Source: Shimazuella soli (GTDB lineage Bacteria; Bacillota; Bacilli; Thermoactinomycetales; Thermoactinomycetaceae). Taken from it: a stretch of 64,000 nucleotides of DNA. How positions within the stretch are numbered: the first letter of the stretch is position 1; the number at the start of each line of letters is the position of its first letter. The position numbers and the translations under genes were made by a program. Of the stretch, positions 1 through 64,000 are shown piece after piece. The DNA is taken from assembly GCF_022511585.1 (NCBI RefSeq), contig NZ_JAKWBN010000001.1, positions 170,269-234,268 on the forward strand, written 5' to 3'. A model generated the notes under the pieces. The model saw only the letters and a list, made by a program, of their open reading frames with translations, ran no database searches and was not told the origin of the DNA.

Positions 1-31
1 GTAAGAATTAACGAAATCTATCTGGTGTTAC

Positions 32-157
32 CTAGCAGCATCTTCCGCCGAAACCAAAACCACCAGCAAAGACAAAGATGGTAGCTATGACTAGAATAAA
101 GATAAGAAGGCGATGCCAGCCAAACAATCCAAATCCTCCACCGCTAAAACCGCTCAT
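32..157 (-). CDS. small YjcZ-like sporulation protein (41 aa, Gly/Phe-rich, ends in CC)
   Basis: Minus-strand ORF MSGFSGGGFGLFGWHRLLIFILVIATIFVFAGGFGFGGRCC. AAGGAGG lies 8 nt upstream of the ATG. It sits next to a spoVIF-like gene, as yjcZ does in B. subtilis. Confidence 0.45.
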   Translation of the reverse strand: MSGFSGGGFGLFGWHRLLIFILVIATIFVFAGGFGFGGRCC

Positions 158-485
158 AGTGGAAACCTCCTTGGTCATGCTTACAATTTCTGCACCGAAT
201 TGATTCGGTAGCTGATTTACCTTATGCGGGTATTTCTTGCTTTGTACAGGTGTTTGCCCTGTATTAGAAATTTAGGTTTCTGACTAAGGCGTTTATTTGT
301 TAGAAGAGTAGATTATAGAAACACCAGAAAAGAGTGCTGGTATTGTTTATTTTTCTCAGTTTATTCTGCTTTTTAGATAAAGGATTAAACAAAAACCTAG
401 ATAGAAACGATTTAGGCTAAAAAATCGTACCCACTTTTTACGAATAGGCATAGGATAGCCAAGGAGAATAGATGGAGGTGTAGGA

Positions 486-770
486 ATGAGTAATGAGCCA
501 AGTTTAGGACAATTGACAAATATGATTAATGCCGTTATGGGACAAAAAGTATTGAGTGAGGAACAATTGAGCCAGATCATGGCTGGAGCAAAAAGAGCAT
601 TTGATCGTGGTGGTATGCCGCTTGTTATTGAATATTTAATGAAAGTCACACAAGCAGATGTAGATAAAGAAGAAGTGACGCAATTTGCAGAAACGATAAA
701 AGCAAATCCACAGCTTGGAAAAGATATATTAGAAGGCAAAAAAAGCATAAAATACGGAAAGAAGAAGTAA
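486..770 (+). CDS. stage VI sporulation protein F-like small protein
   Basis: 94-aa ORF with size and composition like SpoVIF/YjcC. It is adjacent to the yjcZ-like gene and followed by a terminator hairpin at 783-820. Confidence 0.45.
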   Translation: MSNEPSLGQLTNMINAVMGQKVLSEEQLSQIMAGAKRAFDRGGMPLVIEYLMKVTQADVDKEEVTQFAETIKANPQLGKDILEGKKSIKYGKKK

Positions 771-979
771 AAAAGAATAGAAAAAAACAGCTTTTTGTCA
801 GGAGAAGCTGTTTTTTTCTATTTGTTCATATATAATCTGTATTAACACAAAATTAAGAGTTTACAAGATGAATTGCCATTGTTTTTCCTTTTTTGACAAA
901 TGGATCAATATTTTATATATTATGTTTAATATAGCAATAATAGAAGAAAGCGACGGAAGATGACCCCCGTCGCTTTTGT

Positions 980-2071
980 TTAAAATCCTTGCAAAGTGTT
1001 CCACACTTCCAACTTGGTTTGGATCTTAGCAATGATCTCATTTGTAAACTCAGTAGTAGTCGCACTTCCAGACAAATCAGCAGTTCGAATGCCTTCATGT
1101 ACGGTTTCAATAGTGGCTTCATAAATTGCGCGAGATGCAGCAGTTGCTTTTGGATCGTTCATGTAAGTGAGCAGGGATGCTCCTGCCAGTATCATTGCCA
1201 TGGGATTTGCGATGTTTTTCCCAAATAAGGAAGGTGCTGTTCCATGGGGAGCCTCGGCCATGATAGTTTGTGGTTCAAATTGATCATTAAAGCTAAGGAG
1301 GATAGATTCTGCACCTGCAATAGAACCAAATAACTGCAAGACCATGTCACTTAAGCAATCACCATCACGGTTTAAAGCAGGAATAACTAATGGATCACCT
1401 GCATGATTGAGTAGTAATGCGTAGGTAGCATCAATTAGTTGCGGTTCATAGCGCACTTCTGGGTAACGAAGGCTTGCAGCATCCATCTCTTCTTTTAGCA
1501 TTCCTTCGTAAATAGGACTAACGGTATACTTAGGTCCACCAAATACTTTTGCTTTCATCTTTTTGGCATGACGAAAAGCATATTCCGCTACTGCACGGCA
1601 TGTTTTGCGGTCAATCGTTTCGGTACGATATGCAACTTCGTCTACGCCATCGCCTTCCCGCCATTCTTTGGCACCATAAGCATCACCTACAGCCATTCGA
1701 ATGACGGAAATGGGTGCATATGTACCGCCGATTGGTCTGACTCCAGGAATTCGACGACCTGTGCGAATAATAACTTTGCCATCAATTTCCTTGCGCAAAA
1801 TGGCATTTGGACTGCCGATATCTCCTTTTTCTTCAGGAGTGATGGTAGCAGCTTTTAGTCCAAAACCTGCTCGTTTCATTGCTTTTGCTGCGTCGTGTAC
1901 CACTTGGTTTTTGGTAGCGCGTCTATTTTCTAAACTGAGATCGTAGGTTTCAAATTGAAGATCAAATTGAATTACACTTGGATCTAAGACGCGAAGCGCT
2001 TCATCTAATAGTTCTTGACCAGTTTGGTCGCCTTTCATTACAACGATTGTACGTTCCATTGATATTGTCAC
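980..2071 (-). CDS. NADP-dependent isocitrate dehydrogenase-like protein (eukaryotic-type, subfamily II of the IDH/IMDH family)
   Basis: The N-terminal VVMKGDQTGQEL...ETYDLSLENRRATKNQV...AATITPEEK aligns with cytosolic IDH1-type enzymes. Confidence 0.55.
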   Translation of the reverse strand: MTISMERTIVVMKGDQTGQELLDEALRVLDPSVIQFDLQFETYDLSLENRRATKNQVVHDAAKAMKRAGFGLKAATITPEEKGDIGSPNAILRKEIDGKVIIRTGRRIPGVRPIGGTYAPISVIRMAVGDAYGAKEWREGDGVDEVAYRTETIDRKTCRAVAEYAFRHAKKMKAKVFGGPKYTVSPIYEGMLKEEMDAASLRYPEVRYEPQLIDATYALLLNHAGDPLVIPALNRDGDCLSDMVLQLFGSIAGAESILLSFNDQFEPQTIMAEAPHGTAPSLFGKNIANPMAMILAGASLLTYMNDPKATAASRAIYEATIETVHEGIRTADLSGSATTTEFTNEIIAKIQTKLEVWNTLQGF

Positions 2072-2178
2072 CTCATGTTAATATATTGTGCTCCTTTTCT
2101 ATTATAGATGTGGGACACTGGAAAAGAAAAGTAATCCAAATTTATGCAGTTTTGCAAATGATAAAAGGGGAGTAGAGA

Positions 2179-2592
2179 GTGATTATCGAAGTAAGTGTAG
2201 GAGTAATAGCACTGGCTGTTGTACTATTGGTCATTTATCTCATTGTGACCTTAAGACAACTTAAGAAAACACTAGCACAGGTCAATCAGACTGCAAGCAT
2301 CTTGGAAAAAGATACTCATGAGCTGCTCACGAATACAAACGGGCTCGTATCTGAAACGAGAGCTGTTGTATCTAATGTTAAAGATAAAACAGAAAATACG
2401 AAAACATTGTTTAAAGCGATTGATCAAATAGGCAAACAAATGAATGAAGTTTCTACCTTTGTCTCAAAAGCAGCTGCTGAAAATAAGGAAAAGCTTGGTG
2501 GTATTCTTGCGATTGTTGGCGCTGCTATGAATCTAGTTCAAGAGTGGCGTCAAAATAATGAAAAAAGGAGAATGAAAGATGTCCAAAACTGA
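2179..2592 (+). CDS. DUF948 membrane-anchored general stress protein (YtxG-like)
   Basis: N-terminal TM helix followed by a coiled-coil. Its position upstream of a ytxH-like gene and aroA matches B. subtilis ytxGH. Confidence 0.6.
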   Translation: MIIEVSVGVIALAVVLLVIYLIVTLRQLKKTLAQVNQTASILEKDTHELLTNTNGLVSETRAVVSNVKDKTENTKTLFKAIDQIGKQMNEVSTFVSKAAAENKEKLGGILAIVGAAMNLVQEWRQNNEKRRMKDVQN

Positions 2593-2920
2593 TACTCAAA
2601 TGAACCTAAAAGATTTTATGATCGGTGCAGCATTCGGAGTAGCACTAGGTGCAACATTGGCATATTTAACAGCTCCTAAAGCGGGGAAAGAAGTCAGAGA
2701 CGATATCAATAAAAAATTCAATTATGTTCGGGATAAAGGCCAGAAAATTGTGTTGGATGTAAAAACACAGAGTACAGATATGATTGGAAAAATGGCAGAA
2801 GTAAAAGATAAAGTTCAAAACAAATTGACTTCCATAAAAGAGAATATTGGAGAAGGCGTAACAGAGTTTACGTTAAAAGAAGAAGCCGAAGAAGATAAGG
2901 ATATATATACAGTAAACTAG
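2579..2920 (+). CDS. YtxH-domain general stress protein
   Basis: AFGVALGATLAYLTAPKAGKE motif. The RBS AAAGGAG overlaps the end of the upstream gene. A terminator lies at 2925-2958. Confidence 0.55.
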   Translation: MSKTDTQMNLKDFMIGAAFGVALGATLAYLTAPKAGKEVRDDINKKFNYVRDKGQKIVLDVKTQSTDMIGKMAEVKDKVQNKLTSIKENIGEGVTEFTLKEEAEEDKDIYTVN

Positions 2921-3033
2921 AAATAAAAGGCAACTATTTTAGTTGCCTTTTTTTACGGATGGTAGATGACATATAGACATATTTCAGTTAAAATGAATGA
3001 ATATTTTAGTAGAGTTGAGGGGAGCGAGTAAGT

Positions 3034-4125
3034 TTGAGTGATGCAAATGTGAAACAATTGCGTGATGAGCTAGATTCTATCAATCTGGAATTACTTACAT
3101 TATTGAGTAAAAGAGCGAGTATTGTTCAAGAAATCGCTGATATAAAAACAAAACAGGGTGTAACCAAGTTTGATCCTGAGCGCGAGAAACAAATGCTCGA
3201 TCGCTTAGTTGAACATAATGAAGGTCCTTTTGATAATGAGGCAGTTCGTCACCTTTTTAAACAAATTTTTAAAGCCTCTTTACAGCTGCAAAAAGATGAT
3301 TCTAAAAAACATCTTTTAGTAAGCCGGAAAAAACAAGCGGAGGATACAGTAGTTACCCTTGGTTCTACTCAAGTAGGAAATGGAAAACCAACTATTGTCG
3401 CTGGTCCTTGTTCTGTCGAGTCAGAAGAACAAGTCCGTGAAGTAGCCAAAGCTTTGAAGAAAAATGGAGTAACTTTAATGCGGGGCGGAGCATTTAAACC
3501 TCGAACATCTCCTTACGATTTCCAAGGTCTCGGTGTGGAAGGTCTCGAGATTTTGCGCCGTGTTGCGGATGAATATGGTTTGCAAGTAATTAGTGAAATT
3601 GTAAACCCGAGTGATATTGAACTCGCTACAAAATATGTGGATGTCATTCAGATCGGTGCCCGTAATATGCAAAACTTCGAGCTGCTCAAAGCAGCTGGAG
3701 ATGTGAAGACTCCTGTATTGCTGAAACGCGGTTTATCCGCTACGATGGAAGAATTTTTGCATGCAGCAGAATACATTGTTCATCGTGGAAACAAAAATGT
3801 AATTCTCTGTGAACGCGGTATCCGTACGTATGAAAAATGGACCCGTAACACATTGGATATCTCTGCTGTACCATTGTTGAAAAACGAATCTCACCTTCCA
3901 GTAGTTGTCGACGTTACACACTCCGCTGGCCGTCGTGATATCTTGGTGCCACTTGCCAAAGCAGCATTAGCAGCTGGTGCAGATGCAGTTATGGTAGAAG
4001 TACATCCAAACCCAGCAGTAGCTCTATCCGACGCACAGCAACAGATCGACATCCCTACGTTCGATCAGTTTATGGCTGATTTGCATGCTTCGAAACTGCT
4101 TCCGGATTTGGTGGAATCGAAGTAA
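3034..4125 (+). CDS. aroA: bifunctional chorismate mutase / 3-deoxy-7-phosphoheptulonate (DAHP) synthase
   Basis: TTG start after GAGGGGAG. There is a chorismate-mutase N-domain, and the KDO8P/DAHP synthase body aligns closely to B. subtilis AroA ([35 protein letters not shown]). Confidence 0.9.
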
Positions 4126-4146
4126 GTTTTACCAAAGATATTGGAT

Positions 4147-4192
4147 AAGAACCCCCAAACCATTTGATGTGGTTTGGGGGTTCTTACTGTAT
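4147..4192 (+). terminator. rho-independent terminator after aroA
   Basis: aagaacccccaaacc...ggtttgggggttctt stem followed by a T-rich run. Confidence 0.7.
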
Positions 4193-4484
4193 TTCCAAGG
4201 AGATTACTTGATGTTTTTTTGACTTTTCTTGTCCTATATTTATCACCTCAATGTAGGTATATCAAGAAGTAAGTATCAAATACAATTTTTATTTTTTAGA
4301 TAAATAGGTTTAAATACTTTCCTTTATAGCATTACGAGCGAGTAAACCCACGGTAGGGGTAGTGGGATGTCAGATGAAGATACTTTTTTTCCTCTCGCAA
4401 GTCTGACTATTTTTTACATACACTTGACAAATAACGAACGTACGATCTATACTACTCGCAAAATTCCAACAGGGAGGTGATCCC

Positions 4485-6740
4485 ATGCATAAAGCATTTT
4501 CTTACCGTCTTCGACCGACCAAAACACAAGCGACACTGATTCACAAATCCATCGGCTGTAGCCGTTTTGTATTCAATCATTTTCTTGGCGAATGGAACAA
4601 CGTATATCAATCAACAGGTTCTTTCAATATGTTTTTGGCTGCATTGATATCAAACACGGTTATGCTTAACATAGATGAGTACTATTTGAGTACTTTACTT
4701 GTTCTTTTCGTTTGTATTCTTTGGCTTCGCATAGCAGCCTCATTTTGGTATGATAAACCTACTACTACAGGAAAGATAGATGGGAGAAGATTGTTCGTGA
4801 GTGCGAGAGAATACCTGGAAAAAGCAAACCGCTATCAGGTAAAACCGGAGGAATTATTTCAATATTTTGCGCAGCATGTTTTGCAAATAACCGTTTTATA
4901 TCAGAAATCATCATTAGGGAAAAAGCCTCTTTTAGCGAGAAGTAACCGGCCTGGCTCCAAATATATCGTCGCTTTCACGGATCAAGAAGCAGCGAAGACG
5001 GTGCGGGTTAGACAGCCGGAATTTTTAGAGATGACCGAAGAACCTGCCTTACAATTTATGCTTAAAGCATATCGCTCCAATGCAGAAGGACTGATGTTTA
5101 ACCCTGGATTGGATTCCCGTTTTTTTGTTGTACGACATCAACTTTTAGAGTGGATTCGATACTATTGTATCAATAAATTTTCCAAGCAGTCCACAGCTTG
5201 GGTGATTAAGAACGGTTCGTCTGTATTGAAAGGCTCCTATCAACCAGGATTTTCAACCATTGTGGTCTATACAGGAGAAGAAGAAGCGAGTAAAAGTGCA
5301 GAGAAGAGCGGCGGCCAAGCAACTCCAGTGAGTTGGGAAGATATTTTCCGTTATTTGGAAAGATTGGGTTCCAATACGTTATATGTAAACTATGGATTGC
5401 CAGAAGCTTTTTTACTTAATCCCGAACAAGTAAATCAAATACGGGATGGTTCCAAAACCGGATATGTGGAGCAAACAACCAATTCATACTCCTTTATCCC
5501 AGAAGTTTCAGATGCTGTTTTATCTCCTTCCACACTAAAAGAGGAAACAGCAGTATCTATCCCAGTGGAAATTCCAGTTGAAGAAGAAAAAACGGTTTCA
5601 ACAGAAGAAATCGGGGATTGGGAATCAGCTTTTCAAGAAGAAGAGCCCCTCACTTCTGGCAAGGATAGAAAGCTTTCCGATACATATGTACAGGTCGCCC
5701 CTGTAGAAAAAGTAAAAGTAGAGGAGTCAGGACATCTTACGACTACTCCTTCCGTTGGACAAAAAGAAGCTCCAAACGAAGTGGAAACAAAGCCACTGAT
5801 AACCGAAACAAAAGAAGAAACAATAGAACCAACAATAGAACCAACACATGCTGTATCAGAAGAAAAGCCAGAAGTCGTAGAACCGATAGCGGAAGTGGTA
5901 AAACAAGCAGAAACTCAAAATATTGTACCACCTATAGAACAAAAACATACTCCTGAGGAGAAAAGCCAGACTCCTATCCAAAAAATAGAGGAGACGGTTG
6001 TTCCTGCTACCGAGTCAAAACCATCTTCTGTTTCACAAAATACATATTCTGCTTTTGACAATCCGTGGGATGACGATGATGATGGTTTTTCAGAACCCGT
6101 TCCGCATACGAGTCTCTTTTTCCAATCCAATGATGAGAAACAAGCAGAACAAAATGTTACTCCGTCAATCCAGGAATCAAAACCAGAAGCCGTGATGGAG
6201 AAACCGGCTGAGCAGCCAAAACCAGAACCTGCCTTCCAGCAAAATCAGACTGCTGTAGAAGAACAACAGGTTATCGAGGAGCACGTAGAGCCAGAGCCGC
6301 TAGCTCATCAACCAATTTCGAATAATCCTGATATTCCAGAAGATGTTCAGTATGGCTTGCGAGTATTAGAAACTGCAACTAATGAAGGACAAGGAATGGC
6401 AAATGGTTGGGAAGTGTGTCGTGCGCTTGCTGATCTGAGAAGGATATGGGTAATTGTAGATATGGAAGGGAAAATGGTGATTTTAGCAAGTCAAAATGAA
6501 AATCAGATTGCTGATTTCTTCACCTCTGAAGAATATGCCCAAACTTTGATTGATGAAGCACATGGGCGTAACAACAGCCTCCCTCAGATGGTACCGAGAT
6601 TAATATCAACAAAAAAATTATTTCGTGCCTTAGCTCCTACTGGATGTGTGATCTGGATCAATCGAGGGTCTCCGAATGCTTGGACAAGTATCATGGGAGA
6701 TACCTTGCCATATGTTCTGCAACTAATGGCTCAAAAATAA
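4485..6740 (+). CDS. chimeric protein: TnpB (IS605/IS1341 OrfB) N-terminal remnant (~45 aa) + TM segment + SseB-family N and C domains separated by a long E/P/T/K-rich linker
   Basis: Residues 1-45 (KAFSYRLRPTKTQATLIHKSIGCSRFVFNHFL) match the conserved TnpB N-terminus. The remainder has SseB-like motifs (IVAFTDQEAAK, LYVNYGLPEAFLLNPEQV). TTGACA-18-TATACT and AGGGAGGTG lie immediately upstream of the ATG. Confidence 0.5.
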   Translation: MHKAFSYRLRPTKTQATLIHKSIGCSRFVFNHFLGEWNNVYQSTGSFNMFLAALISNTVMLNIDEYYLSTLLVLFVCILWLRIAASFWYDKPTTTGKIDGRRLFVSAREYLEKANRYQVKPEELFQYFAQHVLQITVLYQKSSLGKKPLLARSNRPGSKYIVAFTDQEAAKTVRVRQPEFLEMTEEPALQFMLKAYRSNAEGLMFNPGLDSRFFVVRHQLLEWIRYYCINKFSKQSTAWVIKNGSSVLKGSYQPGFSTIVVYTGEEEASKSAEKSGGQATPVSWEDIFRYLERLGSNTLYVNYGLPEAFLLNPEQVNQIRDGSKTGYVEQTTNSYSFIPEVSDAVLSPSTLKEETAVSIPVEIPVEEEKTVSTEEIGDWESAFQEEEPLTSGKDRKLSDTYVQVAPVEKVKVEESGHLTTTPSVGQKEAPNEVETKPLITETKEETIEPTIEPTHAVSEEKPEVVEPIAEVVKQAETQNIVPPIEQKHTPEEKSQTPIQKIEETVVPATESKPSSVSQNTYSAFDNPWDDDDDGFSEPVPHTSLFFQSNDEKQAEQNVTPSIQESKPEAVMEKPAEQPKPEPAFQQNQTAVEEQQVIEEHVEPEPLAHQPISNNPDIPEDVQYGLRVLETATNEGQGMANGWEVCRALADLRRIWVIVDMEGKMVILASQNENQIADFFTSEEYAQTLIDEAHGRNNSLPQMVPRLISTKKLFRALAPTGCVIWINRGSPNAWTSIMGDTLPYVLQLMAQK

Positions 6741-6759
6741 AAAAGGAAGACCGACACTT

Positions 6760-6975
6760 TTTTGGCAGATAAGAAAGTATAAATCTTATCTTATCTAAAG
6801 CGAGACTAGGAGCATAGCGACGTAGCGAGACAGAGGCGTGACTTTGCGCTTTAGCGCATTAGCACGATCCGTACACTTGGTGTGCTTGTGCCCTAGTTAT
6901 GAGGTGCATAAGTGCAACTAAGCCTCTGTCAGCGCCTTGTAAGGCAAGACACACGGCAAGTTTTCTTTATGAATA
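6760..6975. repeat. dispersed intergenic repeat element, long copy (10-bp-stem hairpin cagataagaa...tcttatct, then a GC-rich structured core)
   Basis: It shares ~95 bp in three blocks with 53425-53520 (cagataagaWagtataaatYttatcttatct, cataagtgcaactaagcYtctgtcWgcgcc, caagttttctttat). Confidence 0.6.
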
Positions 6976-7056
6976 TCTCTTTTCGTGTCAGGTCTTTTTT
7001 TTGCTTAATTTGTTATACTAACTATGATACTTCTATTTAGTAGAGAGGCAGAGATT

Positions 7057-8097
7057 ATGGATAAAAAGAAAGAGACTATTACAATTTACGATGTAGCACG
7101 TGTAGCAGGAGTTTCGATGGCTACCGTTTCTCGAGTAGTCAATGGGAATTCCAATGTGAAGCCAGCGACCCGCAAAAAAGTTCTGAGTGTGATCGAGCAG
7201 TTAGGTTATCGACCAAATGCTGTAGCTCGTGGTCTGGCAAGCAAAAAGACAAAAACTGTCGGCGTTGTCATCCCAGATATATCCAATGCTTTTTATTCTG
7301 AAGTGACACGTGGTATCGAAGATATTGCAACCATGTATCGTTATAACATTATTTTGTGCAACTCTGACCTCCAGCAAGAACGAGAAACGCAGTTGATTGA
7401 AACTTTATTAGAAAAACAAGTAGATGGACTTCTTTTTCTTGGTGGAAATGTAAGAGAAGAGCACCGTCGTATTTATGATCATACAAATGTCCCTGTAGTA
7501 TTGGTTGCAACAAAAGTCGAAGATAACTCTTTACCTGCTGTTGGGATCGATCAACAACAAGCGGCCTATGATGCAACCGTTCACTTTATTGAAAAAGGCC
7601 ATAAAAAGATAGCTTTGATCGGTGGACCATTAACAGATATGGTAAAAGGATATCCCCGTTATTTAGGATATCGACAAGCATTAGAAGAGCATCAAATAGA
7701 TTTCGATGAGCGTTTGATTCGGATTGGGGATTATCGATATGATTCTGGTTACCAAGCGATGACGACATTACTTGGCCTAACAGAATTGCCGCAAGCGGTG
7801 GTAGTTTTGAGTGATGAAATGGCAGTCGGTGCCATTCATGCTATTTTAGATAGGGGCAGAATAGTACCAGATGATATAGAGGTGATTGGATATAATAATA
7901 TTCCTGTTGCTTCACAAGTACGTCCTTTATTAAGTACAGTAGATGTACCAATGTATGATTTAGGAGCAGTGGCAATGCGTTTGTTGACCAAATATATGCA
8001 TGGAGAAGAAGTACAGACAGGTCAAGTAACTCTTCCGCATTCGATCAAACTACGTAATTCTACTCAACCATTGGTAACAGCTGAGGAAGAAGTATGA
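7057..8097 (+). CDS. ccpA: catabolite control protein A (LacI family)
   Basis: MDKKKETITIYDVARVAGVSMATVSRVVNGN...RPNAVARGLASKK is near-identical in pattern to B. subtilis CcpA and sits downstream of aroA as in B. subtilis. The upstream in-frame extension lacks an RBS. Confidence 0.9.
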   Translation: MDKKKETITIYDVARVAGVSMATVSRVVNGNSNVKPATRKKVLSVIEQLGYRPNAVARGLASKKTKTVGVVIPDISNAFYSEVTRGIEDIATMYRYNIILCNSDLQQERETQLIETLLEKQVDGLLFLGGNVREEHRRIYDHTNVPVVLVATKVEDNSLPAVGIDQQQAAYDATVHFIEKGHKKIALIGGPLTDMVKGYPRYLGYRQALEEHQIDFDERLIRIGDYRYDSGYQAMTTLLGLTELPQAVVVLSDEMAVGAIHAILDRGRIVPDDIEVIGYNNIPVASQVRPLLSTVDVPMYDLGAVAMRLLTKYMHGEEVQTGQVTLPHSIKLRNSTQPLVTAEEEV

Positions 8098-8810
8098 TTG
8101 GAATTATAGGTGCGATGGATGTAGAAATTGAACAGTTGTTATTGAATATGGAACGTACGAAATCTGAAGAACGATTTGGAAATAACTTTATTACAGGTGT
8201 ATTAGCAGATGTCCCTGTTGTTATTACCAAATCCGGAGTAGGAAAAGTTAATGCTTCGATTTCTGCTTTCAGTTTGATTCGAGATTATAATGTATCTGCT
8301 ATCGTATTCATTGGTGTAGCGGGAGCACTTCATCCAGAGCTGAACATCGGTGATATGATTGTTTCAACGAGTTGCCAAGAACATGATATTGATGCAAGCA
8401 GTTTAGGATTCCCACGTGGTACCATACCATATCAATCTGTTTCCGAATATCAGGCGGATCCGGATCTTGTTCAGACAGCCTTAAAAGCTGCTACAGAGCT
8501 GGAATCATTGGAGTCGATAAACGTGAGATCAGGAAAGGTGCTTTCTGGAGACCAGTTTATTTCTGATCGTTCCATTGTGAAATTTCTCCATCAAGAACTT
8601 GGTGGGGATTGTGTCGAGATGGAAGGAGCAGCAGTCGCTCATGTATGTTATCAGACAAGTACTCCTTTTGTGGTGATTCGCTCTATGTCTGATCGAGCGG
8701 ACAATGAAGCTCCAGTTGATTTTGTCAAATTTACGGAGTTGGCAGCGATTCGCTCATGTAATTTGGTAACATCTATGTTACATCTTTTGCGGGAAGACAG
8801 GGTAGTTTAA
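8094..8810 (+). CDS. mtnN: 5'-methylthioadenosine/S-adenosylhomocysteine nucleosidase
   Basis: MIGIIGAMDVEIE...KSGVGKVNA...MEGAAVAHVC matches the Pfs/MtnN family. Its ATG overlaps the ccpA stop (ATGA). Confidence 0.85.
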   Translation: MIGIIGAMDVEIEQLLLNMERTKSEERFGNNFITGVLADVPVVITKSGVGKVNASISAFSLIRDYNVSAIVFIGVAGALHPELNIGDMIVSTSCQEHDIDASSLGFPRGTIPYQSVSEYQADPDLVQTALKAATELESLESINVRSGKVLSGDQFISDRSIVKFLHQELGGDCVEMEGAAVAHVCYQTSTPFVVIRSMSDRADNEAPVDFVKFTELAAIRSCNLVTSMLHLLREDRVV

Positions 8811-8891
8811 CACCTACGAGCACAGCTCGTTTCCCATAGAGTGCATCAACAAGGTTTCAAAATCTGCTCAGCAAGTGGGGAGGTGTTGTTG

Positions 8892-9050
8892 ATGCCAAAA
8901 GATGTGATGTGTGAGGTTGACAGTTGTTCTTACTGGGGACAAGGGAATTTATGTCAAGCAGATCAGATCTACGTTGTTAACCAGCGTGAAGAAGAAGCTG
9001 AAACCAGTGAGGAGACTGATTGTCATACCTTTAAACCCAAGCATCACTAA
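8892..9050 (+). CDS. DUF1540 small Cys-rich protein
   Basis: MPKDVMCEVDSCSYWGQGNLCQADQIYV is typical of DUF1540. GGGGAGG lies 8 nt upstream of this ATG, so it is preferred over the upstream GTG. Confidence 0.5.
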   Translation: MPKDVMCEVDSCSYWGQGNLCQADQIYVVNQREEEAETSEETDCHTFKPKHH

Positions 9051-9170
9051 GGTGACTTAGCTTGTATAACAGCTAAGTGTTGTATTTACAAAAGAAAAAC
9101 CAGCTTCTAATTCTTACATCTGGATAGAAGCTGGTTTTTCCTATATCATAGATGTAAGGAGGCGATTATT

Positions 9171-10889
9171 ATGGAACATCTTTCATCTATTAAACCTATG
9201 ACAACAGGTAATAATCTACTGGATTATGATAAAGAAAGAGAATTATTTCAGTGGTCCGATGTAGAAAAAGTATTTAGTTGGCATCAAACAGGTAAGGTGA
9301 ATGTCGCCTATGAGTGTGTGGATCGACATGTAGCAAACGGCAAAGGGGATAAAGTCGCTCTTTCTTATAGTGATCCTGTACGTCAAGAAAATATTACGTA
9401 TGAGGAATTAAGGAAAAATTCTAATCGATTTGCTAATTTTTTAAAGCGCTTACATATTCAACAAGGAGATCGTGTCTTTATCTTTTTGCCACGAACTCCA
9501 GAGTTTTATGCAAGTTTTTTTGGAGTTTTAAAAGTGGGAGCGATTGTAGGTCCGTTATTTGAAGCATTTATGACTGCTGCTGTGAAGGATCGTCTGGATA
9601 ATAGTGAAGCAGTAGCACTTGTTACAACACCAGATCTATTAAAACGTGTTCCTGTTGCGGAACTGCCTCATCTAAAGAAAATTATTTTGATAGGTGGGGA
9701 AGATAATGATTCGTTAGGCCACTACTCTTATGAAAAAGGCGTGGCAAATCAATCTTCGGATTTTTCAATAGAATGGGTGGATTTGGAACATCCGATGATT
9801 ATTCATTATACTTCTGGTTCCACAGGTAAACCAAAAGGAGTTTTGCATGTTCATCATGCAATGGTTCAACATTACCAAACAGGAAAATATGTACTTGATC
9901 TTAGAGAAGATGATATTTATTGGTGTACTGCTGATCCTGGTTGGGTTACGGGTACCTCTTATGGAATTTTTGCACCATGGCTGCATGGAGTTACCAATGT
10001 GATCCGTGGGGGACGTTTTAGTCCAGATGATTGGTATCAAACTTTGGAGGCTAATCAGGTAACAGTTTGGTATAGTGCACCAACAGCTTTTCGCATGTTG
10101 ATGGCTGCAGGAGATGAAGTGGTAGAGAAATACGATTTAAGTAAAGTGCGACATATTATGAGTGTTGGTGAACCACTGAATCCAGAAGTAATTCGTTGGG
10201 GATTAAAAGTATATAATAAACGAATTCACGATACTTGGTGGATGACAGAAACCGGTGGAATAGTCATTGCAAATTATCCACAAATGGAAATTCGCCCAGG
10301 TTCAATGGGACGCCCAATTCCTGGTGTTGACGCTGCAATTATTGATGATAATGGAGTAGAATTACCGCCAAATACAATGGGACATTTGGCAGTAAAAACG
10401 CCTTGGCCATCTATGATGCGAACCATTTGGAATAATACGGAAAAGTATAAAGAATATTTTCGGATTCCTGGTTGGTATTTTTCAGGAGATACCGCTTACC
10501 AAGATGAAGATGGATACTTTTGGTTCCAAGGACGAGATGATGATGTGATCAATACATCAGGAGAGAGAGTTGGACCATTTGAAGTAGAAAGTAAATTGGT
10601 AGAGCATCCAGCAGTTGCAGAAGCAGGTGTGATAGGTAAACCAGATGAATTACGTGGTCAGATTATCAAAGCTTTCATTGCTCTGCGTGATGGCCATATA
10701 CCTTCAGAAGAGCTGAAACAAGAAATCGCTGCTTTTGTTAAAAGTGGGCTGGCAGCACATGCTGCACCTCGTGAGATTGAGTTTAAAGATAAATTACCTA
10801 AAACGCGTAGTGGAAAAATTATGCGTCGGGTGTTAAAAGCATGGGAACTCGGACTTCCGACAGGTGATTTATCTACACTAGAAGATTAG
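9171..10889 (+). CDS. acsA: acetyl-CoA synthetase
   Basis: 572 aa, with adenylate-forming motifs (YTSGSTGKPKG, TWWMTETGG) and a B. subtilis AcsA-like N-terminus. Confidence 0.9.
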   Translation: MEHLSSIKPMTTGNNLLDYDKERELFQWSDVEKVFSWHQTGKVNVAYECVDRHVANGKGDKVALSYSDPVRQENITYEELRKNSNRFANFLKRLHIQQGDRVFIFLPRTPEFYASFFGVLKVGAIVGPLFEAFMTAAVKDRLDNSEAVALVTTPDLLKRVPVAELPHLKKIILIGGEDNDSLGHYSYEKGVANQSSDFSIEWVDLEHPMIIHYTSGSTGKPKGVLHVHHAMVQHYQTGKYVLDLREDDIYWCTADPGWVTGTSYGIFAPWLHGVTNVIRGGRFSPDDWYQTLEANQVTVWYSAPTAFRMLMAAGDEVVEKYDLSKVRHIMSVGEPLNPEVIRWGLKVYNKRIHDTWWMTETGGIVIANYPQMEIRPGSMGRPIPGVDAAIIDDNGVELPPNTMGHLAVKTPWPSMMRTIWNNTEKYKEYFRIPGWYFSGDTAYQDEDGYFWFQGRDDDVINTSGERVGPFEVESKLVEHPAVAEAGVIGKPDELRGQIIKAFIALRDGHIPSEELKQEIAAFVKSGLAAHAAPREIEFKDKLPKTRSGKIMRRVLKAWELGLPTGDLSTLED

Positions 10890-10892
10890 TGG

Positions 10893-10926
10893 GAAAGCCA
10901 TTCATCAATAGATGAATGGCTTTTAA
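10893..10926. terminator. bidirectional rho-independent terminator after acsA
   Basis: gccattcatc-aatag-gatgaatggc perfect stem flanked by A/T runs. A degenerate copy lies at 11055-11088. Confidence 0.75.
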
Positions 10927-11147
10927 AATCAGTTATAGGAATCGTGAAGAACGACGAATCTCTTTCGATAAACTTATAAACCTGAATATTAAGTAATGAT
11001 GAAAATTAGGAGACCAGCTGTTAAGTCTGTAAGTTAATAAGAAGTTAATAAGGATAGAGAAAGGAGAAAAAGCCAATCATTTTTGTGAATGGCTTTAGAG
11101 GTGATTTTTGGAGATAGAATTTTATTTTATTTCTTGATTCTATTTTA

Positions 11148-11783
<636 letters not shown>

Positions 11784-11932
11784 CCGAACTACACCTGCCT
11801 TATAAATGATAACTGATATAAGCTATAATATGGAAAAGTTCTGTTTTGGAGTGGTTATTTTATCTAGTATCTATACCTATTTCTCAAAATAAAAAACTCA
11901 CTTCTATTTGTTGCAAGAAGTGAGTTTTTGTC

Positions 11933-14290
11933 CTACTCGGATTGATTCTCTTCTGATTTATTTGGTTTATTTGAGAATAATCCATTGCCATCAGTGGGGG
12001 CATTATTTGATCCGTTATTGGAAGATTCCTCATGCTTTTGGTCTTTTGTATGGTTAGGAGGAACAATACCTGTATTTTTATTAGGCTGCTGCTCTTTTTT
12101 GTTTTTCTGCTTTTTGTCTTTCTTTTTCTGTTCTTCTTTTGGATTACCTTGGTTAGCATCTGTTTCTGGTTGTTCTGGAGCTTGACGGTTACATTCAAAA
12201 CATTTATTTCCCAACGAACCACCAGGGTCTTGAAAGTCAGAGCCTTTTCGTATTAGGGTAGGGTTAGTTGCTGCTGCTGCTTTAAACAGCTTTACCCATG
12301 CTGTTTTCGCTAAATCATGGTCACCTTTTTTGTTGTAATCATAGCCAGACCATACACCCATAGATACTTCAGGAGTATATCCAACAAACCATAAATCATA
12401 TTGGTTGGAAGTTGTTCCTGTTTTACCAGCGATATTATATCCAGAAATTTGCCCAATAAATCCTTCTGCTGTACCACTTCTTACTACTTGTTTTAACATT
12501 CCTGTCAATTGATAAGCAGTCTGTGGTGTAAATACTTGTTTTGGCGCATTTTCTTTTGCATAGTCGTAGATAACATGTCCTTGAGAGTCCGTAATTTTAG
12601 AAATTAAGTGCGGCTTATTGAATTTTCCTCCATTTGCAATCATGGCATATCCACCAGTCATTTGTTCCACTGTATACCCATATGTAGCTCCGCCGAGTAC
12701 AAGTGATTCTCTATCTTTTTTATCTGGAGACATACCGATTGCTCGAATATAATCAAAGACTTTTTGTCTGCTACCTAATTTGTTTTCGGTTGCCCGGAAA
12801 ACCTTGATAGCTGGAATATTGTATGAGAACTGCAATGCTTTTGTAGCAGTTACTGCACCATGAAAATTGCCGCCATCGTTTTTATAATATATAGAACTGT
12901 TTTCTTTCTTTATAGGTTCATCAACGATAATCGAATTTGGTGAAATAACACCCTCATTAATAGCAGGTCCATATGCTAAGAGCGGTTTCATGGAAGAACC
13001 AGGTTGGTTTTGTGCATCAAAAGCATGGTCTTTTTGATTTTCTTCAAAATCTGTTCCTGCAAAGAATGAAAGGACAGAACCAGTTTTGTTTTCAATCATT
13101 ACAGAACCTATTTGCTCTCGAACCAAAACACCATTGATTTTCCGACGGGGGAAGTCTATATTTTTCACTGATTTATTCATACTCTCATAGAGTGCTTGAT
13201 CAACAGTAGAATATATCTTTAGCCCGCCTCCTCGTACTTTATCGCTATAGTATTTATAAGGTCGATCTTTTGCCTCTTCTGGATGGTATTTTTTATCCAG
13301 TTCTTGCAAGACTTTGATTGCCTCGCTTTCTACAGCAGAGATAATAAAAGGATAAGTTTCATATGCATTTTTAAAATCGCTTGGCTTGGCGAGAGATTTC
13401 GTAATGTCATATTTAGCAGCTTCATCTCGTTGCGCAGGAGTAATTTTTCCATTGGCAACCATGTAATCTAGAACCATTTTCATTCGTTTCATGCCGCGTT
13501 TAATTTTTGTTTTTTGTATTTCTGGATCATTGGAGAAAGGATTGTATTTGATAGGCTGCTGAACCATTCCAGCTATATAAGCTGCCTCTGGAAGCGTCAA
13601 ATCTTTTGCATCTTTATTAAAAAGTCCTCGTGCTGCGGCCATAACACCATACATATGTTTACCATTAGCACCTTTAAAAAAATATACACTATTGAGATAT
13701 TTTACTAAAATCTCGTCTTTTTTATAAAATTTCTCTAAGCGTAGGGCATTTACAATTTCTAGTGATTTTCGTTCTAAAGATCGCTCACGATTGCCTAAGA
13801 TTTCGTTTTTTACAAGCTGCTGTGTTAAGGTGCTACCACCAGTGACTACTTTACTACCAATAGCTTGTTGAAAAGCAGCACGTAATACAGCAGTGGGAAC
13901 AACACCATCATGAGTATAAAATTGTCTGTCTTCGGTTGAAAATAATGCATTTAGTAAATTAGGGCTTACGTCACTTGGTTTTCTGACTAAAACTCGGTCT
14001 TTCTCGTTGTTCATGGCTCCAATTAGTTTAGGCTTTCCTGTGGTAGCGTCGCGGAAGTAAGCATAACTGGTTTCCGACCAGCCATTTAAGTCTTCATCAA
14101 AATCTTTTTTCGTTCGTATTTTTTCATTTTTTGTATAAGCTGATACGATACCAGCACCCACTCCTAGTACAGCAACGGCAGCAACTAGGAAAATAATTAG
14201 TATGCTATAAAGTGTCACCAAGAATAAGTTCTTCTTCTTTCGTCTCTTGGGAGGCACTTGTCTATTATATTGTTCCTGCATTTCTTTCAT
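11933..14290 (-). CDS. class A penicillin-binding protein (glycosyltransferase + transpeptidase), paralog 1 of 3, with Q/N/K-rich C-terminal tail
   Basis: N-terminal signal anchor, then GT51 motifs (EDRQFYTHDGV, GGSTLTQQLVKN) and a transpeptidase domain (SSMKP, KTGTT). Own terminator at 11891-11929. Confidence 0.85.
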   Translation of the reverse strand: MKEMQEQYNRQVPPKRRKKKNLFLVTLYSILIIFLVAAVAVLGVGAGIVSAYTKNEKIRTKKDFDEDLNGWSETSYAYFRDATTGKPKLIGAMNNEKDRVLVRKPSDVSPNLLNALFSTEDRQFYTHDGVVPTAVLRAAFQQAIGSKVVTGGSTLTQQLVKNEILGNRERSLERKSLEIVNALRLEKFYKKDEILVKYLNSVYFFKGANGKHMYGVMAAARGLFNKDAKDLTLPEAAYIAGMVQQPIKYNPFSNDPEIQKTKIKRGMKRMKMVLDYMVANGKITPAQRDEAAKYDITKSLAKPSDFKNAYETYPFIISAVESEAIKVLQELDKKYHPEEAKDRPYKYYSDKVRGGGLKIYSTVDQALYESMNKSVKNIDFPRRKINGVLVREQIGSVMIENKTGSVLSFFAGTDFEENQKDHAFDAQNQPGSSMKPLLAYGPAINEGVISPNSIIVDEPIKKENSSIYYKNDGGNFHGAVTATKALQFSYNIPAIKVFRATENKLGSRQKVFDYIRAIGMSPDKKDRESLVLGGATYGYTVEQMTGGYAMIANGGKFNKPHLISKITDSQGHVIYDYAKENAPKQVFTPQTAYQLTGMLKQVVRSGTAEGFIGQISGYNIAGKTGTTSNQYDLWFVGYTPEVSMGVWSGYDYNKKGDHDLAKTAWVKLFKAAAATNPTLIRKGSDFQDPGGSLGNKCFECNRQAPEQPETDANQGNPKEEQKKKDKKQKNKKEQQPNKNTGIVPPNHTKDQKHEESSNNGSNNAPTDGNGLFSNKPNKSEENQSE

Positions 14291-14468
14291 TTTCCCCTCC
14301 TCATGTATGTAAGAATTATATCATAGGAGGTATTGGTTACATTTAGATCATTCTTGTGACGTTTTCCTTATGAAATAGAAATGTATTTATAATTCACCTA
14401 AAGGATAGAGGTTGATAAATCGAAAAACCCGCTCTTCTGATTGGAAGAAGCGGGTGATCGATGTAGGA

Positions 14469-16796
14469 TTAATTTTCTTTTCTTTTTTGAATGTTGCCAG
14501 GGAAAAGACCATTTTGATTTTGTGACGGTTGATTGCTATTAGTGGTATTGGATTGCCCTGTATTTGTGTTCGTTTGATTTGTTTGGATATTGGCACCTGC
14601 ATCGGTACTTGGTTGTTGCTGCTGCCCCTGTGTCTGTTGTCCGTTATCGGAGTTAGAGGAATCAGGGGATTGGCGATTACATTCAAAGCATTTTTCATCT
14701 GATGAGCCGCCGGGGTCTTGGAAATCAGTCCCTTTTGGTATCAGCGTAGGATTAGTAGATGCTGCCGCTTTAAACAGCTTCACCCATGCTGTTTTCGCTA
14801 AATCATGGTCACCTTTTTTGTTGTAATCATAGCCAGACCATACACCCATAGATACTTCAGGAGTGTACCCAACAAACCATAGGTCATATTGTTTGGAAGT
14901 TGTTCCTGTTTTACCAGCAATATTGTAACCAGAAATTTGTCCAATAAATCCTTCTGCTGTACCATTTCTTACTACTTGTTTTAACATTCCTGTCAATTGA
15001 TAAGCAGTCTGTGGTGTAAATACTTGTTTTGGCGCATTTTCTTTTGCATAGTCGTAGATAACATTTCCTTGAGAGTCCATAATTTTAGAAATCAAGTGCG
15101 GCTTATTGAATTTTCCTCCATTTGCAATCATGGCATATCCACCAGTCATTTGTTCCACTGTATACCCATATGTAGCTCCGCCGAGTACAAGTGATTCTCC
15201 ATCTTGTTTATCTGGAGACATACCGATTGCCCGTATATAATCAAAGACTTTTTGTTTGCCGCCTAATTTGTTTTCGGTTGCCCGGAAAACCTTGATGGCT
15301 GGAATATTATATGAGAACTGCAATGCTTTCGTAGCAGTTACTGCACCATGGAAATTGCCGCCATCGTTTTTATAATATATAGAACTGTTTTCTTTCTTTA
15401 TAGGTTCATCAACGATAATCGAATTTGGTGAAATAACACCCTCATTAATAGCAGGCCCATATGCTAAGAGAGGTTTCATTGAGGACCCTGGTTGGTTCAG
15501 AGCATCAAAAGCATGGTCTTTTTGGTTTTCATCAAAGTCTGTACCTGAAAAGAAGGAGAGCACATTTCCTGTCTTGTTTTCCACCATCACGGCACCAATT
15601 TGTTCTCGAATTAACTTTCCATTGATTTTACGGCGAGGAAAATCAAGATTTTTAACCGATTTGTTCATGTTATCGTAAAGTGCTTGGTCCACTGTAGAGT
15701 AGATTTTTAATCCGCCAACGTTCACTTTATCGCTGTAATATTTATAGGATCTTTCTTTTGCTTCGTCAGGATGATATTTTTTATCCATTTCTTGCAAGTC
15801 TTTTATCGCTTCACTTTCAATAGCAGAAATGACAAATGGATAGGTTACATAAGCGTTTTTAAAATCACTTGGTTTAGCAAATGATTTCGTGATGTCATAT
15901 TTCGCTGCCTCATCTCGTTGCTGAGGTGTAATTTTTCCGTTTGCTACCATGTTGTCGAGAACGAGCTTCATACGCTTTTTACCAAGTTTGATATTTTGTT
16001 TTTGTTTCTTTTCATCATTTGTAGAAAATGGATTGTAAGCATTAGGACGTTGACACATTCCAGCGATATAAGCTGCTTCTGGAAGGGTCAAATCTTTTGC
16101 GTCTTTGTTAAAAAGCCCGCGTGCTGCTGCCATTACCCCATACATGTGCTTACCATTCGCACCTTTGCCAAAATAAACACTGTTAAGATAACTAACAAAG
16201 ATCTCTTCTTTTGTATAATACTTTTCTAATCTCAAGGCATTTACAATTTCTAATGCTTTGCGCTCGAAGGATTTGTGTCTGTCTCCTAAGATTTCGTTTT
16301 TGACCAATTGTTGTGTTAAGGTACTACCACCTGTTGTTACTTCACTACCAGTTACTTGCTGCAAGGCTGCACGCAGGATAGAACTTGGTACAATCCCATT
16401 GTGAGAGTAAAACTGTCTGTCTTCGGTAGACAATATGGCATTTAACAAATTTTGATCCACATCGGACAATTTTCGAACGAGTACACGGTCTTTTTCATTG
16501 TGCATCGCACCGATTAGTTTAGGTTGTCCAGTAGTGGCGTCTCGAAAATAAGCATAGCTTGTTTCTGACCAGCCACTTAAGTCTTCATCATAATCTTTCT
16601 TGGTACGAATTTTTTCGTCTTTTGTGTACGCTGACACAATTCCAGACCCAACGCCAAAAATTGCAACTGCTGCAACTAAAACGAGGGTTACTATAACATA
16701 AAGTGTAACCAAGATGATTTTCTTTTTACTCCGTTTTTTCTTGGTGTTCACCGGTATATAATTTTGCTCCTGCATTTCTCCGATTTCCCTCCTCAT
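14469..16796 (-). CDS. class A penicillin-binding protein, paralog 2 (~85% identical to paralog 1), Q/N/T/S-rich tail
   Basis: Same motifs as paralog 1. Own terminator at 14429-14457. Confidence 0.85.
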   Translation of the reverse strand: MRREIGEMQEQNYIPVNTKKKRSKKKIILVTLYVIVTLVLVAAVAIFGVGSGIVSAYTKDEKIRTKKDYDEDLSGWSETSYAYFRDATTGQPKLIGAMHNEKDRVLVRKLSDVDQNLLNAILSTEDRQFYSHNGIVPSSILRAALQQVTGSEVTTGGSTLTQQLVKNEILGDRHKSFERKALEIVNALRLEKYYTKEEIFVSYLNSVYFGKGANGKHMYGVMAAARGLFNKDAKDLTLPEAAYIAGMCQRPNAYNPFSTNDEKKQKQNIKLGKKRMKLVLDNMVANGKITPQQRDEAAKYDITKSFAKPSDFKNAYVTYPFVISAIESEAIKDLQEMDKKYHPDEAKERSYKYYSDKVNVGGLKIYSTVDQALYDNMNKSVKNLDFPRRKINGKLIREQIGAVMVENKTGNVLSFFSGTDFDENQKDHAFDALNQPGSSMKPLLAYGPAINEGVISPNSIIVDEPIKKENSSIYYKNDGGNFHGAVTATKALQFSYNIPAIKVFRATENKLGGKQKVFDYIRAIGMSPDKQDGESLVLGGATYGYTVEQMTGGYAMIANGGKFNKPHLISKIMDSQGNVIYDYAKENAPKQVFTPQTAYQLTGMLKQVVRNGTAEGFIGQISGYNIAGKTGTTSKQYDLWFVGYTPEVSMGVWSGYDYNKKGDHDLAKTAWVKLFKAAASTNPTLIPKGTDFQDPGGSSDEKCFECNRQSPDSSNSDNGQQTQGQQQQPSTDAGANIQTNQTNTNTGQSNTTNSNQPSQNQNGLFPGNIQKRKEN

Positions 16797-16908
16797 ATGT
16801 ACGAATTATAACACAGCAAGTTTGAAATAAGTTTATAGATTTATTGTGACAATGTTTTCTTCGCGAAGGTAAATATACCCAAGAAGAAAAGCCCGCATAA
16901 GGGGCTTT

Positions 16909-19353
16909 TTAATTATTTACGATAGGGGAGTTGTTTCCTCCATCTTTTGGAGCACCATTCGAACCACCTGAACCATTGTTGTTATTACTAGTTCCATTGT
17001 CATTGGATGATCCTCCATTATTAGTGGTTGTTCCTCCATTAGAGCCATCCCCAGAGCCGCCATTCGAATCTCCGCCGTTTGATCCATCACCTGATCCACC
17101 GTCTGAACTAGGAGGCTTATCGCCATCATTTTCATCTTTGTTTGGTGGAGGAGTGGAAGGAGTAGAAGGTTTGGTAGATTCGGACGATTTGTGGTTATTT
17201 TTCTTTTTATTTTTAGATTTTTCTTTTGCTGCATTTGCATCTTCATAACTTTTCTTTTTGTCGCATTCAAATCCGCATTTTTCTGGTCCTATATCCCCAG
17301 GATTAACGAAATCTGTTCCTCTAGGAATGATATCTGCTGCTTGTTCAATTGCTGCGTTAAAAATGTTGGCCCATGCTTTTTTAGAAAACTTATCATCTGC
17401 ATACATGGGGAAGTTATAGTCGTAACCGCTCCATACCCCAATCGTTACTTCAGGTGTATAGCCGATGAACCATAAATCTTTTTCATCTGAAGTAGTCCCT
17501 GTTTTGCCTGCTACTTCATACCCGGAAGGAATCTGTGCTCCAATGTAAGCTGCTGTACCGCTGAGAACCGTTTTTAAGATGCCCGTCATTTGATAAGCTG
17601 TTTGTGGTGAGAAGACTCGTCTTGGATTTTGTTTTCTTTCAAATAAAACTTTTCCATCAGCATCCGTTACTTTAGAAATCATATAAGGTTTGTTGTACAA
17701 GCCTCCATTTGCAAGAGTAGAGAAGGCAGCTGTCATTTTTTCCACGGTATAGCCATTTGTTGCCCCGCCGATAGCAGCAGCTTCTCCATCTTTAGGAGAA
17801 GGAGGCAGATTTAATTCCTTCAGGTAATTAAATCCTTTTTGATGTCCTAAGGCGTTAAATGTTTTGATAGCAGGAATGTTATAGGACCATTTTAAAGCAT
17901 CTTGAACAGTTACAAATCCTTTATAACTTCCATTTGCATTTTTGTAATAACCCGAGCCATCACTCTTCATAATCGGTTCATCGAGTATTTGCGAATGAGG
18001 AGATACAATTCCTTCTTCTATCGCTGGCCCATAAACAAGCAAAGGTTTGATGGAAGAGCCTGGCTGTCTGGGTACTTGCAGTGCGTGATCCTTTTGGTTA
18101 TCGTCAAATGACTCTGTTCCAGAAACAAACGCTAAGACAGCACCAGTCTTATTATTGATAATGGTTGCCCCAAGCTGTTCATGTGTTTGTTTTCCGGCAT
18201 ACGTACGATTGTGGAATTCCAATCCTTTTGTTGCAGCTTTGTTAACAGCATTGTAAAGTCCTTCATCAATCGTCGTATAGAAGCGAAAACCTCCAGTAAC
18301 AGCTTTCTTTTTATATTCCTCTAAAGTAGAACGATATTTCCCTTCTTTACTGAGTTGTTCCACGTCGAGGTGATCCATTTCCATCAAAGTCTCTGCGGCT
18401 TCATCTTCCATAGCAAACATGATGAATGGATATTTCTCATAACCATTATCAAAATCAGACGGTTTGGCAAGTGACTTTTTGATGTTGAAATGGATTGCTT
18501 CATCGTATTGTTTTTTGGTGATTTTTTTATTTTGAAGCATTTCGGTTAATACTAGTTTTAATCGCTTCATGCCGCGTTTATAGTTTTTTGGATCTTCATC
18601 AAGCGGATTCAATGCATTTGGACGTTGAACCATACCAGCAATGTATGCAGCTTGAGCGAGATTGAGTTCTTTAGGAGTTTTGTTAAAAAGTCCTTTTGCA
18701 GCGGCTTGAACGCCATACATCTTTCGGCCATTTGCACCTTTTCCAAAAAAGACGCTATTCATATAGTAAACGAGAATTTCATCTTTGCTGTACATCTGTT
18801 CCATGCGAAGCGCTAAAACAATTTCATTTGCTTTTCGTTCTATATCTTTTTTGCGGTTTTTTAGAACGATATTTTTGACCAATTGCTGAGTCAGTGTACT
18901 ACCTCCAGTAGTGACTTCACTACCAACGGCTTGCTGAAAAGCGGCACGGATGATAGATCGAGGAACAATTCCTTTGTGTGTATAGAAATCTCTATCTTCC
19001 ACAGAGATAAATGCATTGACCAAATAAGGAGTTACATCACTGACTTTTTTGATCATGCCACGATCATTATCAAAACGCAGTGCCCCAATTGCCACTGGCT
19101 TTCCATTTTTATCTGTGTTTTGGAAGTAAGCATAACTGGTTTGAAATAAACTGTTTAGTTCTTTGTCAAAGTCTTGTTTGGTGCGGACTTTTTCATCTTT
19201 TACAACAGCAGAGACGATACCAGCCCCTGCACCAATTACGATTGCTGCTATTGTCAATGCAAGAATTACAATAATAAAGAATGTTCGTATACTCCAACGT
19301 ACAATTTGGCTGGTGTCTACATGGGGTTTCTTTGTCCATTTTTGTAGATTCAC
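16909..19353 (-). CDS. class A penicillin-binding protein, paralog 3 (more divergent), Gly/Ser/Asn/Asp-rich tail
   Basis: GT51 (EDRDFYTHKGI, GGSTLTQQLVKN) plus transpeptidase motifs. Terminator at 16888-16912. Confidence 0.85.
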   Translation of the reverse strand: MNLQKWTKKPHVDTSQIVRWSIRTFFIIVILALTIAAIVIGAGAGIVSAVVKDEKVRTKQDFDKELNSLFQTSYAYFQNTDKNGKPVAIGALRFDNDRGMIKKVSDVTPYLVNAFISVEDRDFYTHKGIVPRSIIRAAFQQAVGSEVTTGGSTLTQQLVKNIVLKNRKKDIERKANEIVLALRMEQMYSKDEILVYYMNSVFFGKGANGRKMYGVQAAAKGLFNKTPKELNLAQAAYIAGMVQRPNALNPLDEDPKNYKRGMKRLKLVLTEMLQNKKITKKQYDEAIHFNIKKSLAKPSDFDNGYEKYPFIMFAMEDEAAETLMEMDHLDVEQLSKEGKYRSTLEEYKKKAVTGGFRFYTTIDEGLYNAVNKAATKGLEFHNRTYAGKQTHEQLGATIINNKTGAVLAFVSGTESFDDNQKDHALQVPRQPGSSIKPLLVYGPAIEEGIVSPHSQILDEPIMKSDGSGYYKNANGSYKGFVTVQDALKWSYNIPAIKTFNALGHQKGFNYLKELNLPPSPKDGEAAAIGGATNGYTVEKMTAAFSTLANGGLYNKPYMISKVTDADGKVLFERKQNPRRVFSPQTAYQMTGILKTVLSGTAAYIGAQIPSGYEVAGKTGTTSDEKDLWFIGYTPEVTIGVWSGYDYNFPMYADDKFSKKAWANIFNAAIEQAADIIPRGTDFVNPGDIGPEKCGFECDKKKSYEDANAAKEKSKNKKKNNHKSSESTKPSTPSTPPPNKDENDGDKPPSSDGGSGDGSNGGDSNGGSGDGSNGGTTTNNGGSSNDNGTSNNNNGSGGSNGAPKDGGNNSPIVNN

Positions 19354-19399
19354 CTTGATACCTCCCTGGCGATAAGGTAATATTGTAACATAATTTGAT

Positions 19400-19650
19400 A
19401 AACAATAAGTGTTGAACTAAGCGAGTAGTCCCATGTATGTATCGTTCAGAGAGCTGGTGGAAAACAAAATGTATTTGTCGTTTTGTTAGGTGCGAACCAG
19501 TCGAACACATAGGATCAAATTACACTTAGGAAGCTTTGCGTTTAAACGCACGGGAGACCCGTTATATCTTATTCGAGTGGAGAACTTTTGGTTTTCAACA
19601 AGGGTGGTACCGCGGGCATAGCTCCGTCCCTTTTTAGGGACGGAGTTTTT
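19400..19650 (+). promoter_or_regulatory. T-box leader (tRNA-sensing riboswitch) preceding tyrS
   Basis: Conserved T-box sequence AGGGTGGTACCGCGG at 19599-19616, overlapping the terminator hairpin ctccgtccct/agggacggag + TTTTT at 19621-19649. The specifier loop was not resolved by eye. Confidence 0.7.
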
Positions 19651-19888
19651 CTATTCTCCACTTACTTGTCTTGGTTACTTCACTAGAGATCTCCAGAAAG
19701 GAGCGTGATACTTTTGTCAGACCTAAAAAAAGTAACACTCGCAGATGCGTTATCCAAATTATTGCTCACCAAAAAATATAAACGCGGTGAGGCAATTCCT
19801 ATTACAGAACTATTTGCGAAGGAGCAAAAAAAGCAGCAAATACCTACTGAAATTAGGAAGTAATCTTTCACAAGGAGTGAACTTAGCA

Positions 19889-21151
19889 ATGCGTTTACTA
19901 GAAGATTTGGCTTACAGAGGGTTGATCTACCAAACTACCGATCAAGAAAAATTAGACCAACGATTAGAGCAAAGACCTATCATCTTATATGCTGGGTTTG
20001 ATCCTACAGCAGACAGTTTGCATATTGGACATTTGCTTCCTATTCTCACTCTCCGCCGTTTTCAGCAATATGGGCATCAGCCGATTGCGTTAGTAGGCGG
20101 TGGAACTGGACTCATTGGAGATCCCAGCGGTAAAGCATCAGAGCGCACATTGAATACCAAAGAAGTTGTGCAAAGTTACTCTAATAGCATTCGCTCACAA
20201 CTGTCCCGATTCCTCGATTTTGAGAAGGCAGAAAATCCAGCTTTATTGGTTAACAACTACGATTGGCTGGGTGAGTTAGAATTGATTCCATTCTTACGAG
20301 ATATAGGAAAGCATTTCCCGCTTAATTACATGTTAGCAAAAGAATCGGTGAATTCACGACTTGAAAAAGGAATTTCTTTTACAGAGTTTAGCTACATGAT
20401 TTTGCAAGCATTTGATTACTTAGAATTACACCGCCGCTATGGATGCGAGCTTCAAGTAGGTGGCAGTGATCAGTGGGGAAATATCACTGCTGGGACAGAG
20501 TTAATCCGCAAAACAGGAAGCAAATCAGATGATTTGTTTGGTCTAACTATTCCATTGGTCACCAAAAGCGATGGCACCAAGTTTGGGAAGACCGAAGGTG
20601 GAGCAGTATGGTTAGATGCTCAGAAGACATCTCCATATTTATTCTATCAGTTTTGGTTAAATACCGATGACGCAGATGTTATCAAATACCTCAAATATTT
20701 TACCTTTTTAACCAAAGATCAGATCGAAGAATTGGCAGAAACAGTAAAAACTGCACCAGAAAAACGCCAAGCACAGCGTGCATTAGCAGAAGAAATGACA
20801 AAGCTCGTTCATGGCGAGCAAGCCCTTGTAAGCAGCCAAAATATAACTGCTGCATTGTTCCAAGGAAAAGTGAGCACGCTGAGTAGCTCTGAAATTGCGG
20901 AAGGGTTTCAAGATGTTCCATCAGCATTGATCCAAGAAAACGAAATTCCACTTGTTGATGTTTTGATTCAAGTGGGAGCAGCAAAATCCAAACGAGAAGC
21001 ACGAGAGTTTATACAAAATGGAGCTGTGACTGTTAACGATGAAAGAGTAACAGACACAAGCGTTTTAGTAAATACCTTAAAAGCAATTGATGATAAATAT
21101 TTGGTAATCCGCAGAGGGAAGAAGAAGTACTTCTTGGCGGAATTAGGTTAA
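19889..21151 (+). CDS. tyrS: tyrosine--tRNA ligase
   Basis: MRLLEDLAYRGLIYQTT start with AAGGAGTG RBS. HIGH (HIGHLLP) and KMSKS-like (KFGKT) motifs. 420 aa. Confidence 0.9.
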   Translation: MRLLEDLAYRGLIYQTTDQEKLDQRLEQRPIILYAGFDPTADSLHIGHLLPILTLRRFQQYGHQPIALVGGGTGLIGDPSGKASERTLNTKEVVQSYSNSIRSQLSRFLDFEKAENPALLVNNYDWLGELELIPFLRDIGKHFPLNYMLAKESVNSRLEKGISFTEFSYMILQAFDYLELHRRYGCELQVGGSDQWGNITAGTELIRKTGSKSDDLFGLTIPLVTKSDGTKFGKTEGGAVWLDAQKTSPYLFYQFWLNTDDADVIKYLKYFTFLTKDQIEELAETVKTAPEKRQAQRALAEEMTKLVHGEQALVSSQNITAALFQGKVSTLSSSEIAEGFQDVPSALIQENEIPLVDVLIQVGAAKSKREAREFIQNGAVTVNDERVTDTSVLVNTLKAIDDKYLVIRRGKKKYFLAELG

Positions 21152-21307
21152 TAATGAACAGCAAGTCACCTTTCATAAGGTGGCTTTTTTTAAAAATAAA
21201 TTGAAAAAATAATGTGTTCCTATGGGCAAGATGTTATCGACAAAATTCCAAGCTATACATACAAAAGAAGGCACCTCTTTTAAAGAAGTAGTGCCTTCTT
21301 TTATTCT

Positions 21308-23077
21308 TTATCCGGCTAATTCCACCTTAAACTGCTGCTGAACCAATTGTTGATAGAGTTTATTGCTCTGGAGCAACTCTTCATGGGTGCCGGCTCCGGT
21401 CAATCTTCCTTTTTCTAACACTACAATTTTATCTGCATCCACTACTGTGGATAAGCGGTGAGCGATGACAAGTGTTGTGCGATCTTTCATTAAGTTTTGC
21501 AGTGCTTCTTGAACCACATGCTCTGATGCGGAGTCCAAGTTAGAAGTTGCTTCATCCAGCATCAAAATTTTTGGGTCATGTAAGATTGCTCTAGCAATTG
21601 CGATACGTTGCCGCTGACCGCCGGAAAGCTTCATTCCCCGTTCTCCTACTTCTGTATCAAATCCGTCTGGCAAGTTCAAAATAAATTCGTCTGCATAAGC
21701 TAACTTTGCTGCTCTGCGTAGTTCCTCTTCTGTTACTTCTCTTGTCATGGCATAACAAATATTGTCTCGAATAGTTCCAGCTAGTAGCGGGCTTTCTTGT
21801 GATACATAACTGATGGTAGTGCGCCAATCGCGAAGGCTGAACTCATGGATCGAATGGTCTCCAAGGCGAATTACACCGCTTGTTGGAGAATAGAAACGTT
21901 CCATTAGCGAGAAAAATGTTGTTTTCCCACTTCCGCTAGGACCCACAAGGGCAGTAACTTTACCCGATTCAATTTGGAAATTCAAATTGTGGAGAATGTT
22001 ATCTTTTCCTTCATATGCAAAAGACACATTTTCAATAGTAATAGGTAACTGTGGATTCACGGCTATTGTTTTTTCAAGTTGTACATCTGATTCGCCTTCA
22101 TATTCCAAGATTTCTGAGATACGTTCTGTAGCTCCCATTGCTTTTTGCAGCCCTACAAAAAACTGTGTCATCATGGTGACAGGCATGAGGATTTGGAACA
22201 GATACAGGATAAAAGCGACTAATTCTCCTGCTGTTAATTCTCCAGATGCGACTCGCATTCCGCCATATCCAATGATGAGAACAAGCATAGACATCATAAT
22301 AAGTCCTGATAATGGCTGCAAAATAGAGGTTAAACGTGATTCTTTTAAACCATATTGAAATAATCGATCGATCTCTTCTTCGCCTTGTTTTCGTTCTACA
22401 GGCTCAGCACTGTATGCTTTTACTAAGCGAATTTCGGAGACTACTTGGGTTAGTAAACTGGTGAAAACTGCTGTTTTTTCTTGGATTCCTTTGGATATTC
22501 CCCTCATTTTCATTCCGATCGGCCGCATAACAAATACAATAATCGGAACCGCAATCAACATCACAAGTGTCATGGACCAATCCAAATAAAAGAGAATACA
22601 TAGCGAACCAACTAAGGACACGACTCCGCTGAACATCGTTACTAATTGGTTAGAGATCAGATCTCGAACAATCGTTGTATCGTTATTAATTCGACTGACG
22701 GTTTCCCCAGAGTGATTTTTATCAAAGTAGGAAACAGGTAAGGTCAATGTTTTCGCCCAAATCTTTTTTCTTAGGTTGGAAACCACTAAGCCGCCGAGAT
22801 AGGCCAGATTATAAGTAGCAAAGCTGGACATCACCGCTTGGATTAAGATAGCACCAACAAGCAGAAGTATGGTGGATAGGCTTAAAGAACCTGATGTCAT
22901 CACGTTTACAGCATCTTTGGTAAACCAAGGCACGACAAGACCAGCAATGGTTGAAAGCAAAGATAGTCCTAGTACTAGGGCAATTAACGATTTTGGTAAC
23001 TTTTGGAATTGGACCAAATCCAAAAACTTTTTCCATTGTGTTTTTTTTGATTTTGGGAGTGTATCTTTTTGATTCAC
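21308..23077 (-). CDS. ABC transporter, fused permease/ATP-binding protein (MDR-type exporter)
   Basis: Six-TM N-domain, then Walker A GPSGSGKTT, signature LSGGQRQR and Walker B ILMLDEATS. Confidence 0.85.
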   Translation of the reverse strand: MNQKDTLPKSKKTQWKKFLDLVQFQKLPKSLIALVLGLSLLSTIAGLVVPWFTKDAVNVMTSGSLSLSTILLLVGAILIQAVMSSFATYNLAYLGGLVVSNLRKKIWAKTLTLPVSYFDKNHSGETVSRINNDTTIVRDLISNQLVTMFSGVVSLVGSLCILFYLDWSMTLVMLIAVPIIVFVMRPIGMKMRGISKGIQEKTAVFTSLLTQVVSEIRLVKAYSAEPVERKQGEEEIDRLFQYGLKESRLTSILQPLSGLIMMSMLVLIIGYGGMRVASGELTAGELVAFILYLFQILMPVTMMTQFFVGLQKAMGATERISEILEYEGESDVQLEKTIAVNPQLPITIENVSFAYEGKDNILHNLNFQIESGKVTALVGPSGSGKTTFFSLMERFYSPTSGVIRLGDHSIHEFSLRDWRTTISYVSQESPLLAGTIRDNICYAMTREVTEEELRRAAKLAYADEFILNLPDGFDTEVGERGMKLSGGQRQRIAIARAILHDPKILMLDEATSNLDSASEHVVQEALQNLMKDRTTLVIAHRLSTVVDADKIVVLEKGRLTGAGTHEELLQSNKLYQQLVQQQFKVELAG

Positions 23078-23229
23078 GTTTTTCCCTCCAACGTTCTAAT
23101 GTAGTTCTATTGTAATGCTTCTTTATGAACGGAAAATGAACGACTGTTTATAGGGGATAAAGTCAGGAAATAGGTAGGAAGAGAGAATGGATTCACTCTC
23201 TCTTGGTGTCAGTTTCTGAGGAAAGGGAC

Positions 23230-23904
23230 CTAAAGGTACAAAAGTTGTAACCATGGTTTATACGTGCTAACTACTGCCTTTGCTCCTGCTTCATGTAACA
23301 AAGCACATTTACTAGGAGTTCGGGTAAAGCCAAGAAATCGAGTATTGGCACTTTTTGAGGCAAGGTAGTCCGTAGGAGAATCTCCAATCATAAGAGTTCT
23401 TGTAGGAGACACCTCAAGTAGGTCGATTGCTTTTAAAAGCATAAAGGGGTTTGGTTTGAGAAGTTCTGGATAAGGACCTTCTCGTCCAACTATATATCCA
23501 TAGAAATATTTGGTGAGGTTTTTATTAGCCAAATATATTTGTACTGCTTTGGGAGAGTTATTTGTGACAATTGCTTGTTTTATACCATTCGCATGTAGTG
23601 CGATGATTACATCTTGTACATGGGGAGTAAGGGTAGAGATTTCCGCTGCTTCACATTCTTTTTGGGTCAATAGTGCTTCCAATTCAAAGTAAGCATCGCG
23701 ATGAGTGCTAGAAAAATTTTTCCCCCTACGAAAAATAGAATGCGGATCATTATCGATAAGATCCTCTTTTTGATCCAAGTTTCTTTCCCAAAGAAAGTCT
23801 CGAAGTGACCCAGCAACGGTAGGTGCCGGCAAACCAGCAAATAAGTGACAGATGGGGATGTCAAAATCCCAGCATACACATTCAAGGTCATGATGGATTT
23901 CCAT
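23230..23904 (-). CDS. HAD-superfamily hydrolase (HAD-IA-like), N-terminal motif partly degenerate
   Basis: The C-terminal half has the typical IVTNNSPK...MIGDSPTDY HAD motifs. The N-terminal DFDIP is in place of DxDGT. The start is uncertain. Confidence 0.5.
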   Translation of the reverse strand: MEIHHDLECVCWDFDIPICHLFAGLPAPTVAGSLRDFLWERNLDQKEDLIDNDPHSIFRRGKNFSSTHRDAYFELEALLTQKECEAAEISTLTPHVQDVIIALHANGIKQAIVTNNSPKAVQIYLANKNLTKYFYGYIVGREGPYPELLKPNPFMLLKAIDLLEVSPTRTLMIGDSPTDYLASKSANTRFLGFTRTPSKCALLHEAGAKAVVSTYKPWLQLLYL

Positions 23905-24056
23905 AAAGGTTTGAACAGTGGGCGATCTCCAATTTTGATATTGTTCTCTCGTGAGGTTAGGCAGAGTCGATCCACTCCCCTTAGAAAAATATTCAGATAT
24001 AGCTTAACAAAGACCTTTTTACTCGTCCAGAGAAGAGAATTGTGTATTTTGTTATA

Positions 24057-24088
24057 GAAAAAAACTCCTCTTGGTAGAGGAGTTTTTG
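24057..24088. terminator. bidirectional terminator downstream of rpsD
   Basis: aaaaactcctct-tggt-agaggagttttt. Confidence 0.75.
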
Positions 24089-24099
24089 CAAAGAAACGA

Positions 24100-24702
24100 T
24101 TAACGAGAGTAGAACTCTACGATAAGGGTTTCGTTGATTTCAGCTGGTAATTCAGAACGATCAGGTAGACGGGTAAAAGTACCTTCTAGTTTGTTTGGAT
24201 CAAAAGAAACATATTCTGGTGTAAACGTACGATCTTCTAAAGCTTCTTTCACAATTGTTAAATTGCGGCTTTTTTCACGAAGACCAATGGTATCCCCAAT
24301 TGCTACTTGGTAAGCTGGACGGTCTACTTTTTTTCCATTAACGGTTACATGACCATGTACAACCAATTGACGAGCTTGTGCACGAGTACGAGCAAGACCG
24401 AGACGGAAAACAAGGTTGTCCAAACGAGATTCGAGCAACTTCATAAAGTTTTCCCCGTGAATCCCTTTGATTTTACCAGAACGAACAAACAAGTTACGGA
24501 ACTGTTTTTCGTTCATGCCGTACATCAAACGCAGTTTTTGTTTCTCTTGAAGCTGGATGCCGTACTCACTTAATTTTTTACGTTGGTTTGGACCGTGTTG
24601 TCCTGGAGCATATGGACGACGAGCTAATTCTTTCCCCGTTCCAGATAGCGAAATGCCAAGACGACGGCTCAATTTCCATGTTGGGCCAGTATAACGTGCC
24701 AT
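24100..24702 (-). CDS. rpsD: 30S ribosomal protein S4
   Basis: [37 protein letters not shown], with AAAGGAG RBS. The ORF-track upstream extension has no RBS. Confidence 0.9.
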
Positions 24703-24860
24703 ATTGTAAAACTCCTTTTCATTTGCGTTTTTCTGCAAATGACAGGGCTGATCCGCTGATGCTTACCATACTCATCCGGATAGCGGCGGTAAGAGCAGGT
24801 ACCTATTATAAAAATAGGGCGAACCAGTGAGGGTGATCCCTTCACCTATCGTTTGCGTGC
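24703..24860 (-). promoter_or_regulatory. rpsD 5' leader (likely S4 autoregulatory structured leader)
   Basis: A ~150-nt GC-richer structured untranslated region between a TATAAT-like element and the rpsD RBS. This is inferred from the known S4 autoregulation in Bacillus. Confidence 0.35.
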
Positions 24861-24948
24861 TATCCTCATTTTCCCATAGGAGGGATATTTCTAGAGCCAT
24901 ACAAGCAAGTATTATACAGGATATAAGTTCGAAGTACAAGAGTTAAAG

Positions 24949-25086
24949 CTACTTTTCCGGATTACAAATAGTTTCTGATGTTCGCTTTGCTTTTTCCAAT
25001 AAAAATTCCATGTATTCGATCACCAATTCTTGATAATGAAGAGGTAACTTTTCAAAGATCTCATTCAATTGAGTTTCTTTATCCAT
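24949..25086 (-). CDS. small protein (45 aa) translationally coupled to trmB
   Basis: MDKETQLNEIFEKLPLHYQELVIEYMEFLLEKAKRTSETICNPEK. Its ATG overlaps the trmB stop (ATGGATAA), and GAAGGAAA lies upstream. Confidence 0.35.
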   Translation of the reverse strand: MDKETQLNEIFEKLPLHYQELVIEYMEFLLEKAKRTSETICNPEK

Positions 25087-25735
25087 TAGTGTTTCCTTCA
25101 TCAGGAACTGCCCTCAAATAATAAATGGGCATCCCAAGTCCTGCAAACTTCTCCTCATACTCTGTTGTTATATTCGTTTCTGCCCACTGGCTATGATGCA
25201 GATCGCTACTTTGTTCGATGATATTCCATCCGGTTTCTTGAAGCTCATCTACGGAAAATTGGTACAAACTATCGCTGTCTGTCTTTAATATAAGATCGCC
25301 TTTTGGAGAAAGAAGGGTTTTATAAACTTCTAAAAAATCCCGGTAAGTCAAGCGGCGTTTGTAATGTCTTGTCTTAGGCCATGGATCACTGAAATGAAGA
25401 TAAAATCGATCAATTTCTCCGGGTGCAAACGCTTCTTGGAGTTTCACAATATCCAGCCACAAATATCGGATATTTTCATTTCCTGTCTCTTCTCCTTTTC
25501 GAGCAGCTAATAAGAGCGGTTCTTGAATCTTCTCCACACCAATCCAGTTAATCTCGGGATATGTAGTAGATGCTTTTGCTAAAAATTGGCCTTTACCTGT
25601 ACCAAGTTCTACATAGATAGGATGAGAGTTACCAAAAAGTTCCTTCCAATTTCCTTTTTGATCTTCGTAGTCCGCAACACTTAAGGAGTGAGTGGTCAAT
25701 AACTCGATTGCTTTGGGATTTCTACGTAAACGCAT
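25079..25735 (-). CDS. trmB: tRNA (guanine46-N7)-methyltransferase
   Basis: MRLRRNPKAIELL...VELGTGKGQF...HFSDPWPK matches the TrmB signature. The start was chosen at the Met with a GGAG-containing RBS. The longer track ORF is an upstream extension. Confidence 0.8.
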   Translation of the reverse strand: MRLRRNPKAIELLTTHSLSVADYEDQKGNWKELFGNSHPIYVELGTGKGQFLAKASTTYPEINWIGVEKIQEPLLLAARKGEETGNENIRYLWLDIVKLQEAFAPGEIDRFYLHFSDPWPKTRHYKRRLTYRDFLEVYKTLLSPKGDLILKTDSDSLYQFSVDELQETGWNIIEQSSDLHHSQWAETNITTEYEEKFAGLGMPIYYLRAVPDEGNTNG

Positions 25736-25883
25736 ATCTGCTAATCGCTCCATTTTTAAAATAAGCATTATTATAGCAGAAGGTGTGAGAATTGGGGAAA
25801 GAAAGAGCGAAAAAGGAGTATAAAAGTGGGTCGGTGGTGTTATCCACTTTGAAAGGAGAACCCACCGACTGCCGGCTCCAGCA

Positions 25884-26126
25884 TCAGAGCTGTCCAAGGA
25901 GTCGATTCAAACACAACACTGTCAGAACGACACCGATTGGTGTGATTGCCAAACCAATATAAGTCAGGACTTCGTAAACACGGATACGCTTCTTTACAGG
26001 TTTATTCTCTACTGCGACCGCGTGCTTGGGACGAGTACGACTGTCTCGGAGAAGCTTGTCGAAGAAGAGCATATAGAAGTAGAGCCCGATCAGCAAAAGA
26101 ATGGGACCCAGAAAGAGGATGCTCAT
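25884..26126 (-). CDS. small two-TM membrane protein
   Basis: MSILFLGPILLLIGLYFYMLFF...; internal Met with an AAGAAGGG RBS is preferred as the start. Confidence 0.4.
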   Translation of the reverse strand: MSILFLGPILLLIGLYFYMLFFDKLLRDSRTRPKHAVAVENKPVKKRIRVYEVLTYIGLAITPIGVVLTVLCLNRLLGQL

Positions 26127-26319
26127 GATGTTAAGCCCTTCTTTTGGAGGGAACCGGCGGTTTGATTTTATTATAGCATAGAGTTGTGTCATTTTATGGA
26201 ATGTTCAAACGATTAAAAAATATACTTTTGCTAGATAAATTTTCATTTTATTCCCCATAGTTCTATCTTTAGTGGGAGAAAATCGCTATACTAGAAGTAA
26301 CCGAGTGACAGGGGAAGAA

Positions 26320-26601
26320 ATGGTTAACACCATCACACAGATGATGCTCGCAGGCAGCAAGATCAGGCACCGCCACGGGAGCGGCATCGACTTCGATGAC
26401 TTCGATGGCGGGGGTTGCGCACCCTCGACCACGGGAGTGCAGTGGCTCGACTGGCTGCTCTTCATCGTCGTCTTCCTCTTCATCGCCTGCATCGCCTTCT
26501 TCGTCCTCCGCGCGTTTTTCGGAGGCACGAGGAGGACGAAGCCGGTTGCGAAGAAGAGGCCCGCGTCCCGGCAGGTGACGAAGACTTCGCTCGACAAGTA
26601 A
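26320..26601 (+). CDS. GC-rich small membrane protein (94 aa), likely horizontally acquired
   Basis: Strong GC3 bias in this frame only. One TM helix (WLDWLLFIVVFLFIACIAFFVL), then an R/K-rich tail. AGGGGAAG RBS. A GC-rich hairpin without a T-run lies downstream. Confidence 0.45.
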   Translation: MVNTITQMMLAGSKIRHRHGSGIDFDDFDGGGCAPSTTGVQWLDWLLFIVVFLFIACIAFFVLRAFFGGTRRTKPVAKKRPASRQVTKTSLDK

Positions 26602-26896
26602 GTGGGGGAACCGCCCTGTGCACAACCCGCCGGTGCTCGGATATTCCAAGCATCGGCGGCAATCGATCTCAATAGAACCTCTATAATAAATCAAATAAAT
26701 AATCTGCAAAAATATTTTGTCTTTGATGGATTAAGGTATCTTCTAGAGAGGATACCTTTTTTTGATGGATGTAGATTCTTGTATACATTTTCGAAAAAAA
26801 TATTCCATATATTCTAAATTAAACAACATATCTTTAGATGGGGTGTAGAGCGGACGGAAAAAAACTATAATAAAGACGAGACAAAGATGAAGGACG

Positions 26897-27379
26897 ATGA
26901 ATATGACACTCGAAAAACTAGAAGCTGAAATTCAAGATCTATCAGAAGTAGAAATCAATACCATTCACAAATTAGTCCAGGCTCTAAAACGCACAAGAGT
27001 AAGTCCCCTTGCTTATATTGAAGAAATGATGAATTTCCAATTTATGAAGTATGATGAAGAGGAAGATGCTTACGTCCATCGGATGTGTGTCACAGATGAA
27101 TTAAAAAATCGATATAAGATCTTGCATGGTGGCATTACTGCAACGTTTATTGATACAGCGATGGGAGCAACAGCTGTCCAAGCACTTGGAGTGGAAACTA
27201 GCGCGGTCACTATTGACTTGCAAGTACATTTTCTCTCACCGGGTAAAGATGGTTGGCTCTATGCTTATACCAAGTTTGTGAAAAAAGGAAAAACCATTAT
27301 TACGATGGAAAGCAAGGTAAAAGATGAGCAGGGAAAAATAATCGCAACTGCAAGCTCTACCTTTTTCCGTCTGAAATAA
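26897..27379 (+). CDS. PaaI/YbgC-type hotdog-fold acyl-CoA thioesterase
   Basis: ILHGGITATFIDTAMG...hotdog motif. Confidence 0.7.
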   Translation: MNMTLEKLEAEIQDLSEVEINTIHKLVQALKRTRVSPLAYIEEMMNFQFMKYDEEEDAYVHRMCVTDELKNRYKILHGGITATFIDTAMGATAVQALGVETSAVTIDLQVHFLSPGKDGWLYAYTKFVKKGKTIITMESKVKDEQGKIIATASSTFFRLK

Positions 27380-27394
27380 AAGGCAGGTGAAAAA

Positions 27395-27844
27395 GTGAAG
27401 AAGCCAGTTAAGATTGCACCAAAGGCGATTATTTTCAATCAAGATAAGGTGCTGATCCTTACGCGTTCTAAAAAAGAACGAAAAGATCGGCATTCGCACG
27501 GTTGGGATTTTCCTGGAGGCGGCTTAGAACCAGGAGAACAAATTATGGATGCGCTTGCAAGAGAAGTGAAAGAAGAGACCGGACTTTCCATAAAAGTAAT
27601 TTCTCCAGCATATATTTATGATGAGATCATGGATGAAAAGCATTTGGTTATCATGAAGTTTGCTTGTTGTAATCCGATCGGAGAAATCGAATTGAGCCCA
27701 GAGCATGACGAGTATCGCTGGGTAGAGATGAAAAAATTAGCAGATGAACCTTTTCCAGAGTGGATGAAAGAAGAAATGAGAAGAGCTTATCGCATGTATT
27801 TGGCTTATCGTGCGTCAGAGCATAATATATTAGTAGAACGATAA
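27395..27844 (+). CDS. Nudix hydrolase
   Basis: Nudix box GWDFPGGGLEPGEQIMDALAREVKEETGL. Terminator at 27844-27872. Confidence 0.75.
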   Translation: MKKPVKIAPKAIIFNQDKVLILTRSKKERKDRHSHGWDFPGGGLEPGEQIMDALAREVKEETGLSIKVISPAYIYDEIMDEKHLVIMKFACCNPIGEIELSPEHDEYRWVEMKKLADEPFPEWMKEEMRRAYRMYLAYRASEHNILVER

Positions 27845-27940
27845 AAAGCATGGCGTCTGCCATGCTTTTCTATTATGAAGGGATGATAGCAGGCGGGTGA
27901 TCCGGTCAATTTGATCGAACCACCCAAGTCCTAGTCTCGA

Positions 27941-28099
27941 CTAGTACGATCGCTTTCCGAAGCGAAAGTGGGAGCCTTCCTCACAGTCCGAACATGTCAT
28001 TCCACGTTCAAGGACCGCGTTCTGGCAAGTACACCCGTTTTTGGGGCACTCACATCGGGGGCCATCGTATTCCTTTGCAACATCAGCGTCAGGCTTCAC
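27941..28099 (-). CDS. SmtA/BmtA-family bacterial metallothionein (52 aa), GC-rich, not in ORF track
   Basis: Minus frame MKPDADVAKEYDGPRCECPKNGCTCQNAVLERGMTCSDCEEGSHFRFGKRSY. It has a CxCxxxxCxC...CSxxCxxGxH pattern like SmtA, a GTG start after AGGTAGGA, and strong GC3 bias. Confidence 0.5.
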   Translation of the reverse strand: MKPDADVAKEYDGPRCECPKNGCTCQNAVLERGMTCSDCEEGSHFRFGKRSY

Positions 28100-28175
28100 G
28101 TATCCTACCTAATCGAGCCCATTACTTATGCCTTTATTATAGATAACTATTTACAAAAATAATAATTGTAATTTT

Positions 28176-28930
28176 TTACACTGCGTTTTTCAGAGATTGA
28201 AGGTATTTTTCCCCTTTTTCTGAGTCATACTGCTTTTCCCATTTGGAAATAACAACAGTAGCAAGGGAATTTCCAACTACATTTACTGCCGTACGTGCCA
28301 TATCTAAAATCCGGTCAATACCTGCGATAAAGGCTAGTCCTTCCATAGGGATTTCAACGGAACCGAGTGTAGCCAGCAAGACGACGAATGATACTCCAGG
28401 TACACCAGCGATTCCAAGTCCTAACATAATAGAAAAAAAAGAAAATGATAGCGAGCATGTCGCCGTTTACAAGTGATTCTATGATATTCGTAGGTACGAT
28501 GTTGACGAGTGTATCTACAAAACTATGGCTCTCTTGGGTTTTGGCTGTTGATACATATGATCCTATATCGCTTTTTTGTAAGTGTTGCATCTGAACACCA
28601 TGACCTGGTTGGAAAACGTTTGCAACCAATAATTCAATTAAAATAGCTACCGTTGTAATAATTTCAAAGTAAAGAAGCGTTTTTCCGCCTAATTTCCCCG
28701 GATTTTTTAAAGCTTCCCGTTCCGGCTACCCCTAGAACTAGTGTAGAGACAACAATAGGGATAACGATCATTTTGATAAGATGAAGAAAAATATCACCAA
28801 TTGGCTGCAAGTAAGTAGCTACCTTTGGGTTTCCAAAGAAGACAGCACCTACGATGATTCCTGACACCAAACCTATTAAAATTTGATAAGCTAAGCTAAT
28901 TTTTTTCGTAAAGTTCTACTCTCTAGATCT
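28176..28930 (-). pseudogene. proton/sodium-glutamate symporter (GltP/GltT family) pseudogene: three frames plus a large internal deletion
   Basis: Three minus-strand ORF fragments match the N-terminal (GAVFFGNPKVATYLQPIGDIFL), middle (NVFQPGHGV...GDMLAIIFF) and C-terminal (GIAGVPGVSFVVLLATLG...AGIDRILDMARTAVNV) parts of GltP. They lie in different frames, and ~230 codons are missing. Confidence 0.65.
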
Positions 28931-28934
28931 AGAC

Positions 28935-29432
28935 TTATAAAAGCGTTTTCCAATCGGTTGCTTCCAGCAAAACGGCAGCAAGCTGTTCGAGGTATGCTTT
29001 ATCAACAGATTCAAATCGATTTAAAACAGGGCTATCAATATCTAGTACACCGATTACATTGTTTTCAACGACAAGCGGGATCACGATTTCGGAACGGGAA
29101 TCTGCATCGCAAGCGATATGTCCGGGAAACTGGTGGACATCTGCTACGACCTGTGTTTGTTTCTCAGCGACCGCTGTTCCACAAACTCCTTTTCCAACAT
29201 TGATGCGTACGCAAGCAGGTTTCCCCATAAATGGTCCCAATACCAACTCATTTTGTTTCATCAGATAAAACCCCACCCAATTTATCTCATGGAGCGTATT
29301 AGCTAAGAAGCTTGCAGTGTTGGACATATTCGCAAGCCAATCCCGCTCGTCTTCCAAAAGGGATTTTAACTGCCTGATCATAGATGTATATTGTTCTTCT
29401 TTGGTGCCAGTCGGTTGCTGAACGTGAAACAT
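28935..29432 (-). CDS. GAF-domain protein (YtsP / free methionine-R-sulfoxide reductase-like)
   Basis: GAF motif ...VGFYLM...GPFMGKPACVRI...GVCG. Its position near rpsD matches B. subtilis ytsP. Confidence 0.7.
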   Translation of the reverse strand: MFHVQQPTGTKEEQYTSMIRQLKSLLEDERDWLANMSNTASFLANTLHEINWVGFYLMKQNELVLGPFMGKPACVRINVGKGVCGTAVAEKQTQVVADVHQFPGHIACDADSRSEIVIPLVVENNVIGVLDIDSPVLNRFESVDKAYLEQLAAVLLEATDWKTLL

Positions 29433-29560
29433 TTATGTATCCCCCTAATTTTTTATTTTCTTTACCCCGCAAAAACGCTTTTTCTGATAAAATGGATGGT
29501 ATTGTATTACCTTACCTATTCTACCTGTGAATCTTAATTTCGAAAAGGGGTTTCTTAATT

Positions 29561-30676
29561 ATGGTAAATGAGCGTGTGTCTACCTTAGCTCATATTTTGG
29601 TCAATCACTCCTGTAAAGTACAACCAGGAGAAAAGGTAATGATCGATTTATTCGGCCAAGATAAAGAACTAGCCATTGCATTGGTGCAAGAAGTATATAA
29701 AGCCAAAGGGCTTCCCTTTGTACAACTAACGGATCAACTTGTACACCGCAGTCTATTACTGGGTACAAATTCAGACCACTTGGATTTCTGGACTCAAATT
29801 GGATTGGAACAAATGCAAAAGATGGATTGCTATATCGGAATTCGTGGAAGCGAAAACATCAGTGAATACAGCGATGTTCCAGATGATTTGATGAGCCTAT
29901 ACAGCCGTACATACTCCCATGCTGTCCATACCGAAGAACGGGTGAAAAACACAAAATGGGTAGTACTCCGTTATCCTTCTGGTTCCATGGCGCAACTGGC
30001 CAACATGAGTACAGAAGGCTTTACGAAGTATTTCTTTGACGTCTGCAATGTGGATTATGTCAAAATGGAAAAGGCCATGCGCCCATTAGTAGCGAGAATG
30101 GAAAAAGCCGATCATGTACATATAAAAGGACCGGGAACAGACTTGCAGTTTTCCATCAAAGGGATTCCTGTCATCAGTTGCGCTGGAGAACACAATATTC
30201 CAGATGGAGAAGTCTTCACCGCTCCAGTGAAAAACTCCGTCAATGGAACAGTCCAATACAATGCACCAACCATCTACAATGGTTTCTTATTTGACAATGT
30301 TAAACTTGAATTTAAAGATGGCAAAATCATCCATGCCACTGCCAATAATACGGAGAAGATCAATCAAATCTTTGATACCGATGAAGGTGCCAGATACATT
30401 GGGGAGTTTAGCCTAGGAGTTAACCCGAATATCAACCACCCGATGCGCGATATCTTGTTTGATGAGAAGATCAATGGAAGCTTCCACTTTACACCAGGTC
30501 AAGCATACGAAGAAGCAGACAACACTAACCGCTCTGCGATCCACTGGGATTTGGTCTGTATTCAGCGTAAAGAATACGGCGGCGGAGAAATTTACTTTGA
30601 TGGAGAGTTGATTCGTAAAGATGGATTGTTTGTAGTGGATGATTTGAAAGCACTCAATCCGGAGAATTTGAAGTAA
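29561..30676 (+). CDS. ampS: aminopeptidase, M29 (AmpS/PepS) family
   Basis: 371 aa, M29 thermophilic-metalloprotease-like throughout. Confidence 0.75.
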   Translation: MVNERVSTLAHILVNHSCKVQPGEKVMIDLFGQDKELAIALVQEVYKAKGLPFVQLTDQLVHRSLLLGTNSDHLDFWTQIGLEQMQKMDCYIGIRGSENISEYSDVPDDLMSLYSRTYSHAVHTEERVKNTKWVVLRYPSGSMAQLANMSTEGFTKYFFDVCNVDYVKMEKAMRPLVARMEKADHVHIKGPGTDLQFSIKGIPVISCAGEHNIPDGEVFTAPVKNSVNGTVQYNAPTIYNGFLFDNVKLEFKDGKIIHATANNTEKINQIFDTDEGARYIGEFSLGVNPNINHPMRDILFDEKINGSFHFTPGQAYEEADNTNRSAIHWDLVCIQRKEYGGGEIYFDGELIRKDGLFVVDDLKALNPENLK

Positions 30677-31029
30677 AAGGTTATAGCCTTGTAGGCAGGA
30701 ATGAAAAGGCGGTCGTTTCCCACAAATTAGCGGGAAGTGATCGCCTTGTTTTTTCTAGATGTATTCCATTTTAAATGCAAATACAGATACTTGCTTAATT
30801 TGCAAATCCGAATATATCTTCTTTTTGATAAAAAGTAGTAGGATCACTTGACATAGTTGATTTCGTTATCTTCTATTTCATTTTGGTTTTGATTTCTTTG
30901 TTAATTTCAAAATAGTTTCTATTCATCAGCTATTTTTTCATGTATACTGGAAAGGTTCTCTTTTCATATGCTTGAGATCTCGGAAAGGTCTAGCGGTGCC
31001 TTTTTTCTCTGATAAAAGGTATGCCTGAA

Positions 31030-31150
31030 AAGCAGAGCATTGGTCAACCGGACTGTCAGAGGTTCGATTCCTCTATCACCAATAAGGTGATTAGCTCAGT
31101 GGAAGAGCATTCGGCTTTGGTAAAGGGGTTCGAATCCCCAATGGTTTTGG
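31030..31150 (+). other. two tandem tRNA-like fragments (D-arm AGCTCAGTGG..GAGC and T-arm GGTTCGAWTCC) that do not fold into canonical cloverleafs
   Basis: agcagagcattggtcaaccggactgtcagaggttcgattcctctatcacca and ggtgattagctcagtggaagagcattcggctttggtaaaggggttcgaatcccc. The anticodon arms are too short or unpaired. Confidence 0.3.
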
Positions 31151-31435
31151 GAACCATGATATTCAGTGAAACTCTTTATGTAACCTTTTCTTGAGAATCC
31201 TTGGCAACTGTTGATTGCTAGCAGTTGCACCAAGATAGAAGCTTTGCAGTGGACGGATACCGGGTAAGATTTGTTTACTCTTGCATGCGAGCATCATTTT
31301 TAGATTTTGTAGGGTTACCTATAAACGGTAGGAATGATCCGCATGTAACAGTAGATAGACGCTTGGCCTTAAGTTACACTCCGCTAATATTTTGGAAGGA
31401 TTCCTAGAAAGGGTTCTAATTTTTGGGGTGGTTGT

Positions 31436-32566
31436 ATGTTCAAGGTAATGATTCAAAATGACGAGAGAGGGCTTCTTTTTAAGGATGGAAACTATGAAAA
31501 GTGTTTACAGCCGGGGAAGTATTATCTGAATCCATTTGTAAAATACAGTGTTGTAAAAGCTGACGTCAATCAGCCTTTTGATCCAGCAGATAAAAATATA
31601 AATATTTTTTTGGAAGATACAGAGTTACGAAAAGAGCTTACGGTTCTAGATATTCAAGATTACGAGATAGCGATTCATTTTGAAGATGGAAAACTTGCAA
31701 ATGTACTAATATCCGGAAAATACGCCTTTTGGAATGTACTAAAAAAACATGAATTTATCATCGTAGATAGACGAAATCCTGAGATTGATCCGAAGATCGA
31801 TGTTTCTGTTTATAATCATCCAAAAGTAGCCCCGTATGCCACTTATCATGATGTGAGAAGCTATGAACAAGGTATTCTTTACTATGATAATGTGGTGCAA
31901 AAAGTCCTAGATCCAGGCAGTTATATCTTCTGGAAAAGCCCAGTTCAAGTGACTGTGCAGAATATGGATTTACGGCAGCAACAAATCGACATGACAGGGC
32001 AAGAGATCATGACCGAAGATAAAATTTCCATGAGACTCAACTTTGTCTGTCATTATAAGGTGACAGACCCGCTAAGGGTAGTACAGATTAAATCATTTGA
32101 GGAACAGGTTTATATTGTACTTCAGCTGATTTTAAGAGAATTGATAGGGGCAATGAAACTAGATGACTTGCTGCACAAGAAGCAAGAAGTTGGTAACTAT
32201 GTATTGCAAAAACTAAAAGAAAAGAATAGTGATTTTGGTGTAGCATTCATTTATGCCGGCGTAAAAGATGTAATTCTGCCTGGAGATATAAAAGAAATTT
32301 TAAATACTGTACTCATCGCAGAGAAACGTGCACAAGCGAATGTAATCACAAGAAGAGAAGAGACTGCTTCAACGAGAAGTTTGCTCAATACAGCAAAACT
32401 AATGGAAGAGAATCAAACGCTTTACAGATTAAAGGAACTGGAATTTTTAGAGAAAATATGTGAAAAAATCGGCAATATCTCCCTGACGGCTGGAGGCAGT
32501 TTGCTTGAACAACTCAACACTTTATTGGCAAGAGGACAGAATGACGACAACGATAAGATGAAGTAG
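31436..32566 (+). CDS. SPFH/band-7 domain protein without TM anchor, N-terminal beta-region duplicated
   Basis: SPFH core (DLRQQQIDMTGQEIMTEDKISMRLNFVCHYKVTDP...AEKRAQANVITRREE), with a second SPFH-like start motif (ERGLLFKDG...PGKYYLNPF) at the N-terminus. Terminator at 32568-32604. Confidence 0.6.
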   Translation: MFKVMIQNDERGLLFKDGNYEKCLQPGKYYLNPFVKYSVVKADVNQPFDPADKNINIFLEDTELRKELTVLDIQDYEIAIHFEDGKLANVLISGKYAFWNVLKKHEFIIVDRRNPEIDPKIDVSVYNHPKVAPYATYHDVRSYEQGILYYDNVVQKVLDPGSYIFWKSPVQVTVQNMDLRQQQIDMTGQEIMTEDKISMRLNFVCHYKVTDPLRVVQIKSFEEQVYIVLQLILRELIGAMKLDDLLHKKQEVGNYVLQKLKEKNSDFGVAFIYAGVKDVILPGDIKEILNTVLIAEKRAQANVITRREETASTRSLLNTAKLMEENQTLYRLKELEFLEKICEKIGNISLTAGGSLLEQLNTLLARGQNDDNDKMK

Positions 32567-32755
32567 AAAGGATAGAATCCCATGCATGGATTCTATCTTT
32601 TTTCAACAGTGGAATAATTGCACACCAATGCAACTTAACAGTAGGAAACTCATTATGAAAGTAGATTTCTGAATTTACAGTAAAATGATAAAGCATTGCC
32701 CCCCACAGACCAAGCTGGAATGCGGGGGGCAAGATGGAGATATTCGGTTGTTGTA

Positions 32756-33877
32756 CTACTGGTTGGTCTCAGCCTTGTCTCCGGCCGCCGCCAGTGCGCG
32801 GTTGCGCCGGACGGACGACCAGAAGGACCAGGCGATCAGCACGACGCCGACGAGGCCGGTGATGACCTCGTTGATCTCGTACTGGATGGTGACCATCAGG
32901 ATGACGGCCAGCGCCCCGATTGCGTAGTGAGCGCCGTGTTCGAGGTAGACGTAGTCGTCGAGCGTGCCCTCACGAACCAGGTACACCGTCAGCGACCTGA
33001 CGAACATGGCACCGATGCCGAGCCCGAGCACCATCAGCACGATATCGTTGGTGATGGCGAAGGCACCGATCACGCCGTCAAAGGAGAAGGACGCGTCGAT
33101 AACCTCCAGATAGAGGAACATGTAGAGCGCAGCCTGGCCGGCGAGCTGGATCACGGACTTCTTCTTGCCGGTACGGGCGGCCTCTTCCTCCTCCTCGTGC
33201 TCCCGCTCCTCCTCAGCCTCCAGCTTGTCCTCGAAGTAGCCGGACAGACCGGCGACGATCATGTAGATGATCAGACCGGCGATGCCGGCGATCAGGACCG
33301 CATGCGACTTGTTAGCGTACCCGTTGTGCTGGTGGGCGTGGGTCGCGAAGGTGAAGGAGGTGATCAAGAGTACGATCAGAGCGATGCAGACCGACAGCAT
33401 GTCTACCTTGCCGAGCTTGGCCAGAGGCTTCTCCAGCCAGTTGAGCCACTTGATGTCGCGATCTTCGAAGATGAAGTCGAGGAAGATCATCAAGAGGAAC
33501 ATCTCGCCGAACGCGCCGATCGCCGGGTGGGCGTCTGTCACGTACTGCTTGTACAGTTCCTTGTTGGTCAGCGCCAGATGAACCGCATCGATCGGGTTCA
33601 TATCGGCGCTGATCGACACGATTACGACCGGGAAGACCAGCCGCATGCCGAACACCGCGATCAGCACGCCGACCGAGAGGAAGATCTTCTGCCAGAAGGC
33701 ATTCATCTTCTTCAGGATTCCGGCGTTGATCACCGCGTTGTCGAACGACACGGAGATCTCCAGAATCGCGAGAATCGCCACGATCCCGAAAGCAGCCCAG
33801 CCTCCGTAAAAGGAGGCTGTGGTCAGACCGAACGCAGTGGCTACGATTGACCAACCGAATGTTCTGAGCAACAACAT
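32756..33877 (-). CDS. DUF475 (TerC-related) integral membrane protein, ~62% GC, likely horizontally acquired
   Basis: Multi-TM protein with an internal EEEREHEEEEE loop. GC3-biased in this frame. GGGAG RBS. It is followed by a GC-rich hairpin (gccccccg...cggggggc) without a T-run. Confidence 0.6.
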   Translation of the reverse strand: MLLLRTFGWSIVATAFGLTTASFYGGWAAFGIVAILAILEISVSFDNAVINAGILKKMNAFWQKIFLSVGVLIAVFGMRLVFPVVIVSISADMNPIDAVHLALTNKELYKQYVTDAHPAIGAFGEMFLLMIFLDFIFEDRDIKWLNWLEKPLAKLGKVDMLSVCIALIVLLITSFTFATHAHQHNGYANKSHAVLIAGIAGLIIYMIVAGLSGYFEDKLEAEEEREHEEEEEAARTGKKKSVIQLAGQAALYMFLYLEVIDASFSFDGVIGAFAITNDIVLMVLGLGIGAMFVRSLTVYLVREGTLDDYVYLEHGAHYAIGALAVILMVTIQYEINEVITGLVGVVLIAWSFWSSVRRNRALAAAGDKAETNQ

Positions 33878-34321
33878 GAGTTGCTCCCATCTACTAGACG
33901 ATGAGGGTAACTATCCCTCACGGACTAATTCTGATTATACTATGTTTGCCAAAGAATTTACATTTCTAAAAAAAGAATAATTCCGTTAATTGGAACGATT
34001 TTCTTATTGGATACCACCACTTTTGATCCGTTCCTTTTCAGACATTTTGATATAATGAACCTGTATTTCTTTTTTCGATTTTTTTACCAAAATTTCAATT
34101 CTGTCATTTAATTATCTTAATAAAATCTGGTTAGAGGAGGTGGTTCTAGTGATAGTAAGGTTTTATCACCTACAGCTAGATTCCGCAGCGTCTCATGCAA
34201 AGATTGTTATCGAGAGGGCGATACTTTGCATGAGGGGGAGATTCTCTAAATCGCCAAAGTAAACCTCTTCGATAATAGCTTTGCCCCTTATTCTGATCAT
34301 AAAAATAAGGAGCTGGCGTAT

Positions 34322-34585
34322 ATGGCAAGCAGAAACGCTACTGCTGTTCTACCGGAGAGACTGCTGACAGAGATTCAAAAGTATGTACAGGGAGAGACAT
34401 TGTATATTCCGAAAACAAAGTCATCCTATAAGAAATGGGGAACATGTACAGGTTCCCGAAAATTAATTGCTGAACGAAATCAACTGATCAAGCAATTGTT
34501 TCAAAAAGGAAAAACAATCGCTCAGTTATCAGATGAGCATTTTTTATCCATAGAGAGCATTAAAAAAATCGTTTATTCCCGTTGA
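34322..34585 (+). CDS. small helix-turn-helix protein (CD3324/Mor-like family)
   Basis: LPERLLTEIQKYVQGETLYIPK...KWGTCTGSRKLIAERNQLIKQLFQKGKTIAQL. Terminator at 34588-34625. Confidence 0.4.
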   Translation: MASRNATAVLPERLLTEIQKYVQGETLYIPKTKSSYKKWGTCTGSRKLIAERNQLIKQLFQKGKTIAQLSDEHFLSIESIKKIVYSR

Positions 34586-34677
34586 ATAAAAGAAGCACCG
34601 ATTTTTACAAATCAGTGCTTCTTTTGTATGTCAAATTCATTTCCTAATTATTTTCAGCATTATCCAACTTTTAGGCT

Positions 34678-35307
34678 TCACATTCCATGTATCATTTTGC
34701 TTTGTTTCTTCATCTGATTTACGTATCGAACATTCCAAAAGATCATAATTCCCATAATACCATATTGCACGATTTGTGAGGCAATCAGAAAAGCTGGAAT
34801 GGATATCGTGTAAACAAGAATAACTTGTATGATCGTTATCAAAATCATCCCAGATCCCCAAACAAAGGACATCAATCGAAATGATTTTCGAAAACCTTCG
34901 TTTTCTTCCCAACGTTTTGCAATCATATCTTTGTTTGGACTAAAACGCATTGCAAAATGGTAAATAATCGGCTTGGAAGAAATCAACGAAACTAAAAAGA
35001 CACCTCCTAAGATGGCAGTAATATAAGACTCACGTAACAAGATAAATCGTTCATCACCACCGATTACAGCTGCAATGATTCCGAGTACCAATCCCAAAAA
35101 AATAAAGCCTGAAAACGCATCTACCTTTTTAATTGTTATCAGGCTATATACGGAGTCTAGCAATGGAACACAAGCTGCAATGATTAGTGCAGACACACTT
35201 GACATATGCGGTTCTAATAGCGTGTAAATGAGATACGGTAAAAAGATATTCACTAAGATCGTAATAAAAATTCCAACTTTTCCTTGTTTCACAAAAAAAT
35301 CCTCCAT
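34678..35307 (-). CDS. hypothetical multi-TM membrane protein
   Basis: 209 aa with ~5 hydrophobic helices. It is flanked by ~45-bp direct repeats. Confidence 0.45.
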   Translation of the reverse strand: MEDFFVKQGKVGIFITILVNIFLPYLIYTLLEPHMSSVSALIIAACVPLLDSVYSLITIKKVDAFSGFIFLGLVLGIIAAVIGGDERFILLRESYITAILGGVFLVSLISSKPIIYHFAMRFSPNKDMIAKRWEENEGFRKSFRLMSFVWGSGMILITIIQVILVYTISIPAFLIASQIVQYGIMGIMIFWNVRYVNQMKKQSKMIHGM

Positions 35308-35483
35308 ATATAATATTATTTTTATTTAGTATAAAATGCATGAAAGGAAAAAGGAACAGAAAAAACAGTTCTGTGAACATTTCTTTTGTATGTCAAATTT
35401 AATTCCTAATTGTTCTCTGCATTTTTTATCACTTCCTCAAAAGGTACTCTTAAAAAGAAGATAAAAATGACTGGGGTAGAAAA

Positions 35484-36308
35484 ATGAAGAAAATAGAAAA
35501 AGGCATATTGGCGGTTCCAGGATCTACACTCTACTATGAGAAACGAGGATCAGGACCGCTGCTCCTTCTTATCCATGGCGGAAATGGAGATGCAGATTCT
35601 TTTCCGATTGCAGATGATCTTTCCGACCGATATACAGTTGTCACTTATGATCGCAGAGGACATCGCCGAAGTAAGCTTGCTGATGAAAATGAAGTTTACC
35701 AAATCAGAACACATAGCGAAGACGCAAGTCTTTTATTGGCTTATCTAACAGACGAACCTGCATACGTATTGGGATGCAGCTCTGGAGCGGCGATCGCCTT
35801 AGATTTAGCTGCTCACCATGCCGATCAAATGAAAGTTCTTATTGCATTTGAGCCACCATTACCAACACTGCTATCTGGATCGGAACGGATACAAGCAGCA
35901 AAAACCTTATATGATTTAAACAAAGATTTTCAAACAGATGGCATTTCAGCGATGGCAGAGTTTGCGGATAAAATGGGTATAAAAGCTGTCCATAAGCCTG
36001 AACGACCTATAAATATCACAGAACAAAAATTAAAAGATATTCATTATTTTATCTCGCATGAAGTCCCTGCCTTGAAAGATTTTGTGTTAGATATTTCCAA
36101 ACTGAAATCTGCATTGACTCACTCCTCCATGAAAATCATCGCTGCTGCTGGGGAGGAATCCAAAGGTTATTTCCCATATCGATATACAGAAGCATTAGCA
36201 GAACAGCTCGAATTGCGGATAACGGAGTTTCCTGGTAATCATGTGGGATTGGTAGTATACCCTCAGGAATTTGCAGAGAAATTAGATCTAATCATTCGTA
36301 ATAGTTGA
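35484..36308 (+). CDS. alpha/beta-fold hydrolase
   Basis: HGGNG oxyanion-hole region and GCSSGA nucleophile elbow. Confidence 0.7.
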   Translation: MKKIEKGILAVPGSTLYYEKRGSGPLLLLIHGGNGDADSFPIADDLSDRYTVVTYDRRGHRRSKLADENEVYQIRTHSEDASLLLAYLTDEPAYVLGCSSGAAIALDLAAHHADQMKVLIAFEPPLPTLLSGSERIQAAKTLYDLNKDFQTDGISAMAEFADKMGIKAVHKPERPINITEQKLKDIHYFISHEVPALKDFVLDISKLKSALTHSSMKIIAAAGEESKGYFPYRYTEALAEQLELRITEFPGNHVGLVVYPQEFAEKLDLIIRNS

Positions 36309-36390
36309 GATTTGGCAGATAAAGCCCTCCTAAGAAGGAGGGTCCTTAAATAGCAATGTAATTAAGCTGCTGTGTTATTTATTGCAGGTT

Positions 36391-36711
36391 TCAATTTCCC
36401 ACAGCAAAAATATCATAGCTCTTACCATGTATATAAGTTGCATTACCCATATCCACTACCTGAGCATCGAGTAACACGATTTCGATTTGTTCTCCGTTTT
36501 CCCCCGTGATAAGCAGCTTACTTACTTTTCTGGCAGCGAGTGAAGGTTTTTTATAAGGTTTTTCATCCAACAAATAATCCATCCGAAGTTCATTTTCCCC
36601 GATGGACGTCAGAAATCGATTATAAAATCGCCACTCTGGCATCGATCTTAAAGATTCATCAAACGCTTTCACCTTTTCCTGACAACCTTCTATTTGTAAT
36701 TGTAAAGCCAT
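36391..36711 (-). CDS. hypothetical protein (106 aa)
   Basis: ORF with an AAGGA RBS, immediately downstream of the frameshifted DinB-like gene. Confidence 0.35.
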   Translation of the reverse strand: MALQLQIEGCQEKVKAFDESLRSMPEWRFYNRFLTSIGENELRMDYLLDEKPYKKPSLAARKVSKLLITGENGEQIEIVLLDAQVVDMGNATYIHGKSYDIFAVGN

Positions 36712-36717
36712 TTTTCT

Positions 36718-37200
36718 TCATCCTTTTTCGATAGAATTACAGATTTGATCCAATCGCCTAATTTCCATACGAATCAGTGCATGCAGCCATTGTTCGTTGT
36801 CATGTCTTCCACCCGGAAACAAAAACTTTGCAATATATCCTTTTCCGGCTTGATACAGCTCATCAACCACTTGTAACTTATGGTGATGCATCTGATCAGC
36901 GGAGTACTGGTATTTATCTGCTATCTCTTGCAGGGAGTTTGTTACTTCCAGCGGAATAGTTCTATTTTCGATGAGCCAATCAAGAGTCAATTTGTTGTAT
37001 GAAGTGGGCGTTCATCAGTCATTTGTTTGGATACCTGCCTTTTTATGGTTTTCATAATAATGAACAAAAGAGACTAAATATACAGTAAACGAGATAGAGA
37101 GATCTCCTATTTGCGAGAAAGTTTCCTGCTTACCCTCTCTGATTTGCTTGACTAAATTATATCCAAATGCATAAATTTCCATCAATAACCAATTTTTCAA
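36718..37200 (-). pseudogene. DinB_2/YfiT-like metal-dependent hydrolase gene, frameshifted into 61-aa and 90-aa pieces
   Basis: His-rich DinB-like motifs (SFVHYYENHKK ... ADQMHHHKLQVVDEL) are split across two frames 25 nt apart. The second piece starts with TTG. Confidence 0.3.
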
Positions 37201-37387
37201 CCAATTTAATCACTAGGATTGAATATTGGTGGGCATGGAAACAAAAAACGATTCAAAAAACCTTATATCTAAAATCCTTTTCAATATTTTTCATCTATCT
37301 AATGAAAAATGAATATTTGCTATTCGGCTACAAACCTATCATAATATTGGATAAATTTATGAAATAAGATCAGGACGTGGGAAACGA

Positions 37388-38725
37388 ATGAACTTTCAAA
37401 ACGATTTACCTCTTCTTGCATACATGGCTAGAAAAATCAGATTGGATCAAGGGCTGACGTTGGAGAATTTAAAGGATGAAAATATTTCCGTTGGTACGAT
37501 CTCGAATATTGAAAATATGGAGGGAAATCCTTCGGAGAGTAAGGTCTATTATTTGTTTGAAAAGCTTGGATACGATCGGGAGGGAGTGGAGGAGTTAAAA
37601 CGGAGGGAATTGTTAGAGATAGAGACATTACGGCGGAAGTTGGAATGTGTGGAGAGTATGTTAGATCAGGATTTGCCCCAAGCAAAGGAGCTTCTCAGTA
37701 GGTATCGAGTTAAGGAGTACCATGCTTTATTTCCCTATTCTCATTACTTACAGGCATTATATTCCTTTATGCGTCAAGATATAGAAAGAGCCCAAAAACT
37801 TTGGAACAGGACATTGGATCTATGTAATAAACAGATACTATCAGTCAAGCAACATCTGGTAGCAAAATGTTATAACGATTTAAGCGCATGTTGCTATCAG
37901 CAAAATGAATTGCATAAAGCGATTTATTATGTAGAAAAAGGATTAAAACAGTTTCAAGAGGAAGAACAACATGAAATCAAGTACGCTTTAATCTGTAATT
38001 ATATTTTTTACTTGAACCAATCCGGACGTATTAAAGAAGCATATGAACGAATAAAACAAATCTGGTCTTCCATTCATCATATCCAAAGCATGCGCGTAAA
38101 ACTACATCTGTATAAATCTCACTGCATTCTATTGAAGAAAAGTAATAAACTGGATGAAGCAGAACAATGTTGTAAGGATAGCATTGAAATTACGCAACGA
38201 AATTTATCACAAAAGAGTCTATTGCTCGACTTTTTAAACATTCTAGGAAGTATCTATTTAAAAAAGCAAAACTATGAACTAGCATTAGAACATTTTGATC
38301 TTGTTTTAGTTTTAGATGCAGAACGAAAATCTCCACGACGAAATGCAGATTCCTATACCTATTTAACGAGTTTGTACACTACTCAAAATAAATGGACTAA
38401 AGCACAGGAGTGTATGGAACAGGCTCTTTTAATTGGTAGGGAGATTCAAGATGATGTTCGATTGGCAAAGATCTTAATTGTTTCGGGGATATGTATGAAA
38501 AAACAAGAACTCTACGAAAAGGCGATTTCCTATTTTAAAGAAGCAATTGCACTTTGTGACAAGCATCGATATCTAAAACAGAAGTGTACTGCTGTGTATG
38601 AATTGACTGGGTGTTTTGATAAAATCGATAATAGAAGTGAATTTTCTCAATGGGCAGAGGAGTTTTACTTTCTGCAAAGGAAATTGGGATGGAAGCAAGA
38701 GGAGGATTTTTATGACATACATTAA
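37388..38725 (+). CDS. RNPP-family quorum-sensing regulator (N-terminal XRE HTH + TPR repeats; NprR/PlcR/Rap-like)
   Basis: HTH (LAYMARKIRLDQGLTLENL...GTISNIENM) followed by ~9 TPR-like repeats. Terminator at 38784-38818. Confidence 0.65.
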   Translation: MNFQNDLPLLAYMARKIRLDQGLTLENLKDENISVGTISNIENMEGNPSESKVYYLFEKLGYDREGVEELKRRELLEIETLRRKLECVESMLDQDLPQAKELLSRYRVKEYHALFPYSHYLQALYSFMRQDIERAQKLWNRTLDLCNKQILSVKQHLVAKCYNDLSACCYQQNELHKAIYYVEKGLKQFQEEEQHEIKYALICNYIFYLNQSGRIKEAYERIKQIWSSIHHIQSMRVKLHLYKSHCILLKKSNKLDEAEQCCKDSIEITQRNLSQKSLLLDFLNILGSIYLKKQNYELALEHFDLVLVLDAERKSPRRNADSYTYLTSLYTTQNKWTKAQECMEQALLIGREIQDDVRLAKILIVSGICMKKQELYEKAISYFKEAIALCDKHRYLKQKCTAVYELTGCFDKIDNRSEFSQWAEEFYFLQRKLGWKQEEDFYDIH

Positions 38726-38844
38726 TCATTACAAAAATTTTATGGGTGATGATGATGAAACTGTAAGATAATAAAATGGATTTAAAAGACACCACTTCTT
38801 CACGGAATGGTGTCTTTTAAATCTAGAGAAACTTTTAGAGATGT

Positions 38845-39558
38845 TTAGTGTTTTTTAACCGGCATAAAGATATGATTAGAAACAATTTGCAATGGGTTGG
38901 TCTGATAATTAGTCAATATAATCGTAGAAAAACATCGACCATCCGTTTCACGGTTAAAAAGTCGAATATTTCGTATTTGACTAAGAAAATGAGCAGTACC
39001 ATAACTTCCCATCGCATGAATACCGGCTATTAGTATAAAAGTATCTTCTCTTTCTCTATGAAAACGAAGTCTGCCTAAGTATGCTATATCTTTTTGTTCT
39101 GGCTGCTCTTTATCCATCGGAGATATTAATTCATTCTGACTTGATAGATCAACAAATTTCCATTGCCCACTCCCATCTTCACGAAATTGATAATAGGGGT
39201 CTATTTCAAGAAGTTTTTTTATTGCTGGGGACGTCTTTGGTCCACATATTACAATATCTCCAATAGTAAAATTCATATCAGTATCATTAGGTAGATAGGA
39301 TAGGCTAGGTATTGCTCCGTGTTCTCGAACAAACTCAGCTAAAGTATTTGCTGCTAAAAAATCTTCAGAGGCGATAACAGGCAGTTCTCTGCCAAGATTA
39401 CGAGAAGGGAAGAAAATGTTTACTTTTTGAGATCCAAAAAATTTTTCCACACTTTTCTTTCTCCCCATTTTAGAAATCGTACGAATCAACCAACCTCCAA
39501 TAATAGCTATATTAATCGTTAAAGAAATTACTAATTCAATGTTATCTAAAATTGGCAT
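38845..39558 (-). CDS. hypothetical protein, N-terminal TM helix + uncharacterised domain, downstream of the PP2C-like gene
   Basis: 237 aa, probably in an operon with 39570-40438. I could not assign the soluble domain. Confidence 0.45.
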   Translation of the reverse strand: MPILDNIELVISLTINIAIIGGWLIRTISKMGRKKSVEKFFGSQKVNIFFPSRNLGRELPVIASEDFLAANTLAEFVREHGAIPSLSYLPNDTDMNFTIGDIVICGPKTSPAIKKLLEIDPYYQFREDGSGQWKFVDLSSQNELISPMDKEQPEQKDIAYLGRLRFHREREDTFILIAGIHAMGSYGTAHFLSQIRNIRLFNRETDGRCFSTIILTNYQTNPLQIVSNHIFMPVKKH

Positions 39559-39569
39559 GTGAAACTCCT

Positions 39570-40438
39570 TTATGTATTTTGGATCATGAGCATGGATGCA
39601 TCGTCATGTTTGTGAAACCGCGGGTACTTTTGCCCATTTGGATCAGCATATTCAATCGCTCTGATGCGTTCTATTACCTGTATCGCAGGAGTTTCGGCTA
39701 AATAACGAAGCAGATTTTCCCACGAAGAAATTACTTCAAATGTGTCCACTAAACGACTTAGTCCATCTGTCATTAAAGCGATTGTCCAGTTTTTTTGGGA
39801 GGGAAGCGGTTTTTCTCCAATCAGCGCATGTTCTGCTGCATCTGGATCAAGGGAGACGATAAAGTAACCATCTTTATGATTTCGCAATTGATTTTGTAAT
39901 GCGAGTAATGTTTGTTTTTGTTGCTTTATTTCAGGGGACATATAGCCATGTCCTTCTTTTAATAGCGAACTAATGGAGGAGCGAATAGGAGATCCGATTT
40001 GTTGTAAACGCCGATCACAGATATGGTCTAACGTAGAGTTGGTGTAAATACATAAAGAACTGTCACCCAGAACAAAATATTCTAATTTTTGTTCGGATAA
40101 TCGAATCATAGCAAGCGTACTACCTGCTATTCTTGGATGGATGGATGGATGGATGGATGGATGGATGGATGGGATTCTATTATCAATTGAGAAATATTCT
40201 CAATTGATGTTCGGACAATTTGCTTTAAGGGGGTATTGGGAGAAGCGTTTTGTAATGTTTCCATAAGGATTTGGTTGAATAATTGTACATACATCTTTGT
40301 ATTTATTTGTGAAGTGCTTGATTTTGGCATAGATGCGCCATCTAAAACCCAAAAAACATTATCATACATCCCTATTAGGTCTTCATTGTATAACTTTTCG
40401 GGGTTTTTGTTCGATAAGGTTGAGATCAAATAATTCAT
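39570..40438 (-). pseudogene. PP2C (PPM)-like phosphatase gene interrupted in-frame by a (GGAT)9 tract; currently two ORFs (103 aa + 179 aa)
   Basis: The N-terminal part (FWVLDGASMP) and C-terminal part (LMTDGLSRLVD) resemble PP2C motifs. The repeat encodes HPSI units. One extra GGAT unit (or loss of two) would fuse the two ORFs with no intervening stop. Confidence 0.5.
40135..40170. repeat. tetranucleotide microsatellite (GGAT)9 inside coding sequence
   Basis: Counted directly from the sequence. Confidence 0.95.
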
Positions 40439-40756
40439 TTTATCTACTCCACTGTTTGGTTATCATTCTGTGATTATTATACAATTTAAACAAGTTTGTG
40501 AAAAGTGAATTGAATGTCTTATGACATAAGTTGTCCACTTTTGAAAAATCACTTTCATATAAAAATGGCTTTTACATGTACGACATAGGGATGGTTCTCT
40601 TATCTCATTATGAGCAAAATGATTTCAACCATAAGAAAAGCCCACATAAAAAGAAACAGATTTTTATTATTTCATCTGTCTCCTTTTTTGGGAGCATATC
40701 AATTTTTGGAGTGTAAAAAATCTATCTTACGGTGTGAATTACCTAAAAGTTAAAGA

Positions 40757-40797
40757 GCTGTCCTGTTTGCTTATCATGCGACAAGAGATCGTCCCTT
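40757..40797. repeat. ~41-bp direct repeat, left copy (pairs with 41994-42036)
   Basis: gctgtcctgtttgcttatcatgcgacaagagatcgtccc versus gctgtcctctttttgttgtaatgcgacaggagaaccgtcccc. Confidence 0.6.
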
Positions 40798-40876
40798 TAC
40801 AGAAAGGTTGTCCCATATACTAAACCAATATATTCCAAGAGAATTCTTGACAGAAATCTCTGCTTCTAATAAAATT

Positions 40877-40912
40877 ATGTGGACGGTGATCAGGTCGCGT
40901 GCGACGTGACCG
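40877..40912. repeat. inverted repeat, left arm (partner 41441-41494)
   Basis: tgtggacggtgatcaggtcgcgtgcgacgtgaccgatc. The right arm's reverse complement is cactgtggacgg[+20 nt]ggccgtgtgcgacgtgactgatc. Confidence 0.7.
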
Positions 40913-40930
40913 ATCCCCCGTCTATCTAAC

Positions 40931-41413
40931 TTATAATCCTAAGAATACACGGGTAGCCGACCAAAGCAAAGCCGCGTATTCATAGGGGATGGATAAGATC
41001 TTATCGACTGGAAACAGCGGTGAGATCTTATTTATTGTCTGGGTAGAACCATTTTCGATTGCTTTCCCGACAATGGTTGTCAGGATCATTGTTCCAACCC
41101 AATGTAACACGAATATCCACCATTTACCGGAGTTCGCTTTTTTAAGAGCTTCCTCGGCTTTGATGGCCCGGTTTTCCCACTCGTTTTTTTCTGCTTGCTC
41201 CTTTTGGATCTCGGCTTTTGTAGCAGCGAGTTCCTGTAAGGTCGAATGAAGATGATCCTCGGCTTTCAGTGCCCGATTTTCCCATTCATTCCTATCAGCG
41301 AGCAGTGAGTCGATTTTGGCGTCTTTCGCCTCGATCGTTTTTACCAGGTGTGTTATTCCCTCTACTTCTTGACGTGACTGTTGGTTAACAACAACTTTCG
41401 TTTGTTTTTCCAT
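40931..41413 (-). CDS. coiled-coil protein with C-terminal TM segment (internal NEWENRA(L/I)KAE repeat)
   Basis: 160-aa ORF with AAAGGGGGAAA RBS, lying entirely between the inverted repeats. Confidence 0.5.
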   Translation of the reverse strand: MEKQTKVVVNQQSRQEVEGITHLVKTIEAKDAKIDSLLADRNEWENRALKAEDHLHSTLQELAATKAEIQKEQAEKNEWENRAIKAEEALKKANSGKWWIFVLHWVGTMILTTIVGKAIENGSTQTINKISPLFPVDKILSIPYEYAALLWSATRVFLGL

Positions 41414-41440
41414 ACCTAATTTCCCCCTTTTATTAAGGGA

Positions 41441-41494
41441 GATCAGTCACGTCGCACACGGCCAGATGCTAAGCATTGGCTACCGTCCACAGTG
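41441..41494. repeat. inverted repeat, right arm (contains an extra palindromic 20-nt insertion)
   Basis: See the left arm. It is followed by a ~150-bp GC-rich structured segment (41495-41640). Confidence 0.7.
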
Positions 41495-41882
41495 TCTGCC
41501 CCAGGCAGACGAAAAGCTAAGGTAAAACTGTGCAGGGATGGCGAAAGCCCTCTACCTGCGCTGCTATCGCTGGTTCCTGCCAAAGGCAGCTGTTTTCACG
41601 ATAACGTGATCGAGTAAACATGCAGCTCCACTCAGCCGAGAACATTATGTTCGATCAGGCGAGGAGCACATATTTCTATCAGATCAAAACAGACATACTT
41701 TTATCTAATCATAATGTGATTATATTTTCAATATTAGCTAAAATGGGAATCCGTTGCGTTAAAAACAGATGGTCTTCCACACCTCAAGGATTTCTTGATC
41801 ATCACTTTTCTGAGTAGCCGTTTTATTTGGTATAAACATTCGTGTAAACAAAAGAACAAATGGAGAATTTAAATTTTACATC

Positions 41883-41972
41883 ATGGAAGATTTGTTTGAC
41901 GAAGGATATGAAGGATTAACGAAAGATAAAACGATGGATGAAGTGGCATTAACCAAAAAAGAAGAAGAATAA
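41883..41972 (+). CDS. possible small acidic peptide gene (29 aa)
   Basis: MEDLFDEGYEGLTKDKTMDEVALTKKEEE, followed by a terminator at 41975-42010. The RBS spacing is poor. Confidence 0.25.
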   Translation: MEDLFDEGYEGLTKDKTMDEVALTKKEEE

Positions 41973-41993
41973 CAAAAAGAGGACATGTTGATG

Positions 41994-42036
41994 CTGTCCT
42001 CTTTTTGTTGTAATGCGACAGGAGAACCGTCCCCTT
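41994..42036. repeat. ~41-bp direct repeat, right copy
   Basis: See 40757-40797. Confidence 0.6.
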
Positions 42037-42105
42037 GTCGCATATGTCTATTTACATACCATTATTCTCGCTCGGCGACTGCCCCAATGGACAGCCGCCT
42101 TGATC

Positions 42106-42334
42106 TCAGTTGGTGATCATTCCTTTGATCAATTCCCTGAGCTTGAACCATGCCTCTCGCTCAGGAAAGCCATGGGTTCCATTGATTGTGACCATGGAGA
42201 CATCATTCCCGAACTTGCTTTGCTGGGTTTGGAGGCTGTGTGAGTTGAAGACACCGTCATTTGCCGACTGGATGAAGATCAGGTCTTGGACAGCCCATTG
42301 CAGCTCCAGTAATAATCGCCACTTTTCCACTTAG
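42106..42334 (-). pseudogene. gene remnants: SDR N-terminus (MSRLSGKVAIITGA) fused out of frame to a C-terminal fragment of an alpha/beta hydrolase-like protein
   Basis: Read from the minus strand. No intact ORF. Confidence 0.35.
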
Positions 42335-42399
42335 ACGACTCATATAGAAACATCCTTTCCTGATGAAATTATTTATCTTTGAACTTTGAGAAAAAAGAT

Positions 42400-43158
42400 T
42401 TAGAGAGTTAAGCCTCCATCGACCACAACAGTGGAACCAGTCATATAACTCGCTTTTTCTGAAGCTAAATAAGCAACCATTTCTGCAAGTTCTTCAGGCG
42501 CAGCATAGCGACCCAATCTCATATTTGGTATTTCTTCAGGGATATAGCCGCCTTTTTCAAATTGCTTCGTAACACTAGCTGTTAATGCCGTTTGCACCCC
42601 TCCTGGACAGAGTGCATTAATGCGAATTCCTTTTTTGGCATATTCTAATGCAGCCCCCTTTGTTAGGCCTACCACGGCATGTTTGCTTGCTGAGTATACT
42701 GCAACGCTATGTTCTGCGCGGATTCCTGCTGTAGAAGCAGTGTTTATAATAGAGCCATACCCTTGCTTGTCCATCACTTTTAATACATATTTCAATCCAA
42801 GGAATATCCCTTTCACATTGACAGACATGATGCGGTCAAATTCTGCTTCTTCGATCGATGTGAAAGGAGCAAACTTCTGGATAATGCCTGCATTGTTGAA
42901 AAATACATCGATGCGTCCATATGTTTTAACAGCCTTATTCACATAGTTTTGCACATCTTCACTCTTCGACACATCTGCTTGAATGAAGATCCCTTCTCCA
43001 CCTTGTTCCTTCACAAGTTTTAACGTTTCTTCTCCTGTTTTTTGATTGAAATCAACTAAAACGACTTTTGCGCCGATCGATGCTAATTTAATGCTACTGG
43101 CTCGTCCAATTCCACTTCCTGCTCCGGTGATAACAGCAACTTTGTTTGCTAGTTCCAT
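42400..43158 (-). CDS. short-chain dehydrogenase/reductase (SDR) family oxidoreductase
   Basis: TGAGSGIG Rossmann motif, NNAG, and catalytic YSASK. Confidence 0.8.
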   Translation of the reverse strand: MELANKVAVITGAGSGIGRASSIKLASIGAKVVLVDFNQKTGEETLKLVKEQGGEGIFIQADVSKSEDVQNYVNKAVKTYGRIDVFFNNAGIIQKFAPFTSIEEAEFDRIMSVNVKGIFLGLKYVLKVMDKQGYGSIINTASTAGIRAEHSVAVYSASKHAVVGLTKGAALEYAKKGIRINALCPGGVQTALTASVTKQFEKGGYIPEEIPNMRLGRYAAPEELAEMVAYLASEKASYMTGSTVVVDGGLTL

Positions 43159-43475
43159 GATTTATTCCTCCCGTATTAGCGTATTGTCTTGTTGATACAA
43201 ATAAGGATTCGTTTTTCCAGTATCAACTAGTGCTATCTATCTATGAAATTTTTAGGATGAATCATATTTATATGCAGCGATGCAGTCATACCCAAAATAT
43301 CGCGATATCGAAAATACATTAACAAATAGTTGTTTTATCAACATCGTGTTGATAATATCGATTATAACAGTCCTCTATGAAAGAGCAATCAACATGGTTT
43401 ACTGGTCAGTTGTTTAATCGACAGCTCGTGAAGTTGTGTTGTGAAAGAGAAGAAAGTAATACAAGGAGATGAAAA

Positions 43476-44075
43476 ATGTCGAGAAAATTAGATCCAAGAG
43501 TTGTAAGAACACGTCAAATGTTAAGAGACGCACTTGTTGAATTAATTCACGAGCAGGGATATGAGAAGATTACCGTTCAAGATATTACAAGTCGTGCCAC
43601 TTTAAATCGCGCCACTTTCTACCTGCATTATCGTGACAAACTTGATCTTCTGTATCAGAGTTCAAAAGAAATCGTAAAAGACCTAACCGAGTGTATTGAT
43701 TTATCTTTTGAGGAAGACAAGGAATTTGATTTTTTAAGCGATAAACCCCATATCGTCTTTATCCGGCTCTTCGAACAAGTCTCGCAAAATAGTAACTTAT
43801 ATAAAGTTTTTTTGACTGAAAAAAACATGCCCCATTTTACTTCCCGGATAAAGGATGTTCTCGTAGATTTTATTTTAAAAGGAATAAATCATGTACAGCC
43901 GGATGATCAGCTGCTTACTGTACCGCGGGAAATCGCTGTGAGGTATTTTGCCGCAGCATTTCTGGAGGTTATTGTTTGGTGGTTGGAAAAGGACATGCCT
44001 TATGCGCCCAAATATATGGCAGGATTATTAATGCGTATTGCAATAAAGGGACCATATGTGAATAATCCTTTTTAG
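43476..44075 (+). CDS. TetR/AcrR-family transcriptional regulator
   Basis: N-terminal HTH (ITVQDITSRATLNRATFYLHYRDK). Confidence 0.75.
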   Translation: MSRKLDPRVVRTRQMLRDALVELIHEQGYEKITVQDITSRATLNRATFYLHYRDKLDLLYQSSKEIVKDLTECIDLSFEEDKEFDFLSDKPHIVFIRLFEQVSQNSNLYKVFLTEKNMPHFTSRIKDVLVDFILKGINHVQPDDQLLTVPREIAVRYFAAAFLEVIVWWLEKDMPYAPKYMAGLLMRIAIKGPYVNNPF

Positions 44076-44253
44076 AACAGTAGTTCAAGTCGGTGGAGAA
44101 AAGGGGAATGTTGGAGATACTATTGCTTTCTTTGGGACGAAAAGATAACCCTTTTGGTAACTTTTAAAAGAAATAACCAGAAGGGTTAAATTGCTGATTG
44201 TGGCTTTCTTTGTGTTCAGAAAATCTTGATTCCCTGAAGATTGGTGTGATTTA

Positions 44254-44769
44254 ATGAAGATACTCACACACGTGGGATTGAATGAAGGAGCGGTCGTGAA
44301 CAAGTTCTCAGAAACCGAAATGCGGACGATCTTCCGGAACGCAAGGAACGCCGTGCAGAACCCCATCCAGAAGAATGTCGCTGGGTTCTTCCCTGGTGGG
44401 AAGTTCTACAGCGTTGACGAGCTGAGCACGCCCGTCGATCGTTGGAACTTTCCGCGGCGAGACCAGTCGAAGACTGTGGTCTCCGTGCAGGTGACCTCGA
44501 ACGGACGGATGGGGATCGCAGGATTCCCTGCGCCGATCATCACTACGAATCTGGAGGAGAAGTACGAAGAAGAGGGGATCCACTACTACGCGGATCTCGC
44601 TGACATGGGGGTCCGATCGACCGCCGTGGCGTACAGTCTGATGGACTTCAGGGGGGAGGGGAATGTTCCCGCAATGTTCCTCCTCTTCCACCGAGTGTCC
44701 AAGACCATGTTCTACGTGGTCGGGTACTGGAGGTTCGGGTCTGTTTACGAACCCTTCCTCACGTACTGA
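44254..44769 (+). CDS. GC-rich (~60%) protein of unknown function (171 aa), likely horizontally acquired
   Basis: Strong GC3 bias in the plus frame only. The antisense 188-aa ORF is spurious. No recognisable motif. Confidence 0.45.
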   Translation: MKILTHVGLNEGAVVNKFSETEMRTIFRNARNAVQNPIQKNVAGFFPGGKFYSVDELSTPVDRWNFPRRDQSKTVVSVQVTSNGRMGIAGFPAPIITTNLEEKYEEEGIHYYADLADMGVRSTAVAYSLMDFRGEGNVPAMFLLFHRVSKTMFYVVGYWRFGSVYEPFLTY

Positions 44770-45221
44770 GCCTATCCCTGCAAAGGGATGGTGAGCTCTC
44801 CCGCGTGTGGCAACCCCGTGCAGGGATTTCTGGCTAATACAGCAGACTTCTCGGTACGGGGCCCACTTTTTCACCCTCCCCTTATTTTCTTCGCATCTAC
44901 TTATGGGTCAAAATTTTCCATGGATCGCTTCCAAATACCCATATCTTTTGCATTCATTGTTATTTTGTTTCTGTTCCTAATCTACCTCTTTTACAAACAG
45001 CAGAAAACCAAGTTAAACTAGAACTTTCTTTCTTTAAAAAGATCGCAATGAGCAACTCACCTTTTTCCCAATCAGTGAAGAAGGTATTTTGTGCAGCTTA
45101 AATGTATGTGGATATTTTTGTCAGCGGATTTGTTCAAAAATCTCTTAAAGTCAATCAAACATAATAGCATTGATTGCTCTATATCCAACATTGGTATCGT
45201 TAATAGTAAAACTTACGGTCC

Positions 45222-45482
45222 CTATACTGGAACAACACATACATGCAGGGTATAGGTGATGGGAGAGCCTGTAGCTGTATCTGTAAAAGTTAGATTTGGA
45301 ACAAATGTTTCAATATTAGGATTGTTTCTTACTCTTCCTTTTCTTTCCATTAATTGCAGTTGTGTTTCATTTGGTGCAGGTAATAAAGCATTGTTTTTTC
45401 TCAGTTCATACCGAATGACGTATTGGAACAAATCATTATTCGCTCCTGATCCTTGGGATACAGTTACTTGTACTTTGGCCAT
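45222..45482 (-). CDS. hypothetical small protein (86 aa)
   Basis: ORF with a weak RBS. A plus-strand 94-aa ORF overlaps it, so it is uncertain which is real. Confidence 0.2.
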   Translation of the reverse strand: MAKVQVTVSQGSGANNDLFQYVIRYELRKNNALLPAPNETQLQLMERKGRVRNNPNIETFVPNLTFTDTATGSPITYTLHVCVVPV

Positions 45483-45721
45483 CGTATCTACTTTTATTTG
45501 TGTGCCCGCCGATGCTGCTGGGACAGATAAGGAAGTATAAGAGGAGTGGACTGAAATCTTGTCGTTTTTTCGATTGGGATCAGATGGATACGTATTTGGG
45601 ATTGTACATCATATAAAAAAATAGCGATCGTTTTCTGTAATTCAACAGTAATAGTCGCCTGCTTTTTTTAAAAATTTGGTAACTAATTTTTAAGGGACTG
45701 TAAAACGGGGAAGAATCATGC

Positions 45722-46507
45722 TTAATTATTGAGTTCTTTCCCTCTTACACTTGAGATGTTCAGCATCTTTGCAGGAATGATGCGAGTGAAGATCCAAAAC
45801 AATAATACTTGTCCCATGATCAGTATGAACAATTCCATAGAATGGGAGACAAAGTAGTCTAAAAAGGCATATACCAACCCTAATAAGAGATGAAAGATAA
45901 GCGAGATCCAATGTGATGCTCTTATTTTTTTTATTTGGAAGTCTATTATCCATGAAAGAGGAGCAATGAGAGTAAGGAGCAAGGGTAAAGTCATAGGCAG
46001 TTCGCTTATACCGTTCATAAAATTAAATTCAAAGTAAGGATATTGGAAAAAGTAGTAAATTACAGTAGCTATGGAGACAGCTGCAGAGATCCAAAGTTTA
46101 TGAATATAAAAATCTTTTGCCTCTTTTGATACTAAAAAGGAAGGAATAAATCGATCTATTATCCAGGAGAGAGTAACCCCAACTAAAACTAGTACAGTAC
46201 GAGTATTAAATAGCGTGATGGAAAGGACAAAAGCATAATTTAAACTGATTGCGAGAATGATTCCTAAGGCAAAATGTATAAAAAATGATACTGTATTTTG
46301 ATACTTTTCTTTGACTAAACGATCAATTCCTACAGATAATAGTGACCAAATGAGGATAATCGGGAGGGCAATGATACACCATATTTCCAATCCTAGATGA
46401 TTTTCATTATCATACTCCCCTTGGTAGGTGCTAATGCTAATGACAGAGGTAATAACAATGTAAAGGATATAAAGGAATGATGTACTTATCAATTTACGGA
46501 ATAACAT
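45722..46507 (-). CDS. hypothetical polytopic membrane protein
   Basis: 8-9 predicted TM helices. Start chosen at the Met preceded by a GGGGGA RBS, 11 nt after the stop of the upstream XRE gene. Confidence 0.5.
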   Translation of the reverse strand: MLFRKLISTSFLYILYIVITSVISISTYQGEYDNENHLGLEIWCIIALPIILIWSLLSVGIDRLVKEKYQNTVSFFIHFALGIILAISLNYAFVLSITLFNTRTVLVLVGVTLSWIIDRFIPSFLVSKEAKDFYIHKLWISAAVSIATVIYYFFQYPYFEFNFMNGISELPMTLPLLLTLIAPLSWIIDFQIKKIRASHWISLIFHLLLGLVYAFLDYFVSHSMELFILIMGQVLLFWIFTRIIPAKMLNISSVRGKELNN

Positions 46508-46517
46508 AAAAATCCCC

Positions 46518-46979
46518 CTATTCTTTCTTTGGACTGATTCTTTCTTTAAATCGCTCATAGATGAATTCCTTATCAAAAGAGCTGTCCCATCGGCGGTTTT
46601 CGTGATCCAAAATGCGGTAATGATTGGTTATCACATTTTTCTGTAAAACAAATCCATTCTGCTTTTCTTTTTCCATCCACCAGACTTTCCCGCCTAATGT
46701 TTTTGGTCTTTGTCGCTCAAAGTGAGTGTGAGCAATTGTTTGAAGAACTTCCAGCGGGTTACCGCCTAATACATTTTGCAAAATGGTGCTGTTTTGGAAT
46801 AGAGCACATAAGGAAACAATCTGTATCCATGTTGCCTTTTGACGGCCTTTTTCTATTTGTACCAATGTTTTTTTAGAAATTCCTAGTATCGCAGCCATTT
46901 CTTCTTGGTGGTAGTCAAATTCAGTTCTTACTAATTTAAATTGTTCTGATAATACTTGTATAATTTTCTCTTTATCCAC
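46518..46979 (-). CDS. XRE-family helix-turn-helix protein
   Basis: HTH EEMAAILGISKKTLVQIEKGRQKATWIQIVSL. Confidence 0.6.
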   Translation of the reverse strand: MDKEKIIQVLSEQFKLVRTEFDYHQEEMAAILGISKKTLVQIEKGRQKATWIQIVSLCALFQNSTILQNVLGGNPLEVLQTIAHTHFERQRPKTLGGKVWWMEKEKQNGFVLQKNVITNHYRILDHENRRWDSSFDKEFIYERFKERISPKKE

Positions 46980-47086
46980 AAGATCACCCTATACCCTTCA
47001 AGTGTAATTTTACACTATTCGATTGTTTTGTCAATTTCATTTATAAAAAAATTGAGCAATTTACGATAAATGTTTTTTTCAAAGAC

Positions 47087-47797
47087 TTATTTCATTTGTA
47101 TGTATTTCATCATAGCAGCAATTGCTTCATACTGTTTGGTCAATTGATCATTCAGTTTTTGGATCGCACGTTGAAAGGATGTTTTGACGCTCTCCAAGTT
47201 TCTTGTATCCAGATCATCAAGCAGCTGTTTCATGCTTTCGATGAAATAAACCGTTTTTCTTAAACTGCTGATCACTATAATTTTTCTTAATTCACGGGAT
47301 GTAAATATCCGATATCCATTTTGAGTATTTCGTTCCGATCGAATCAATCCTTCTTTTTCCCAATGCCGGATGGCGGAAGGATTGACACCGCATATTTTTG
47401 CGACTTCCCCGATAGTCATCGCATCGGTTATTTTATAATTTTTGTATTTAGCGAAATCGGTTTGTTGGATCATGTTCAAGATGGATTCTACTCGCTGTTT
47501 TTCCATGTGTATATCGTGTAATTGTTGATTGATTAACCATAGACCGTTTTCGATCTGCCCTTGTTTTATCTTTTTCATCACTTCATAGGCAATAGGAATA
47601 TCATATCCTTTCAGCAGTGCTCGAAGGCTGACAAAGGCTTGCAGATGTGTTGGTGTATAGTATCTTCGGTTGCTGGCTGTTCTTGGCACATCAGGGACTA
47701 AGTCCAGCTCTTCATACCTTCGTAAGGTTGTCGTACTGACATTTAATTGTTCAGCAACTTGTTTAGGTGTATAGATGATATCCATCGGATTCTCCAT
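47087..47797 (-). CDS. MerR-family transcriptional regulator with two tandem MerR HTH domains
   Basis: YTPKQVAEQLNVSTTTLRRYEELDLV and MTIGEVAKICGVNPSAIRHWEKEGLI. Confidence 0.7.
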   Translation of the reverse strand: MENPMDIIYTPKQVAEQLNVSTTTLRRYEELDLVPDVPRTASNRRYYTPTHLQAFVSLRALLKGYDIPIAYEVMKKIKQGQIENGLWLINQQLHDIHMEKQRVESILNMIQQTDFAKYKNYKITDAMTIGEVAKICGVNPSAIRHWEKEGLIRSERNTQNGYRIFTSRELRKIIVISSLRKTVYFIESMKQLLDDLDTRNLESVKTSFQRAIQKLNDQLTKQYEAIAAMMKYIQMK

Positions 47798-47995
47798 TAT
47801 TTAAAGTATAAGATTAAAGTCCAGTAACAACATTAAATGAAAGAAATTCAGCAAAATCAAGCAGTTTTTGTCTTTGAACCGAAAGATTGCATAAATGTAG
47901 TACGATTTTGATGGAGTGATTTGATAAATGAATAAGAGGATGGGGGTAGGTCAGGTAGTGAATAAAAAGGATAAACCAAAAAGGAGTGGATCAAT

Positions 47996-49249
47996 TTGAA
48001 TTCAAAGCAAGAAGCTGTAAAGGCACCCAGTTTGATCGGCAATCGATTCGTTCAGACAATACTATTATCAAATATACTTTTGCAGATTGGAATATGGGTG
48101 AGGAATTTCGCTATATTGCTGTATGTTGCGGATAAGACCCACAATGATCCATATGCTGTATCGTTAATTAGTGTGGCTGAGTTTTCGCCGATTTTCGTAT
48201 TTTCCTTTATTGGCGGCACATTTGCAGACCGTTGGATGCCAAGAAAGACCATGATCTGGTGCGATTTGCTTTCCGCTGTCTCTGTATTTCTGGTTTTGTC
48301 TGCCATACACTTTGGTACATGGCAGTTGGTATACTTTGTTACATTTATCTCGGCCATTTTGTCCCAATTTTCACAACCATCAGGAATGCGTCTCATAAAG
48401 GAACATGTTCCTGAGCATCAGTTACAGCAAATGATGGCGTTATTTCAGTCGCTAATGGCTACTTTTTCGATTCTTGGTCCCATGTTGGGAACGTTTTGTT
48501 ACAGCAACTTCGGATTGGAAATATCCATTATGGTAATGGGAATTGTATTTTTGTTTTCGGCTCTTGTCCTTATACGACTGCCGAAAGATAAGATCAAAGC
48601 CGCTTCAAAAATGGAAAAGAATCAGTTCCGAAGAGAATTTATGGAAGGTTTTCGTTATGTCTGGAAGAGCCCTTTGCTTAGAACCCTTGGAGTTACGTTT
48701 GCTTTGGCGGGTTTGGCTGTCGGCATGATTCAAGCGCTCAATTTGTTCATTGTCACAGAGAGATTAGGCCAGTCGAAAGATTTTTTGCAGTATATGTTGA
48801 TGGTAAGCGGGGGAGCCATGCTGATAGGAGGCGGGGTCATTGCAGTTATCGCAAAGCGTATTCAGCCGCAATATTTGCTGGCATTTGGAATGGCGACTAG
48901 TGCACTTTGTACGGTTATCATTGGATATTCAACAAGTGTGCCATTAACACTGACGATACAATTTATAAATGGGTTGATAATGCCATGTATTCATATTGGA
49001 ATTAGTACCATGATCTTAAAATGGTCTCATGCCTCCATTGTTGGTCGAGTGAACGGATTGCTCAATCCGATGTTTATAGGGATGATGGTGTTATCCATGT
49101 CATTTGCAGGCGCTTTGAAAAGCACTTACTCACTCGTATCCATTTATACAGGTGCTGGTATGCTTCTTTTGATCGGTGCATTGGTGATGATTCCGATTAT
49201 GAAATACAAATCTTCTGATTCATTAGAAACAAATTCAAGTAGTGTCTGA
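47996..49249 (+). CDS. MFS transporter
   Basis: 12-TM profile and an MFS signature-like DRWMPRK. Confidence 0.8.
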   Translation: MNSKQEAVKAPSLIGNRFVQTILLSNILLQIGIWVRNFAILLYVADKTHNDPYAVSLISVAEFSPIFVFSFIGGTFADRWMPRKTMIWCDLLSAVSVFLVLSAIHFGTWQLVYFVTFISAILSQFSQPSGMRLIKEHVPEHQLQQMMALFQSLMATFSILGPMLGTFCYSNFGLEISIMVMGIVFLFSALVLIRLPKDKIKAASKMEKNQFRREFMEGFRYVWKSPLLRTLGVTFALAGLAVGMIQALNLFIVTERLGQSKDFLQYMLMVSGGAMLIGGGVIAVIAKRIQPQYLLAFGMATSALCTVIIGYSTSVPLTLTIQFINGLIMPCIHIGISTMILKWSHASIVGRVNGLLNPMFIGMMVLSMSFAGALKSTYSLVSIYTGAGMLLLIGALVMIPIMKYKSSDSLETNSSSV

Positions 49250-49302
49250 AGAGTAAAAAGCGGCGATCCTCTCCTGTAATTCGGACAACGATCGCCAAAT
49301 TC

Positions 49303-49533
49303 TTAATTTTTATACTCTTTCCAAGCTCGAATCGTGAGTGGCAAAGAGACAATAGGGAATAGAAAAGTCCATCCAACAATTAATATTGCGGTGACAAGAT
49401 GTGCGTTTAATAAAAACAAGAGGCCATAGCCAGCTGCGAAAAGGAGAGTTATTGCTAAAAAGTGAATTACTATTTTTAATTTGGGATTCTGCGGTCCGTG
49501 TTTATTAATGGTATTGATCAATTTTTGGTTCAT
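49303..49533 (-). CDS. small membrane protein (76 aa)
   Basis: Two hydrophobic helices. Confidence 0.3.
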   Translation of the reverse strand: MNQKLINTINKHGPQNPKLKIVIHFLAITLLFAAGYGLLFLLNAHLVTAILIVGWTFLFPIVSLPLTIRAWKEYKN

Positions 49534-49577
49534 TTTTTGCTCACATCATTTCTATATAGGTGATATAAGATGGTAGT

Positions 49578-49943
49578 TTATACCATTTCTATTTCTCTAA
49601 TAGCCTTTATTGGATTATCCTTATTTGAACCATCAGCAAAGTATAGAAGGGCAGGTCCGCCTTCTTTTATCGGTTTTCCATCAATGGCAAAACAGAGGTA
49701 ACTCGATAGTAGAGTTGCCAACGGAACATGAATCTTTTCCCCGTCATGGAGGTGACAGACAGCATGCGTAGTATCCTCAGCGGGTTCTGTATAGTGGATG
49801 AAAGGTTCTATTTCGATAGCTAAACCATTGGTTTCCGAGATGCGGTCAGCGAGTTCAAAACGACGATCATCAAAGATCCATATGGTGGGATCGAGTGTGA
49901 TTTTAAATTTTACATTTCCAGTCACTTGAATGATGTCATGCAT
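49578..49943 (-). CDS. hypothetical protein (121 aa)
   Basis: ORF only. Confidence 0.4.
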   Translation of the reverse strand: MHDIIQVTGNVKFKITLDPTIWIFDDRRFELADRISETNGLAIEIEPFIHYTEPAEDTTHAVCHLHDGEKIHVPLATLLSSYLCFAIDGKPIKEGGPALLYFADGSNKDNPIKAIREIEMV

Positions 49944-50090
49944 TAGCTTTTATCCTCTTCTCTATAGTCTTTTGCAAAAATGATCTTGTTCGTGATAAAC
50001 TAATTGTAGCATAGGTGCATTAGGATATTTATAATTAACATAGAAATTCAAGAAGAACCGTGTACCTACGGTAGATAGGGGGTTTCATTC

Positions 50091-50372
50091 TTGACCGCTC
50101 CAATAGAGATTGACAGCAGGCAGAAGGCATTGATCCTTTTACGAGAAGATGCAAAAAAGATAGAGCAGTTGATCGCAGTCCAACTCGCCAACTTAACTCT
50201 ACCTAAATGTCCTTTATACGAAGAAGTTCTAGATACGCAAATGTTTGGATTGTCTCGGGAGATCGATTTTGCGGTTCGAGTTGGTCTGATCCATCGAGAA
50301 GATGGGCAGCAAATATTACATGAACTAGAACAAAAATTAGCAGATTTATATACGATTCTTTTAGAAGGTTAG
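50091..50372 (+). CDS. ylaN: UPF0358 protein YlaN
   Basis: [39 protein letters not shown] is near-identical to B. subtilis YlaN. Confidence 0.75.
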
Positions 50373-50642
50373 CATATCCCCGCCATTTGTAGGGGATATT
50401 TTTGTATCCGTTTCTTCCATGGCTTGTTCCAGTTTTCTTTCTGCTAAGATCAGTTCCCGAGTCAGTAGTCGGATTTTGCTGCTGATTTGCAGTTGTTCTC
50501 TTCGATCTTGTCTTGCTTTGGACTCATCTCCTCTCCTCGTGGCAAGTTGGAAATCATCTTGCTTTTCATTCATGATTTTTTCTAATCGGGAAATCTCGAT
50601 TTTTATATTTTCCACTTCTCTTTCAAAACGCCAAACGGACAT
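50361..50642 (-). CDS. coiled-coil hypothetical protein (93 aa)
   Basis: ORF convergent with ylaN, with a 12-nt overlap. Confidence 0.35.
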
Positions 50643-50724
50643 TTTCCATTCCTCCCATCTCCTCTTACTTCGTCTTTTTCTGTTATTTTCCTATGAGAGC
50701 AAAAAAAGCCCACCTAGTGGTGGA

Positions 50725-51783
50725 CTAAACAACAAAGAATACCGTGCCTAAAATAACATAGACGATTAGGAGCAAGGTTCCTTCATACCAGTTCGTGGAA
50801 CCATCTCTGGATATAGAGGATGCGATAATGGCAGATACACCAATGGCAGTTAATTCATATGCCGTAAAAATTAAGTTCATTTGTTTATGGAACAAAAGAC
50901 TGACAAATACAAGAACTGGAGATACAAACAAGGCAATCTGCAAACTGCTGCCAATCGCGATCTCTACAGCCGCACCAATACGATTTTTCATCGCTAAGAA
51001 GACAGCAGCACTATGTTCTGCTGCATTACCGATAATGGCAATTAAGAAAGCACCGACAAATAATTCTGACCAACCTAATGCTTTTGCTACATGCTCAACC
51101 GTATGTACTAACCATTCACTCTGTATGGCGACAAACACAGTGGAAACGACGAGAAGTAAGATAGACATTCCCATGGAATAATCAGGTTCTTCATGTTCAT
51201 CGTTTGGCGCTCCATCAATGTTGTCGCCAAGTTCCTTTTTATGTGTAACAAGGGAGAAGTAGAGCCATAATAAATAACCGATAATAAGTACAAAAGCGAT
51301 AATAAGGCTCACATTATTGATCTTTACAGCAGGCATATTTTTTAGAAACACAGCAGGAACTACTAAAGCGATAACTGCTAGCATCATCAAGGAGGCATTG
51401 TGGCCGGCTAAAAGTGGGTTGAAATTTTGAATTTTAAATTTTAATCCGCCGACAAAAACGCTCAACCCCAACACCAGTAGTAAGTTTCCGATAATAGAAC
51501 CGGTGATACTGGCTTTCACCATGTCGAACAGTCCTTCTTTTACAAGAAAGATGGCGATGATTAATTCTGCTGCATTTCCAAAGGTGGCGTTCAATAATCC
51601 GCCTAACCTCTCACCAGCATAATGTGCTACATTTTCAGTAGCCTTTCCTAGCAAGCCTGCCCAAAATAATAAAGATAGGCAAGCGAGGGCGAACTGGAGG
51701 GATTGATTGCCGCCGAGAAATTTTGCTGCTGCGCTAGCAATAGTAGAAAGAATGAGTACAGGATAAAACCATTTTTGATTCAT
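50725..51783 (-). CDS. Ca2+/H+ antiporter (CaCA family, ChaA/YfkE-like)
   Basis: Two alpha-repeat regions (GNAAELIIAI ... GNAAEH). Confidence 0.8.
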   Translation of the reverse strand: MNQKWFYPVLILSTIASAAAKFLGGNQSLQFALACLSLLFWAGLLGKATENVAHYAGERLGGLLNATFGNAAELIIAIFLVKEGLFDMVKASITGSIIGNLLLVLGLSVFVGGLKFKIQNFNPLLAGHNASLMMLAVIALVVPAVFLKNMPAVKINNVSLIIAFVLIIGYLLWLYFSLVTHKKELGDNIDGAPNDEHEEPDYSMGMSILLLVVSTVFVAIQSEWLVHTVEHVAKALGWSELFVGAFLIAIIGNAAEHSAAVFLAMKNRIGAAVEIAIGSSLQIALFVSPVLVFVSLLFHKQMNLIFTAYELTAIGVSAIIASSISRDGSTNWYEGTLLLIVYVILGTVFFVV

Positions 51784-51958
51784 AGCATTAACTCCTTTGT
51801 GTTAGCATCTGCTAATTGGTAATGGACATACAAAAAACACGAAATTTGTCAATATGTTTCCTTCAAAAGTCGAATGATTATCACCGGAAAAAAGCAGGAA
51901 AACAATAAATTTCAGAGAATATTCCCAACATGCTTAAATATGGAAGGAGGGGCTGCAA

Positions 51959-52774
51959 GTGGATTATCGGAAGGATACAGCTATTTTCATCGATTTAGAA
52001 AATGTTTATTACGGGCTAAAGAAGTACCATATGGACCCCGACCATCCCGATGACTCCCATAATTTGTTTGTGCGATTAACTGAGTATTATGGCAAAGATT
52101 CGATTCGTATGATGGAAGCATATGCCGATTTTGAACAAGTCGACTTGTCCATGATGAGTTTACAAAAAAAACGAGTCCATGTAAATCAAGTATACAGCAA
52201 TGGGCGAGAAGGTAAAGAGCGTAAAAATGCTGCTGATATTCAACTCTGTTTAGATACCATGGAGGTCTTGTATCAGATACCAGAAATTCATACGTATGTT
52301 ATTGTAAGTGCAGATCAAGATATGATTCCTCTTTTAGATCGCTTATGGTCAAAAGGAAAAAGGGTAGAGTTATTCTGCCTATGGGATGAAAGTTTATCCA
52401 AGTCAGCTCAACTGCATGAGTTTTGCGATCAAGCACATAATTTGCTTGAATTTCTAAATGTCGAAAAATTAAGTACTCTCTCTCAGGTAGATCGTTTAAT
52501 TCACAATACAGTTGTTCAAATTTATGAATGGTACCGTGATCCAAACAACATAGGAAAAAGTTATGGGAGTACATGGATTAAAAACGATATATCACGCAAA
52601 TTCCACCTAGATGAGTTAGAGTCCAATCATTTGTTTAATCGATTGGTCAAGGGTAAATACTTACTTCCTTATGAGATAGAGATACAAGATAAAATATTTT
52701 ATGGCTATAAAGTTAATTTAACTCATCCACAAGTACAGATGATGGTAAAAATAGCTGGCTACAAAGTGAGCTAA
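51959..52774 (+). CDS. NYN-domain (LabA-like) protein
   Basis: AIFIDLENV...VSADQDMIPLLDRL. Confidence 0.6.
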   Translation: MDYRKDTAIFIDLENVYYGLKKYHMDPDHPDDSHNLFVRLTEYYGKDSIRMMEAYADFEQVDLSMMSLQKKRVHVNQVYSNGREGKERKNAADIQLCLDTMEVLYQIPEIHTYVIVSADQDMIPLLDRLWSKGKRVELFCLWDESLSKSAQLHEFCDQAHNLLEFLNVEKLSTLSQVDRLIHNTVVQIYEWYRDPNNIGKSYGSTWIKNDISRKFHLDELESNHLFNRLVKGKYLLPYEIEIQDKIFYGYKVNLTHPQVQMMVKIAGYKVS

Positions 52775-52916
52775 ACCGTTTGAAATAGTACCGTAAATTG
52801 TATAAAATGTAACTGTAACAATTACTTGCGAATTTTCCGACATAGATTTCCTCGTCCATCATGACAAAGAGGAAGGGGGAGAACATGCTACTTTTAAGCA
52901 AGTAGTAGCAAACGAT

Positions 52917-53315
52917 ATGGCAGAACAGAATTTGATTCAAATATCTAATGATGTAGTAGCCGTTATTGCAGGTTTAACCGCAAGTAGAGCAAATGGTATC
53001 GCTAGTATGTCTGGAGGTATCACAGAAGGCTGGGCCAAACGTGTTGGCGGGAAGAACATGAGAAAAGGCGTCTCAGTTGAAGCAGGTGAAGTGGAGACAG
53101 CCGTCAGTCTTCGGGTTATTGTGGAATTTGGTGTCCCTATTCATGATGTATGTCGCAAATTACAAAAAGAAGTGAAGCATGCGATTGAGAATATGACAGG
53201 ACTTTCTGTAGTCGAAGTAAACGTAAAAGTTGAAGGCGTTGAAATAAAAGAAAAAAACAGCCAAAAAAGTGACAACCATTTTGATGAAGAAAGTTTAGAA
53301 AATGGTATAGGTTAG
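52917..53315 (+). CDS. Asp23/Gls24-family alkaline shock protein
   Basis: IQISNDVVAVIAGLTA...VKVEGVEIKE. Confidence 0.75.
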   Translation: MAEQNLIQISNDVVAVIAGLTASRANGIASMSGGITEGWAKRVGGKNMRKGVSVEAGEVETAVSLRVIVEFGVPIHDVCRKLQKEVKHAIENMTGLSVVEVNVKVEGVEIKEKNSQKSDNHFDEESLENGIG

Positions 53316-53424
53316 ATGTTGAAAATGGGAAAGAAAGCTGCCAACTGGGTAGTTTTCTTTTTCCCTTTTGTCCCTACATAGAACCGAAAAGAGGTGAAGG
53401 ATACCCTTCCACCTCTTCTCTTTT

Positions 53425-53520
53425 CCGCAGATAAGATAGTATAAATTTTATCTTATCTGCATAAGTGCAACTAAGCTTCTGTCTGCGCCTATAGGCTTGC
53501 CAATCAGCAAGTTTTCTTTA
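53425..53520. repeat. dispersed intergenic repeat element, short copy
   Basis: See 6760-6975. It sits directly after the Asp23 terminator hairpin (53385-53415). Confidence 0.6.
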
Positions 53521-53521
53521 T

Positions 53522-53866
53522 TTATGCTGATAAATTTTTTTCCAATTCGTTAATTTTTTCGTGAACTTCTGCTTGGAGTTTTTCTGGTACAAGGACATCA
53601 TTATCTAATCCATGTGGAAAGAAATGACGGGCAAAAACAGGGGTATCTGTTTCCACGACAGCTTTTGGATTTTCCAATTGCTTGTCATTTACGACACGAC
53701 ATGGGAGCCGCAGGTAATAATCGACTCCATCCACCGTATATTTGTAATCATATGTAACTTTTCTGTAATCCCAAGCCCACCGAGTGAAGCCAAGCGCCTT
53801 CATCAGTTGCTCTATTTCTTTAAATTCTTTTTTAAATCCTTTTGTTTTTGCTTCAGGAAAAAGCAT
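53522..53866 (-). CDS. YugN-like family protein
   Basis: 114 aa, with YugN-like composition. Confidence 0.55.
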   Translation of the reverse strand: MLFPEAKTKGFKKEFKEIEQLMKALGFTRWAWDYRKVTYDYKYTVDGVDYYLRLPCRVVNDKQLENPKAVVETDTPVFARHFFPHGLDNDVLVPEKLQAEVHEKINELEKNLSA

Positions 53867-54189
53867 ATATTAGTACCCCCTAAAGTGTATGTTGAACTCT
53901 ACTTAAATCATGATAGTATGTTACCCCATCTGAAAGCAAGGTAACAAGTGGAGGAAATACAAAGGAGGTGAAAACAATTACCATTGAATGTGCAAGGACA
54001 ACAAATCGAAAAAAATTCAAAGAAAGGCAGGTGTACACTGCTACAACTAGATATATGTCTGAAAGTTATGCTGAAAATAGGTGAGATGGAGGTATGATTT
54101 CTTAACACTCGTGCAGGATATTTTTCTTTTTCCCTTTTTTATCTTCTGACGAGTGATTAGGAAACATCGAACAATTTTCACATGGACAT

Positions 54190-55428
54190 GTGTCTATGTG
54201 TAAACGTAGCAGTAAATATATGAAACAGAGGATCGAGGAATTGTTTCCACAAGTAGTAGCATGGAGAAGAACATTTCATCAATATCCAGAGGTTTCATTT
54301 CAAGAAAGAGAAACTTCCAAGCGTGTGGCAGCACACTTGGAAAGCTTAGGATTAGAAGTGCTGACTGGTGTTGGAGGAGGCGGTGTCACAGGTCTGCTTC
54401 GAGGCCGTCATCCCGGTCCAACGATAGCCCTGCGTGCTGATATGGATGCCTTGCCCATTCAAGACGAGAAAGATTGTGCTTATCGTTCTCGTGTACCAGG
54501 AGTGATGCATGCATGTGGACATGATGGACATATGGCAATGTTAATGGGCGCAGCATCTATTCTTACGACAATGAAAGAGCAATTATACGGAAATATCTTA
54601 TTTATTTTTCAACATGCCGAAGAAATGCTGCCAGGCGGTGCTAAATCCATGATTGAGGCGGGTGTATTAGAGGGAGTAGATGCCATTTATGCGGTACATC
54701 TCTGGTCCCCGCTTCCCACTGGATATATGAGTTTTCGTGCAGGTCCTATGCTTGCATCGAGCGATGTATTCACTGTCAACATCATTGGTAAAGGTGGTCA
54801 TGGAGGGCTGCCCCACACGACAACCGACGCGATCGCTGTTGCCTCCCATGCCATTGTCAACATCCAATCCATCATCAGCCGGCAAATCGATCCTGTTCGT
54901 TCAGCTGTTATCTCCATAGGCAGTATCCATGGTGGCGATGCATCCAATGTTATTTCCGATTCTTGTGAATGGAAAGGAACAGTACGCGCTTTTGCCCCAG
55001 ATATTCGTGAATTTTTGCTTCGACGGATCAAAGAAGTGGTGCATGATACTTGCCATATGTATGGAGCTGCTTACGAAATTGAAATTCGCAAAGGATATCC
55101 TCCGCTTGTCACCAATCATATGGAAACGGCACGTTTGCGCAAAGTTGCGGAAGAGATCGTAGGAAAAGACAAAGTCGAAGAGATGGATCCGTTGATGGGT
55201 GGAGAAGATTTTGCTTATTATTTAAATGAAATCCCTGGAACTTTTTGCTTTATTGGTGCGGGCAACGAATTAAGAGGAATTACAGCACCCCATCATCATC
55301 CGAGATTTGATGTGGATGAAGAAGCGATGAAAACGGGGATGGAGTTACTAGTCAAAGGGGCGATTCAGTACTTACAGGAAGCCTCTCTTGAAACCAATAG
55401 ACCTACTTTACTTGCCTCCTATATGTAA
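54190..55428 (+). CDS. M20D-family amidohydrolase (N-acyl-L-amino acid amidohydrolase / hippuricase-like)
   Basis: MHACGHDGH metal-binding motif. The start is ambiguous between 54190 and 54220. Confidence 0.8.
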   Translation: MSMCKRSSKYMKQRIEELFPQVVAWRRTFHQYPEVSFQERETSKRVAAHLESLGLEVLTGVGGGGVTGLLRGRHPGPTIALRADMDALPIQDEKDCAYRSRVPGVMHACGHDGHMAMLMGAASILTTMKEQLYGNILFIFQHAEEMLPGGAKSMIEAGVLEGVDAIYAVHLWSPLPTGYMSFRAGPMLASSDVFTVNIIGKGGHGGLPHTTTDAIAVASHAIVNIQSIISRQIDPVRSAVISIGSIHGGDASNVISDSCEWKGTVRAFAPDIREFLLRRIKEVVHDTCHMYGAAYEIEIRKGYPPLVTNHMETARLRKVAEEIVGKDKVEEMDPLMGGEDFAYYLNEIPGTFCFIGAGNELRGITAPHHHPRFDVDEEAMKTGMELLVKGAIQYLQEASLETNRPTLLASYM

Positions 55429-55484
55429 AATGAATGCCCCTTATGGAATGAGGTTATGCTAACCATAAAAGGGGGTATGGATAG

Positions 55485-55925
55485 ATGCATAAGCTAAGAG
55501 ATATTATGTCAACAGATATCGCTCATCTTTCTCCAGATGACAATCTGTTCGAAGCGGCAACCATGATGAGAGATGAAAATGTCGGGATGATTCCTGTTTG
55601 TGAAAATGGGCAATTAAAAGGGATCATCACAGACCGCGATATCGTCACTCGCGGAATTGCAGAAAAAAAACCGAACTCCTCTACATTACATGATATCATG
55701 TCATCTCAATTGGTATATGGTACACCGGAAATGTCAGTTGATGAAGCCGCACAGAAGATGGCAGAAGCACAAATTAGACGTCTGCCTATTGTCGATCAAA
55801 ATCAGTTGATTGGTGTTGTATCTTTAGGAGATTTGGCGGTTCGCTCACCTTATCAAAACGAGGCAAGTGATGCTTTAAGCGAAATATCTGAAACACATAA
55901 TCCTCATACTTCAAATGATTTATAA
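55485..55925 (+). CDS. CBS-pair domain protein
   Basis: Two CBS motifs. Terminator at 55934-55968. Confidence 0.7.
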   Translation: MHKLRDIMSTDIAHLSPDDNLFEAATMMRDENVGMIPVCENGQLKGIITDRDIVTRGIAEKKPNSSTLHDIMSSQLVYGTPEMSVDEAAQKMAEAQIRRLPIVDQNQLIGVVSLGDLAVRSPYQNEASDALSEISETHNPHTSNDL

Positions 55926-56249
55926 AAATTAAAAAAACTGTTAGCATTTTAGTGCTTACAGTTTTTTTGACATCTTAATAAATTACAAATAAATTTATAT
56001 TTTCAACAAGCATTTCAATCGCTTTCATGATATACTAATCATGTCGAACCCGGGTGAAGGGGCGGCGTATCTGTAAAGCTGCACAACTGAGTGCGTACTG
56101 TACCAGAAGGTATAATCTGTGGAGGAATAACAAGCTTCTCATACAATGCTGTTGTCGCTGATTTGTTAAGGACGTTAGTCCTTGATATTTCTGCGAACGC
56201 AGCTGAAGAGGAGCCCACAGGTTTACTGACTGGGAATGTACGCATGAGG

Positions 56250-56640
56250 AAGTGTAGTGTGTAGGATACGTCGTCCTGTGTACCGCTAGTAGGCGTGGAT
56301 ATATAAAACTTCTGGTGGCTCAGAGAGCCAACCCAGTGGCGCGGATGCGCCACAACTCGGTGGCGGGAGAGCCGCCATAAACTCGGTGGCGGGAGAGTCG
56401 CCACAAACTCAGTGGCGCTGAGCGCCACTAAGGGGGCGGGAGCCCCAAAATCCCGCCTGGGGCTTAGGCCCCAGCCTACCCGCTTCGGCGGGTAGGAAGG
56501 GCGGGATGCCAGCACCAAAATAACGGTCGTGGCCCTCCAGGCCACGACCGGAGCGGACCGTCTATTCTCATAGCTGTATTTTAGCTATGAGAATAGACAC
56601 CACTCACCGCCCTCGATCCGTCGGGGGCACCCACTTTTTA
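56250..56640. repeat. GC-rich array of short palindromic hairpins, including four tandem ~25-bp units (consensus aacTCRGTGGCGsgaGaGyCGCCAcaa)
   Basis: Stems gtggcgc/gcgccac, tggcgg/ccgcca x2 and agtggcgc/gcgccact. Further on there are tggggc/gcccca, acccgc-ttcg-gcgggt, a 10-bp ggtcgtggcc/ggccacgacc and a 12-bp attctcatagct/agctatgagaat. Confidence 0.8.
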
Positions 56641-56772
56641 TAGGGCAAATTTCCAATCACTATTGCAGTGATTTTTTTATTTTCAGGAATGAAGTTTAAT
56701 GAAACCATTGAATTTCGTATAAATAACCTCCAAACGCAAAAAATAACGTTGTGATTATAGGAGGTTATTTCA

Positions 56773-57249
56773 TTGACAACACAACATGCTAAGCAAGTCC
56801 AACAGGAACAAGCTTATGATCAATTGGCGCAAAAACATCGTCCAAAACCAAAGGTTTTAGCAAACTGTTTAAAAGCATTTTTCGTAGGTGGTTTTATTTG
56901 TATCATCGGTGAAGCTTTAAACATGCTCTATGGTAAAGGATTTGGATATCCAAAAGATGTGGCAAGCAGTATGACAGTTGCTACTATCGTCATTATTACA
57001 TGTCTCTTGACCGGTTTTGGGGTATACGACAACATTGGGCAGTGGGCTGGAGCAGGTACAGCGGTGCCAGTTACTGGTTTTGCGAATTCGATCGCCTCTG
57101 CTGCTTTGGAGCATAAATCAGAAGGTTTTGTGCTCGGTGTAGGTGGAAATATGTTTAAATTAGCTGGTTCTGTTATCGTTTGGGGTGTATTCTCTGCCTT
57201 TGTTGTCAGTTTGATTCGGACATTGGTCATCATGTCGATAGGAGGCTAA
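56773..57249 (+). CDS. spoVAC: stage V sporulation protein AC
   Basis: 158 aa. The membrane-protein sequence closely matches the SpoVAC family. Confidence 0.85.
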   Translation: MTTQHAKQVQQEQAYDQLAQKHRPKPKVLANCLKAFFVGGFICIIGEALNMLYGKGFGYPKDVASSMTVATIVIITCLLTGFGVYDNIGQWAGAGTAVPVTGFANSIASAALEHKSEGFVLGVGGNMFKLAGSVIVWGVFSAFVVSLIRTLVIMSIGG

Positions 57250-57253
57250 AAAC

Positions 57254-58249
57254 ATGATCGGTAGAACTTGGGAATTTGGCCCGGACACAAGAGTTCTAGC
57301 TTCTGCTGCTGTCGGTGGACCAATGGAGTCAGAAGGAATCATTGGAAAACATTTAGATCATACTTTTGATGATTTATATGCGGGAGAAGACACATGGGAA
57401 AAAGCAGAACGAAAGATGCTTTCCACTGCGGTAGATACAGCTATTCAAAAATCCGGAAAGCAGCAGGCTGACATCGGAGTGTATTTAGCAGGGGATTTAT
57501 TAAACCAAAATATCACTGCCTCTTTTTCAGCACAAAAACTAGGAATTCCCTTTATGGGGATATACGGAGCTTGTTCTTCGTCCATGCTATCGATGACAAT
57601 CGGCGCTTCATTCGTGAATGCTGGATACACTCAGTATGCTATTGTAGGAGTATCCAGTCATAACTGTACAGCGGAGAAGCAATATCGTTATCCGACTGAA
57701 TACGGTGGACAGAAACCAGATACAGCCCAATGGACCGTTACTGGAGCTGGGGCAGCAGTGGTGGGAAAAGCCAATACTGGCCCTCGCGTACGTTATGCCA
57801 CTATCGGAAAAGTAATGGAGCGTGGAGTAAAAAATCCATTTGATATGGGCTCTGCTATGGCTCCTGCGGCAGTAGATACTATCATTTCCCATTTTCAAGA
57901 TACAGGTAGGAAACCAGCAGATTACGACCTCATTGTTACAGGTGATTTAGCCAGTGTTGGACATCCCATCGCAAGAGAACTTTTATTTCAAGCGGGCTAT
58001 GACATGGGAGAGCAATTTTCCGATTGTGGACTCATGATTTATAACCCTGATCAGGAAACGTTTGCTGGCGGGAGCGGCTGTGCGAGCAGTGCGGTAGTTA
58101 CGTATGGCAAACTGATGCAAGAGGTCGCCAAGGGAAAATTAAAACGAATTTTAGTTGTCGCTACAGGTGCACTGCTTAGCCCTGTTTCGTATCAACAAGG
58201 GGAAAACATCCCTTGTATCGCCCATGCTGTTTCATTTGAAAATGATTAA
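57254..58249 (+). CDS. spoVAD: stage V sporulation protein AD
   Basis: Thiolase-like fold SpoVAD signature (GDLLNQ...GACSSS). Terminator at 58250-58278. Confidence 0.85.
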   Translation: MIGRTWEFGPDTRVLASAAVGGPMESEGIIGKHLDHTFDDLYAGEDTWEKAERKMLSTAVDTAIQKSGKQQADIGVYLAGDLLNQNITASFSAQKLGIPFMGIYGACSSSMLSMTIGASFVNAGYTQYAIVGVSSHNCTAEKQYRYPTEYGGQKPDTAQWTVTGAGAAVVGKANTGPRVRYATIGKVMERGVKNPFDMGSAMAPAAVDTIISHFQDTGRKPADYDLIVTGDLASVGHPIARELLFQAGYDMGEQFSDCGLMIYNPDQETFAGGSGCASSAVVTYGKLMQEVAKGKLKRILVVATGALLSPVSYQQGENIPCIAHAVSFEND

Positions 58250-58285
58250 CCCAGTACGCAAAATGTACTGGGTTTACTTAGGGGT

Positions 58286-59035
58286 TTAAACATCAATGAT
58301 CGATCTAGCAATTCTAAATCCGATATCATCTATATGAAAATCAGGCATACTCTTACGTCGGCAAGTAGCTCCGCATCCCCGCTCTTCTTCAGCCCAGCTT
58401 CCTCCGCGAATAATTCTGTAATTGCCAAATGTCTCTGCATCGTATAAATCCCAGCACCACTCCCAAACATTTCCGATCATGTCGTATAAGCCCCATTCAT
58501 TAGGCATTTTCTCCCCGACATGGTGTGGTTGTCCAAGCGAATTATTTTTATACCACGCTATTTCATCCATTTCACCATATCGATACCCTTTTGTATTTGC
58601 CTTACATGCAAATTGCCATTCAGCGTCTGTCGGCAAACGAAATCCATTCGCACCATCAATGCAAACTACTTCTTTACTTTTGTTATCTATTTCATAAAAC
58701 TTATCAAAACCAAGTTCGTCAGACAGTAAATTGCAAAATAACACTGCGTCCATCCATGAGACATTCACAACTGGTTTTCGGGCTTCCGTTGTACTTACAT
58801 TCTTTCCGCTAATAACTGCATATAGTTCTTCTGTCACTGGATATTTGGCAAGAAAAAATGGTTCGATGGATGCATCCCAAATAAGCTCTTTTAAATTTTT
58901 TCTACTGCCTGGCATTCCAAATTTATAGTTGGAACTAATCCATTTTTGCTCATTTCGAAAATCCCGAAGGCGAGTCTCTCCTTTAGGGATGTATACCATT
59001 ATCTCTTTTAAGTGGTCATATAAGTTAGGAAACAT
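58286..59035 (-). CDS. formylglycine-generating enzyme (FGE-sulfatase / SUMF1 domain) family protein
   Basis: RGGSW...W motifs and GNVWEWC. Confidence 0.7.
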   Translation of the reverse strand: MFPNLYDHLKEIMVYIPKGETRLRDFRNEQKWISSNYKFGMPGSRKNLKELIWDASIEPFFLAKYPVTEELYAVISGKNVSTTEARKPVVNVSWMDAVLFCNLLSDELGFDKFYEIDNKSKEVVCIDGANGFRLPTDAEWQFACKANTKGYRYGEMDEIAWYKNNSLGQPHHVGEKMPNEWGLYDMIGNVWEWCWDLYDAETFGNYRIIRGGSWAEEERGCGATCRRKSMPDFHIDDIGFRIARSIIDV

Positions 59036-59150
59036 CGTCTTCTCCGTTTTTAATAATTTGTTATCTACTTTTATTCCCTGACAGTACTTGTCACGGAAGT
59101 TTCTTTATTATAAAGGAAAAAAGTCAGATAAAAGGTGGTGAAATATATCG

Positions 59151-59864
59151 ATGGCAAAAATGAATCAAACCAAAGGCCTTGTATTCATTCATGGTGCAGG
59201 TTTACATAGTAGCATTTGGTCAGAAGTATCAACACAAATGAATTACCCAGTTTTACAGCTTGCTTTCCCAACAAAATCCACGAAAAAACGGACCTTAGAA
59301 GATTATATTTACTTCATGCAGCAACAGGTAGAAGCATGGGAAGTTGAAAAGTTTGTGATTGTTGCTCATTCCATAGGAGGGCTGCTCGGTTTAAGGTTTG
59401 CTAATATATTTCAAGATCGTGCAGTGGGATTTGTTGCAATTGGGGCGGCTATTCCGCAACAAGGCAGCTCATTTCTGTCGATCTTTCCTTTTGCAAAACA
59501 GTTGTTGATGAAGATAATGTTACATGTTTTTGGGACAAGACCACCTAAATCAGTGATTCGACGAGGGTTGTGCAATGACTTAACAAATGATCAGGCAGAT
59601 GAGATTGTAAACTCATTTAATCCGGAGTCCATACATCTTTATATAGATCGTTTGGGAGATTCTATACCCGATATAGAGAAAATATATGTAAAACTGATGA
59701 ACGATCAAGAATTTCCCCCTCTGTTGCAGGATCAAATGATTGCCAATCTATTACCCCAAAGGATTGTCGAATTAGAAACTGGACATTTGCCCATGGTAAG
59801 TAATCCAAACCAATTGGGTTTGATTATTAACGATTTTATGGACACTATGATGAAACGAAATTAG
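59151..59864 (+). CDS. alpha/beta-fold hydrolase (esterase-like)
   Basis: HGAG oxyanion region and AHSIGG nucleophile elbow. Confidence 0.65.
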   Translation: MAKMNQTKGLVFIHGAGLHSSIWSEVSTQMNYPVLQLAFPTKSTKKRTLEDYIYFMQQQVEAWEVEKFVIVAHSIGGLLGLRFANIFQDRAVGFVAIGAAIPQQGSSFLSIFPFAKQLLMKIMLHVFGTRPPKSVIRRGLCNDLTNDQADEIVNSFNPESIHLYIDRLGDSIPDIEKIYVKLMNDQEFPPLLQDQMIANLLPQRIVELETGHLPMVSNPNQLGLIINDFMDTMMKRN

Positions 59865-60124
59865 GTATTAACTTTTTTAATTATTTTAAATAAAAGTTAC
59901 CGATAAATATTACTTTTTTGTTACTCGGCAATTTTTTTATTTCTCTTTTGGATTGTATATGAAATAGGAGAATTTATTAATTAAAATGCTGATGACTGAA
60001 GTATTTTTTTGTACTCACTACTGATCTAGCGGCTTCTGTACACAAAATATTTATTGCATAAATGGAAAAGAAACATTAAAATGACCATAGTCATAATTGA
60101 CCATGGTCATTTTTTATAAGGAGA

Positions 60125-60712
60125 TTGGGGATGCTAAGAGAAAACCGAAAAAAGCAAACGAGAGAATCTATTATCAAACATGCCATTGCTCTGTTTAAAC
60201 AAAAAGGATATGAAAATGTAACGGTAGAGGAAATCACGATAGCCTGTGGGATTGCAAAGGGTACTTTCTTTAATTATTTCCCCAAAAAAGAACATATCTT
60301 ATTGTATATCACGGATACATATATGAACCGTTTAAATGAAGTTATACAACTTCATCCAGAAGGGTCGCTGAAAGAACGGGTACTTCATATCTTTCGAGAA
60401 TTGGTGATGATTTATTTCAAATATCCAGATTTACTCGGCCTCACATTGGAGGAAACCATTCGATCCACTGTTCGTACAGAAACAGAATCAAACAACCTCA
60501 GAAAGTTTCAGACTGCATTGGCTCAATTGATTGACGAAGAGAAAGAAAACAATGAGCGCTTCAAAAATTGGGATAGCGATACGGCGGCTTCTATTTTGGT
60601 AGATATTTTTATCCATACACTTTTGACTCAATCAGCATCGCTGCATGCTGAAACAATGATGGAGCTATTTCAGCGAAAATTGAATATCATCTGGGAGGGC
60701 TTAGCAAGGTGA
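60125..60712 (+). CDS. TetR/AcrR-family transcriptional regulator
   Basis: HTH VTVEEITIACGIAKGTFFNYFPKKEH. Its stop overlaps the start of the next gene. Confidence 0.75.
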   Translation: MGMLRENRKKQTRESIIKHAIALFKQKGYENVTVEEITIACGIAKGTFFNYFPKKEHILLYITDTYMNRLNEVIQLHPEGSLKERVLHIFRELVMIYFKYPDLLGLTLEETIRSTVRTETESNNLRKFQTALAQLIDEEKENNERFKNWDSDTAASILVDIFIHTLLTQSASLHAETMMELFQRKLNIIWEGLAR

Positions 60713-61701
60713 ATAGATTAATAAAAATTATAAAAAGCAAGGTTTTTCTCATATTCGTTGTTTTGATTGCCTTTATTTACTTTAACAATACTTCCATCTT
60801 TAGTAAGCCATTGAGTGAGAAACCAAAATTATTGGCACACCGTGGTCTTGCTCAAACCTTTTCTATGGCAGGAATCAAAAATGATACCTGCACGGCTAAA
60901 CGCATCTTTTCACCAGAGTATCCCTATTTGGAAAATACAATTGCTTCGATGGAAAAGGCTTTTCATGATGGAGCGGATATGGTAGAACTTGATGTTCATG
61001 AGACAAAGGATAAGCAATTTGCTATTTTTCACGATTGGACATTAGATTGCCGCACCAATGTCCATGGCGTAACAAAGGATTATACGATGGCAGAATTAAA
61101 GAAAGTAGATATTGGCTATGGATATACTGCTGACAATGGAAAAACATATCCATTTCGTGGGAAGGGAATTGGACTGATGCCGTCTTTGACAGAAGTCTTG
61201 GACCATTTTCCAAATCAAGAACTTCTGATTGATGTAAAAAGTAGTGACCCAAAAGAAGGAGAGCTGCTGGCATCTTATTTATCCAAACTTTCAAAAGAGA
61301 GGCAAAGCAAGCTAACCGTGTATGGTGGTGACGAGCCTATTGCTGCTTTAAAAGAAAAGCTTCCAAATATGCGAGTAATGTCCAAAGCAACGATGAAAAG
61401 CTGTCTGATTCCCTATATCGCATTGGGATGGACAGGATATGTTCCAAGTGCTTGTGAGCATACAGAGTTACATATTCCTGAAAAAATCGGGCCTTGGCTA
61501 TGGGGTTGGCCGAATAAGTTTCTTAAGCGGATGGATCAAGCAAATACGAGAGTTATTGTCGTAGGGGGAGACGGGAGTGAGTTTTCCAGTGGATTTGATA
61601 CAGCAGAAGATATAAAACGACTGCCGAAGGATTATTCAGGCTGGATATGGACCAATCGAATTGATCGAATTGCTATGTTTTACCAACATATTCAAAAGTA
61701 A
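60709..61701 (+). CDS. membrane-anchored glycerophosphodiester phosphodiesterase-family protein
   Basis: LLAHRGLAQ... ENTIASMEKAF...ELDVHETKD are GDPD-like catalytic motifs. N-terminal TM helix. Confidence 0.65.
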   Translation: MNRLIKIIKSKVFLIFVVLIAFIYFNNTSIFSKPLSEKPKLLAHRGLAQTFSMAGIKNDTCTAKRIFSPEYPYLENTIASMEKAFHDGADMVELDVHETKDKQFAIFHDWTLDCRTNVHGVTKDYTMAELKKVDIGYGYTADNGKTYPFRGKGIGLMPSLTEVLDHFPNQELLIDVKSSDPKEGELLASYLSKLSKERQSKLTVYGGDEPIAALKEKLPNMRVMSKATMKSCLIPYIALGWTGYVPSACEHTELHIPEKIGPWLWGWPNKFLKRMDQANTRVIVVGGDGSEFSSGFDTAEDIKRLPKDYSGWIWTNRIDRIAMFYQHIQK

Positions 61702-61752
61702 AAGAAAAGACCGACTTGTTTATCCTTTAAGTAAAGGCAGTCGGTCACTTTT

Positions 61753-62163
61753 TTAAGAATTCCATTTTCTTTCTATATTTTCCACATAATCTTTTGCCTC
61801 TTTTAAACCAAGGTCATATTTTTCTCTTGCACGTTTAATCGCTTCTATTTTTTTGCCCTCTTGAACCAATTCTAAAAGTTGTGCATCGATTTCTTTCTGA
61901 CGTTGTATCCTCTCTTCTTTTCGGTTTTGTAGAAGCTCAGCTAGATCTTCATCGTGGTATTTGATGGGTTTTATTTTTTTATTTTCATAAGGGGAGGTTT
62001 CTAATTCCGTCATTAAGTCTGCATCAATGCCTAATCGGTTTACAAGGAGATGAATCAATTTTTCATTTTGAATTAACCGTTGTTCCAACTTATTATACTT
62101 TTGTATAGTGGTGACAAGCATTACTGTGATCAAAAGAATGATGATCCATGCCAAAGTTTCCAT
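61753..62163 (-). CDS. hypothetical protein with N-terminal TM helix and coiled-coil; the C-terminus resembles an L7/L12 C-terminal-domain-like fold
   Basis: ORF with a terminator downstream. Confidence 0.4.
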   Translation of the reverse strand: METLAWIIILLITVMLVTTIQKYNKLEQRLIQNEKLIHLLVNRLGIDADLMTELETSPYENKKIKPIKYHDEDLAELLQNRKEERIQRQKEIDAQLLELVQEGKKIEAIKRAREKYDLGLKEAKDYVENIERKWNS

Positions 62164-62259
62164 TTTCTTTCCTCCAATTACTTTTCAAATATTCCTATAA
62201 TTTACAATAAAATGTCTGGGAAATAAGCCGTTTGATTTCATTCAAACGGCTTTTCGCGG

Positions 62260-63624
62260 CTACTGATGATTCACTTCTAGTTTATCAGTTTCATTTTCCA
62301 GTGGATTATCTTCGAGGGGGATTTTTCGGACTACTAAAAGACGAGTAACGCTGTTGTGATCCATTTCTTGGACCGTAAACGTCAGGCCATCGTATTCTAC
62401 AAATTTTCCCACCTTGGGTACTTCTTGCAGACGGGAGAACACCCAACCCCCGATCGTATCATTGTCATCATCTTCAATGTCGATATGGAAATAGTCGTTT
62501 ACTTCCTCAATCAATAATCGAGCATCAATGGAAGTCTCGACTCCTTTTTGTTGGAAAAAGGGTCGTTCATCGTCAAATTCATCTTGGATTTCCCCGACGA
62601 TTTCCTCAATGATATCTTCTAATGTAACAAGACCAGAAGTGCCGCCGTACTCATCCACAACAATGGCCATTTCCGTTTTGTTTTTTTGCAGTGTTGCTAG
62701 GATATCTTTGATTTCCATCGTTTCCGGGACTAAAATGGCTGGACGAACGATTTGCGATAGTTGAACATCTTCAGATTCAATAATTCGTTCATAGACATCC
62801 CGTATGTGAATAATTCCGATGATGTCATCTTTATCTTTTCCGCATAGAGGAAAGCGGGTAAATTGACTCTCTTTTATAATTTCAATGTTGGAGGCGAGAT
62901 CGTCTCCTACATAAATACAAACCATATTTACACGCGGCACCATGACTTCACGCCCAACGCGATCTGCGAATTCAAAGATATTATCAAAAAGGGAAAGCTC
63001 CGTCTGATCGATCATTCCACTTTTATGACTCTGCTCGACAAGCATGCGGATTTCTTCTTCTGTATGAGCTTGTTGGTGGTCTTTTTCTAAAGGTACACCT
63101 AACAATTTTAAGATGAGGTTAGCAGAATGATTTAATAACCAAATAGCCGGCCTGAAGACGACAAAAAAGATTTGCATTGGTCTTGCAACAAGCAAAGTTG
63201 TGCCTTCAGCTTTCCTGATCGCAAGTGATTTTGGTGCCATTTCACCTAGTACAATATGTAGAAAGGTAATCACGATAAAGGCAATAATACTGGAAATGAT
63301 ATGTAAGACGCTGTTGGAAATATGGAAATTATCTAGTATTGGTTTTAATAACTCAGCAATTACACTTTCTCCAACCCAACCAAGACCTAATGAAGCTAAG
63401 GTGATGCCTAGCTGTGTAGCAGATAAATAGGCATCGAGGTCGAGCAACACTCTCTGTGCTAATTTTGCACTTACGTTTCCTTCTTCGGTTAGTTGAGCAA
63501 TTCGGGTAGAACGAACTCTTACCATTGCAAATTCAGATGCTACAAAAAAACCATTTAATAAAACAAGGAAAAATACGAGTGCTAGTTGTAAGATGAGACT
63601 AACCAGGTCATGGTCACTATCCAA
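62260..63624 (-). CDS. CNNM/TlyC-family protein (DUF21 TM domain + CBS pair + CorC_HlyC)
   Basis: Domain order is recognisable from the sequence ([13 protein letters not shown]..., tandem CBS, C-terminal transporter-associated domain). Confidence 0.8.
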
Positions 63625-63978
63625 TGATGGACAACCTCCTAAAAAGTAAGTATCAGATAAAATTATAACATAAGAAGACTATAGATCATCTGATGTTTTG
63701 ATAAATTTCTTCATAGTTCGTGTTTAGTAATTTCCAAATATCACGTATTAATTAGAAATATTATCCAATTTAGTTGAAAATGCCTACTTAGGGGTATTTC
63801 TCTTTATTATGTGCAGCACAAATTCAACTTAATAGGAATATCTTGGGGATAATTTTGTAAGGACGATCATAAATAATAGGGGAAGCGTTTTTTATTGCTT
63901 CCCCCTTCCTTGCATATAGCCCTCCTGAGCATTCTTAGGAGGGCACTTTGTGATACAATAAAGCAAGTGGAGGGAAAC

Positions 63979-64000
63979 ATGATGAGTACGTTTGATTTAA
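63979..64000 (+). CDS. 5' end of a gene continuing beyond the window
   Basis: GGAGGG RBS, then ATGATGAGTACG... Confidence 0.3.

Follow-up and report, generated by a model that had tools for sequence, protein, structure and literature searches.

The minus strand of the window (that is, the whole 64,000-nucleotide stretch of Shimazuella soli DNA analysed here) carries a 52-codon open reading frame that, judging from comparison with a syntenic relative, is a real gene under purifying selection. We favor, with moderate confidence, the interpretation that it is a genuine orphan gene, probably with its own promoter, whose product is most likely a metal-binding mini-protein and not a demonstrable member of the BmtA family of metallothioneins. 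The original prediction was correct in placing a 52-aa ORF with a GTG start and a ribosome-binding site here (Table 1), as well as in treating it as an unannotated small gene, since the relative preserves both the gene and its Cys/His ligand set; the family membership that it proposed is not supported. The predicted product, MKPDADVAKEYDGPRCECPKNGCTCQNAVLERGMTCSDCEEGSHFRFGKRSY, has six Cys and one His in 52 residues, and the candidate ligands (C16, C18, C23, C25, C36, C39, and H44) are invariant in the window protein and its homologue, both of which have the spacing CxCx4CxC...CxxC-x4-H within an unchanged core, GPRCEC-x4-CTC-x-NAVLERG-x-TCSDC-xx-GSHF. The second Cys pair had been written as CSxxC, whereas the actual segment, TCSDCEEGSH, is CSxC. 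Four residues are aromatic (Y11, F45, F47, and Y52), and a signal peptide, leader or hydrophobic stretch is absent from the sequence of the protein.

Table 1. Features of the small gene and its immediate surroundings (coordinates of the window; L161, the syntenic contig of the relative).
Feature	Position	Strand	Remarks
Small-gene CDS	27941..28099	(-)	52 aa, Cys6His1; GTG start at 28099, TAG stop
Shine-Dalgarno-like AGGTAGG	28104..28110	(-)	4 nt 5' of GTG; identical in L161
AT-rich upstream block (putative promoter or operator)	28134..28180	(-)	43/47 nt identical (91%), window vs. L161
gltP pseudogene	28185..28879	(-)	directly upstream, same strand; context only, separate from the small gene
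Stem-loop GGGTGGTTCGATCAAATTGACCGGATCACCC	27895..27925	(-)	predicted by folding; 16 nt 3' of the stop codon
Bidirectional intrinsic terminator AAAAGCATGGC-AGAC-GCCATGCTTTTT	27843..27869	.	common to the convergent NUDIX gene

Taken alone, the small ORF is indistinguishable from chance: among the 697 stop-to-stop ORFs of the window that reach 40 aa, 10 place six or more Cys in a 30-residue span, most of them plainly wrong-frame artefacts, and stop-free frames are frequent in GC-rich DNA. The evidence for a gene comes from a relative. Using the reconstructed gltP pseudogene as query, we recovered a 190-aa fragment (P0061, 79% identical). It lies on an 8.7-kb contig (L161; Logan SRR28384307) whose genes come in exactly the order seen in the window: M29 peptidase - GAF - gltP - 338-nt gap - NUDIX - thioesterase. 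No gene is called in the gltP/NUDIX gap of L161, which aligns with window positions 27835-28190 (-) at a mean column identity of 83% and holds an intact homologue at 5246-5395 (GTG...TAA, 49 codons; product MKLNKNAEEYKGPRCECSEAQCTCKNAVLERGVTCSDCKDGSHFYWGKR). Over the 49 aligned codons, the differences between the two genes are distributed 13/6/30 over codon positions 1/2/3 (chi-square p=8.9e-5), and pN is 0.198 against a pS of 0.84 (ratio 0.24), a selection signal that represents one pairwise comparison of 49 codons, since there is a single homologue. The sole internal indel is 3 nt long and in frame, and the six Cys and His44 are invariant (seven of the 33 positions invariant between the two proteins), with four of the six Cys codons having been swapped synonymously between TGT and TGC. 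Further, the NAVLERG core shows five synonymous and no non-synonymous changes, and both the GTG start and the AGGTAGG sequence are kept. The intact frame, third-position excess, in-frame indel, and conserved Cys/His, start and ribosome-binding site thus argue for a real gene that gene callers have missed. Its product shares 67% amino-acid identity with the L161 homologue vs. 82-97% for the products of neighbouring genes, which suggests that the protein evolves fast outside its fixed core. The antisense frame is open in both genomes as well; its protein is unconserved and the position pattern is wrong for coding.

Alternatively, the ORF might be fortuitous, and the segment a structured non-coding RNA, a minus-strand 3'-UTR element, or neutral debris of the insertion that brought gltP. 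This alternative would account for the unremarkable statistics of the ORF in a single genome and for the lack of protein homologues in large databases (below), and the minus-strand RNA of 27930-28122 does fold better than shuffles of it (-71.2 vs. -56.6 +/- 4.3 kcal/mol; z=-3.4, none of 200 shuffles as good; z=0 for the plus strand). However, z values of -3.4 or lower were reached by 5 of 98 segments of 193 nt drawn at random from this sequence, and a GC-regressed folding scan of the whole window placed the small-ORF region only in the top 3-12%. Substitutions between the window and L161 track codon positions, not helices, the indel respects the frame, the start, ribosome-binding site and Cys are conserved, and the protein of the antisense frame is not. 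The hairpins of the window are lost in L161, the RNAalifold consensus with that sequence reaching -21.2 kcal/mol vs. -71.2 kcal/mol for the window alone; hence, the constraint appears to act on the protein rather than on RNA structure. Given also that Rfam gave no match at E<=1 for the small-ORF region, we rejected a structured non-coding RNA, and we regard the fortuitous-ORF alternative as a whole as very improbable, L161 having already largely refuted it.

The folding and Rfam scans revealed a few additional elements elsewhere in the window. The only Rfam family at gathering score within the 64 kb is RF00230, a T-box leader at 19403-19634 (+) scoring 97 bits, upstream of ORF 19745-21151. A GC-rich intergenic element of ~650 nt at 56030-56700 (+), flanked by a CBS-domain gene and by ORF 56773-57249 (presumably SpoVAC-like), folds at -326 to -340 kcal/mol vs. 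approximately -221 to -226 kcal/mol for shuffles (z of about -18 to -19 on the plus strand, -9 on the minus strand), with an extended, rod-like domain on the 5' side and, after it, a succession of GC-rich hairpins that includes a tandem array (56329-56418) of 3.6 copies of a 26-nt palindromic unit; Rfam gave no match to this element, nor did any plasmid sequence resemble it. Finally, a GC-rich intergenic island at 41433-41607 (175 nt, 54% GC) has no convincing ORF, fold z values of -2.8 (+) and -4.0 (-), and no Rfam match.

Immediately upstream of the Shine-Dalgarno-like sequence, the 5' leader of the small gene has diverged between the window and L161. Farther upstream, an AT-rich block of 47 nt extends from the gltP stop codon to a perfect -10 hexamer, TATAAT (28141-28136), and differs between the two genomes at only 4 of its 47 nt, as opposed to 29-62% of the synonymous sites of neighbouring genes. 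We presume this block to be the putative promoter or operator of the small gene, which would then be transcribed from a promoter of its own; since the -35 element is poor, read-through from upstream (the GAF gene and what remains of gltP) may alternatively supply the transcripts. As for the idea of a regulon operator, the window holds no second copy of the block, and the likenesses to Fur, Zur or PerR boxes, seen by eye only and in AT-rich DNA, are not claimed here. On the 3' side, a palindrome had been described right after the stop codon and is indeed present (CTAGTCGAGACTAG, 27944-27931), although it overlaps the stop codon and is not kept in L161. L161 does retain the predicted stem-loop beyond it: a single G-U to A-U change leaves the stem intact, and the loop differs. 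The terminator likewise has a conserved stem and a different loop there; the NUDIX ORF ends at 27844.

The neighbourhood of the small gene is a variable spot, in agreement with the remodelling that had been proposed for it. The adjoining gltP is decayed, as originally predicted: it has lost residues 148-332 and carries two frameshifts, with Pfam SDF matches on two fragments and with tblastn of a Geobacillus GltP (P0030) against the window recovering aa 1-67, 57-147, and 333-409 in three different frames. The L161 gltP (3903-5169) is full length, with a single frameshift at about residue 147. The deletion of 185 residues in the window copy begins at this very point, which suggests that the common ancestor already had an inactive gltP, provided that the frameshift in L161 is not due to misassembly; with the same proviso, the small gene persists while the adjoining gltP decays in both lineages. 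The GAF protein led to syntenic loci only in Thermoactinomycetaceae (Melghirimyces, Marininema, and Polycladospora; 58-67% amino-acid identity), and it is the GAF/NUDIX junction (window 27845-28934) that varies among these Thermoactinomycetaceae-like genomes. Specifically, nothing lies between GAF and NUDIX in Melghirimyces and Marininema (in loci L002 and L009, ~40-50 nt separate the two genes, without a small ORF), the Polycladospora junction (L014) has an inserted 397-aa ORF that resembles a NagA-type amidohydrolase by eye, and in the window and L161 the space is taken up by gltP and the small Cys gene. Other GltP homologues (P0027, P0028, P0103, and P0145) are found in unrelated contexts without the small ORF and, therefore, the small gene does not appear to be generally linked to gltP. 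A NUDIX-anchored scan of metagenomes returned distant NUDIX proteins only (41% identity or less, except for one 41-residue segment at 54%).

The composition of the small gene is atypical, although not in the way first described. The ORF had been put at ~62% GC in a ~38% GC background with a strong third-position bias; the actual values are 54.1% for the ORF and 39.6% for the window, with GC of 0.57/0.49/0.57 at codon positions 1/2/3. What stands is that the segment is GC-richer than its surroundings, forming a local GC island, and that its codons are unusual: the codon adaptation index (CAI), a check that had been suggested, is 0.559 vs. 0.717 +/- 0.023 for 38 native genes, and among 52-codon pieces of native genes only 0.15% have a value this low. 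With the codon preferences of the host, the amino acids of the protein would give 45% GC rather than the observed 54%; about 5.5 points of the excess are attributable to amino-acid composition and about 9 points to synonymous codon choice. The segment cannot be read as a decayed fragment of a high-GC gene, an idea that we rejected since GC3 periodicity is present in no reading frame.

Acquisition from a high-GC donor is thus possible but unproven. The atypical codons speak for such an origin, as does a weak, non-significant likeness to a Mycobacterium plasmid protein (below), whereas the GC and GC3 values originally quoted in its support were wrong and the gene is older than the split between the window and L161 (pS of neighbouring genes, 0.3-0.6). 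Since the gene predates this split and is equally GC-rich in L161 (53%, GC3 0.64) despite saturated synonymous sites, recent transfer is not the explanation.

The window also contains genes that look genuinely foreign, with GC3 of 0.77-0.86. A DUF475/TerC-like membrane protein gene at 32756-33877 (-) (Pfam E=3e-134; 60% GC, GC3 0.86, CAI 0.44) stands out as a sharply bounded island, one gene long, whose composition looks foreign to a genome of 40% GC. Two GC-rich ORFs at 26272-26601 (+) (109 aa) and 44254-44769 (+) (171 aa), with GC3 of 0.78 and 0.77, respectively, and CAI of ~0.45, have a coding-like GC3 and no Pfam or NCBIfam family, and may likewise be orphan genes with a foreign composition; the former includes a hydrophobic stretch and lacks a tblastn match in L161. 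The idea that the GC-rich islands are copies of one element was rejected because they show no mutual similarity.

Searches for further homologues of the small protein were negative. No relative was found by a word-indexed search of 5.8 billion proteins, by exhaustive phmmer against 1.84 billion protein representatives, by a back-translated scan of metagenome contigs, or by a scan of viral contigs with the two-sequence alignment; exact-sequence look-ups of the small ORF and of the NUDIX, GAF, and S4 proteins in protein collections returned no match; and the small protein had no match in NCBIfam (E<=1), PHROGs, Pfam, or PDB sequence searches. Among plasmids and phages, blastn and tblastn gave only the non-significant Mycobacterium match. 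The absence from databases may be explained by gene callers skipping the position, as L161, with no call there, illustrates, and BmtA-type ORFs are likewise often overlooked or left unannotated because of their small size (PMC3323870). The orphan family, as defined by these searches, is so far known from two related Thermoactinomycetaceae-like genomes. It is tempting to go further and to propose, more tentatively than the above, a new family of Cys6His mini-metalloproteins of thermophilic, spore-forming Bacillales that callers skip, in which the resemblance to the zinc-finger half of SmtA would be convergent or would mark an extremely remote offshoot, and in which GC-rich synonymous sites would be selected in two AT-rich genomes instead of being a vanishing trace of recent transfer.

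How the protein might work can be outlined from its sequence. The hydrophilic product of 49-52 aa without a signal peptide would presumably be cytoplasmic. One CxC pair would occupy each strand of a short beta-hairpin so that four thiolates are presented on one face. Along with the CxxC pair and His44, these thiolates would coordinate one or two ions, either Zn(II) or another thiophilic metal. A single-sequence AlphaFold model of low confidence (pLDDT 64) places strands 15-17 and 24-26 on the CxC pairs and contains no helix, and a structure search with this low-confidence model returned no structural neighbour. Judging from its low Cys content (~12%), its aromatic residues, and its conserved non-ligand core, the protein would be a zinc-finger-like, folded mini-protein or a low-capacity metal buffer rather than a classical, high-capacity metallothionein. 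The promoter, cytoplasmic location, metal binding and stoichiometry are what we infer for the small protein at this stage.

A different possibility is that the Cys serve a purpose other than metal storage, the product being a redox-active or disulfide-forming small regulator, perhaps linked to the GAF protein, or the precursor of a modified peptide. The small gene is on the same strand as, and directly downstream of, the GAF-domain gene, which we take to be of the free methionine-sulfoxide-reductase type, and the conserved NAVLERG and the aromatic/basic tail suggest a surface for a specific partner; six Cys in ~50 residues are also reminiscent of SCIFF-type peptides. Nonetheless, the coupling to GAF is not tight, given the two loci where GAF stands beside NUDIX without the small ORF, no radical-SAM or other maturase gene adjoins the small gene, there is no leader or signal peptide, and NCBIfam, which we believe to include a SCIFF model, gave no match at E<=1. 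Hence, we consider a non-metal role unlikely and favor a metal-binding mini-protein.

Bacterial metallothionein-like proteins are rare and scattered, and are often missed because of their tiny size; a conserved Cys6His protein of Bacillales that has no detectable relatives would extend the short list of bacterial metal-binding mini-proteins by a new sequence type. Further, the case illustrates that a small gene under selection can be missing from 1.84 billion protein representatives and be visible only through nucleotide comparison with a syntenic relative. The scope is modest, the family consisting of two sequences, with no link to metal homeostasis among the window ORFs scanned (that is, no match to ArsR/SmtB, MerR or Fur/Zur-family regulators or to metal transporters).

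The known system that most resembles the small protein is the SmtA/BmtA family (PF02069), to which the original prediction had assigned it, and it is important to weigh whether the protein could be a true, very divergent member that came from a high-GC donor and sequesters Zn or Cd. The order of ligands is equal (CxC..CxC, an A-V-x-E-R-G loop, then C-S-x-C-x-x-G-x-H), about 17 residues match P. aeruginosa BmtA by eye if four gaps are allowed, the codons are atypical and GC is above background, and, as noted above, bmtA genes often go unannotated. The family search that had been proposed as a check, however, yielded no PF02069 match for either homologue, whether at E<=1 or at E<=10, the Pfam gathering score being 33 bits, while the positive controls scored 75.2 bits (SmtA) and 49.9 bits (P. 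aeruginosa BmtA, the control sequence being 96-97% identical to database entries). A custom BmtA/SmtA HMM of nine sequences, run with --max and without filters, gave the small ORF 1.4 bits, ranking it 41st among 1116 window ORFs. In hhalign, the two-sequence profile aligned with the nine-sequence BmtA/SmtA profile over 29 columns at a probability of 9.6% (P=0.0034), in a register that places the CxC pairs opposite those of SmtA, and likewise the A-V...R-G loop and the second pair of Cys. In a shuffle test against the BmtA HMM without composition correction, the scores of the two real sequences were equalled or exceeded by 5.5% and 4.2% of 4000 composition-preserving shuffles. PDB sequence searches with the single protein and with the two-sequence profile found no metallothionein chain at E<=10. 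Thus, there is no family match, whereas the Cys/His spacing, for which conservation among homologues had been the other point to check, is conserved in the sole homologue.

SmtA site A consists of Cys9, Cys14, Cys32, and Cys36, and further Cys and His complete a Zn4 cluster. The small protein has four Cys and a His in the same order as this site with other spacing: its N-terminal Cys are arranged as C-x-C-x4-C-x-C, as opposed to C-x-C-x2-C-x-C (C9, C11, C14, and C16) throughout the family alignment, and its second pair is C36-x2-C39-x4-H44, as opposed to Cx3C-x3-H. In SmtA/BmtA, the zinc-finger fold spans residues 7-38, site A is fully conserved, and the highly conserved Tyr31 and Ala37 mediate the CH-pi contact between hairpin and helix (PMC3323870). 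The equivalents of these two residues in the small protein are Thr35 and Glu40 (Lys in L161), the Ala37 position being invariant in the family alignment. The C-terminal cluster of SmtA (Cys47/His49/Cys52/Cys54) is absent, the small protein ending 5-8 residues past His44 without another Cys or His; a Zn4 cluster would therefore be impossible, leaving at most about two metal sites vs. four. Metallothioneins usually have a Cys content of ~15-30%, and the generic trait of very high Cys and few aromatics is not seen here, with 11.5% Cys (6/52) in the window protein, 12.2% (6/49) in L161, and four aromatics. SmtA/BmtA proteins are also known from cyanobacteria or proteobacteria, as opposed to the Bacillales lineage of the small gene. 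Taken together, the PF02069, custom HMM, hhalign, and shuffle results, the three differing spacings, the Tyr/Ala positions, and the missing C-terminal cluster leave membership in the family unsupported, in addition to which no SmtB- or Zur-family regulator was present among the window ORFs scanned; a true divergent BmtA is, in our view, improbable. What the two share is small size (~50-80 aa), CxC pairs, an A-V/I-x-x-R-x-G loop, and a Cys pair followed by G-x-H. In its ligand order, the small protein is similar to the N-terminal half of SmtA, which is the zinc-finger half, and a functional likeness to that half is plausible.

Two further comparisons are worth noting. WP_068004409.1, a 136-aa hypothetical protein encoded by the Mycobacterium adipatum plasmid pMYC1 (L165 1462-1872), gave the only tblastn match that spans the whole Cys region, with GPRC...C...GMPCGEC...GSH against GPRC...C...GMTCSDC..GSH in the small protein and 40-44% identity over ~40 residues, to the window protein and the L161 homologue alike. 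The match is non-significant in a database search (E=2), the relationship being unproven; the plasmid protein lacks both CxC doublets, having four Cys and the His only, and the likeness is confined to its N-terminus (GPRCILPGCGNGAEEQGMPCGECADAFGSH), with a second Cys-rich module at its C-terminus and a high-GC actinobacterium as its host. Finally, Zn2Cys6 clusters of the GAL4 type, tesmin/CXC domains, and mycobacterial MymT are small, CxC-containing zinc modules. Their spacing and context differ from those of the small protein, and no Pfam model is similar to it; the analogy is hence functional only, namely that six Cys could bridge two metals and that CxC doublets could serve as the ligands in such a module.

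Follow-up and report, generated by a model that had tools for sequence, protein, structure and literature searches.

A tetranucleotide repeat within a PP2C-type phosphatase gene of Shimazuella soli forms a candidate phase-variable locus

The genome of Shimazuella soli encodes a predicted PP2C-type Ser/Thr phosphatase whose gene carries a perfect tetranucleotide repeat and is out of frame in the sequenced strain, AN120528. It is likely (a probability of roughly 70%) that this gene is a genuine contingency locus whose phase varies by slipped-strand mispairing at the repeat. The initial annotation had proposed phase variation, and the proposal is supported, as a candidate, by an orthologous site in another lineage at which the tract has a different length while the gene is otherwise intact. 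The window, which is the whole 64-kb stretch of DNA that was analysed, contains the following components of the locus.

40473..40504, minus strand: promoter-like site (TTTTCA, 17-nt spacer, TATAAT, with TG before the TATAAT box)
39570..40438, minus strand: whole PP2C_2-family gene, out of frame at nine repeat units, recognised by frame arithmetic, the PF13672 match, the fold and contiguous homologues
40127..40438, minus strand: 5' ORF of the present OFF state, 103 aa, preceded by a ribosome-binding site (GGAG) and encoding NED and LDGA
40134..40172, minus strand: (CCAT)9+CCA tract, a perfect tetranucleotide repeat in the coding sequence and the proposed slippage site, with the in-frame product (HPSI)n
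39570..40109, minus strand: 3' ORF of the present OFF state, 179 aa (MK805_01140, 'hypothetical protein' at NCBI)
38845..39558, minus strand: partner gene, 237 aa, encoding an N-terminal transmembrane helix and a conserved α/β domain of no Pfam family
38779..38823, no strand assigned: hairpin flanked by A and T runs (-24.1 kcal/mol, z = -7.6), between the operon and the regulator gene
37388..38725, plus strand: HTH_3 and TPR regulator gene, 445 aa, convergent to the PP2C/partner pair

The perfect tract within coding sequence described by the initial annotation was found both by Tandem Repeats Finder, which reports a single period-4 array at 40134-40172 (9.8 copies, 100% matches, no indels), and by our own script, which reads it on the minus strand as (CCAT)9+CCA, a 39-nt perfect run beginning 266 nt past the ATG and occupying nt 267-305 of the gene. 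The two ORFs described there are present at 40438..40127 (103 aa) and 40109..39570 (179 aa). When the gene was rebuilt with 5-13 units, a single ORF resulted at 7, 10 and 13 units (286, 290 and 294 aa, respectively), and every other unit number in this range gave an ORF cut at 99-108 aa. The addition of one unit or the removal of two thus fuses the ORFs into a product of about 290 aa, as had been claimed. Both wrong frames meet a TAG, beginning 7 or 14 nt past the tract.

Such a tract stands nearly alone in its surroundings. The pattern (CCAT)6 was matched in none of 100 dinucleotide-preserving shuffles of the window. A scan for simple sequence repeats (SSRs) with units of 1, 2, 4, 5, 7 and 8 nt (at least four units, at least six for dinucleotides and at least nine bases for homopolymers) returned (CCAT)9 as the sole match in the window besides a T9 run at 11745-11753; dinucleotide runs reaching six units were absent. 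The same scan of about 137 kb of related loci returned just an orthologous tract in a metagenome contig (L001, see below) and one A9 run, also in L001.

Several lines of evidence indicate that the two ORFs are parts of one gene. The reconstructed 290-aa protein matches the Pfam family PF13672 (PP2C_2) with 39 bits, against a gathering cut-off of 24, over residues 28-252 and profile positions 26-199 of 209, so that the match extends across both halves and spans the junction. AlphaFold2, run with a 13-sequence alignment, predicts one compact domain (mean pLDDT 89, pTM 0.88) with low confidence only at residues 38-41 and 96-103; the latter form the repeat-encoded loop that joins helix 71-89 to strand 107-115. 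Protein searches recovered PP2C homologues of 273-295 aa as contiguous ORFs. The N- and C-terminal parts are therefore not unrelated genes: the Pfam match crosses the junction, the model is a single domain and the homologues are contiguous. Of the divergent PP2C/PPM motifs named in the initial annotation, FWVLDGASMP and LMTDGLSRLVD are both present, and the assignment to PP2C is supported by PF13672 and by the fold. At least 90% of 13 homologues share D33-G34, D226-G227 and D280-D281, and residues 18-20 are NED; these presumably correspond to the metal-binding motifs of PP2Cs (xED, DGxG, DG and DD/DN). The model and the Pfam match together identify 40438..39570 as one gene for a PP2C-type Ser/Thr phosphatase, the activity of which is predicted.

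The predicted fold is that of known phosphatases. Foldseek against the PDB placed PstP (1txo) first with E 2.8e-12, followed by Stp1, MspP, tPphA and PPM1K, each with probability 1.0. The subfamily to which the S. soli protein belongs has NED, LDGA, TDG and HDDA as conserved acidic motifs. Unlike the solved PP2Cs, with which it shares the fold and the PP2C_2 match above the gathering score, this subfamily has no sequence-level match to them and is distinct: in a profile search of PDB sequences the sole match, to a designed repeat protein, was spurious. NCBIfam gave only sub-threshold matches.

The gene appears to be equipped for expression together with its neighbour. The promoter core, CTTTTCACAAACTTGTTTAAATTGTATAAT, is near-invariant in five Shimazuella-type loci, including both that bear the repeat, while the sequence 5' of the core is unalignable among the five. 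Downstream, the partner gene starts 11 nt past the PP2C stop codon behind a strong AAGGAG ribosome-binding site, and in L001 and in an uncultured relative, L004, the two genes overlap. Co-transcription with this 237-aa partner, which the initial annotation had suggested, is consistent with the adjacency of the two genes in every locus examined and with a natural fusion protein, and the partner gene is probably co-transcribed with the PP2C gene. The transmembrane anchor claimed for the partner was recovered as an N-terminal transmembrane helix. The hairpin at 38779..38823 is probably a bidirectional terminator that serves both the operon and the convergent regulator gene.

The regulator gene (37388-38725) encodes an HTH_3 domain at residues 15-63, beyond which several TPR families match, with the best stretches within residues 282-391. 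This is the layout of RNPP-type peptide-sensing regulators (Rap/NprR/PlcR-like), in which an N-terminal HTH precedes a C-terminal TPR array. Such regulators would have a cognate gene for a small secreted signalling peptide beside them; in S. kribbensis a 37-aa ORF is located upstream of the regulator. Synteny of the regulator with the pair extends to all Shimazuella-type loci in which the contig reaches past the partner gene, and the regulator may be functionally linked to the pair.

S. kribbensis (L002) and two uncultured relatives (L004 and L010) have orthologues of the PP2C gene that are unbroken ORFs of 281-290 aa without a repeat at the site, and these are the contiguous, repeat-free homologues that the initial annotation had proposed to look for. 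A collagen-like gene lies upstream of the locus in S. kribbensis. A second tract allele occurs in L001 (JGI metagenome contig 3300042625, Ga0466730_094336), whose orthologue is more distant, shares 62% amino acid identity with that of S. soli and contains (CCAT)14+CCA at L001 4940-4998, where the run again begins 266 nt past the ATG. This gene was likewise split by the gene caller, with a 179-aa 3' ORF (P0005). Unit numbers of 13 or 16 would restore its frame; with 14 it is OFF, in the other of the two wrong frames from S. soli. The sequence just 3' of the tract is nearly the same in both (17 of 18 nt identical), with the TAG in each wrong frame kept, and both tracts are 100% pure. The initial annotation had held that a uniform repeat length would speak against phase variation; between lineages the length is variable, 9 units in S. 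soli and 14 in L001.

The countable tract alleles are two, from different species-level lineages, and neither of the two is in frame; were length random with respect to frame, both alleles would be OFF with a probability of about 4/9. A Logan contig (L009, run SRR14710893) carries the L001 allele and ends inside the tract, at a k-mer assembly break, which leaves its units uncountable. A scan of genome contigs with the family alignment recovered S. kribbensis only, with no repeat there, and a scan of metagenome contigs recovered one 5' fragment cut by the contig end (L007). Since both scans missed the source genome, L001 and L004, the collections are incomplete for this clade.

Comparison of the S. 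soli and L001 genes gives evidence of purifying selection. At 62% amino acid identity and 34% nucleotide divergence, synonymous sites are saturated (pS 0.71), and pN/pS is 0.21 over the 88 codons 5' of the tract and 0.38 over the 188 that lie 3' of it. Differences at codon positions 1, 2 and 3 amount to 0.32, 0.10 and 0.55 in the N-terminal half and 0.31, 0.21 and 0.53 in the C-terminal half, that is, in the order 3>1>2 in both. Of 2000 replicates in which the S. soli gene was evolved neutrally to the observed L001 divergence, none was free of stop codons. No lesion besides the tract was found in either of these two genes. The partner gene is intact, with omega of 0.05-0.10.

The strongest competing explanation is that the gene is an ordinary pseudogene, the repeat being a mutational hazard through which a dispensable gene was lost independently and permanently in both lineages. 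Such an outcome is unlikely, although it retains an appreciable share of the probability. It agrees with the out-of-frame state of both known repeat-bearing alleles and with the much faster evolution of the PP2C, which has 52-62% amino acid identity where the partner has 81-90%; a remnant of the module that has no PP2C (L015) indicates, in addition, that the module can decay. Against permanent loss stand the pN/pS of 0.21-0.38, the coding pattern of substitution and the absence of a stop-free replicate from the neutral simulations, as well as the conservation of the promoter, the ribosome-binding site and the partner gene in the absence of any further lesion in either lineage. The tract, moreover, predates the split of S. 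soli and L001 and is yet perfect in both. The lack of other lesions, the constraint and the old, still-perfect tract together imply that each lineage has spent most of its history in frame, as a switching locus would predict, and the persistence and purity of the tract at 9-14 units through such divergence favour a maintained switch. The choice is between very recent independent inactivation at the same hypermutable site and switching, and these two are ends of one continuum.

A miscount of units in assembly or consensus, with a true number of 10 or 7, an intact gene and split ORFs that are an artefact, is improbable. The S. soli genome is a draft assembled with CLC from MGI short reads at a low coverage of about 12x (PMC9774768); repeats are error-prone, and k-mer assemblers do break at the tract, as in L009. 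However, single short reads span a tract of 39 nt, and an independent JGI metagenome assembly of another lineage also has an out-of-frame length. The structural features of a contingency locus would remain even if the count were wrong.

It is very improbable that the ORFs are two functional genes, that an HPSI linker is kept at the protein level or that a programmed frameshift bypasses the break: NCBI does annotate the 179-aa ORF as a protein, and translation of the repeat would give a regular HPSI peptide, but that ORF has neither NED nor DGA and would be an incomplete PP2C domain, and protein-level selection explains neither 100% nucleotide purity nor out-of-frame lengths. No Shine-Dalgarno sequence is seen before the ATG of the 179-aa ORF, and this ATG is not conserved in L001, where the start of the 3' ORF lies 26 codons further downstream in the alignment; the ORF is therefore unlikely to be a gene of its own. 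Two separate genes were rejected on the junction-spanning Pfam match, the single-domain model and this non-conserved internal start, and programmed frameshifting was rejected because S. soli and L001 would require shifts of opposite sign.

In the proposed phase-variable switch, the (CCAT)n tract would gain or lose units during replication by slipped-strand mispairing, and slippage in vivo would have to be frequent and reversible. Only unit numbers with n = 1 mod 3 (7, 10, 13 and so on) would yield the full-length PP2C, the other frames ending at a TAG; S. soli AN120528 (n = 9) would be in one OFF frame and the L001 lineage (n = 14) in the other. In the ON state the (HPSI)n insertion of variable length would lie in a surface loop that connects a helix to the β strand with the conserved PSST-like motif, where a change of length may be tolerated. 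Because the partner gene starts 11 nt past the PP2C stop and overlaps it in L001 and L004, a switch to OFF may also lower translation of the partner. A clonal population would then be a mixture of cells with and without the PP2C/partner signalling module.

The operon of S. soli is a mosaic when compared with that of S. kribbensis. Nucleotide identity is 85-91% in the partner gene and falls to 53-62% over the first ~650 nt of the PP2C gene, the change being located at about 39750, before returning to 71-76% over the promoter. The dS between these species is 0.49 for the partner gene and saturated for the PP2C gene. Neighbour-joining (NJ) trees are in strongly supported conflict: S. soli groups with L001 in 195 of 200 bootstraps of the PP2C tree, and in 184 of 200 bootstraps of the partner tree it is placed together with S. 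kribbensis, L004 and L010. Between S. soli and L001, dS is alike for the PP2C and partner genes (2.2 and 2.4). In the simplest reading the repeat-bearing allele would be as old as the deepest split sampled, and the kribbensis group would later have taken another 5' allele; transfer of the 5' PP2C allele in the reverse direction is the alternative.

The partner gene belongs to a large family. An exhaustive profile search yielded 623 representative clusters at 50% identity, while Pfam (which the initial annotation had recommended for this protein), NCBIfam and PADLOC assigned no family to the S. soli member, and neither it nor the PP2C matched PADLOC-DB v2 at E <= 1. No phage homologues of the partner were found, and an exact look-up of the S. 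soli partner protein returned no record. Among 47 sampled members, an N-terminal HTH was assigned to HTH_3 in 17, to HTH_31 in 15 and to Sigma70_r4 in 9, and in many of those sampled it occupies the position of the membrane helix of the Shimazuella protein. One natural protein of 565 aa (P0115) combines an HTH, the α/β domain of the partner and the PP2C subfamily, and this fusion links the products of the two genes functionally.

Members of this PP2C subfamily are always found beside, and in that one case fused to, the α/β partner, often on plasmids or integrative elements. The pair adjoins genes for a relaxase, a coupling protein and a resolvase in one locus (L012), is part of an integrative element of an actinobacterium, which also encodes integrase, Rep_1 and FtsK, in another (L013), and adjoins type I restriction-modification genes in three more (L010, L011 and L014), the one hint of a role in anti-phage defence. 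These plasmid, integrative-element and restriction-modification contexts characterise the module as a conserved accessory pair that is often mobile, and suggest that it may act in regulation or in conflict.

The records of Streptomyces plasmids label the partner 'sigma-70 family RNA polymerase sigma factor', and they call the PP2C homologue an 'integrase'. The 'integrase' genes at 4538-5410 of one such locus (L016, NZ_CP108516.1) and 4674-5522 of another (L017, NZ_CP010408.1) match the PP2C family profile with E ~1e-68 and directly follow a gene with the partner domain, and the label thus looks like a propagated misannotation. A 151-aa cut-down homologue of the partner, without an adjacent PP2C, is encoded at L015 1230-1685 (P0021) and is apparently what remains of a decayed module in another genome; having no PP2C, it was set aside as uninformative on the repeat.

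Other features of the window were recorded as observations in their own right. The T9 run at 11745-11753 (A9 on the coding strand) lies near the 5' end of a 211-aa minus-strand ORF (11148-11783) with no Pfam match, in which about 32 copies of a 9-nt repeat, TCATCGTCG, extend over 11224-11516. Three tandem paralogues of class A penicillin-binding proteins, with transglycosylase and transpeptidase domains, are encoded on the minus strand at 11933-19353, and a T-box leader on the plus strand (19403-19634, 97 bits) adjoins them. The region 32696-33877 has a GC content of about 50%, compared with about 39%, and contains triplet repeats of CCT type together with long ORFs on each strand, with no Pfam match. 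Between the genes for a coiled-coil membrane protein (40931-41413) and an SDR protein (42400-43158), there are about 950 nt (41443-42400) in which ORFs do not exceed 76 aa and Rfam has no match; a gene in decay or a non-coding element that has escaped recognition could account for them. Finally, about seven GC-rich hairpins are arranged in tandem at 56310-56500, in the intergenic region between a CBS-domain gene (55485-55925) and spoVAC (56773-57249); this array includes a section with a 26-nt period (56329-56418), folds as RNA with -115.5 kcal/mol (z = -7.4) and matched no Rfam family at the gathering threshold.

At the level of sequence, the S. soli locus displays every characteristic of an SSR-mediated phase-variable locus; the mechanism is known, and it is the host organism and the class of gene that are unusual. 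The tetranucleotide contingency loci of Haemophilus influenzae, among them mod, lic1 and lgtC (De Bolle et al. 2000, cited in PMC11868660), are the best-known cases of such translational phase variation, and they share with the S. soli locus a perfect 4-nt repeat of about nine or more units in the 5' third of the coding sequence, an ON state in one frame of three, a tract length that varies between lineages and purifying selection on the rest of the gene. H. influenzae is a host-adapted Gram-negative bacterium with an SSR-rich genome and its loci are genes for surface structures or restriction-modification, whereas S. soli is a free-living soil member of the Thermoactinomycetaceae, Bacillales, its target is a predicted cytoplasmic PP2C with a membrane-anchored partner, and its tract appears to be a solitary SSR in the 64 kb checked.

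The statement of the initial annotation that tetranucleotide coding repeats are rare in Bacillales holds, with one precedent in the icaC gene of Staphylococcus aureus (PMC4117637), which is also a Bacillales gene with a tetranucleotide repeat inside the coding sequence. There, expansion or contraction of a (TTTA)n tract of 4-6 units truncates the protein in a reversible, RecA-independent manner, with switching at less than 1 per 45,000 divisions (PMC4117637). Unlike icaC, the S. soli and L001 genes have 9 and 14 units, in the range of the classic high-frequency loci, and while icaC varies among clinical isolates of one species, the tract described here is conserved between species. The cmrRST system of Clostridioides difficile (bioRxiv 10.1101/690230) resembles the proposed switch in that stochastic control acts on a signalling module of a spore-forming Firmicute rather than on a surface antigen, but it is a two-component system that switches by site-specific inversion of a promoter element, and the S. 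soli locus would operate by slippage of a coding repeat in a PP2C gene.

To our knowledge, studies of phase variation driven by repeats have dealt almost exclusively with pathogens adapted to a host. The S. soli locus provides a clean candidate in a soil bacterium, in which a gene for a signalling phosphatase contains a tract of classic length that is conserved between species. A gap in knowledge for bacteria of soil and ocean is explicitly pointed out in a 2025 review of the field (PMC11868660). A broader interpretation can be offered tentatively, at less than even odds: the tract would be an ancient hypermutable switch kept by selection across species of a free-living, spore-forming soil bacterium through saturating synonymous divergence, placing under stochastic control a PP2C/sensor-domain module that is elsewhere borne by plasmids or integrative elements. 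The mosaic operon, in which the 5' two-thirds of the PP2C gene would derive from another, repeat-bearing allele lineage than the partner gene, would reflect allele replacement under diversifying selection. The module under the switch may act in conflict or defence, or may regulate mobile elements.

The analysis also draws attention to an uncharacterised but widespread pair, composed of a divergent PP2C and an α/β-domain protein, usually with an HTH, that occurs commonly on plasmids of Streptomyces. Genes of the repeat-bearing kind are split or dropped by annotation pipelines, and the S. soli record holds the 3' ORF only. If the broader interpretation is correct, the biology of contingency loci would reach soil Firmicutes and intracellular signalling enzymes, and the locus would give an entry to the function of a two-gene module that has several hundred representatives.
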